A DNA stretch of 60,547 bases, the filler included, from Sphacelaria rigidula (Eukaryota), in the NCBI GenBank assembly GCA_964200075.2. It is 7 parts of 7 records of this genome, joined end to end, with 100 filler letters (N's around TTAATTAATTAA, not from the genome) between each part and the next. Parts side by side here need not be neighbours in the genome. Positions count along the whole stretch, not along the records: positions 43,321 to 51,884 come from CAXNAA020010768.1; 6 more parts are not named here. One strand, written 5' to 3'. The notes beneath the pieces were generated by a model. That model was not told the origin of the DNA and made no database searches. It saw only the letters and a list, made by a program, of their open reading frames with translations. Below are positions 1 to 60,547 of this stretch, one piece after another; within the stretch, counting starts at the first letter, position 1, and the number at the start of each line of letters is the position of its first letter. The position numbers and the translations under genes were made by a program.

Positions 1-1397
1 AATTTTTTTTTTCCCCCCCCCCCCGCCCAACGGGGGTTGTAATTTTTTTTTTGAGAACCCGCCCTTCCCCCCCCCCCCCCCCCCCCTCGCCCTTGCCCCC
101 TTCCCGTCAACCCCGAACCCCCGAACCCCTAATCTGACTCGTTTCTAGAGAGGAACCGAAGATGTGTCATTTGAGAATATAATGAAAGATTATCACGGAT
201 TTTACCTCGTCGAATGCGAATAATGATAGCCCAAACAGCGCCCGCCTCATCAAGAACATGTATTGACGTTTCCGAACTATGATTTTTTTATCCCAGGCAT
301 GAATTATCGTTTTTTTCGAGAAATGTTCCTTTGTGCAGCTTCGACGTGGTGCAGAAAATACAGTAACGTGCGCGGGATATCCCCTTCGCCGCATGCCCAT
401 CCAGGCCGGATCTTTCGGGGCCAGAGCACCTTCGTCGATTTACCGACGTCCGAAGTCCTGTGTCAGCATGTCAGTTCGACAGCACTTTAAATACACATTT
501 ACCATGGTCGTTTGGAAGAAGCCGGGGTCACATACTGTCACCAAGATTGTTGAGAATGATGATTGAGCGAACTAGTCTACGCGTAGCCTGATAGCTTCGA
601 CGTTGGGCCAGAAGCAAAGTCACGTGAAATCGGAGGCGCTGACTGTCTTGCGCCCAGTTGGGCAAAAAGCCCGATTGCCACCAAACGAAATGAGAAAACG
701 TGGGATCGATTCTCGGAGCCTTCAGCTTCTCCTTTGTATTATCGCTCATCGTCGAAAACGTGAAGAAGTAAGTAGACAACACACGGTTGACCGAGTTGCT
801 TGACAAAAACACGCGGTGCGGCGGTAGTGCTGACACAATCCGCGAAACGAAGATGTGGGGCGTTCACCGGACAGAGACGGGTTAGTTTGTCGAGATGAAG
901 GGCTTGTCCTCAGCAAAAAGAGAAGAAAGGGTAGAAGCGAAACAAGGAGATGAGCCGACACCTGCCCTCCCCTGCCTCCCGTCGTTTTTTCTTCGAGTAA
1001 TGATGATTTCACTTGATTTGGTCCGATTGGATCAGTTACACTGCAGGTTGAAACCTTGTTTGGTAGGGAGATGAGAAGCCGTACCGGTAACGACCCCGAG
1101 AACCAAGTTCCCCGGGGTATTTTTTTTCTGGAAGGGGCGGCGAGGTGTCTTTCATGTTCATCATTTCATGCGTTTGCCACGCGTCACACGGGCCTCGCTC
1201 TTACCGCTTCCATGAAGTTATTGTTCGCATGATAACTCGAGCACGATGTGTGTGTGGCGCGCCGCAAAACATGCGTTTGTCGTCCGTAGCTTGAAGTGTG
1301 AGTTCGTGCGCTGAACCGTGGGACGATGTCCCTGTGCGAAAATGTTGTCTCACGGGATCCCCATTTTTGTCGAAAATGCGTGCCATGATTGTATCAG

Positions 1398-1487
1398 GGA
1401 ATGGGAGGGCGCCACGGACCCGGGCACATGGGATACATGAACCCGATGGCCATGCAAGCGTCCCCTGATGGATCATCGATGGGTCAG
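1398..1487 (+). CDS. Internal exon of a Gly/Met/Gln-rich low-complexity protein (GMGGRHGPGHMGYMNPMAMQASPDGSSMGQ)
   Basis: CAG acceptor 1395-1397, CAG|GTAATT donor at 1488, 90 nt, phase 0; same composition as the next exon and joins it in frame. Confidence 0.75.
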
Positions 1488-1874
1488 GTAATTTTCATGC
1501 CGAACACAGTGAGATTTCACCCTACCCGTTCGTCGATTGCCACGGTTCCTTTTGTGGTTCGGATCACACGCTGCAGTCGGTCTGCCTAGTTATGTATCGC
1601 ACAGTTCGCTCTAGGGGGGGTAACGTTCATGAAGTCGTCCCATATGCCCAGATTTCATTCCAGGTGATGATTTCGGTCGCGCGCGAGTGCCATCCGTCGG
1701 TACAACCAGTTGCTGCCTGCAGTTCAAATCCGAATTTTTTGCGGCCTCAGGGAGGCGTTTCGAATACTGGGGTCTCGTGCGGCACACACCACTCTTGAAC
1801 TCAACTGTTATCGTACGCGCGTAGATCCATGCCGCACTCACTCACATGAGGACGTGCATGCTACGCGTACGCAG

Positions 1875-2423
1875 GCGATGATGGGACGCTACGGTATGCA
1901 AGTTCCGCCCGGTGGTCCCGCCGCTGCCGCACAACAGGCCGCTGCACAGCAAGCCGCCGCCGCGTATAACGCAGCACAGGTCGCCCACCAAAACAACTAC
2001 GGCATGATGCATCTCAACAACGCCATGGGCATGATGAGCATGGGTGGCCAGCAGCAGCAGCAGCAGCAGCAACAAGGCGGTGGCGCCGTAGGGAGGGCCG
2101 ACGGCACTGATGGAGCAGGGGGACCAGGGCAACAGGGGGGACATTTTGGGATTATGCCGGGGGTGGGAGGCGTGGGTGTCGGTGGTCCACGATCGTCCAT
2201 GATGCGGGGAGCGATGGGTGGTGTTGGTGGTGACCAGGGTGGTGTCCCGCCACCTCCACCTCAGGGCGGGGTTGGGATGCCACAGATGTTGTCACCGGCT
2301 GCGGGATACGGGGGGGGATCTGCCGGGGCAGGTACCGCTGGTGTCGGCGGCGTTGCTGGTGGGGGTGGTGCTGGCGGTGTTAATTCTGCTGGGACTGCGG
2401 GTACTGCCAGTACTTTCAAGTAA
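1875..2423 (+). CDS. Probable last coding exon of the same Gln/Gly/Met/Ala-rich (prion-like) protein
   Basis: GCAG acceptor ending 1874, phase 0; GC-rich open frame AMMGRYGMQVPPGG...QQQQQQQQQ...TASTFK*. TAA at 2421-2423 overlaps a possible GTAAG donor at 2420, so the gene might continue. Confidence 0.75.
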   Translation, partial: AMMGRYGMQVPPGGPAAAAQQAAAQQAAAAYNAAQVAHQNNYGMMHLNNAMGMMSMGGQQQQQQQQQGGGAVGRADGTDGAGGPGQQGGHFGIMPGVGGVGVGGPRSSMMRGAMGGVGGDQGGVPPPPPQGGVGMPQMLSPAAGYGGGSAGAGTAGVGGVAGGGGAGGVNSAGTAGTASTFK

Positions 2424-5400
2424 GGTAGGGTCATGTGGTCTGCGTGGTGCGAGGGTGGTTGATGTGGAAAATGTTGTGTGTACGCATTTCGTACTTGCGC
2501 TATTTTTTCCTCGTGTTGATGTCCCGTCCTACTGTCTCCGCGATGGATGTACATACGTCGTCCATGAAGTGGTGATTAGGGTAGAAATAAAACCAAGTGT
2601 CTCCATCGGTTGTACCGCTTCTTTCAGCGTATAAACTTGAATGGACTCTTTCATAACTGCGCTTTCGATACTTTTATGGCGGCTTCTTGGCGGAATACAG
2701 ACCCTGGCGGATTTGGCCTCCTCGCGAACATTTGCTACGTTTTTTTACACGGGTTCCTGCGCACTTTTCCAATTTTTGGTGCACCAGTTTTCCTCTTGAC
2801 CGGGTTCTGAAATTGTTTAGTCGCCGCAAAAATTGTCCAGTCGTCATGAGAAATACATGACTTTTCCCCCACAACTCGAAGGTCTCAGGACGACTAAAAA
2901 TATCCGAATTCGGCCAAAAGCATACTGGGCGTACGAAAAGTATGAAAGTGTGCCCTAACCCTCGGGAAAAACATGATTTTTTTTTCCCTACAGGTCGAAA
3001 TCCTCCAAGATCTGTGTATTTCGCCTACAAAGCGCGACCAATAGCTTTCAAAGGGCAGTTCTCAGAGAGTCTGTCTTCAGACTTCAGGAAGCGACCTTAC
3101 GAATATTATTTTTTTCGCAATATTTTCGCGTCAGAGAAACACTATATCGATGTGTCATGAACATACCATTCATAAATTGTGTTCAATCGCTCACCTCTGT
3201 GAGGCGTTTCGAGTTCGGAACTTCCTTTTGAAGCGGTGCTACCGTTCCACAACACATCTTCCAGTATGGTTTGCTGCTGGCGGAAGCTCTACTGCTCCGG
3301 TGGGCCTCATTCATTGCGTGTTTCCCCCCCGGTGATGTGACAAGCTCCCAAGAACAAATGGTGCGATACAGTCATTATCGCGTGGTATAATACAATGATT
3401 TGTTCTTGTCGTTTTCACTCGCCGTCTTCTCCCCGTCTCTTGGCGCTCCGCGACCGTATTTTACCCGTCTTACTTTTTCTTGTGACGTGTTTATCGCTGA
3501 TCATCATCGAACGCCGAAAATGCGGTCATCCACCAACACTCAAACCCTCGAAATCAGGCGTGGGTTACCCAGTCAAGGGAGGTACGAACCTATGCACGCT
3601 CAGTGGTGTCAGTGATGAGGCTAGAGATACCGCGATGCATGGGAATCTCGTGGAGGAGGGTTCCCGGGAGGGCAGGCCAATAACCACGGTCAACCACCAT
3701 GCGTTATTACGGGAGTGTAAAGACGAAGAACATACTGGTGGCGGAGATGGGGCGTGGGGAACAAGTTGGCCCATACTAGTGTAGGAGTAGCTGCAAAACT
3801 TGCTTGATAGACATCAGTGAGCTCGTCATTCGTTTTGGGATATTTTGCTGCCGCCCTCGGAGAGTGCGGGTCATGGTTGCCGGGTGTATCGTGTAGGTGT
3901 GGTTGGATATTTTTTCATCATGATTTGTTTGTTGATGAGGCAGCAACGAGCCAAGCTGAGGCGGATCGGACCGGCCTTTTTTAGCCCCCGTCTTCTACGC
4001 TCTCGTTCCCCTCCTGCGGAATTCGAAGTGACAATGGCATTTTTTTTTTCTTGTCTTAGTCGCCTTTTTCCTTGCTCTTTCTATTTGTTGAGAGATCTCG
4101 GGTAGGTCTTTGATACGTCGACCGGGTTTCACCCGTCGTCACCCCTTGATGGTCACAAGTGTTTTCCGTATCTTCAGGCTTGCAGTCCGCGGCAAAAAGT
4201 TCCAGCCTCCCCAGTTCAGCCACGTTTTAAAGAGGGCGGCCATCGATATCAAGTGCTGTGACTTTCATCCTTTGTGCGTCGTATTTCCGGCTCTTGGGCT
4301 TTTGATGTTAGACATTTTGGACCTGCCGCAAAAAAAAAAAAGCACTTTGTTACTTTTTCATTTCTTGTCGTTGTATGTTTCGTGTACTTTCACACAAGAG
4401 TACTTTTTTTCTCCCCCCATTCTTGAGGTTGTACTGCTTATTCAATGGTCATGTCGAGGAAACAAAGAGAATATCATCTCACGCTGATTCGGGTGGTCCT
4501 GATCCAACACGATTGGTCGTACTCTGACCTTCAACCCTGGGGCGAGGTGACGGTAGAGTAGATAATTGAGTACACTAAGGTGTGACCTAAATGTGTTTTC
4601 TCATCTTTCATGGTACGGTTCCGTCGACTATCGTGTACCTACGTGATCTACTCTGTCGGAGAGGGGATGAGGGGCATCACAGATTCGCATTAATATCCCC
4701 ACGAGTCGATCAAAGGTTCTTGCGTCATGTGTCGTTTTTCACTCTCCGCGCAGGGGTGGTCATGCCCCAGTTGATGTGCGTTGAGATTTCGCGGGCCTCT
4801 GTGACTCGAGGGAAGGAAAAAGCATGAGAGAAACTGTTGGTTGACGCACTGCAATTAAGAAGGCACGGTGCATGTACGTGTATTGTGAAAACGGTGAAAA
4901 TAAAAGTATGCGGCGTCATGATCAAGGATGAGGAGGCACGCCACCCAGCGAAGCCGGTCATCTTGTCTCGATTATTACATGAAGGTTTGGAACCTCGCAG
5001 TGGTGTGGATGATCCCATATTTCCCCGGTTTCGCAGATGATGGGAGTGAGTCTGTTACTTCGTGAATCTTGGTCTGGAGTGCTGGATGCGTCATACATTT
5101 TTACTGCGTCCATAGGATTTGTTGGATATGCCATATGCAACAGTGAGTGTCTGTGTTGTACTTGTGTGTAGGTATGTGAAAGTGTGTCGACGTTGGGTCA
5201 TTTTTCCCCCCTCCATTCACCTCCTGACCGTCGTTGCATCATCAAACGTGGACCAGTGACTGTTGCTTTCCAACTCTCCGCCCCCCTTCTCGCGCGCGCG
5301 GTAGTATGTAAACGGCCTTCGGGGCATGGAACAGTGCACACTAGTAGTGCTGTCTTTCATGGCGCGTTTTTGTGGCTCCCCACTTTTCCCTCATTCATCT

Positions 5401-8400
5401 GCCTCTTTGTGTCCGTATATGTCGGCGTTTGCTGGTCAGTATCAAATATCGCGAAACTTCGGGTATGAGTTAGATGTTGAAATTTCTGACAAAGGCAACG
5501 AAAACCTTTCCTGGGTTTGTCCCTTGTTGTGATTCAGAGTTCCCTCGCTATCATCACTCGCGACGCCCGGCGCTCAAGTGTGTTGAGCAAGTATTTTAGA
5601 AACGATGATTGTTACGCTTTATTCACGGGCATATCTTGTCTCGTGGTGTGACACCATGCTTCACATCGCGTGAGGGAAGAGGAAAGTACCTGACGAATGT
5701 ATCAGTAATTGGTTGTGGGTACAGTACCGCAGGATTCTACGAGAGAGGCCCAGAGAAGACGAGGGTATCAGAAGAACGGGTTACGGAGCATTTCACATGG
5801 CGAATGGTCGCTTCTTCGTGACTGGTGGCTGTCAACGGGGGAAATATGTTACATGACGATGGAAGACACGACCTGTCTCGTGGTGATGGTTATAAGGGTG
5901 TTGTGTGGCGGAACCTTACATCAGGGAGAGTGGTTGTGCCGATGCTTGTTTCCCGTTGAACGCAAGGAAGGAGGGGGTTCAAAATGGCAGGTTGACGCCT
6001 TCCTGTTCAGGTTGGTAGCTCGGATTAGCTCTCCTGTGTGGTGCGCGTTTGGTTTTGTATCCCTTGCGCAATGACCATTCAGGAGCACTTCCGCATTCTT
6101 TTCAGGGTGAAATGATAAGGTACGGCTCGGGGCTACAACAATCAGATTCGTTTTGTTCTTGGGTCGGGTAGGATGAGTGAATGTGTAAGCGACTTTCTGT
6201 AAGTGTGTTTCTCGTATGAACAAAAAAATGGAGAAAAGTGATGACACAATTAATTACAAATACGGAGAGATGATTGTGACACTGTCGTCCCGTATAAGTT
6301 CTACTTATTACTATGTCAATTTGGTAGATTGATCTCGAATCAAAGTTATGGGTACATGGGCGGTTGACATCAGTTGCCGCTTTATGGTTGAAGCCGCTGT
6401 CATTGTGCGTTCCCCCGCGAAGAGATTCATCTCCATATCGTGTGGGGATTATGTGGATGGTGAGAGTATCAATGCCGCGCGAGTAATAGGCGAGCAAGGC
6501 GGCAGCAGGAAGTCATGATAGATGTTGCGACGAGTCGGACTTCCAGACTATGATGAAACGACGAGGTCGGTTCTTGTTTCGATCGTCCGGTTTTGCGACG
6601 TTTTGTTCGGTGCTCTAGCTAGTTGATGACTCGGGCTTCGGGTGTGTCTAAACATGGGAAGGAAGTGCACCCACCCGAGGATGACTTTACGGACACATGA
6701 TTAGGTTCAGCAAGCAAGCAAAGATAGGTAAAATGTGCTCTAAACTACAGCGAACTAGGAGATTTATTTGAACGTTGGGGTCAGCGGAAGGAGAGAGGGA
6801 TTCTGCTGCATTTATAGTGTATCGTTGGTGGTCGTCTGGTTTCAGTCAGCTACTGTACCTATTTCTACTTACCCTCGATACAGGCACGAAAGCACGACAC
6901 GGGTAGAGTAGGTAGGTGCGAATGCGATTCTGTTGGGGGCGTGGGGGCTAGGGGGGTGACGGGACGTCAATACATTTACGATCTTGGGTGGCATCATTAC
7001 ATTCGCGTTTTGTACTTGGCGCGTTGCGCTAAATGCGTGTCGATTTACATATCATGGAAGAATCATCCCACGTATAATGAACCTGTGTATGTGTTGTGTA
7101 TGTTGGCATCCTATCAGTGTAACTTCTGTCACCATCGGTCGTTCATCTGTAACAGTGATCAACAAGCGAGTGGGTTGCACGACGAGATGGATGATACCGT
7201 ATGAGTCGCCTGTGACTTTGGAGATGATCCACCCCCTCCTCGTTCCCTGTTCTCGATAAGTGAGGAACACAGTTGTACGCTGAGTTGTGGAAAATAGGTA
7301 CTTGAGCATGATCGACCATCCTACTCCCTACATGACCTACATGAAGTCCTTCTTGATCGCAGGTTGATTGGTATGATCATGTCCTCCGACACGCCCCGTG
7401 CCGAATGCAGAGTTGAAACCCGTTGAAGGGAAAAAACGCAGACATGTTGGAGGTGAACGCTCCACCGCGAGTTGAAGCATATCACTCGCTTTGGTGGTCG
7501 CGGGGGTTTGCCCCGAGTGCCCTAAAGAAGAGCTTGCCCTACGACCGGACAGGGAGGGGGAGCCGAACTTCTGTTACCTGTGGCGCGCCCTCCAACAGGC
7601 CTGATGGCGCCAGAGGGAAGGCTTACCATCAGACTTTGAGGAGACATTTTGAAAAATTAAGTCGAACCGGAAGATGAGGTCTAACACCGGAACAGTTCTC
7701 TCCCTGACCTGAAGCCATGGCAAATAAATTTCATATAGATGGGCGATCTCGTGCTCCCCGACCTCCCCCAAACTGTTCGGCGTTTCAACAGCTTTTCTCC
7801 GAGATCGAGAATAGAGGATACGATTGAAAGTGGAAAGCGATTGATGATTGAATTTTCAGTTTCAGTTCCGAAATCTCCTCCACGAGACTCGCTTTCTGCA
7901 TTTTCTTGCCGCTTACGCGCGTGATACCTCTGAGTAGGATATCGATGTGTAGCTGTAAGCACGCGCCAGTGCAACCATTGAAGAACAGTACCCAGAGAAA
8001 TTGGTCAAGTTGAAGCCAATGATCAAACCCACTCTCCATCAACGCTCTACTCTCAATCTCACGAAGACGTTGTTTCTCCTGTTTTCTGTTCCGCTGCAGG
8101 GTGAAAGAGCGAAAGCACTTTTTTGCCCCGATTTTCGAGTGAAGGAAAGGACGCTTTTCAGTCCGGAAAATGGTGGTTTCGCACATACACTTGGACGGGA
8201 ACTGATGAAAGAAAAACTCGGAATGTGCAGTTTCGCGGAGGCATGAGGTCGTGCCTTGGGTCCGGGAAAGCACTGCTTTAGAGTTGAATCTCATTCTAAT
8301 ATTCAACGGTATTTTCTAAAAATAATGTATTATTTGGGAAATGGAGACGAAGGAGGTGAAAATATGCTTCACCCTTACATGGTGCACACCTCTGCTGCAT

Positions 8401-8564
8401 CTAGAAACAACGGATAATTTTCGAGAAAATCTCTTTTGCATCGTTGTCGTGGTCTGATAACGAGGTGATACTGGCTTAACTCTCACAGGACATGCTAGGC
8501 CAGGGGTGACACGAGGTCTGATGCTGGCTATTGTTAACAGATGCAGTCGAGAGGAATGACCCCT

Positions 8565-8664
8565 NNNNNNNNNNNNNNNNNNNNNNNNNNNNNNNNNNNN
8601 NNNNNNNNTTAATTAATTAANNNNNNNNNNNNNNNNNNNNNNNNNNNNNNNNNNNNNNNNNNNN
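8565..8664. other. Artificial contig spacer (44N-TTAATTAATTAA-44N); also at 17229-17328, 25893-25992, 34557-34656, 43221-43320, 51885-51984
   Basis: Six identical 100-nt linkers at exact 8664-bp spacing; the core gives stops in all frames. Confidence 0.98.
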
Positions 8665-8961
8665 TCGCTCCCGCCGGTTCCCGCGGACAAAAACTATTTT
8701 TTCTCCTTTTGTTTTCGCGACCCCGCCCCCAAAAACCCCCCCCCCCCCCCCCCCCCGCCGAATGACGTGCGTGAAACTTTCGGAGCAAAAACGGTTAAAA
8801 CGGTGTGTTTTGCTGTTTTCGCGTTTCTGGCGATATTTCGTACCTTTCTTGAGCAAAAAACGAGAAGGTATAACTTTTCTGGCCCATTGCCTCTTTTGTT
8901 GTAGATGTATTTCACGTGTCACCCCGTAAGCTCGTAGGATATTACAGAAATGATTGTGCTG

Positions 8962-9295
8962 CCATGGTTTGTCACGCAGTTGTACAGAAGTGAACTGTAT
9001 CAACGTAACTAGGTCACGCCGCAACTTACAGTATATCTAGTTTGAGAGCTGGCAAGACTGCCACGTCAGAGTTGAATCAAGGATACGACTTGGGCTCACG
9101 TACGTGCATGGACTTTGGTTTCATGCTCCAGAATAGAGGATGGTTGGACTCGATCACCTCGACCCCCAATGCAATCACTCTCCTTCATTCCCTTCACCTC
9201 TCTGCTTCGAGAAGAGACTGTGTTTTTAATTTTGTGTTGAGCGCATAAGAGCTTGTTAAACTATGTGTCGTATTTCTTCTGCTGCAGCAGAAGCA
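8962..9295 (+). repeat. About 330-bp direct repeat, copy 1
   Basis: Colinear with 12482-12812, e.g. gtaactaggtcacg, gcaagactgccacgtcagagttgaatc, tcacctcgacccccaatgcaat. Confidence 0.92.
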
Positions 9296-9637
9296 AGACC
9301 TCATCCCTCGAGAAGCGGCACCGTGCTGTACCAGAAGCGTTCACAGGCTAAGACGCAACACGGAGAGGAGACGTATATTCCCGACGCCGAAATGAAGATA
9401 CGTTGCGGGTATCTGCACAGTATGCGTTCTCGATCTCGCATTCCGTAGGATAGGCTGAAGATCAGTCGTGTCAAGCGTTCCACAGCCGGTCACCCGCTCC
9501 AGTCGCCATTACGTATTCCTGGTGTGCCGTAGGGCTATCGAGGAGTTCATATGTTCGTGCCTACATCCTATGACATTCCCCTGCACGTATGCACCGTTGG
9601 TTGTCATCAGCGAGCTGCACGAATATAGTGGTCGCAG

Positions 9638-10900
9638 GAGCCGAAGACCTTTTGTCGGGGACGTACTACATAGATGCAGATTCGGGCGACTACCTTCGGT
9701 ACGGTGGTGTCACTATCTACGCCGTCGGAAAGTATTCCAATGGCGCTTGGTATTTGGGACAAGGAAGCTCTGCGTGGTGGGCCAGCAGGAGCTACCCCCA
9801 CTACTACGTGAGCCCATGTATACACCGGCGGTGATTGAACGTCGCCGTATGTCCGCCCGTACGCGCGCTCAAGCAGACGTTGCTGCCTCAGGGCGCACTC
9901 TCTTGGATCACTCAGGGTGTCGACTCTCTACTCGTTTTCGTTTTTGATGTATGGTGTGGATCATTTGATGCAGAAAGTGCAGCTGATGGTAAACAGCAGC
10001 AGGATTGCGCCGCACTTTTGCGCGTATCTTGTTGATTGTCATGTGCACCACTGTGGGGCAGCGTTTCGAGAAGCTCGTGTTGTACCCCACATTCAGAAGT
10101 CAAGACGGTGTGTAGTACGGTGCATTCGAGCGAATCTCGTCAGCGCTCCCAAGGGGAGGAAACGAGAGTGGCCAGGAGATCATCTCTCCCATGTTCTTGC
10201 TTGCGATGCTCATTAGATGATCATGCATTTCTGACGTGCTCCCTGTCACTAATGGTCGACGCATCCGAATGCGATACTACAAAGAGTCAACACAACAGAC
10301 CGCCCCACTCTTTCTTGTGCCGCGTCGCAGGTGTACGACAAGGTCGAACATCCTGTTGATATAACGGAGGAATGGCAGCTTGTGTCGTCCGCAACCGCGA
10401 CGGGGTCCGCGCCCACGTCCTACTCCATCACGTGCGAAGGTGGGTATCGGCCTGTTGCCTTGACGCCTGTGCTTGCGTGTGATGCGTCGTACAGGGAGTT
10501 AGGTCTCGCTAGAATGCATGCATGTATCTGTGAACGCGCGATGTTCATACTCAAGAATACGTTTTCGTGTTGAGGCCATTCCCTGACAAGGTAGGGCGCT
10601 GATGTGGCCCGACTCGGGTGATCTGCCGCCGGCCGTGCGAGATTCCTTCGCTTTTTCACGTGCACTCGCGGTTTGTGTCGCTCCGCGTCGTCTTCGTTGT
10701 ATCTGGAATCGTTGAACTTTACGCTGGCGAGGGAACTTGTGGATGTCACAGAAAGCGTGCAATATGACACTCTACGCACCGCCGTACCTGTTGACGCCCC
10801 GATGTTCCGTACCCTCTTTTTCATTGCCGGGATCGCGTTGCCTGCAGACACGAGCACCGTGGAGACTCCTACAGCATGTGAGATCGAATTCTGTGACTGA
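9638..10900 (+). CDS. Spliced gene or pseudogene fragment of unknown function; exons 9638-9807, 10331-10439, 10848-10900
   Basis: AG/GT boundaries with matching phases (0 then 1) give GAEDLLSGTYYIDADSGDY...AWYLGQGSSAWWASRSYPHYY/VYDKVEHPVDITEEWQLV...YSITCE/DTSTVETPTACEIEFCD*; 5' exons not resolved. Confidence 0.6.
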
Positions 10901-11819
10901 TGGTACTTGTACGTAACTAGTGGCAGGCAAGTTGGAGTGAGAAATTGTTCATGTGATGTCACTCGTGTCCCACAAATCGCCGAGTTAGGTGTAAGGGCTG
11001 GTTTTTCTAGGTGTGTGTGGATATGTTTGCATGGGACAAAACGCCCAAGGTGAGTCAGTTCGAGACGCGAACATGAAGTGTTGTACAGCTGGCGCTCCCT
11101 CTTATCTCACAGTCGGCGTGTTTTGGGGTAAACATAGCCTGATGAAGCGATCAGTTCATTCTGGTCTAGAGTCCACCATGAGGTCGGTTTAGCCTTCATA
11201 TGACCGTCACTAGGATCTGTTCGGCCTGATGAAGGTCGGTCTTTGTACTCAGCATGATTGATGTCAATGTGCTGGCGGGAAGATCGTCCGCGTCGGCATG
11301 ACATGTTCTATCCCACTTGTCGAACGCCAGGCCGTGTCTTATTGGGATGAAAAAATGCAAATGCCAACATCTGCCTTTGACGCCCAACAAAATAACTTCG
11401 GAGGTGACTTCTGGTCTCTGGAATGTCATCCCTGCAAAGTGTTTGTAAGCTTTATCACGATCGGTTGGGCCGTTCAAAACTCCGAACTACTTTTCAAGGG
11501 AAATACAAGTACGGCGCAGTAGCTCCGCTGTTTTCATAGTGACATCCCCATCACACGCGCCGTCCGGCGTCACATGAGAGGGAAGTTCAGACACGTCGGA
11601 CGAATCAAGATTCGTGCGAGTTGCGTCGTTACGAGTGTTGACTGAGGTTCATGTGCCAAAAAGTCACCGTGTACGAACCACAGACGAGAGAAACATGCGT
11701 TCTAACTAGAAGCACATGAATCACGAACTGTGTCCGCTCAGACAGTGTGAGACGAAAAAAGAGTACAAAACATGTACGAGTCACACCTGTGTTCGAATCA
11801 CTTGTTAGAAAAATATCTA

Positions 11820-12095
11820 CTTGATCCATCCTGCACGAATTGCCGGTGGGAAATACGTACGCATGATTCACGCCGTGTGAACGACACATGGGAAACATGC
11901 AAGCTTGATCCATGCCGTACGAGCAGCAGGTAGGAAACATGTATGCACGGTTCACGCCGTCTGGATGACAACTGGGAAACATGCGAGCTTGATTAATGCC
12001 GTATGAATGGAAGTTGAGAAGACATACCCTCGATCCATGCCGTATGTATGGCAGGTGAAAATGATGTACAGTGGATTCATACCATATGAATCACC
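11820..12095. repeat. 42-bp tandem minisatellite, about 6-7 diverged units
   Basis: Recurring gat(c/t)ca(t/c)gccgt....gggaaacatg at 42-nt period. Confidence 0.85.
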
Positions 12096-12481
12096 TCTGC
12101 GAAGCGAGAACGAAGTCTCGTTGTCGCCGGAATTGTACGATTTGATTTGAGAAAAAAGCGCACCTCCCACGCATGATTGGCGATCTAGAATCTTGGCGCC
12201 TGAACCCTTTGGTTTCAAGGTATGTCATCCGTCCAAGCGGCATTAATTCCACTCGAAAATGAAGATGACCCAGATATCCCAACTTGCGGTCAGAGGAGTA
12301 ACCCGTGGTTGCCAGTGTGGGTTTTCTGGGTCATTTTTTCTCATGCCAGCATGATGCTGATTTGACGGGTGGCCTCCTCAAACGGTCAAAGGGTTGAACT
12401 CAGCCACTCGTCCCTAACGGTCCATCAGGCCCGTCTACTGCTGACGAATATAAAAAAATAATGCAATTATGCATCATCAGT

Positions 12482-12812
12482 CGTGGTTTGTTACACAGTG
12501 GTACAGTGCTGTACTGTAGCAAGGTAACTAGGTCACGTAGCTTGCAGTATATCTAGTCTGAGAGCTAGCAAGACTGCCACGTCAGAGTTGAATCGAGGAT
12601 ACGATTTGGGCTCACGTACGTGGATGGACTTTCGTTTCATGCTCCAGGATAGAAGATGGTTGTCCTCGGTCACCTCGACCCCCAATGCAATACCCCCCCT
12701 TCGTTCTCATCAGCTCTCTGCTTTGAGAAGAGATTGTGCTTTACATTTTGTGTTGGACGCATGAGAGATCGTTAAAACCATCAGTCTATTTTTCTTCTTC
12801 TGCTGCAGAAGC
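12482..12812 (+). repeat. About 330-bp direct repeat, copy 2
   Basis: Colinear with 8962-9295. Confidence 0.92.
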
Positions 12813-24850: not shown

Positions 24851-25810
24851 AGTCGTAGTATTGTTGCCCAAGGTAACGCAAAAGAAGGGGTACCCTCTCT
24901 TTTGTTATGTAGGGCAAGGATTGACCGTGAGACGGATAGGCAGGAGTGATCTGATCCGGTGAGCGTGGTGGTGCTCCAGGAAATAGTCGTTTTACCGCGC
25001 TCTACCGGTTTCCAAGGGTACCGGAGATCTATCTGCGTGTAATATGTCCGAGTGCTTTAGCCCCCCCCCTCCCCCCCGCTCACGCCACTGATGGAAATGC
25101 TCATATGTGACTTGTGTTCTGTTACTAGCCACACGCATGTGTATGTAGGCGTTCACTATGCGTGCGTATACTTGGGTTGTTCATACCTTGCACAACATAT
25201 GGTCAATGCATGTAATAGGCAAAAAAAATTCTAGGGTGAGGTATAGTAATCGATGCAATAGACAAGAAATGAACTGGGCAAAGCATGGGCCTATTGCATC
25301 TCTCGACCATATATTGTCCAGGGTGCGGTGTTGTGCTATTCACATATGTGTAGCACGCATTCCTTCACCACAGGCCGCTGGTCGGAAGGAACTCCCGAAA
25401 TGACCAAAAAAATCAACACGGTTATGACCGACTGATCAAATGAAACCCGTAAGGTAAACTGTAATTCTGCTCGAGCCAGGCGTTAAATTTTGCGGTGTGT
25501 TTAGCATGAGTTTATTCTATATGTCCGCCTTGTTGGTGCACTGACGCCGGCACCTGCCTGCTGTTGTTGCTCTTGTTAATGATAGAGAATGACTAATTAT
25601 GTGATAGGGGACACGCGATCAAATTTCCTTCATTCACTCGGTGAAGTGCAGAGTATTTTTTTTCTTGTGTATGAGTGTGTATTCGTGAACGATGACAAAT
25701 GTAGGTGAAGGAAATCAAGCTCAGTATCTTTGCGTGTTTCCCCCCCTTTTTACCTTTATTTTATGCACGTGTATATGTTTTTTCGTCACATTTTTGACCC
25801 CCCCCCCCAC

Positions 25811-25892
25811 GATCGTACTACGCGGTGTTTAAATGGTGAGACACCCAGCAGGCAGTGTATAAGCCGTGGCTGTCTCTGGATGTGGCGATACC
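25811..25892 (+). repeat. Copy of the LINE 3'-terminal sequence at a contig end
   Basis: Near-identical to 50358-50439 (gatcgtactacg...aggcagtgtataagccgtggctgtctctgga.gtggcgatacc). Confidence 0.9.
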
Positions 25893-28800
25893 NNNNNNNN
25901 NNNNNNNNNNNNNNNNNNNNNNNNNNNNNNNNNNNNTTAATTAATTAANNNNNNNNNNNNNNNNNNNNNNNNNNNNNNNNNNNNNNNNNNNNGATGCCCT
26001 TGTCCCCTGGTCATCATCCAGGATCCTACATGCTACATTTACTACGCCTTGGTGTATTTTGGCTACATCCTCCAGGGATCTACCCGTGGTCACATGACAT
26101 GCCCACGGAGCTTTGCATACCCGCGGTACTATACGCTGTGAGAATAAGGATACTTCTTTGTGTGTGTGGGACGGGACGGGATATCTCGTTCGGAGCACCC
26201 ATCGTGTTTTTTGGGGGTGCTTGTCCCGTCCCACTCCCTTCGGCCACCTTTGTAGGGGCTGCCGTACTGCCCCGTCTTGTCTCATCACATGCAAATGCTC
26301 CGTTTTGTCGGTTCGTTCTGGGGACAACGGGATATATCCCGTCCGTCGCGTTTCTGTTCTCTCAGAGGCGGCGGTCCCGTTCCGTCTTTTATCCTGTAAC
26401 AAGGAACGATTTCTCTCGCGATATAAGTAGACACTACGCTCGCCCGGGTTCCAAGCTTCTTACCAAATCATGATGAATATGACACATGTACAAGAAAAGT
26501 GGCACGTAAGGCTGGAAGCAAGGACTAACACGTCTGGACCTTTGTCCTGTTGGGAGGCTCACGATTACGACGTTTGCCGCGCTACACTGAACTCAACGCT
26601 GCTCAACCGGTGGGAATACGTGCCGCATCAAGTAGCTTCCCCATGCGTGCTGCGCCCACGGTGCTCGCTTGCTGCGCGGAGACACCTAAAAAAATAGGGC
26701 ATTCCCCGGGGTCTTCAGACCGTTTCTAAAGGCAACGCTCTCTGCCGTCGAATGTTGGAATAAAGGTTTACCGCCCCCTCTTGAAATACTTCAGAAGGCA
26801 TGGTTGTATTTTGTGGAAAATACTCAAATATCCGGTCACGAGAGAGACGGGTTTGCGCCAAGAAGCCCAGGCCTAACACGCCCGAACTCCTAGTAGCCAG
26901 AGCTTCCGTGTGTGTTGCACTCATTGTCCTTCGAGGGGGCTGCACCGACTATCAAGCACCGTAGATTGCGCACAAGGGGCGTGTGTTCGCACTGTTTGTA
27001 CAGCTTGAACCTGTGGTGTACCCGCGCGGATCCTTATAGGGGGAAGGAAACGGAACTTCATGGGTTCTAAGCCTACGCAGCGAAAACACCCGCTTAATGC
27101 AAGCATGACCATATCTTGGTGGTGTGGTATATATTCTCGGCCCATCGCTTTTGTAACAAGATATCCCCTGGTGGTTTCAAGCTGGGGGCTGAGGCTTGCT
27201 GGCACGTGCGCTCGGCCCACCAAGGACTTTCGTCGCACCAGATCAATACGTACGACGTAGAACCGAACCAACGGCATATTTGGTAATGCACACAAGAGTG
27301 TGTGCTGCACGTACAATCACAATATGGCACAGTACAGAATCGCCCGAGACGAAGATCAAGTCGTCGAACAGCATGATTGTGGTGTGTTATCCTAAGGCAA
27401 GTATCGCCGTCTATACGACTGCACTCCCATTCATGGCCTGTATGTGATGAGAACAGTACGTTGGACAGGGCGCCTGGCTCTGAGAATCGACTCCAGACAT
27501 TTGACCCGGCCTTCGCACCCCTCGGGTTTTGTGGAGTGCAAGCGCGGAGAAAGTTGGCTCCAACATCTGACGATATTTGCGCAAGAACTACGGGCTATGA
27601 ATGAACCTAACCATCCAATACAGACGCAGATCGTCCCTGTTTTTGTTAGGATATTGCGGCAACTCACAGTTTCACCTAATATACCAAACCACAAAACAAA
27701 TGTCATTATTTGCGGTGGCTCTCTGACGTGCCGACACCACCATCATTTCTCGGTGTACCGAGTTGGGCTTGGATGGCGGAAAACATACTTCCTGGATAGT
27801 GGGGGAATGTTTTTTTTGACAGGGAGTCGTTGTTTCAAATCTAACCAGATGTCGATTCAAAGACAAATGGAATCCACAGATTCTCTCATTATGCACCTCA
27901 CAAGAAGAGTAGATGGGGCACCAATGTCGGCCAAACGAAAAGCGTCTATTATGAGAGGCCGACGCCATGTCGAGTGCGCTGCGCGCACGGCATACAACCC
28001 ACCAGCGAGAGTGCCGTGGTGCATACCTTGGAACTCATGCAGGGAGCACATGAAATCAACCACGCTGGTCATACCCGTAATGCCCGTGTTGGTCGAGTCT
28101 CCTTGTTGAGATAAAACAATCCATGATTGGCTGATGCATTTTGCCAACGTATTTGGAAAGTATAAAAAAAATACTGCCCCATAAAATGACCACGACGAAC
28201 ATGAAATATTTGTCCCGTCGAAAGGCCATGGCTCACCACTTATTATCTCTAGCGTCACAGTATACGAAATACTGTCAAACCAGTGGTCATGTGTGCCTCA
28301 TCCGACTTGATGTCACATGCACCCATGCGTCGACGGTGCTTGTTCGGTGCGTCGAGATGATGGAAATAATGGGGTGTTGTGCACAGAATACCGATGTCTA
28401 AGCGTAAGACGCGAATCGTCGCCCTTTTTGACATGGTCATGCGGCAGTCCACATTCCTATATCTGCTCTCTACGCGACGCCGCCAACCCAGGCGTAAAAT
28501 ACCCCCGGCTCCAGTGGCTTTCCAACGAACCGTCACTCCTTCGCTGGCTTCTCGGTATGCCGATTTTGCACCGCAAGACTGCGATAGGGATTCGGGGAAT
28601 TTGCAACAGATATCCCAGTGAAATGGGGGCAGATCTCGGGCGGATTTTGCATATGCCTGTGCAGCATTTCACATTCCCGTTTATGCACAGGACGCAATGC
28701 CGTCGAATCCGGAACAACGTCTCCTGATGTCCAGCAGCTCTCAACGCACCACTTGCTCTTTCGTTGGCCTCCTGCTGCGCTCACACTACACGTCGAGACT

Positions 28801-29652
28801 GACAGGGGTTTGCAAAAGCGGCAGTCACTGTATTATGATATGTCACATTCGCTCATGATTCATCTGCACACCCGTGGTACTCAGGCTGTGGAACATGTAT
28901 GCCGTAATCGTTTCTAGCGCATTCTCTAGCATTCACTATGTGGAATTTAGTACCGTAGTGTACTGCGCTGTACTGTGAGAGGCGCAATTCAGCGTTGTGG
29001 AGAGAATCATATCAGCGGTCGTCTGTGCAGAGCTGACAAGGAAGTCGAGGACTGCCTGTTCATGACTGCTGCACGGTACGGTACTAGCTATAAGGTCAGT
29101 GTGCAGCGCTGTAGTATACTCTTGTCCTGCGAGGAGTTTGGGCACGGCCAACTTTGCACCATGTAATATCGTGTGTAGCCCACACTGTTTTCATCTGTGG
29201 AAACACGTGCGGGTCATGTATGCGGTGTGAAGAATGATGCGAACAGGGGCCTCCACAAATTAGACAAAAAGCACGCAGGGTCCCTCGAGTTGATACTGTG
29301 TCAAATGAGGTGAAGAGGGGGGTGTACTCATGATCATGCTTGCCATAGTCATCAAGGTGAAGAGGGGGGGGCGGGGATGGGGTAAGAACCAATGAAAATC
29401 GTGTGCCTAATATGTACACGGAGCCGTTTTCCGCAATATCGTGGCGCACGATTCGCCGAGAAAGAAGGAATTGGAAAGTCATCGAAAACCGAATATGAAT
29501 ATAATGACGGTACAAGCGAGGAGATGCCGGGGGTGCGCTCGAGTAGACCGACTGATATCCAAGCAACGGTGGAATCCATGCTAGTGCCGACTATTTGGCG
29601 TTTTCGTGCAGCATGTGCACTACGATTGGTTTCTTGGGACCCACTACCGGTC

Positions 29653-29897
29653 GCCCCGGTGCCTCATTTGGTAACCTCGAAACCTTGTGACGATTGGATC
29701 GTGGGTTCAACTCCTCGGTGCAGTCACATCATCTGAGATGTTTTCTCACACCATGCCCAGCAGTGGAGAACAAATATGCCGTGCGTAAACAAAATTCGAC
29801 TTCACTGTCAACAAGGGACAGGGACGGCTGAACCCCTTTCGCATAAAAAAATAGGGCAAGTACCGCAGAAGGACGGTGGGATACCAGAACAAAAAAA
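29653..29897 (+). mobile_element. tRNA-derived SINE, degenerate
   Basis: A-box-like tgcctcatttgg (29660-29671) and B-box ggttcaactcc (29704-29714) at tRNA-like spacing, no complete cloverleaf, A-rich 3' end. Confidence 0.6.
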
Positions 29898-31627
29898 CTC
29901 GTATGTTAGCCTTCCTCCTACGTGACCCCGGCTATTGCGCCCACATGTATCAAAAGGTGTAGATTGGCGTCTAGAATAGGTGGGATGCGAACACACACCT
30001 CGAGCAAGTGGTGTCAACCAACGGAAGCATAAGGCGGGCGGTACTTTGCCAAGAAAAAGTGAGACGCGCCAAGCAAACACATCTCAGATAATTGGAAAAA
30101 CGTATTGAGCCACATAATATTTTTTTGGGTTACCATATTGGGATTTTCCCTCTGGGTAGGACGGGGGGCGAGGCGATCGAGGACTTCTTCATGACGGGGC
30201 CCCCTGATGTGAAGAACACTTCATTCTGTTTTTTCGCCATGTCTATTTACGAGCACGGAATTCAAGTCGGTCATTTGTCGAAGGGCTGCACATCAGATGA
30301 CAGTGGACGCGTGTGCTCGGCTGTGAGTCGCTTGGGCGCGGTAAAAAAATCAAGCTTCGTGCTATGACATAGCCCCGTGTTTATTCTACATGATTCTGCG
30401 CATGCTTATTCACTGTTGGAGCATGTTTTTTCCCACTTACACATATTCAACTGTTGGTAAACGGCAGTTGCTGGCGGTTTAAGCACCCGACCAAGCTCCT
30501 GCCAGCCGCGGTTGGAGGGAGTACGCAGGGGTAACAGATTCTGCCAGTGCTGCGCCACGCAGTCATGGCGTGAGCTCGGTTAACATTTTTCACGCTGCTG
30601 TTGGTATCATTTTGGTTGGTATGTAGCATGTGCTGTTGCCACGGATGGATCCTGAAAAATGCCCGGAAAAGGCCAGAAATTCAGCGACACATTCCCTCAA
30701 CCAAACAGAGCCAAGGAAAAAATACGGAGATTTCACACTCTACCGCGGAAGACCTCGGTGTTGTGGGAAACTGCTATATTTTGGTCGATGCTTGTTTTGT
30801 TTCGTTCGCCCTAGGCCGTTGTGATTGGTTGGGCACCGGCACGCAAAAAAAAAGGTGAACACAGTAAGATGGAAGCAATACACGAGAATGCATGCTTCAA
30901 ACAATTTAACGGGGGCATACATGTATACCCCAACTGCCATCGCACGTCCTCCAATTTCGTTGGTTACCCCGCTGACAGTGTCAGGGGGTGATCCTGACTA
31001 ATCACACCCATCTTCCAAATTATAGTTCGTGGCTGCACGATGTGAACGCGCTCTCGGAACATTTTCTTTCCTTCAGTGGGCATCACATCTATGTCATCGT
31101 CCCTCTCATGTCTCGAACCCCGTAGCGACTGTGCGTGTAGTATCTGCATGTGTCTCTTGATGTAGATGCGATACAGGGCAAACTTGAGCAGTGCACAGTT
31201 GGTATTCTAGACACACAGGCGTTGTTCCACTTCGGAACAGCCCCTGCATAGAATTGCGGTCATACTCCAGTCGAGTTGTTCAACCCTGAGTTGACAAGAG
31301 AATCTGCTGCATGAGGACGTTACTAGCACCGTACAAATCCGAGAAACAAATCCGCCTCTCCCCATATTCGGCATCGGAAGCGGGTAAAGAGCATGATGGT
31401 GAATTTGAATTCTGAGCGAGTCTGCTAGGGACTTCGAAGTTCTTTCTGTAGATGGGTTGCACGCATAGGTTTGTACAATTCAACGTTTTTGCCAGGAGTG
31501 GTCATCGACCGTGCCTCGCATGCATAGTAATGTTGATTAATGCAGGGTGCAGTGCGCCCTTGGGTGCACAAGTGTAAGGAGGATGGTCCGGCGACGCCCT
31601 CCAGCGAATCGCCGGTTGTGCGTGAGG

Positions 31628-31628
<1 letters not shown>

Positions 31629-31659
<31 letters not shown>
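31629..31659. repeat. (TA)n microsatellite
   Basis: Direct reading. Confidence 0.97.
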
Positions 31660-31663
<4 letters not shown>

Positions 31664-31699
31664 CATAATCAAACGAATGAATCGAAACAAGTATGAAAA

Positions 31700-31995
31700 T
31701 CGAAACGTAACTGTTGTATACAAGTACACGTTTCATGATTCTGTACAGCTCTTATTTTTACTTTTTTCTTCCTTGGATCGGCCATTTCTTCCTGTGCTTT
31801 ATTTTTGTTCACTTTTTATTCCTCTTTTCCAACGTCTTAGTCTACTATGTCGTTCTGTTCGACCTTTTCTGTTCCTTCTTTCCCTTCAGCGAGTGTTCCA
31901 GTTTTGCTTTTGCTTGGGTACGTGTCTCATGTGACCACGGCTAGATCCCTGGGGGGTCAGTTAAAGTAAGACAATCAATCCATCAATCCAATCAG
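31700..31995 (+). mobile_element. 3' end of a non-LTR retroposon with (CAAT)n-like tail
   Basis: T-rich UTR then catgtgaccacggctagat...cagttaaagtaagacaatcaatccatcaatccaatca. Confidence 0.55.
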
Positions 31996-32219
31996 CGCTC
32001 ACCAACGCACGCGCATCGACTCTGCTCGTTGGGTAGTATCGATTGCGTTCTGACAGGGAACAAACTGCCGGGAATCGTTGGTTTGACCAACGTGCTGGAC
32101 GTTGAGAAACGATGTCAGATAATGTTCTTCATCGCTCTCTCAAACATGCTTCATACTGAACCATCTGCACCGAACCGCATGGTCGATGTGAACACCTGCC
32201 CTCCGAATCATACATCAAT

Positions 32220-33130
32220 GCCATTTCCGCAGTTCAGACTGTTTCACACTTTCGACCCGAAAATCACTCATCAGCAAATGCCATCCGCGATACCTACCCA
32301 GTTGTCGCATGCATGGTATCATGCTGACCGCCATGGACAACTGAATAGTAGTGACGGGTCGAATTTCTGGTTGAAACTGTCGTGGTGACGCTAAGGGCGA
32401 AAAAGGGTAGAAAAAGTGCCTCGACCAATCAGTGATCTTGGAAATGTTCTGAAAACCAAAACGCGAATTCCAAACCGAATTTCCACCTAATTTACACACA
32501 ATTACATTGCAGTAACCGCCATCAACTCGGGAACCTAGCGAGAAAAACATATATGAAAACGGTATCAATGGGATCGAATCATACCCCCAACAGGGGTACC
32601 GTATTTCGGTGATGTGGGGTGTTGTCGGATGTCAACTGATAATACACACCGATGACCCCGAAATGCTCCCGACGGTTTTCCTTTTGTCTGTCGTAGTGAA
32701 GCTCCGACCGCCTTCAAGCTTGGTAGTTTGGTAGACACTGGTGCTCCAAAGGGAAAAAATGAATCGTTGAAATTATGTCAATTGATTCCGCCCTGTACCG
32801 GCTTCTGTGGGTCCCCGCGTGAAGACCCTCGGAAGCCAATACAGAATGCCACTGGCAATAAATACATATGGACATATTTCGCGTCCCGGCGTGGTCTAAA
32901 GAAAATTGATACGAAATATCTTTACACAACACAAAACACTGGTGCCCTGGGGTCGTGTTAATGTCAAACGTCCCCGATAAAAAGTTTCAATTCTGAAACG
33001 AAGTACGTGAGAACTTGTACCTTTCAAGCTCATTTTGTCGCACAAAAGCTCAAGGTTCATGCCGATTCTTGGAATTAGACTCAAAATCTTTGCACACATA
33101 CACTGTGGGGCATTTCGAAAGTTTTAACGA
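32220..33130 (+). repeat. Dispersed repeat family A, copy 2
   Basis: Colinear with 13820-14450 and 50515-51370 (tcatcagcaaatg, ctcgaccaatcag, taccggcttc, tcgcacaaa, tttgcaca). Confidence 0.85.
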
Positions 33131-34724
33131 AAGTTTTAACGAAATGGGTCCAAGAATAGCATGTTACTCGTCAGGACCCTGGGACCTCGCATGACCGGCG
33201 AAATAAAAACAAAAAAACGCCATTTCTTCAAAGTTTCGATATGCTTTAAAATATCTGTGTGCAATTTCTAGAGTCTATCTCCAAGAATCGGCATAAATAC
33301 TTGCGGATGGATGAATTTTGGGCCGGAAGTAAGAACAAGCCTACATTTCATTTTGATGCCGAGAGGTGACGTTCTCGCTTCGACACAAGGAGTCGGCAGT
33401 ACGTGTGTGCGCGGGTTATGCCTTGCGCAGTGGTCCCCTGAGCACGCTCCAGTAACCACCCGAACAACAATGGCCTGCACACGCCTCCCCTATCGGTAAG
33501 CCGTGCTGGTGTTTGCATGTATGGCTACGAGACAAGTCTCCCCAAGAATAAAAACCATCTGAACGCGGCGCGATTACCGCCTGTTCGTGGTGGAAACCAC
33601 CTATGATCTGGTGCGCTTGAACACCGTATCTCACATGTTCCAACCCCCCTCAATCACAGGGCAATATCTCGTTAAGGACAGCAACTCCAGAGATGAAGCA
33701 AGTTGCTCTGTATATCCAACAGGTGCGCCTTCAAGTGCTCTACGTTCTGGCGGCGCAGGCTCTTGACGCAGACGAAAGTATCGAGGCGAAGTAAAGATTA
33801 TCTACCGCACATGTTGCGCTATCCCGAGAGTTGATACATGTAATCGTGGTATTCAACGATGGCCGGTAGGTACTTGGACGTCTCTGCAGAGTTTGCGGCT
33901 TGCTGACATTCGTGCGTGTCAAAGAGACCAGGTCACATGCGCGACACCAATCCCGATCAGTACGCAGATCGGGGGAGCTCAGATCGGAATTCTTTAATTT
34001 TTGCACGAATTTCCTCGATCTGCGCTTTAGATTCGGGACGAGGTTGAGCTTCCCCTAATCTCTAGGAAGGTGACGCACGTACAGGAACGTACAGTGATGA
34101 GGCAAAACACGTTCAATCTTATCGAAACCGCATCAGCAGACAGTCCGTGACAGCGCAGACCATGTCTACCCGCGCCAGCTGTTGGAGCAGCTCCGTAGCA
34201 CAGGTAGCGCGCTCGGGGTTTGACAAGCGAATAACAAGTGGTTACGGCGTCCCCTGCGGAAATGACAATATATTGCCCTGGACTGCCGTCTCCATCACTG
34301 AAACGAGTGCTGCTGTACTATCTCACCGCCTGTTGTTGTATACGAGCTGGGCCAGCCTAGAAGCGTATTATTTGGAGTTTCCAGGCCAATTCGCAATTGT
34401 CGACTTCGAGTTGGACACTGAAAATTAGTATAGATAAAAATATATAAAAATGCGTGGTCCTCAAGATTTCTTTCTAAGGTAGTATAACCCTTTTGGGACC
34501 GGGCCTCCAGAACGACCAATGACGCTGGTCAGGAATGACGTGTCTGGCGTCTGCACNNNNNNNNNNNNNNNNNNNNNNNNNNNNNNNNNNNNNNNNNNNN
34601 TTAATTAATTAANNNNNNNNNNNNNNNNNNNNNNNNNNNNNNNNNNNNNNNNNNNNTTACCCCCGCTGCTGCGCCCACACATCCCGAAAGGGGTAGACTG
34701 GCGCCCAGAATAAATGGGACGTCA

Positions 34725-34727
<3 letters not shown>

Positions 34728-34770
<43 letters not shown>
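34728..34770. repeat. (CA)n microsatellite
   Basis: Direct reading. Confidence 0.97.
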
Positions 34771-34771
<1 letters not shown>

Positions 34772-36087
34772 GTAATTACCCCGCGGGGTGCAACTTTTGG
34801 ATTTCACACGATCACGACGGCTTCGTGAGTGACCGGATCCGAGAAATAACGACAGTTGCGGGAGCCTTACCCAACCGACAGCCGACGACTCTGGATTTCT
34901 AGCTCAGTGTACATGGCGATAGGTCAAGGCTCCTACTATTGTTGTGAGTGATACCGCATTCTGTTCTGAAATGTAACGCCACGAGGGTATCGAATAAACC
35001 GGCAGTTTTACACCGTACAGTTTGCTCCGTACAATGTTTATTACCAGTATATTTTAGGTGAGGGATGTCGTATGAAGGAAGTGCGCACAACTTTGCCGAG
35101 CATATTGCATGTTATTGTCTCACGGCCCTACACATTAACTTCTCGGATTCCGTCACTCACGAAGCCGCCGCGATCGTATGACATTCAGGAGTTGTTGCAG
35201 GACAGACAAGATCATACGTTACAGTCAGTGTGACAGGGTACTGGTTTGCAACCTTTTACAAGTGCCTTTTCGGCATCCATGCAAGACTCCCAGCCAGGAA
35301 AACGCAAGCAGAGTACTTCACCTGTAGCATAAAATCCTCCAGCCTCTTTGCTGCATGCCCACGTGGCCATTTGAACATGAAAGGAAGAGAGGCTTCCAAT
35401 GCCGCCTAAGACGGATGGAGTATGAACAATATCGTAACGGGTATTACCTTGATCATCTGGCATGACTATTGTATGATTCACTTGAATACTAAGTGTCGTG
35501 TTTTTTAAGGGGGGGCTTTCACCGTCTTTCTCCGTCAAACATAGCGAGCGGAAGACATGCCCTCTCGAGTGTTCTAGTCCAAGAATGCTACTGTAGAGAG
35601 TGATTCCACCCACAGACAACAGATACTTCTGTGTTCCACTCGTTGCACAACAGAGTGCACGGATAATTGAGCTGAAAGAAACACGCAAGTCTTTCTTAAT
35701 CGAGAGCTGGAGACTGCGCCCCATGTACCGGCTGGACACTTGAGTCCACGAAGGAATATTCGACGACATCGCAGGTGAGCAATGCTGTTTGAATCACCAG
35801 AGAGCGCACTGTTCAACAGGCACGTTGTTGCTGTTTTTGATGTTGCTGTATATGTGGAGATTTCAGGATTGCAGAAGGTTACCTCATGCGTATGTCTCAT
35901 GGATGACACCGCTCGCTTTGCCATTTATTACATGGAGGGGGACCACCCTTACAAGTACAACTCGAGAGTTGTAACGGAACTAGACGCTGAACATAGAGAA
36001 GGGAACTCGTGTACGCACCCAAATGTAGAACTGCCCTTTCCGTGCCTTTTTTATGTGTTGTTTTACCGTATGCAACACGTCTCGAAG

Positions 36088-37160
36088 GCGGACAAGATGG
36101 ACAGGGGAGGCGGCGGCAGCACTGCGAAGCCTCCCCTAGGCAGCCAGCATCGTCGACGTTACGGAGACGATGAACAGCGTCGAAGCCATACCGATAGCCC
36201 GAAGAGAAGAGTCGAACGATCAGCCTCCGGTAGTGGTGGTGGTGGCGGTAGTGGTGGCGGCAGCAACAACAAGAGAGACTCAGCAGTTGACCGTTTTTCT
36301 ACAACGCAAGGACGGAACGATCGTCCACATGTCAGGAAGGGCGGCACGGCCGCAGGTGCAACACGGACTCCCGGCAAAGACCGAGACATCAGCAGTAACA
36401 ACAGCGGCGCCAGTAGTCACAGCCACCACAGCTACCGCCGCCGTAGAGACTCGAGTCCCGACAAGAGCCACCACGCGACCAGCACCAGCAGAAAACTCCC
36501 AGCGTCCAGTAATCGGAACAACCCCGACCTCGCTCAAGCACCGGCTTCCCTCGGTGGCCACAGCCCTGATAACCGGGACAACCACGGTGGGGGCTCAGTC
36601 CGGAGCTCCTCTAGGAACCACACCGGCAGCGATGGCGGTGGGCGAGAGGAGAGGAAGAGGCCGACGTCCAGCGCAGGGGGAAACAGCAAGTTTCAAAGCA
36701 GTGGCGGAGGCGCCCGCAGACCACCTTCTCAGGAAACAAAACGACGCGATCGATCGTTATCTGATGAGCGCGCGGACCGAGGCAGCAGCAGCACCGGCTG
36801 CCACCGCCCAAGGAAGCACAACTCGACCCACGGCCGTGTGCGGGTCACGACTCCGGAGTCTCCCATGAGTAGTTCAAGTGAGGGTGGCAGCAGCAGGAGG
36901 TACAACAGGCACGGGACTGGGCGGCGGAGGGCTTTTTCTGATTCTTCCAGTGACGACTATGATGGCGATGGCGCTGGTGATGGCTTTCGCCAGCGCGCGG
37001 GTTCAGGGGCGAGGTCTGCGTCCATCTCCAGCGAGTCGCCCGTTGCAAGGAAGAAGACCGCCGAGAAGGAGCGGCGGCGGCAGAGTTATGGTAAAGACGT
37101 TGACAGGGTGGGGAAAAGGGGTGGTGGGTCTAGCAGCAGGCGCGATCGGAGTCTTTCGAG
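36088..37160 (+). CDS. Large exon of a Ser/Arg/Gly-rich, intrinsically disordered protein (candidate ATG at 36097)
   Basis: GC-rich part of ORF 35782-37296; possible AAG acceptor ending 36087; AG|GTGTGT donor at 37161, phase 2. Confidence 0.8.
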
Positions 37161-37899
37161 GTGTGTGTGTGTGCTCGTTAGCAGTTCATCTTGTGTGATG
37201 CTGTATGTGCAAACGTACCGGACTGTAAACGTACCGTCTGTGTTATCACTATTTACAGTATACATCCTTTGTGCTGTAGACAGTACCGTGCATTAAGGTA
37301 AGTGCTGTGCCCTCGACGGTTCGGGCAAGGAGAGCGTTCGAGCTTGAGGGATATGTGAGTTGTCTTCATGGACAGCAAGATAACATACTATAATGCGCCG
37401 TCGGTTGTCAATTTGGAGGGCCGCGGGATGCTGTGTAGTACTTCGCCTGCATTGGTTCCTACCGTCTTCGGTCAAAATGACTTGATTTTAGTATGCAGTT
37501 TCGTGGAAAAGTGGTACCGTATGCCTGACCGTTACCACCTCCGTAGACGCGCCCTGCCCCTCCCTTGCGCTACTCCGTTGTTCTCCATGGCGCTCCCGAG
37601 CAGGCTCCCAATTCAGCTATTCAATCCCGACGCACCCGAATTTCCTATTCAAGATGTCACGCTTGTCTTATGTTCGTATTTCCCTGTCGGCGTACGAATA
37701 CCATGTGATCAGCGGTCGAGCCAACAGCTGCTTCAGATGCCTCAAAGAGGGGTGTCCTGTGCGCCGTTTTTGCCCCCTAGTCGTTGTCCATGATGTCCTC
37801 CGCGGCGCACCCGAGCAGCCTGCTGCTGCAATTGCGCAATCCCGACACGTTCCAGCTCTCTATACGCAATGTCACGCTATTCATGCATGTATAATTAGG

Positions 37900-38680
37900 T
37901 GTTGGCCTGCGAGTGCCATGTGACGAACCACCAAGTGGACTGACCTAGATTCCCCAGTTCATGAGCCCTGTGCCCCGCAGTGTAGGCCCGGCGCCTCCTG
38001 GGTGCCCCCTGTGGCACGCCTGAGCAGCACGTCGCGGCGGTTTCGCAATGCCGTCGCGTTCCACGCTTCCTAACCAAGATGGCACGCTTTTTATTATGTG
38101 TGCATCAATGTTGGCGTGGGAATATCTTCCAGCAGAAACATGAACGAGGAGATACCGGTACTCCGTCCTCGGGCTGTTGCAGCCGGTCTAGGCCGCCATT
38201 TTCGCTCACTCCATCGATGACCCCCTGTTGTCCTTGCTCGACATAAACACCATCCCGTGCGAAATGAATGTTTGCTTTTATTCTTGTTGCCCAAGCGCGA
38301 TAATTGATGAGTAGTCGTTGTGGATACTCACGTTCGTGTCGGCGTACGAATACCCCGTGCCAAATCACCAACCGACACTGGTTTTTCGTCATGCTGTTTG
38401 CGCCATGCGGGCCTTCATTCCTCCCAACCTACTGATACTACCGCTGTTCTCTCCCCCGTCGCGTATGCAGCCAGTGATGGAGCGTGTGTGTTCCACCCTG
38501 TTTTCCGCACTCGTTGCTGCAACAGCAGCTCTTTTGCTCATTAACTTGAAAGTCGGCGGTGTTGAACAATCGCTTGATGCATGTCCGAACAAAGAAGCTA
38601 CCCCAACTTCCAACCGTGGGTCGCCATTTTCGCCCACTCTACGGGTAACTGATACCCCCCTCTCGTTCTCGCTTGACAAT
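37900..38680 (-). mobile_element. Possible decayed non-LTR reverse transcriptase fragment inside the intron
   Basis: SDCSTPPTFKLMSKRAAV (DxxNAFNxxxR-like) followed by CCSGVPQGAP (GVxQGDP-like) in the expected order. Confidence 0.3.
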
Positions 38681-38743
38681 TAAGCCAAATGATGGATTAC
38701 GTTTTTCCTGCTTGTCTTCCGTGTGCGCTGTTTGTCGCAACAG

Positions 38744-41452
38744 CAGTCGAAGAGAGAGCGAGAACGGACATCACCGGCGTTCATCACCTTCGAAGTTGAA
38801 GAAGCACAGTCTCGCCGGTGACGACGCCAAGCCTACTCCTTCAATGACCCGCGATCGCACAGAAGATAATTCCGGAGTTCCGATAAACAGGTCACCGACA
38901 CGTCAAATCGCCACCGACTCTCCCGGCGGCCGCAGAGCGGCTGGCAATCATGACCGTAACCCCGAATTCTCACGCAGGGATCGAGATAGTGACAAGGCAG
39001 AACGCGGGCGGCGATCGCCATCGCCGCCTAGCGGCGATCGCGGCCGCTCCCGGAAAACATCGAGCTATTCTTCGTCGAATCCTCTCGCTGATGCCGTTAC
39101 CAACAGCAGCGGCAGCGGCAAGGCTACGCGTGGACAATACGACACGTCACACGGTCAACCACACCGCCGTCGGCAGGGTCGCGACTCTCGTCCCTCCTCC
39201 GAATCGCCGCGTTCGCCAGTTGGAAACGAGTCTTCTCCTTCTCCCGCGAGGAAAGATACTCCGCGTACTATCCGACAGAGTAACGCCAATGAAGGTAGCG
39301 GAGAAGACCCTTTCTCGTCCTCTCCCGAGGCGAGTTCTACTGTTCTTGAGCAGAAGAAGTCATTGGCCCCCGTCGCAACTCGTCGGCCGTTATCATCATC
39401 AGAGTCTCCTCGCAGGAACGACGACCAGGTAGGAAAGCGACCGATCGCGCGTAACGGTGTCCGCTCCCTGTCCTCGAAAGAGCGGAGGAAGAAGCGCTCG
39501 GATTCGACAGGTTCAGTTTCTTCTAGAACTAATTCGCCTATTTCAAACAGAGTTGCCGCGTTTTCCCGGGACACAAGACGAAGTGACGACCACGAGCTCG
39601 GTGATGGTGGCGATGGCAAGGACGAGGATGAGGATGAGGAGGAGGGGGAGCCATCTCGCCGATCACCCCCATCTTCCGCCGCCCACCGACCACGGCAGAG
39701 CCAACAGCAGAGCCGTCGCCGCGGGTCGTATTCAAACTCGCCGTCGCGTTCCGCGTCGCCGTCTGTCCGTCGGCCATCATCCGACGCCAGCAGCAGCAGG
39801 AAACACACGGAGCAGGACGAAATCAAGAAGAAGCGCCAGACCGACGGCACTCTCTCGACCAACGTGGAACACGAGCGGAGCCTGTCGAAGTCCAAGCAAA
39901 ACCGCATGATTGCGCCGGCGGCGGCGGCGGCGGCGGCGACCGGCGGAGATAGCGATGCTTCCTCTTATTCCGACCTCGAACGACGTAGACGCAGGAAGAA
40001 CCGCAAGGCTTCTGCCGATTTTTCGGTGAATGATCACAGAACTGCTGGTAGCGGTTCTCCGTCCGCTGCCGAAGGAAGCGACCAGCGCCGGAAGGACAAA
40101 GGTCGACAACTTCAACGAGGGGACACCGTGCAGTCGTTGCCGTTATCATCGGAGGAGGAAGAAACAGCGACCCGCGGGCACCTCCGCACCAGGTCTGCGT
40201 CAGTCTCCGCCTCACCACCTCCGAAAGCGCGGAAGATTGTGCTCGAGAAAGGTGTAGGGCGTGTCAAGGCTGTCGCCGGCGGCGGTGGTGGCGGCAGCGG
40301 CGGCGCGGTCGACTGTGAGGGTAACGGGAAGGAGAGAAGTGGGAGTAAAGACAAGACTGCTCGAGATGAACGTTCGGCCGTTCCCGTCAAGAAGAAAAAG
40401 AAGAAGCGGGAGGGTGACAGGGAAGGTAGACGGACTGAGAAGGCTCATGCGAACAAAGAGAATGATGTGGACGGGCGTTCTTACTTCCGGGATGACGGCA
40501 GTGACGCGCGAGACCGTTCGCCGCGTGACATCACCGCTGACAAGAAGGAGGGGAACAAGAAGATGAAGAAGAAGAAGAAGAAGCAGAGCGGCGATCGTTA
40601 TTCTGTAGAGGAGCGTGACAGAGGTGATGGTGACAAGCGGGGGGAAGTAGGCGATGCGGAACTGTCTCGATCGGGACGAGAGGGCGGGGGGGGGGGCGAC
40701 ACGGAGAGGGAGTCCCGTTCGATGGATAGGGCGCGACAGGTGTCCTCAAGCCACGACGATGAAGATCATTTCGCTGCCTCATCCTCACTGATGAAAAAGA
40801 AGAAAAAGAAGAAGAAAAAGATGCTAACGGACGCATCCGATGAAATAGCGGGCGACCGATACGATGGCGGGGATGATGGTGGGGGTAACAGCGGCGAACC
40901 GGCGCGGTCACCGAAAACGTCGAAGGCGAACAAGATGGCAGCAACAGTCTCGAAGACCAAGGAGAAGGCGGAGAAGCGCGATTCCGTGCGCGCCGGGCAC
41001 AGCCACGAAGGAGCGGCGGCAGCGACGGAGACCGCAGCGCCTCCTGAAAGCCGTCCTAGCGATGAAGCGCAAGACGACCCCGACGTTATCCCGCCGCAGC
41101 AGAGGAAGAAAAAGAAGAAAAAGTTACGGGTGCCGGATATCGATGATTCAGCTGTCGCTATCCCGCGCGTGTTTCCCCCGTCGTCCTCGTCCTCCGCCGG
41201 CGCCGGCGCCGTCGGTCGCAATCATCTGCACAACAACGGCGGCGTTTGGAACTCTAGCGGAGGGAGACAGCGCAAGATGTCTGGGGCAGGGAGTGAGATG
41301 GATGGGGTGAGCGGCGTTGATAACGAAGGGGTAGCGAGCAAGCGGAAAGACTCGGTGGCGGCGGCGGCGGTTGAAAAGGAGGTGGAGTTGAGCCCAGAGG
41401 ACGAGGAGCTCATGGCAGGACTCCGGAAGTACTTGAGGGATAAGCATGTCAA
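38744..41452 (+). CDS. 2.7-kb exon of the same Ser/Arg/Lys-rich, probably nuclear protein; gene likely continues 3'
   Basis: ORF 38673-41456; CAGCAG acceptor 38741-38746 fits the phase-2 donor at 37161; AA|GTGAGT donor at 41453; RS/SP motifs and poly-Lys tracts. Confidence 0.85.
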
Positions 41453-42319
41453 GTGAGTATGGCGACCGCGGTGTGTGTGTTTTGTATTGCGTCCGCCAGT
41501 TTCTCAGTGTGACTAATTTTATTTCTTTCATGCATCCGTGCACGTGTACGTCGGAGGATGCACAGCTTTGCCTTCCTGTAAGGTAACTAGAGGTCGTGTG
41601 TGAACTTTTGATGAGAGTGCAAAATCTTGCCCTCATGGGTGTCGTGTTTTATTGTGTACAGTGATGTAGTAATCTCGATTTCTTGCTTAGTTGACTAGGC
41701 ACTTTTTCATACCCTGGACAATAGAATATACGGTCGAAAAACGTACTGCGTACAGTATGGNNNNNNNNNCAATAGACAATAGATTCCATACTGTACGCAG
41801 TACATTTTTCGATCGTGTATTCTGTTGTCCAGGGTATGCACTTTTTGTTTTCTTTATTTCCTTCTTGTCGAACAAATTGTTCTGTGATGTAAAAGTGTGT
41901 ATATATTGTTCTCTATGCTCGATTTTTCGCGATGAAAAACTGTATATGATGTGTATAATTTTATTGCACATACTCGGAAGTCAACCTACAACACTACAAG
42001 AGAAAGGCCAGAAATTTTTGCGGTTAATCTTTCTACCCATTTAATATATTTTTTGTTTTGAGTCAGTGCAAAATATACCGCAAAAGCGTCACCGCTAGCT
42101 ATCGGTATACTGACTCATGTACGAAAAAAATAACCCAAAAGGTCAATGCGTGGCTCTTCGGCATCAAAATTTGAACTTCCGAGTACCATTTTATATAAAT
42201 GCAAATCGCAGATATGTTGTTTCTCAAAAATACAGGAGCAGCTTCCCCCTAGCATTCAACAAGCAACATGCCATTGATCAAGCCAATATCCAAACAACCC
42301 ATTTATTTTCTTCTGTTCG

Positions 42320-42825
42320 CATATGATGCGATCACTTTTTATTCTAAAAAAATTGACGGGCGAAAGTAATGATATTCGAATTTAAGCGTACAATACCGCT
42401 GTAAAAATAAACCATGAACTTTTCCTTGTTTTACATTCCTTTCTTCATTTAATCAAGTGAGCAATCAAAATCAATTCAGTGACGCAGTTTGTGACCAATA
42501 ATATCTTTCTATTATTTTTATGTACATATGTTTTGTCATGTTCTTGTTTCGCGTATACAGATCGCTCAATACTCAATACAGCGAACTTTTTTTTTCCCCT
42601 TTGTCGAAAATTGATCGGCGGAAGAAATTTTCATTCGGAGTTTAGCGTGCAATACCGCTGTGAGAGTAAACCGTCAACCTTTCCTTGTTTTGCATTTTTT
42701 TCCTTCACTTAGTCAAGTGATCAATGAATTCAGTGATGCAGTGCTTACGCATGCACATTTATCTCCATATTAATACATGTTTTTGCCATTTTTTACGTTT
42801 TTCGCGTATGCAGATCGCTCAAAGT
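42320..42825. repeat. AT-rich tandem duplication, two units of about 260 bp
   Basis: caataccgctgt, ttttccttgtttt, tcaagtga, aattcagtga.gcagt and tttcgcgtat.cagatcgctcaa each occur twice about 260 bp apart. Confidence 0.85.
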
Positions 42826-43917
42826 GGGCTCACAACAACACACGCACATGGATGTATATATAAATATAGTTGTATTGCTTTCCGTCGTGCTTTTACTTCT
42901 AACCCTTCCCGTTCTCATGACGAGTTCCTCTGCTTGCTTCCCGAGTGATGAATGAATCCATCTCTTCGCCTGGTGCCCGTTTGGCAATTTGATATGGAGC
43001 GTTGGATGCTGACTGTCAACATTTTTCATGATCTCTCTTGTCTTATTTTCTCAACTAACGCCCTTGCTTTTCGACGACGAAAACCAGCACTCGCAACCAT
43101 AGAGCGCTTTTATTACTGTGAGGATTCCAACATGCTCCGTCTCGAAAGGGATGCGTGGTCAATGGTCAAATGACTAAGGCAAGCAACAAATGAGGACACG
43201 GCCGCCCACGCCGCCCGCCCNNNNNNNNNNNNNNNNNNNNNNNNNNNNNNNNNNNNNNNNNNNNTTAATTAATTAANNNNNNNNNNNNNNNNNNNNNNNN
43301 NNNNNNNNNNNNNNNNNNNNGGCGCTGTATGGTCATTTTTTTTGTGACACTTTTAGCTGGTTTTGGGGGGGGGGCTATCGTAGAAAGTGTCTACTGACTG
43401 TATTCCGCGTTGGATGTGCTGGCTCCGATTGAACAGAGTGTGATCCAAGTCACCACGATCGGGATGGTCATACAACACAGGCCAGCCGCACGTGTTTTGC
43501 CATTATCCGAGGATACAGATGGTGCACCCGGATGCACATGTAATGTTTTCGGCACACGGGTGGGACATGACGCCTGGACCATCATCGCGTGAGATTTACA
43601 ATAGTGTCGACAGCGTCTTGTTTCCTCCCATTTGTACAGGACCGCAAGGCACCCGTACCGAGCAACACAGTGCACACCACCGAACGCGGGACATAGTCAC
43701 TTTCTCAGCCTGCGACTCGCGCCGACGATCCAGCCTTCAACATTGAATTTGATATATGCCGCGTGTTGGGCCGTAGATCCTTCCCAAGGGACTCCTCGCT
43801 CGTGTAGATTATACCTACTTTGGGGATGCTCTAAGCTGGTATTGTACACGATGACTGTTGTACACGAAAATGCGCACACACTTTACGTTTTGGTTTTGGC
43901 GCAACACTGAGTGTCAC

Positions 43918-46377
43918 CTACGATGTATCGTCTGCCCGAGGAGGACGACTAGACACTCCGAGCTCCAACTTCACGTTCGAATTCTCCTCCACCTGTTCAA
44001 AGTCCACATGAAACGTGCCCAGGCATCCATGTGCCATAGCTGGCGAACCAAAAATCCGCCCCGAACTCACACCGCCACTCCCAATGACACTGCTACGACG
44101 ACCCTCGTTGGTCCAATCATTTGAACGGGCACCCTGCTCGCGACCCTCGCTGCCCGTATCGCCACCGTGTGTTGCAGAACGGACTGCTAGCTTTACCTTC
44201 ATCCAATCTCCTGCACTAGCCTCTGACAACATCTCACCAGCCCCTGAAGCTAGGCGTTTTGTTCTGACGACCCGCCTGGGACCGGCAAACGCACTCTGGC
44301 GAGCACCAACACCGTCGTTTGCAACAGAACCCGAGAATCCCGGGTGCTTGCGTTTCGTTCCTCGTACATCGGCAACGCTTCCTCCATCAACCTTTGTTGG
44401 ACTATGGAGGGGGGTGCCCTCCCCAATGTGAAGCCTCGCGGTGTCGGGCGCCGCAGCTGTATCGTGTGCAGAGGTATGTTTTCGGCAGACCTTTGCCTCA
44501 TCAACGGTGTGCCTCTCATTGACAGTCAATTCGGACCACCCCTTTTCACATTTGTCGCTCACCACGTTTAATATTCCTGATCCCCCATGCTTGGAACAGA
44601 ACCCCGCTTTCATGCTTCCCGCCACACCAAACGATGACTTGGTCGAGCAGCCTTCGTAGCTGCACTTCTTGTTGATCACACTCACCATTTCCGAACTCGC
44701 ATGCTTGGAGCAGAACTCGGCCTTCTTACTTCCCGCTACACCATACGACGGAAGCGTGGAGCAGCCTTCGTAGCCGCATTTCCTGTGCTTAACATTGACC
44801 ATTCCCGACCTCGCATGCTTGGAGCAGAACTCGGCTTTGTTACTTCCCGCTACACCATACGTCGGAAGCGTGGAGCAGCCCACGTAGCCGCACTTCTTGT
44901 TTACCACATTCACCATTCCCGACCTCGCATGCTTGGAGCAGAACTCGGCCTTGTTACTTCCCGCTACACCATACGACGGACGCGTGGAGCAGCCCACGTA
45001 GCTGCACTTCTTGTTTACCACGCTCACCATTCCCGACCTTGCATGCTTAAAGCAGAACTCGGCCTCGTTGCTTCCATCTACACCATACGACGGCTTCGTC
45101 GAGCAGCCTTCGTAGCCGCACGTCCTGTGCACAACACTCACCATTCCCGACCTCGCGTGCTTGGGGCAGAATTCCGCCTTCTTGCTCCCCGCCACACCAT
45201 ACGACGGCTGCTTGGCGCAGGCCTCGTAGCCGCACTTCATGTGTTTAACACTCACCATTCCCGACCTCGCATGCTTGGAGCAGAACTCGGCCTTGTTACT
45301 TCCCGCCACACCATACGACGGAAGCGTGGAGCAGCCCACGAAGCCGCACTTCTTGTTCACCACATTCACCATTCCAGATCTCGCATGCGTGGAGCAGAAC
45401 TCGGCCTTGTTACTCCCGGCTACACCATACGACGGCTTCGTCGAGCAGCCTTCGTAGCCGCACGTCCTGTGCACAACATTAACCATTCCCGATCTCGCAT
45501 GCTTGAGGCAGAATTCCGCCTTTTTGCTCCCCGCCACACCATACGACGACTGCTTGATGCAGGCCTCGTAGTCGCACTTCTTGTCCACCACATTCACCAT
45601 TCCCATCGTCGCATGCTTGGAGCAGAATTCCGCCTTCTTGCTCCCGGCCACACCATACGACCGGTGCGTGAAGCAGCCCCCGTAGCCGCACATCTTGTTC
45701 ACCACATTCACCATTCCCATCGTCGCATGCTTGGAGCAAAACTCCGCCGCCTTGCTCCCCGCTACACCATACGAACGCTTCGTCGAGCAGCCCTCATAGC
45801 CGCACTCCTTCTTCGCCACATTCACCATTCCCGACCTCGCATGCTTGGAGCAGAACTCCGTCTTCTTGCTCCCCGCCACACCGTACGACGGAAGCGTGAA
45901 GCAGCGTTCATAGCCGCACTTCTTGTTCACCACATTCACCATTCCCATCGTCGCATGCTTGGAGCAGAACTCCGCCTTCTTGCTCCCCACTACACCATAC
46001 GACGGCTGCGTGGAGCAGTCCTCATAGCCGCACTTCTTGCTCACCACATTCACCATTCCCACTCTCACATGCTTGGAGCAGAACTCCGCCTTGTTACTTC
46101 CCGATACACCATACGACGGCGTTGTCGAGCAGCCCTCATAGCCGCACTTCTTCTTCACCACATTAACCATTCCCGACCTCGCATGCTTGGAGCAGAACTC
46201 TGCTTTCTTGCTCCCCGACACGCCATACGACGGAAGCGTGGAGCAGCGGTCGTAGCCGCACTTCTTGTTCACATCCATATTTCCTACCCTGGCGTGGTTG
46301 GAGCAGACCTCCGCCTCGTAGCCCTGTACACCGCGAGATGACGGCTTGTTGGAGCAAACGTTTGTAATGCACACTTT
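43918..46377 (-). CDS. EsV-1-7 cysteine-rich repeat protein: 15 full plus 2 degenerate 38-aa C-x4-C-x16-C-x2-H repeats and a low-complexity C-terminal tail
   Basis: Uninterrupted 818-aa ORF, consensus KKCGYEGCSTxPSYGVAGSKKAEFCSKHARSGMVNVVN; 114-bp unit array about 44557-46266; first in-frame ATG at 46278, or CAG acceptor at 46380-46378. Confidence 0.92.
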   Translation of the reverse strand, partial: KVCITNVCSNKPSSRGVQGYEAEVCSNHARVGNMDVNKKCGYDRCSTLPSYGVSGSKKAEFCSKHARSGMVNVVKKKCGYEGCSTTPSYGVSGSNKAEFCSKHVRVGMVNVVSKKCGYEDCSTQPSYGVVGSKKAEFCSKHATMGMVNVVNKKCGYERCFTLPSYGVAGSKKTEFCSKHARSGMVNVAKKECGYEGCSTKRSYGVAGSKAAEFCSKHATMGMVNVVNKMCGYGGCFTHRSYGVAGSKKAEFCSKHATMGMVNVVDKKCDYEACIKQSSYGVAGSKKAEFCLKHARSGMVNVVHRTCGYEGCSTKPSYGVAGSNKAEFCSTHARSGMVNVVNKKCGFVGCSTLPSYGVAGSNKAEFCSKHARSGMVSVKHMKCGYEACAKQPSYGVAGSKKAEFCPKHARSGMVSVVHRTCGYEGCSTKPSYGVDGSNEAEFCFKHARSGMVSVVNKKCSYVGCSTRPSYGVAGSNKAEFCSKHARSGMVNVVNKKCGYVGCSTLPTYGVAGSNKAEFCSKHARSGMVNVKHRKCGYEGCSTLPSYGVAGSKKAEFCSKHASSEMVSVINKKCSYEGCSTKSSFGVAGSMKAGFCSKHGGSGILNVVSDKCEKGWSELTVNERHTVDEAKVCRKHTSAHDTAAAPDTARLHIGEGTPLHSPTKVDGGSVADVRGTKRKHPGFSGSVANDGVGARQSAFAGPRRVVRTKRLASGAGEMLSEASAGDWMKVKLAVRSATHGGDTGSEGREQGARSNDWTNEGRRSSVIGSGGVSSGRIFGSPAMAHGCLGTFHVDFEQVEENSNVKLELGVSSRPPRADDTS

Positions 46378-47687
46378 CTGGCTACGTCAACCACGGGGTC
46401 CTCCGTGTCGTGCTCCCTTGAAAACCAACTGCTCACAGAAGCACAAACATCAAAAGGGCAGAAAATACCTCGTGAGCCACGGGTGAAAGTGAGTTGAAAC
46501 GCCTCGCAGAACAGGTGGCGTTACTTTCACGGCACATACTCCGGAAAAAATGTAGCAGCCTGCCGTCAAACGCAAACGACTCTCCATGTAAAGCTGACCC
46601 CGAAAATTACAAAGATACTCGCAAAATGAGTCCAAGGAATGGGACGTTCTTCACACAATCGCGCAAGGGGTCGGGAGCGGATTGGGATGAAATGTAGAAC
46701 AATAGCAGGATGTTCAATACACAAAACATGTGAAGCACAACGCCAATGCTAAAGCATACTCAGCCATATCACATATATCTGACATTGATGTATTCAATAA
46801 TACAAAACCCAGGGCTTGTACGTCATACAGAACGAGCCAGCTAGAAATCATTGTGCAAAGTGAAGGGCCAGACGACATCACCGAAGGATTCAGCGATCGC
46901 TATGCAGCATCACAAACGCAATGCACGTGAGTAAACATAAAACAGGCGCGTGTGGTGAGGGGTGGACAGCTTTTGCGTTAAACATCGCCTGCAAAAATGC
47001 ACGGGTCATACATGGCTCAGGAGAAGGGTCACGGCGATGTTGAACTCTGGGACTGGACGACTCGAAAGCGCACGTGTAAATAATGTACCGCACGTATTAC
47101 TGCGGGGGCTTGTAAGCCGCTACGGCTCTCCAAGCCGCTACAGAGTTTCAGCTGCTGGTCTGTGTTGCGAACTCCGGGAGAGCAATGACGATAATAAACG
47201 AGGTTTGTCCGGAAATCGATATCCAAATCACACCAGCAACAATGCTGAAAGGGTTGTGATCAAATCAGCTGTGGCGAGACCTACATCGCTGACCGAAATC
47301 TACCCAGGTGACTCTGTGCTGTCAGCATCACTCTGCAGCCTCTGGGAAATTTTTGGTAGTATCCGACTTGTGCAACGATTGCGTCCGCTCCTTGCAAGAT
47401 TTGTGGAGTCTCCCACAGAATTGAATTACTTGCCACTGTGGTGGAGATCAAAACTGAAACAAAAGCTATACAGTGAGTTGGAATTAAGAGTACTGCAGTG
47501 ACAAGATCTATCATCACCGTTTCGATGCACACTCGGTCTACATGGCACCATATGCTACGACAACGCCGAGACGCATCGCAGAAACACGGTTCTTTGTCGG
47601 TACTAGCAGGCAAAGATTTCAACAGGTGCGCGCCGGCGTGCCAAGGTACCTGCGGGTGCGTGGTTCGCACCAGCCTCTTGTTTTTAC

Positions 47688-47900
47688 CTTCCTCTTGGGT
47701 TCATGGTTGCACAAATTAGTGGCAGTGCCACGAACATCGTCGGCAAACGTATTGCAGCCACAAGAGTACCCTGGATGGACGAAGCAACTCCGAGATTCAC
47801 TAGAGGAACACGGTAAGTGAGCCGGCGGTGTGATGTCCAAAAATGCTTCATCGGCTGCGCTGTGGCGTGGACGGAAAGTATTTGGTCGCCGTAACTCCAT
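47688..47900 (-). CDS. Candidate first coding exon of the EsV-1-7 gene (MELRRPNTF...NHEPKRK)
   Basis: ATG at 47900; AAG|GTAAAA donor at 47687 in phase 0, compatible with the phase-0 acceptor at 46377; no homology support. Confidence 0.35.
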
Positions 47901-49039
47901 ATTTTTCGAGCGTCTGTACTACACATGATTCCTGATTGTATAAAATAGGATTTACAAGAGCCTGAGTTCCCAAAGGCACACAATACCCATCGTCGGGATG
48001 ATATGAATCTGCTGCTGAGCTGTGCCATGTCGTGGCAATCGGTGGTGTTCATCAGCTGCATTGGTGATTCTACAAATCGTCGCCACATACATTGTGCTTG
48101 ACGGGGTGCTATGTGACGTCGGTGCGTGTATGCTGGGCTGGCCATGACCTGAAATATAACGGAAATGCACAAACTGACTGTATAGTGTTGAGTACACAAC
48201 ATATTACTACGCAGTACGGCAGTCACAGAGCAACGCACGCTATCTGCGCAGCAAGCGCAAGGCCGAAGAGCGTGAAACAAACTGCGCAACGCACTGCACC
48301 ATTGATACTTGGACGGGCGGCATTACGTCGGTCACGCTCACTGGTGAAGCGTGCGCTCCGTTTATTTCACCGAGCAAGCCAACACATAGAACATACGTCC
48401 ATGCTGCATGCTTTATCCACATCTACGACAGAGCAGAACAAGATCTTCCTGCATCAGATACTCGGGTAAGTTGTACCGGACCGGTAAATATCTTACCATT
48501 TCCTCATCTCCCCTGTGTGTTGTACTCGGCCACTAGGGTTAGAAAAAGAGTACCATGTGGGCTGGACAGCAGTTGACTTCGACACTTCTTACGGCAACAA
48601 AAAAGGCAATCGACGAAAGTGGGGCGACTCATCCCTTTTTTAAACCGGAATGAGATAGTGGCAGAAGACAGATACGGGCTCTGCCTGTGCTCCTCCTGGA
48701 TCAATCAAGATCTAATCCTGACGCGAAGGAAACACGAACATTGCCTAGGCAAAGCAAATCAATCGACTTTCATCAACTTTTGGGCGCGCCTACGGGCCAA
48801 AAAGTGCCGCGGGCAACAGGGACTGGGCAGGAGGCCCCTTCTTGTCCGAAAATAGGATGGGGCTATCCATCGCCATCTAATCTTCCTCCCCACTACAAGA
48901 CACTAGACCTTCAACACGTACTAGGATTGGCATGTTCTAGTACGTTGAATGCACCCCACCAATACCCTCGAAACGAACAAGCTGGAGATTCTCTCGGTAG
49001 AGATCGAGATAGAGACGGCAAGAAAGGGCGCATGGAGAA

Positions 49040-50450
49040 GTAAAGTGTTGACGGGTATAATACTAGTAGTGCTGGTATTCGCAGTTCGTAGCGATATGAC
49101 GAAAATAGAGTAAAGGAGATGCAATGGAGTTGGACTATACTGTTCGGCGAGAGGGACTGTAGTGAGGGGGAAAGAGCATTTCCGAGTCACGCTAAAACAG
49201 AGCGCGAGCAAGGGGTGGGCAAGGATAGAGACAAGTAAGGTGTCGGCATGGGTTACAAGAGTAGAACGGATAGTATGCAAAGCTAGTGAAGCAACAATCC
49301 TAGGGCGTAGTTCACGGATAAACGGAGCGGGAGAGTAAGAGACATGATGGAAACAAGAGGAGAAGGAGCGCTCAGACGCAAAGTAGACGAGGGAGAACAC
49401 AGAAGATATACGAGGGATTGAGAGAGGGGGTAAGGATGGCAACATATTTGCATGGCCCGATGGACGCGGGGAAAATTTGAAACTGTTATCTCGGGTGGGG
49501 GACCTGGACCTGCCGAAAAGAATAAAGAGATTTACCAGTCGTCGAGAGAAGGGGGAAGTAGATGCACAGGATTGCCCCTTTGGCAAAGCAATAAGGAGAA
49601 GAAATCATTTAGTGGCAGAATGTGAACTGTACAAGGAGGAACGGGACGTGCTAGAGGGGGAGAGGCGGGACGTGAACGAAGGTGGGATGAAATTGTTTGA
49701 TGCATTAGACAGCGAAAACGGTGGTTGTACTAGGAGATAGATGGTGGCCAGAGACGGCGAAAGAGGATGGGAATGAGATATGCAAACAGTTTTTGTGTAA
49801 TAAATGGAAGAAACGTATTGAGCGCCTGAATGTTGGAGATGTTTCTATTCGGAATAGGGAAGGTGTTCTGTCCCGAAAGGGATGCGTGGTCAATGGTCAA
49901 ACGACCAAGGCAAGCAAAAAATGAGTACGATTCCCTAGTGCTACGGTGCTCCGTCGCGAAAAGGATGCGTGGTGAATGGTCCAACCATCAACGTAAGCAG
50001 CAAATCAGGACCCCCCCCCCCCGTCCCCCCACTAGTGAACCGTCTCGAAAGGGATACGTGTTCAATCGTCAGATGACTAAGGCAAGCAACAAATGAATAC
50101 GCCCCCCTCCCCCCCCTCCAGCCTGGTCCGGCGAGAACCCGGCGTGCTCCGTCCCGGTTTTGTAGGGGTGGACCCCCGATGGGGTCGGCGTCGGTTGGCG
50201 ATGACGCTATGAAACACGCCCCCTCACTGCGTAAGCTAGGCGACCAGGTTACCGGTTGTTTTTGCCTGCTTGCGTATTTTTTGCGGTAACCATGACGGTA
50301 GTCGAGCTAGATCATGTTGTGCGGCGGGAGAGAACCTCAACTCCGCACAACGGGGATGATCGTACTACGTCGTGTTTGAATGGTGAGACATCCATGAGGC
50401 AGTGTATAAGCCGTGGCTGTCTCTGGAAGTGGCGATACCAGAAAATAAAG
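49040..50450 (+). mobile_element. 5'-truncated, frameshifted LINE: ORF2 C-terminus and 3' UTR
   Basis: TYLHGPMD..KLLSRVGDLDLP..CPFGKAIRRRNHLVAEC (decayed CCHC)..LGDRWWPETAK..GCVVNGQTTKASK*; parts recur at 43139-43195, 51985-52040 and 25811-25892. Confidence 0.75.
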
Positions 50451-50514
50451 CAACTCATTGTAGGCTGTCATCCAAATGCAAGATAATCAGTACAGGCTGG
50501 TCCACGGGAAAAAA

Positions 50515-51720
50515 AAAATGTCATCAGCAAGTGCCTTCTGCAAGACGCACCCAATAGTCGCATACATGATCTCATACCGATCGCAATGAACGGACGAAAA
50601 GGGTGGCATAGCTGGATTTTTGTTCAAGGCTGTGGCGGTGGCGCGATGGACAAAAATTTGTCTCGACCAATCAGCGCCTTTCAAAATGTTCCGAAAATGA
50701 AAATACGAATTCCAAGGCCAATTTCCACCGAATCTCCACATGCTTCGGATCGTAGTGAACGTCATCACCTTCAGAATTCAACAGGAGAAACGGATTTGAA
50801 AACGGTTCCAACGGGGTCGAATTATACCCGAAACCGTGATGTTTCGGTGATATGGAGTGTGGGTTCGTCTAATTTCCACTCATGGTACGCGGGAAAGATT
50901 CAGGGATCCTCTTGACGATTTCCCTCATGTCTGTTGTAGAAAAGCTCAGATTATCCTCGAGCTTGGCAGTTCCGTAGGTATTGATGCTCCGAATGGAAAA
51001 ATTGTGTTCTTGGCAAGGGTTTGAAGTTTCTCCGTTCTCTACCGGCTTCCGGGGGTCCAAGTACAAAGACCCCGGAAGGCGGTACAGAATGACGCGAAAA
51101 AAATAATACCAACATGATGCGTGCCGGGATGGTTCAAGAAACACATGTACGAAAGTTTGGTGAAGAAACTCGAAAATCTCATACAAATGTCCCCGCCTTG
51201 ACATAAAATTCACCCTAAAAGATGTTTTCATACTCAACCCAAGTAGTTAGAAGTTTGCACATTTTGAGCTTACATCCTCGCACAAACGCGCAAATCTTCA
51301 CGCATTTATCACGAGTTAGACCGTGAAACTTTGCACAAATGTCCCATGAATCATTACGCAAGTTACGATCAACAAGGGTTTTCCACTTCTTGATTTGTTT
51401 ACCGTTTTTCAGGGGTTCCACGGGATCCAAGTCGTTCTTTCGAAGTCGTCCATTCTGGGACCCCGGAAAACCAGCACTACGCTCTTTTCTTTATTTTTCC
51501 GCGGACGCTCTGTCGCCGCAAGCCCCAAAGAAGAACCCCACAAATTTTCGTAGCCAAACTCGATGAACTGGTGCTTGAATTTTCATGTTCACGTCAAAAA
51601 AGGCTCAAAAACGCCATTTTCATACTAAAATCTAGTAGTTTGCCGTTTCACCTGGCATGGCAAGGTTCATCGCACAAACGCGAAAAACTTCACGCCGTTT
51701 CAAGGAGTCCACGGTTAGGA
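50515..51720 (+). repeat. Dispersed repeat family A, copy 3, with an internal sub-repeat (51220-51320 vs 51610-51720)
   Basis: Colinear with copies 1 and 2; ttttcatact..tagt..tcgcacaaacgcg.aaa.cttcacgc occurs twice. Confidence 0.85.
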
Positions 51721-52716
51721 CAAATCAGAATTCATACGAGTCGACTCGCCATGACGCGCAAGCAGTCGAGGGTGGATAACACATATGCACCGCAGTCATC
51801 TTGCGCGCATTACAGTTGTGAGAAAATCTCGCGTGGATCAGGGACCATCGGAGGTGAAGAGTCCACCTGTACAACTTGTTAGTCNNNNNNNNNNNNNNNN
51901 NNNNNNNNNNNNNNNNNNNNNNNNNNNNTTAATTAATTAANNNNNNNNNNNNNNNNNNNNNNNNNNNNNNNNNNNNNNNNNNNNCGTGGTCAATGGTCAA
52001 ACGACTAAGGCAAGCAACAAATGAGTACGCCCCCCTCCCCCCCTCCTCCAACCCCAGAATGAGGTTTATGCGGAGAAAGAGGGGGTGGCTCATGGATTTC
52101 CCGATATGGGGCCCCTCGCTCTTGCGACAACTATTGGCTTTGTCTGTAAGTTTGTTCCTTGACGACTATTAATACCTGTGGTACACCTTCAGTGCGCCTT
52201 CCTGCGGTCCCCCATACACGGTTTCCTCTACAAGTGCCGTATTTCTGCCGTAGCTTCCTCTCATTTTCCTCTGCTGTGTGCCCTTTCGGTACATGAAAAA
52301 AAAATTGCCGCGATTACGCTGATTGCAATTATTATCACCGCAGTTTACTCTACTTCGGTGTACTTCCATTTATAAATTTTGTAGTCTTTACTGCTTCATT
52401 TTTTTCGGTACTTACACTCCCCTGCCGAGCCTACACTACCTGCTATTATTACACCAGAATCATTGTACTCGGGTGTCTGGCGTCCATTTCTACCCCTTCA
52501 ATTTAATATGGCGCAACCACAGAAAATAATGCCCCCCTCGGTCATTCCTCTTTACAAATCTTTACGCCGTCAGCGTTTCCTTTCATCACTTCAAAACCAT
52601 TCACTCTTAGTTCCACTGTACACGAAGAAGTAAAATCCGACTGAGCTTCGGCCCTCCACTCTGGCGACTGCACGTCTCAAGACTTGGCTGCTACTAGTGA
52701 CCACGACCACCATTTG

Positions 52717-53031
52717 TCCAAGACTTCCAACATGATCGACGAGTCGCTACGCGCTCGCTCTGTTGCGAAACGCACACCGTCCAAGACTCCCGACATGATC
52801 GACGTGTCGCTACGCGCTCACTCTGTCGCGGACCTTCCACTGTCCAAGACTTCCAACATGATCGCCGAGTCGCTACGCGCTCGCTCTGTTGTGAAACGCA
52901 CACCATCTCGGAGTTCCAATAAATCTGCCGAGTCGCCACGCGTTTCCACTGCTGTGCAACGCAAACCGCTCCAGGCTCCCGCCGCGGTTATCGACTCACT
53001 CCGCGCTCGTGGTGTTGACGAACGGCATCCG
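52717..53031 (+). repeat. 63-bp tandem repeat, about 5 units (21-aa SKTSNMIDESLRARSVAKRTP if translated)
   Basis: Units start at 52717, 52780, 52843, 52906, 52969 and decay rightwards. Confidence 0.9.
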
Positions 53032-53426
53032 TCCATGCCTTCCGACGTTTTCGGTATGTCGCACAAGGGTTGCGATGCCGCCTGCGACGACACGACATGT
53101 ATCGTGAGGACACTTCTGTTCACTAGCCCTCGCGCCGAACATCCTCCTCGCGTCTTGGCCGCGCAGAAGAGCCTTCCACAGGGCACCTGCCCTTGGTCAC
53201 GGCACTTGAGCACTTGCTCCGTTCATCACCGGCTGTCATTTCTGACGGTCTGGCGACAGCTGCCCTTTCACAAGCGCTTGCGGTCGCGTTTCACACAGCC
53301 GTTCAACATTCAACGTCCTCAGATCATGTTCACTTTGACAGTGGTGTGAACCATTAGGCCTCTCTACCAGCGACTGCAGACCATGATGACGAACGTTCGA
53401 CCTCAGATGTTCCCTTTGATTCGGAT

Positions 53427-53754
53427 ATGGATGGTGACGACACTGTCCCCCATGGTGATCGTACCACTCATGTTCATGACGTACGTGCATTGCTATCGGG
53501 ATTATCATCGACCACGGGATCCTCACGACCCAAATCTGTCGACCACACCCGCGTGAGTTCACGACTGCCCACGAATGCTTCGTTGACTGACATCCACGCA
53601 CCCTTACGCGACGGACACAGCACTCATCGTGCCCTTCCACCCCATCCTGATGCTGCCACTGTGCGTGCGGTGGAACGACGAATCGCAGATCTCCGTCGAT
53701 ACCTGCGATCTGCTTCCATCATGGCTGACGCCCCGGCACCTTCGACTACGCCAG
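53427..53754 (+). pseudogene. Probable N-terminal gag fragment of the Gypsy element, cut by the inverted block
   Basis: ORF MDGDDTVP...MADAPAPSTTP ends exactly at the LTR boundary; same orientation as the gag-pol downstream. Confidence 0.4.
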
Positions 53755-54204
53755 TGTAATGTGGATAGATATGGGCAAGGCTCCACACACCTTCCTTGAA
53801 AGATCGATGTGCCGCAAGCTAAGCACAAGATGCAACGGTGTGGCCGAGAAGAACAAACTGCAAATATGTGATTCACACACACAGGTTATCGTGACTGTTG
53901 ATCAACAGTAGCAAATAAACAAGGAGCTCGAATGCTTGATATCTTGTAACTCGCGCTTATTATTCTCTTGCTCGCCTAGCGTACTGTTCTCACCAAAGGT
54001 GAGCAACTTATCTGACCTCGGCCCGAGAAGGCGTTTTACCTTCTCGGGGCTAGGGTACACCGGTCTGCACATAGTCTGCACACTAATCTTCCCCAGAGCC
54101 ATGGGAGTATTCCCATGGACAGATCGAAATGATCTGTGAGCCAACCTGCCCCAAAATTGTCTGTGGGAACAAATAGCGCCTCTCTATCTTCCTTCCTCAT
54201 GACA
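53755..54204 (-). mobile_element. LTR (450 bp) of a Ty3/Gypsy element
   Basis: Minus strand TGTCAT...ATTACA termini, preceded by PPT-like ctgggtgggtgag (54217-54205), downstream of integrase. Confidence 0.75.
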
Positions 54205-54899
54205 CTCACCCACCCAGACGAACCTCTACTTGAGTTGCGATGAAATCTCAAGAGCAACTAAAATTCAGGTTTGTCTCACCCATCAAGTCATGAGGAAACA
54301 ACGCGAAAAAAAGACAAGAGGGCAATGACCAGCCCGTGCCCGATGCTCCCACACCTCAAACAAGAAAAACCAAAGGTGCCTCAAAAAGCGCAATTACGCA
54401 ATTGCGGTTGACTGCGCAGTAGCACACAATGCTGCTGCGAGGTAGTGAACAGACGGGAAAAGCACACAATGCTTTGACGCGCTAGCTAGATAAGAAGCAA
54501 AGGAAAACCCCGCAAAGGACACAATGGCAACCGCAAGCAGGAAAACAAAAAACTCAACGACCGGAATAGGGTCGAGTGCCAGCCAGACAAAGTGGTGGCA
54601 GCGTAGAGGCCAATGGAAGGGGGCGGAGGGGGTCCAGAGGAAGTCGTCGAAGGGGCCGATGAGGGTAGAGATGAGCCGCGATAGGGGAGCATCGTAGGTG
54701 AAGCAGTGAAGAGGAGAGCGTACCTGAGTGGGGACAAGGGAAGTACTAGAACCAAACTCGGAGGAGAGAGGAAAATCGCGATAATGGGAGTGCAAAGAGA
54801 TAGGACTCAAGATGGTGCATTGATGTCGTGTGTACGATCGATATTGCGTTGACGGCCGCGGCGTAAGCCGTGTAACTTGAAGCGTTGTAGGCACCAAGA

Positions 54900-56609
54900 A
54901 CCGCGGGGTGCGGAGGGGCTGGTCGTGTATATATCGGGGCGAAGCTTGAGCTGAACGGGCCCAGGGTCGTCGAGGAAACGCACGATGTACGTGTCGGCCG
55001 CGAGGGCATCGACGGAGTGGATCTAACCTAGCCACCAGAGGTAATCGCTGCCCTTGTACCACAAATAGGCACCTTTAGGGAGCGGTTGTTGTTTTGCGCG
55101 AATCTTTTCGTCCCATTGTTCGGTGGGTACGAGTTCGTAACCATCGACTACAAAACGTAGTCCTTGGTCGCGGTGGAGTTTGCGAGCCGCAGCACCGCGT
55201 CTCATGTTGCGGCATCCCTTGTTGTCAGCGAGCTGTTGCTGTGGGGATTGTGCCCAATAGAGAAGGATAGCACAACGGTGCAGTTGAAGGTTGGACTCGC
55301 GTTCCCAAGACGCACGCCGAAGATCTTGCCGGTGTGTCTTGTACATAACCGCAATTTTGCCGCCAGGACCTCGAGTGATTTGGTGGCCGGCATATGTGGG
55401 ACACGGCCAAGCGGAGAGGTTGTTCAGTCACGTCATCGGTGGTAACGTGGTATGGTGGAGATTTTGTTGAGTATGTTGAGCACGTATTGAGTGAGACCTG
55501 CAGGCAGGTAGTGAGGCATGTCAGTAGTGTCATGCGGGTTCGTGCAAGGCTTGCAACGATGCACAGAGACGCGAGATTTAGCGTCATGTCCCTGGAGGTC
55601 ACGGGGTAAATCGAGGTAGAGGAGTTTGTCGCCAACAGGCTTGCCGTCAGGAGACGTCGGCGAGGGTCCGACAATGAGGATTGTGAACAGGCCCGTCCAA
55701 TTGAGGGACAGTTTCGTCTTCAAGACTGTTGCCTGGGCAGTGCGGTCAGTGCCTTGGCGGATGGTGGACAACCTGTTATAGATCCAGACCCAATCGCCGA
55801 TCTTCCAAGTAGGGCGTTTGTGCATCAAGTTGTAGAGGGCGGCATTGGATCTTTCAAGGCGTGAGGCGTTGATAGCGTGTTGTTCGCGCACCAAAGTGAA
55901 AGCCTTGCGCTGACGGCCCCCGGCGAGGTCGTGGTAGGACATCTGATCCTGTTCCAGACCTTGGTGACCATCGAAGGTATGTCTTTCGAAAACGGTGATG
56001 GGCAGACGAGGGTAGCGTCCAAGATGCAGCTCGTTGGGCGGAAGACCGGTAGCCGCGTTAACCGAATTGTTGTAAGACAGCATGACATGCGAAAGATGAA
56101 GGTCCCAGTCATTCTGACGGTCGTTTACGACCATGGATAGCATTTGAGCCATCGTGTGGTTCACACGTTCAGTTCCACCGTTACCGTTAGGGTGGCAGGC
56201 GCTCGTGGCAATTTTGCGAATGGCGAGGAGCTTGTACAAAGCATCCGAGAGTTCGGAGCAAAATTGTTGACCATTGTCGGAGAGGAGCCGTTTCGGGCAG
56301 CCATAGGGCTTAATGTAGTCATGGACGAGAATGTCCGCTGTGCCGGCAGCAGTGACATCGCTAGCAGTAACAGCGTACATAGCCGCGTGACGGCTGAAGC
56401 GATCGGTGAAAAGCAGAATGTAGGTATTACCACGGTCAGTGGTTCGGCAAAGGGCCGAAGTAGTCAAACGATACGAAGTGACCAGGAGCGTTTGGAGGCT
56501 CCATGGAAATCACCGGCCCTCGTACAGTCTATCGAGAGGTTTTGCGAGCCTGACATTTGAAATATCCTCGGATCCAAAAACGCGTGGATGTTTCCATGCC
56601 GATCCACCA
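54900..56609 (-). pseudogene. Ty3/Gypsy integrase with chromodomain-like C-terminal extension, disrupted
   Basis: WWIGM..KCQARKTSR*..SFDYFGPL / GNTYILLFTDRFSRH..LLSDNG..GNGGTERVNHT (DDE); then YKTH..SWERESNLQ; stops and frameshifts. Confidence 0.92.
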
Positions 56610-59600
56610 TTGTGGATGTTTCCGGGCCGGCGTGGCGCCGATGGCAAAAACGCATGCGCGAGTATCGTATACCGTCTCGCCACCATCGCCAGCCTTACCA
56701 CAATCATAGCGACTCTCGCTCAAATCGCGACCGCCGCCACACCACCAACACCGTCTCAGGTACTCGCCATAGAGATAGTTCTTTCCGCCCTTCTCAGTCT
56801 TCGCATGGTCATCACCAGCGAACGGGGCCGACTCACGACAACTCAAACCCCAATGCCAGAAATCCTGGCTCTTTCTTGACGGATCGCAACGACCCATGAC
56901 ACGCCGACGACGGCGTGAATTCTTCGGCGCCGCCGATAGCAGAATCGAAGACTCATCCAACACCCACCGCCGCTTGGGTGACAAAACGTTCTCACCCGAA
57001 CTTTTCCACACTATGTAGGTGATCTAATGACGGCCGTTCTTCTCGACCCCCGTCTTTATCTTCATACACACAGCGTAACCGTTGTGTTGACTCACCACCC
57101 AGCTCTATGCTTGGCTCCAGGCTTGGTTCTCCGGAACTGAGTATAAATCTGAGGTGTGGGAAGACCGACCGCGGACCCTTGAGGCACAGGCTTCCCTCAA
57201 CGACCGCACGCACCGGTTGTAGCAGATTTCATTCGACTGGTTCTGGTGTTGATGGTTCGAAACTGACCACCGCAAACCCTTCGACTCCGACCCAGCCTGA
57301 TCGAGGTCGATCTTCGCGTCACCCTTCTGCCGCGAAACTACCCCGACATACAGCGGACAACACTCGTCTCCTTTCACATTTAGCAGTGCCCTTTGTACCG
57401 AGCTTGCCAGCGGACAGTCCACAAGTTTCGGCCGAGCATGCCCCGATGCTCACAACATCACCTCAACTGGACGCACTTGCAGTTTCCCAAGAAGTTTTGG
57501 AAGTTCCCAGCCATTTGTCACAGCACGAGAGGAAGCCCCGTCGTCATGCCCCCAAGGTCGCGCGAGCATTGACACGCCCCCCTCCCGTCAGCGGAAAATT
57601 CCGACCCCATTCTCCCCAACAAGCGGCGACTTTGAGCTCGACGACATTGCCAGGCATCCAAGAGGAATCCACATTGGACCTTTCAGACGGTACCGCTCCC
57701 TCCCCTGATGGTCCCAGTGGCACTTCGCAGCAATCTATTTTTAATGATGACCCTTGTACTTCCAAACCAGTCATTTACGAGATTGATCAAAATCCTGATT
57801 CACGCTGCCCTTCACGATCGGATCAGACCCCCGTGCTGTCTACCGATACCTTTGAACCCCCCGCGGATCACCCGCCATCCGTTTTCACGGTCAGTCCGAC
57901 TAATCCTGACCAATTCACGTTACCTGAACATGGCCCTGACCTCGTCGGTGGTAAAGTGTCCGTTGATCCTGCCACCTTCACTACCCGCGTCGCAATACAC
58001 TGCGGCCGTTATGCCTCCACGCGCGCCAAGTGCGTCTCGTTGCTAGACAGCGGTAGTCCACAGACATTCATCAAAGAATCCATGTGGAACCACATGAACT
58101 AGCGCTGCTTCCGATGCTTGCGAAATCACCACCCAATCTCGCGTTTGGGGCGGTTTCGGCGACTCCAAAACACCCTTGACACAAAAATCTGTTCGCCTTA
58201 GTGTACAATTTTTCCACAATGATACACGTCGGCTAGTCTCGCAGTCTGGGCTTACATCGTCCCTGACAGCACCATGCATCATGCTCTCCTTCTTGGCAGA
58301 GATAGCTACATGCGGTTCGACCAGCGTACGTACCGCACCCTCCCACCATTATCACCTCAGTCGGTGCCTCGTGGAGAACTCCAACCAGAACACCTTGATA
58401 CCCTCAGTGGTGCCTTAGTTTACAAAAAGAACGAGCAGGCTCCCGGAGTGGCTTACCACCTCCGGTATAATGGTAGTTCTGGTGTCACCCTCTCCGACGA
58501 GCCTCAACTCTTGGAAGTTCTGCTTGTTCGTCGCAACGGTATGCCTGCCATCACTGGCCACTACCTTGCGGAATTGCTGCCTAAAATTGGTGCGCCCGCT
58601 GGCACTGAGCATTTAGTCTCGGACGGTGAACAACTCCTGCCTCTCACAGGCCACGCTAATCTGGAACCTGGCGTTGTCTTGGGCATCGTCGCGGCTCCTC
58701 TTATGCACATTCCTCTGGATACCTGTGTAGCCGACTCTCCGGCGCCTGATCCCATACCGCCGACTGCTGGTTCTGTTCACTGCGTTGATGAGCCATACTT
58801 TGATCTATCCCCCTCACCCCCGACCCGGATTTCTGCAGTGGAATCCGACCGACCCCCTGCTGAACCTCCTGATGAAGTGCTTCAACGCCTATCGGTCGAG
58901 TCTCGGGAATATTTCCTGCGAATGTGGCACCAACTTCCACCTCATGTGCGTGATATCCAGTTTGACCTACATGGTCCGGGCTGGGAGCCCGCCGTCATCC
59001 AAGAGCTACAAGATGTTCTCCTGGAATATTAGGACAGATTTTCACGATCCAAGACGGATCTCGAGCATTGTAAAACATTACCATTCGAGATCACTCTGCA
59101 ACCTGGCGTCTCGCCAATTTCATCTCGACCATACCGAACGAATCCCCTCCTCACCAAAAAAGTCAATGCTATTTTGGATGCATACTTAGGAGCTGGTCTG
59201 ATTCAACACTCGTCTTCGCCATGGGCCTCACCCCTCGTGGTCATCCCCGAAAGAGATGGCAACATATGCATCACCGTGAACTACAAACGGCTGAATCGCG
59301 TCACTGCCCTGTGAAAACTCCCCATACCTCGCATCGACGAAGTCTTCGACTCTCTCGGTGAAGGGAAAATATTCAGCGCTTTCGATCTGGCCTCTGGATT
59401 TTTCCAAAATGCAATTCACCCCGATACAGTTCCCTTGACGGCGTTCTGTACATCTTCAGGGCTTTATGAATGGCTTCGTATGCCACAAGGCGCTGCCACC
59501 GCACCTGGCTGCTTTCAACGCCTCATGCAACGCGTCACTGACGGTCTCGAGCATGTTCTCATATATCTAGACGATGCTATCGCTTTTGATGCCGCCCCCA

Positions 59601-59880
59601 AGGCGCATGTTCGCACTCTACGGGAATTTCTTTCCCGCTTGCGTACACACGACTTGAAATTGTCTCCATCCAAAGCTCGATTCGGAGCCACTGAATTGGA
59701 TTTTTTGGGACACTCAATCTCTCCTGCTGGATTGCACCCAGACACGAACAAGGTCGAAGCTATGACTGATATGCCCATGCCCACCAATATTTCGCAGCTT
59801 CGCTCGCTGTTGGGTGGACTTTCACATTATCGCAAATTTTTGCCCAACCCGAAACGCCTCATTACACTTGATTCTACTGT
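56610..59880 (+). pseudogene. Ty3/Gypsy gag end, protease and reverse transcriptase; disrupted and truncated before RNase H
   Basis: Protease LLDSGS near 58038; RT SPWASPLVVIPK, FDLASGFFQ, RMPQG, YLDD (59564-59575), FLGH, YRKFLPN; in-frame stops at 58100, 59030, 59312. Confidence 0.93.
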
Positions 59881-60547
59881 GTGTTCCAGGAGAGTTAATG
59901 AAAACCGGTCGCCAAAGCGTCACAGCTGAAACGAAACTCTTTTTGGAGTGAATCGTCGTGTTCGGATCTTCGGGGGACTGACACCCCCGAGAGTGCCTGC
60001 CCGGTCCACGCCGCTTTGAGCTCTGCGAATGCGCAGTTTGCTTTTGGCGTGCTCTACACCACCGTTGCCTGAGTGTTCCTCTCTCTTTGCCTTAGGTTGA
60101 GTTTTAGGTCGATGTCAGCCGTAGCTTTTGACAGGAGCAGAGAGTGTTTGAACCATGGCATTTAGTTCTTTTTGGCGACGGGTCCGCGTAACCCCAGCAC
60201 CATTTCTCGGTCTTCCGTTTTTCCCTCTGGGGCATATACTTGTTTGCTTCGGAAACAACTTTGTTTATGGTGATGGGCCCGTTTCGCGCCTGTGCGCAGA
60301 TACGCCATACGGATTGTACCTGAGGGTCATGACCGCATAGACTAGAGCAGTACAAGTACAGGTATTGCCGAAGGCATGTGTGCGCGCACTAGCACGATGC
60401 GCTATTCATAGAAATGAAGATGACAGCGCATTCGCTCGTCATCTGGACCCAACCTCGCAGCATGATGCGTGTGTTTGTGTGTGTTGTCGTCCCATCTATT
60501 CTGGACGCCAGTCTACATTTTTCGGTTTATGCGGGCGCATCAGCCGG

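Follow-up and report, generated by a model that had tools for sequence, protein, structure and literature searches.

In brown algae, few gene families have expanded as much as that of the EsV-1-7 proteins, whose genes are often clustered. One member of the family, IMM, controls early development. Binding of zinc by the repeat units is assumed, but to our knowledge it has never been shown. In the available text of earlier studies, the family is hypothesised to consist of zinc-finger transcription factors (PMC12629598), IMM, the one studied member, is described as having no known biochemical activity (PMC7457493), and a Tc1/Mariner transposase of Ectocarpus carries an EsV-1-7 domain at its N-terminus (PMC12477816).

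The gene described here lies on the minus strand of the window (the whole stretch of Sphacelaria rigidula DNA that was analysed, 60,547 nucleotides with filler). Its sequence places it in the EsV-1-7 family of brown algae as a gene of the host type, within a Sphacelariales subfamily with a common C-terminal tail. It shares with IMM of Ectocarpus the spacing C-x4-C-x16-C-x2-H, the 38-residue period, the tandem arrangement and the lack of any other Pfam domain (PF19114 / IPR043822). In the accessible part of a preprint, IMM orthologues are recognised by an IMM-specific N-terminal domain that precedes the repeats (bioRxiv 10.1101/2024.02.19.579948). That domain is absent from the present gene, as judged by the start of its coding sequence. 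An in-frame TGA and a first ATG that falls inside a repeat remnant leave no N-terminal region outside the repeats. The coding sequence thus begins directly in the array, and the gene is not an IMM orthologue.

Taken as a whole, the account that we find reasonably likely is that of an intact host EsV-1-7 gene whose product is made of zinc modules with near-neutral variable sites and serves as a nuclear, polyvalent binder of nucleic acid, probably DNA.

The gene and its repeat array

The array lies in a single open frame (Table 1). The stop-to-stop frame ends at 46386, which places the in-frame TGA at 46387-46389. The start codon is the first ATG downstream of this TGA, and the putative exon has no ATG upstream of it. 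The start is supported by the S. rigidula paralogue models, at the equivalent 'MVNV' position. At the other end, the tail is collinear with those of the proteins P0221 and P0001 up to the stop codon.

Table 1. Positions of the features of the EsV-1-7 gene, counted along the window.
Feature	Position	Strand	Remarks
Open ORF with the array	43918-46374	minus	single frame
CDS, 786 aa, intron-free	43918-46278	minus	ATG 46276-46278; TAG 43918-43920
Array of 15 tandem 114-bp (38-aa) EsV-1-7 units	44560-46269	minus	Tandem Repeats Finder, Pfam, unit table
Column-12 codons, one per unit	44638-46236	minus	unit i: 46234-114(i-1) to 46236-114(i-1)
Degenerate unit 0	46270-46371	minus	C-x4-C-x16-C-x2-H spacing kept; mostly 5' of the start codon
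Degenerate C-terminal cap unit, Cys2 lost	44461-44559	minus	same decayed unit in S. rigidula paralogues
C-terminal tail, 180 aa	43921-44460	minus	common to S. rigidula paralogues
Basic patch RGTKRKH	44344-44364	minus	in the tail
Hydrophobic-K-x-E motif VKLE	43963-43974	minus	in the tail
Possible splice acceptor (AG)	46429-46433	minus	5' end of the coding exon
Antisense open frame, 546 aa	44701-46341	plus	spans the array

A sequence-only reading had placed 15 intron-free units of 114 bp at 44557-46266, and the same array was recovered in a register shifted by 3 nt. Tandem Repeats Finder reported a period of 114 at 44586-46273 (score 1995; 14.8 copies that match at 83%, with 0% indels) and a second period of 342 bp, equal to three units (85%). 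The Pfam family PF19114 (EsV_1_7_cys) matched in 15 stretches and scored 724.7 bits, where the cut-off is 25 (E 3.4e-224). The C-x4-C-x16-C-x2-H set is invariant in 15/15 units, with cysteines in columns 4, 9 and 26 and the histidine in column 29. Both results bear out the identification of the units as EsV-1-7 repeats. The repeats are also basic, as had been proposed; the array has a net charge of +53 and a pI of 9.4. The description of an almost fixed scaffold was overstated, since only 10/38 columns are invariant and 28/38 vary in at least one unit. The scaffold is under purifying selection.

Columns 1-3 are the residues before Cys1, column 12 is the third residue after Cys2, and column 13 is the residue that follows it. 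These five columns (1, 2, 3, 12 and 13) had been singled out as positions of recognition and are called the claimed columns below. Their residues (column 12, the P/R/S residue next to it and the three before Cys1) and the column-12 codons were reproduced letter for letter. From unit 1 to unit 15, the residues of column 12 are L,T,Q,L,K,H,Q,K,L,Q,K,R,L,L,K, encoded by CTT ACG CAG CTT AAG CAC CAG AAG CTT CAG AAG CGT CTT CTT AAG. Units 1-2-3 are similar to units 4-5-6, and units 7-8-9 to units 10-11-12, with 86-93% nucleotide identity. This likeness accounts for a period-3 echo in the residue series, and the 15 units are thus not independent samples.

Degenerate repeats had been noted at both ends of the array, and both are present. 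The upstream one, unit 0, is probably a decayed repeat that now belongs to the 5' UTR and is not translated, because nearly all of it precedes the first ATG, downstream of the in-frame TGA. Pfam gave no family for residues 606-818 of the ORF product, a region that includes the tail. Within the tail, the basic patch may be NLS-like and the VKLE motif SUMO-site-like.

The gene is probably expressed. There is a weak hint that the coding exon has a splice acceptor at its 5' end. Contigs of the sequencing run X6 break off at 46431/46432 and go on in unlike sequence, and the coverage of runs X2 and X6, which come from one study and whose RNA type is only guessed, thins further upstream, where that of the DNA-like runs X1 and X7 goes on. 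Two contig continuations beyond 46431/46432 had no match within the window. The open frame on the plus strand was rejected as a gene; none of its Pfam matches reaches the respective cut-off (the best has 20.2 bits, where 27.2 are required). It is the minus-strand frame that has both the purifying selection and the match to PF19114. The antisense frame is a by-product of the repeats.

The proteins nearest to its product are paralogues from S. rigidula, which have the same tail and are 63-86% identical; P0221 is about 86% identical over units 13-15 plus the tail. The conserved tail is common to at least eight S. rigidula proteins and, compared with the brown-algal family at large, is specific to the Sphacelaria-type subfamily. 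Among the 120 nearest homologues and the gene's own product, C-x4-C-x16-C-x2-H is the commonest spacing by far (548 motif hits), and 38 residues is by far the commonest period (302 neighbouring unit pairs). The 15 canonical units of this gene compare with at most 11 (strict pattern) or 12 (looser pattern) in these homologues. Whereas genes of the family often occur in clusters, this is the sole EsV-1-7 gene in the 60-kb window. No giant-virus core gene was found among the 10 longest other ORFs of the window. At a distance of 9 kb there is a fragment that resembles a transposon integrase.

Variation and selection within the repeat unit

The sequence-only reading had proposed a recognition code. 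In such a code, each module would contact one nucleic-acid unit, and column 12, perhaps together with the residues before Cys1, would set specificity. As in arrays of the C2H2 zinc-finger, TALE and PPR types, selection would have preserved the repeats once they had diversified. We regard this as rather doubtful. What stood of it was the family, the basic array and column 12 as the most diverse position (2.28 bits, 6 residues), with column 1 next (1.93 bits); what found no support was the confinement of variation and an elevated omega at four of the columns.

The 72 inferred amino-acid changes are spread across 28 of the 38 columns, with 21 in the five claimed columns and 51 elsewhere, which speaks against the code. 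Between units, pS is 0.357 and pN is 0.113. The overall omega is 0.32, and outside the claimed columns it is 0.26 (p 1e-35 against omega = 1). A dN/dS above 1 had been expected at the claimed sites. At columns 1, 2, 3 and 13, omega is about 1 or below, a further point against the code; for column 1 it is 0.7-1.3 and for the five-column set 0.73-1.09, and none differs from 1.

Column 12 is the one exception and speaks for a code. Its omega is 2.0-3.1, and p varies with the tree, from 0.085 to 0.004. All analyses put this column above the mean rate of synonymous change (pN 0.605, compared with a pS of about 0.35). On the full-data tree p is 0.06-0.085, which weakens the case; on trees built without the claimed columns it is 0.004 (ML tree), and it is below 0.05 on 27/30 bootstrap trees. 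Pure neutrality at column 12 is not secure, because the excess is nominally significant on these latter trees. Against selection, simulations of a neutral codon over the same trees gave at least 6 amino acids in 24-26% of runs and a diversity of at least 0.82, the level of column 12, in 9-10% (mean 4.6-4.7 residues, diversity 0.61-0.62); these figures apply to one pre-chosen site, and column 12 was picked from 38 columns after the data had been inspected. The unit trees are poorly supported (bootstrap 19-39 at many nodes), gene conversion between units would inflate the inferred number of changes, and the strong codon bias (GC3 0.75, AAG:AAA 61:6) probably lowers dS. Each of these also tells against the code, as does leucine at 5/15 column-12 positions.

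In the gene, in 7 paralogues from S. rigidula and in 72 members of the family, no columns are more diverse between repeats than columns 1 and 12. When close relatives are compared, however, these two come only about 7th and 16th in amount of change, with 14 and 12 of 327 events; they changed in 10 and 12 of 46 units. In the three units shared with P0221, 14/15 claimed positions are unchanged, with 16 changes in 114 positions in all. This pattern fits the code, and repeat-specific residues kept by selection would equally give high diversity between repeats together with middling change between relatives. The P0221 count is also in line with near-neutral variable sites. On the other side, when change between orthologues in family pairs is divided by diversity between repeats, columns 12 and 1 (0.27 and 0.29) equal in effect the average of the variable columns (0.31). 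Family-wide, the residues of column 12 are mostly polar or basic (n=541; R 134, Q 87, I 63, T 62, K 45, H 30), and column 12 covaries weakly with columns 14, 1, 11 and 38; both observations are in keeping with a code.

Predicted fold and giant-virus relatives

The AlphaFold2 model of two units has a pLDDT of 84.5. For six units the pLDDT is 71.5 and the pTM is 0.31, which indicates that the modules are predicted with confidence and that the arrangement between them is not fixed. The predicted module consists of three short strands and one helical turn. A sequence search of solved structures gave no match at E ≤10, either with six units or with the 15-unit profile, and two wider profiles returned chance-level rows only. 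The six-unit model had no Foldseek match at E ≤0.001 and 0/48161 chains at Z ≥2, and the two-unit model had no Foldseek match in the PDB at E ≤0.001. In a wide VIA-align search with the two-unit model, 4/48161 chains reached Z ≥2. All four are RING domains and weak (Z 2.1-3.3), superposing with an rmsd of 3.3-3.6 Å over 41-43 aligned residues. The Foldseek rows short of significance repeatedly include LIM, B-box, PHD and RING domains, and GATA and nuclear-receptor DNA-binding domains are found there too. A Pfam match to Phe_ZIP (E 2e-9, 0 stretches) and the PDB row 1q2h look like repeat-driven noise and were set aside.

The RING matches, the only ones at Z ≥2, and the recurring LIM, B-box, PHD and RING rows would suit a protein-binding scaffold, in which treble-clef or RING/LIM-like zinc modules dock peptides or proteins and the variable positions tune the partners or are merely exposed. 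So would the lack of a known biochemical activity for IMM in the available text (PMC7457493). We consider such a scaffold improbable, as every structural match is weak, the same noise contains DNA-binding domains of GATA and nuclear-receptor type, and the very high positive charge fits nucleic acid better, as do the viral and transposon fusion partners, the transposon case resting on the accessible text of PMC12477816.

In the BFVD there were 24 matches at E ≤0.001, all from giant viruses. They include Q8QNQ2 'EsV-1-7' of Ectocarpus virus 1 (Foldseek E 9.1e-8, 49% identity over 81 columns). Depositors had named 4/24 of them 'Endonuclease' and 1/24 'DNA primase'. The viral repeats match those of the gene in fold and sequence, and the same columns are the most diverse. 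In 76/120 nearest homologues, the arrays are joined to a conserved C-domain with the invariant signature RPD...ExDExQH...NPD. This domain measures about 160-200 residues in the viral-type proteins; the gene lacks it and has a basic low-complexity tail instead. Weak signals suggest that the C-domain may be nuclease-like. Pfam at E ≤10 gave a single weak Hjc row (E 0.29) in 1/9 proteins, and the nearest named Atlas clusters were PvuRts1I-like_N (0.86-0.88) and DUF559 (0.85), all below the lead threshold of 0.9. PHROGs and NCBIfam scans of the C-domain returned nothing relevant, and 0/120 listed short relatives carried a name.

DNA binding by the array is plausible. In its favour are the net charge of +53, the many giant-virus-type homologues that join arrays to a nuclease-like domain, the BFVD matches named as endonucleases or primase, the transcription-factor hypothesis for the family (PMC12629598) and the transposase fusion reported in PMC12477816. 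These fusions, together with that of the primase-named protein, also favour DNA as the ligand if a code exists.

Function and comparison with other repeat systems

The reading as an intact host gene for a polyvalent nucleic-acid binder can be set out as follows. Fifteen adjoining 38-residue Cys3His modules, each most likely with one zinc ion, would be followed by one decayed cap module and a tail of ~180 residues with a basic patch. The array probably grew by tandem duplication, including two duplications of three-unit blocks, and the divergence of the units would now stand at about 0.36 differences per synonymous site. Selection would have kept the zinc ligands and a small hydrophobic core, and a handful of exposed positions, foremost columns 12 and 1, may drift near the neutral rate. 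The hypervariable look of these two columns would follow from such drift. The most likely function is that of a nuclear, polyvalent binder of nucleic acid, probably DNA, in the manner of a poly-zinc-finger protein with flexibly linked modules. The analysis shows how the gene is built, that it belongs to the family, how constraint is distributed and what charge the array has; zinc binding, nuclear location and DNA binding are what we infer for it.

In a more far-reaching proposal, EsV-1-7 arrays would be one more class of naturally occurring modular repeats that read DNA. Column 12 and the residues before Cys1, on the same zinc-knuckle hairpin, would specify the base or bases. Viral arrays of 0-12 units would aim a PD-(D/E)xK-type nuclease ('zinc-repeat nucleases'), brown algae would have domesticated arrays as transcription regulators, and the 15-unit gene would read a long specific site. 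We give this proposal a small chance. That the gene is non-functional, as a decaying array, an inserted giant-virus fragment or an assembly artefact, is extremely improbable: the decayed upstream unit, the integrase-like fragment and the finding that none of the sequencing runs containing the stretch is recorded as RNA could be taken that way, but the frame is open over 2.4 kb, the scaffold is under purifying selection, the ligand residues are invariant in every unit, the same stretch occurs in runs from 3 studies and the tail is conserved among the paralogues.

The gene is an ordinary new member of the known EsV-1-7 family, and the code idea is speculative. As a long, clean and recently expanded array, it allows constraint to be read column by column. 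The standout position, together with the nuclease-like domain fused to arrays in many giant-virus relatives, makes the DNA-binding hypothesis directly testable. If a residue-to-base rule proved true, the array would be a new programmable binder; otherwise it is an ordinary member of a poorly understood family of zinc repeats.

TALE and PPR repeats form helical solenoids with rigid packing and have a proven code of one repeat to one base. The present array resembles them in being made of tandem repeats of 34-38 residues in which one position is far more diverse than its neighbours. It differs in that its modules are of zinc-knuckle type, their packing is not confidently predicted, and most columns vary. 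Compared with C2H2 poly-zinc-finger proteins, the ligands here are CCCH at spacings of 4/16/2, the predicted fold is different, the specificity positions are hypothetical, and DNA binding is an inference. The two are alike in that both consist of many small tandem zinc modules, are basic, change in length by duplication of units and, in the free state, have no fixed geometry between modules, as the pTM of the six-unit model indicates here.

The repeat array and its gene

Tandem Repeats Finder identified a gap-free array on the minus strand (period 114, 14.8 copies, 83% matches, score 1995) and a second, higher-order period of 342 bp. The ORF product matches the Pfam family EsV_1_7_cys (PF19114) in 15 stretches (724.7 bits, E 3.4e-224). 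We cut it into 38-aa units (columns 1–38) from three residues before the first cysteine; in all 15, columns 4, 9 and 26 are Cys and column 29 is His. Tandem Repeats Finder, Pfam and the unit table thus agree with the sequence-only reading on 15 gap-free units in one open frame, and each of its residue and codon lists was reproduced exactly. Units 1-2-3 resemble 4-5-6, and units 7-8-9 resemble 10-11-12 (86–93% nucleotide identity); the units are therefore not independent, and the likeness of these blocks explains a period-3 echo in the listed residues. A 546-aa plus-strand frame over the array has no Pfam match above the cut-off and was rejected as a by-product of the repeat. No further EsV-1-7 gene was found in the window. 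Over part of the first unit (46160–46234), the summed contig word depth was 3625–15354 against tens in the flank in four of four public sequencing runs. Depths in the thousands indicate that the words of the unit occur at many loci, consistent with a very large EsV-1-7 family in S. rigidula.

Features of the EsV-1-7 gene and of the rest of the window
Feature	Position	Strand	Remark
Open frame	43918–46374	minus	ORF scan
Coding sequence, most likely	43918–46278	minus	786 aa
Tandem array	44586–46273		Tandem Repeats Finder
15 EsV-1-7 units	44560–46269	minus	
Decayed cap unit after unit 15	44461–44559	minus	
Tail after cap unit		minus	180 aa, no Pfam family
Tail motif VKLE	43963–43974		
Tail motif MKVKLAV or MKVELAV	44182–44202		
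Degenerate upstream repeat	46270–46371		
In-frame TGA	46387–46389		
AG	46432–46433	minus	
Ser/Arg-rich open frame	38649–41456	plus	935 aa
Integrase core (rve) match	55433–56509	minus	
Other tandem repeat	52715–52942		
Other tandem repeat	11820–12007		

The stop-to-stop frame ends at 46386. The first ATG after the in-frame TGA lies at 46278, no upstream ATG was found between 46278 and 46431, and the closest annotated paralogues start at the equivalent "MVNV" position; the coding sequence thus most likely starts here. Degenerate repeats had been described at both ends of the array. Both are present, but with this start the upstream one is mostly 5′ UTR. Contigs of the four runs were compared with the 5′ flank only (46160–48400). 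Two runs of one study, classed as RNA by guess only, thin out upstream of ~46431, and two DNA-like runs keep the same depth past it. In one guessed-RNA run the contigs continue past ~46431 with unlike sequence, which was not found in the window. Together with the AG, this weakly hints at a splice acceptor near 46431, at the 5′ end of the coding exon. At 46279 and 46283, just 5′ of the start codon, a single contig from run X1 disagrees with the window and runs X2 and X6 agree with it, which suggests strain or allele differences.

The paralogues conserve a basic patch of the tail, RGTKRKH, which may be a nuclear signal. Hydrophobic-K-x-E/K motifs (VKLE, MKVKLAV or MKVELAV) are found at equivalent positions in the paralogue tails and may be SUMO sites. 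The RGTKRK patch and these motifs are shared by the tails of paralogues P0001, P0002, P0004, P0007 and P0221–P0223.

Elsewhere in the window, the Ser/Arg-rich frame is oriented toward the EsV-1-7 gene, has long Lys runs and no Pfam match, and may belong to an SR-like nuclear protein as one of its exons. The rve match (E 8.4e-7; 29.6 bits against a Pfam cut-off of 32.6) is probably a transposon remnant. The other tandem repeats have units of 63 bp (3.0–3.6 copies, 79–80% matches) and 84 bp (2.2 copies). N runs occur at 8565–8664, 17229–17328, 25893–25992, 34557–34656, 43221–43320 and 51885–51984, as paired 44-N runs every 8664 bases, with two short runs at 17914–17923 and 41761–41769. So regular a pattern suggests masking or scaffolding and not biology.

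Variation among the units

The sequence-only reading had proposed hypervariable residues on an almost fixed scaffold, at columns 1, 2 and 3 (before Cys1), 12 (third after Cys2) and 13, as a candidate modular recognition code. Column 12 is the most diverse (2.28 bits, 6 residues), followed by column 1 (1.93 bits, 5 residues); eleven further columns lie at 1.0–1.4 bits, and only 10 of 38 are invariant. Parsimony on the unit tree gives 72 amino-acid changes in 28 columns, with seven in column 12, five in column 1 and four in each of six others. The five claimed columns hold 21 of these 72, so variation is not confined to them but spreads over most non-scaffold columns. The column 12 codons, described as multi-base changes, are as listed, but single-base steps join all six (CTT-CGT-(CAT)-CAC-CAG-AAG-ACG, with one unobserved synonymous intermediate) and no special mechanism is needed.

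Selection was estimated for the 15 units using an MG94-type codon model and an IQ-TREE tree of length 1.34, in which many nodes have bootstrap values of 19–39. A tree that includes the tested site is conservative; leaving the site out, or using a noisy tree, raises the number of inferred changes, as would gene conversion between units.

Codon-model estimates for sets of unit columns (p against omega = 1)
Columns	Tree	omega	p
All	full data	0.32	
33 unclaimed	full data	0.26	1e-35
Five claimed	full data	0.73	0.14
Five claimed	without claimed columns	1.09	0.65
Column 1	full data	0.69	0.41
Column 1	without claimed columns	1.28	0.55
Column 12	full data	2.0–2.2	0.064–0.085
Column 12	without claimed columns	3.05	0.004

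On 30 bootstrap trees without the claimed columns, column 12 had a median omega of 2.96 (p <0.05 on 27), and column 1 a median of 1.08, significantly above 1 on none. In pairwise counts the unclaimed columns had pS 0.357 and pN 0.113, and columns 12 and 1 had pN 0.605 and 0.336; codon use is strongly skewed (GC3 0.75), so dS is probably depressed. As a control independent of tree mapping, neutral codons were simulated on two trees, 4000 per tree. The simulated codons showed a mean of 4.6–4.7 residues and a diversity of 0.61–0.62, with at least 6 residues in 24–26% of runs and a diversity of at least 0.82 in 9–10%. Column 1 therefore evolves as a neutral site would. Column 12 lies at the upper edge of neutrality, and its excess over neutral is no more than suggestive.

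The homologue search returned 156 proteins at E ≤0.001 among 7999 scored candidates. For the family, 541 canonical units were taken from the best 120 of these 156, and diversity was averaged over 72 proteins with at least 5 units. Within-protein diversity was highest at columns 1 (0.83) and 12 (0.79), with most non-scaffold columns at 0.55–0.72; the profile correlates with that of this gene (rho 0.70). Columns 1 and 12 take the top two ranks in 7 S. rigidula paralogues; in 9 Ectocarpales proteins they rank first and eighth. In 10 usable close pairs (46 units), columns 10, 32, 28, 3 and 6 change most (15–20 units), against 10 units for column 12 and 12 for column 1. Clustering at 90% identity (10 clusters, 39 units) gave 327 events, of which 27 fall in column 10, the highest count, 14 in column 12 and 12 in column 1. 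Compared with P0221, a 332-aa S. rigidula protein, 16 of 114 positions differ, one of them at column 12 (L to I; the other two units keep L and K), and columns 1–3 and 13 are identical in three of three units. The change-to-diversity ratio is 0.27 for column 12 and 0.29 for column 1 (mean 0.31); conservation of the repeat-specific residues is thus similar to that of other variable positions. This conservation is compatible with a code and does not single out the claimed columns.

Predicted structure and possible ligand

AlphaFold2 models of two units plus flank gave pLDDT 84.5 and pTM 0.52, and of six units 71.5 and 0.31. Each unit has strands at columns 15–17 and 34–36 and a bridge at column 25, and some have one helical turn over Cys26–His29. 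Since pLDDT is high while the six-unit pTM is 0.31, the modules are confident and their mutual arrangement is not; the predicted array resembles beads on a string more than a solenoid. The six-unit model marks columns 3 and 12 as isolated bridges, and column 12 covaries weakly with columns 14, 1, 11 and 38, a hint that the variable positions may lie on either side of the zinc knuckle within a single hairpin. Solved structures gave no significant match; at Z ≥2 the fold search of solved chains returned four RING domains only (Z 2.1–3.3). Predicted viral structures in BFVD gave 24 matches at E ≤0.001, all from giant viruses, with EsV-1-7 itself among them; their depositor-given names include "Endonuclease" (4) and "DNA primase" (1).

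The array is basic (85 Lys+Arg against 32 Asp+Glu; net charge +53, pI 9.4). In 76 of the best 120 homologues (of 156), an array is followed by a 160–200-aa C-terminal domain with the pattern RPD...ExDExQH...NPD. Most of these proteins come from metagenomes, and their Atlas neighbours are placed in Nucleocytoviricota. In a 50-sequence alignment, R77, P78, D79, E92, D94, E95, Q97, H98, R109, R126, N128 and P129 are invariant. No Pfam family covering the domain was found. It may be a PD-(D/E)xK (DUF559/Vsr-like) nuclease, for which the signals are weak: an Hjc match (E 0.29, one of nine proteins) and the Atlas neighbours PvuRts1I-like_N (0.86–0.88) and DUF559 (0.85), both below the lead threshold. 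Of 1459 short candidates, 1452 matched the domain, many of them with 0–1 repeat, so its family is very large. Arrays before the domain have 2–12 units; the domain (for example P0060, residues 262–450) also has upstream Cys pairs. Among shorter relatives (P0229–P0348) the domain stands alone (~195 aa) or with one EsV-1-7 unit (~233 aa), so that attached repeats range from 0 to ~12.

The C-terminal domain with its weak nuclease signals, a transposase fusion and a published zinc-finger hypothesis (both cited below) point to DNA as the putative ligand of EsV-1-7 arrays, and a zinc-module, nucleic-acid-binding function is plausible. The ordinary reading of the gene, without an established code, is the one we moderately favor. 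A hypervariable recognition code is not established: column 12 is borderline (omega 2.0–3.05, with a tree-dependent p), the other four claimed columns are at or below the neutral rate, and most columns outside the scaffold vary as well. That the units hold a real specificity position is unlikely. A protein-binding scaffold is more doubtful still.

Comparison with known EsV-1-7 proteins

The top homologues are S. rigidula proteins, 47–63% identical, that share the cap unit and tail. P0221, from the search for shorter proteins, aligns to units 13–15 and the tail at ~86% identity, and neither search found a closer orthologue or allele. Because these nearest relatives have the same tail, we place the gene within the EsV-1-7 expansion of brown algae, in a Sphacelariales subfamily. 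Pfam Zf_WRKY19 (PF24906) has a weak match to the first part of EsV-1-7 units in P0039 (residues 134–143; E 6.4e-9 for the whole protein), P0025 and P0116; the two families, both of short Cys-rich repeats, are possibly related.

In the papers searched, no description of a nuclease-type fusion or a residue code was found for EsV-1-7. Published work describes an Ectocarpus Tc1/Mariner transposase with an N-terminal EsV-1-7 domain (PMC12477816), hypothesizes that the family are zinc-finger transcription factors (PMC12629598), and presents IMM as a regulator of development whose biochemical function is unknown (PMC7457493, PMC12993054). One preprint reports no Ectocarpus EsV-1-7 protein with another Pfam domain (bioRxiv 10.64898/2026.04.27.720984). 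The gene is a new, unusually long member of this known family: its 15 canonical units exceed those of any of the best 120 of 156 homologues, which have at most 11 by a strict pattern and 12 by a looser one.
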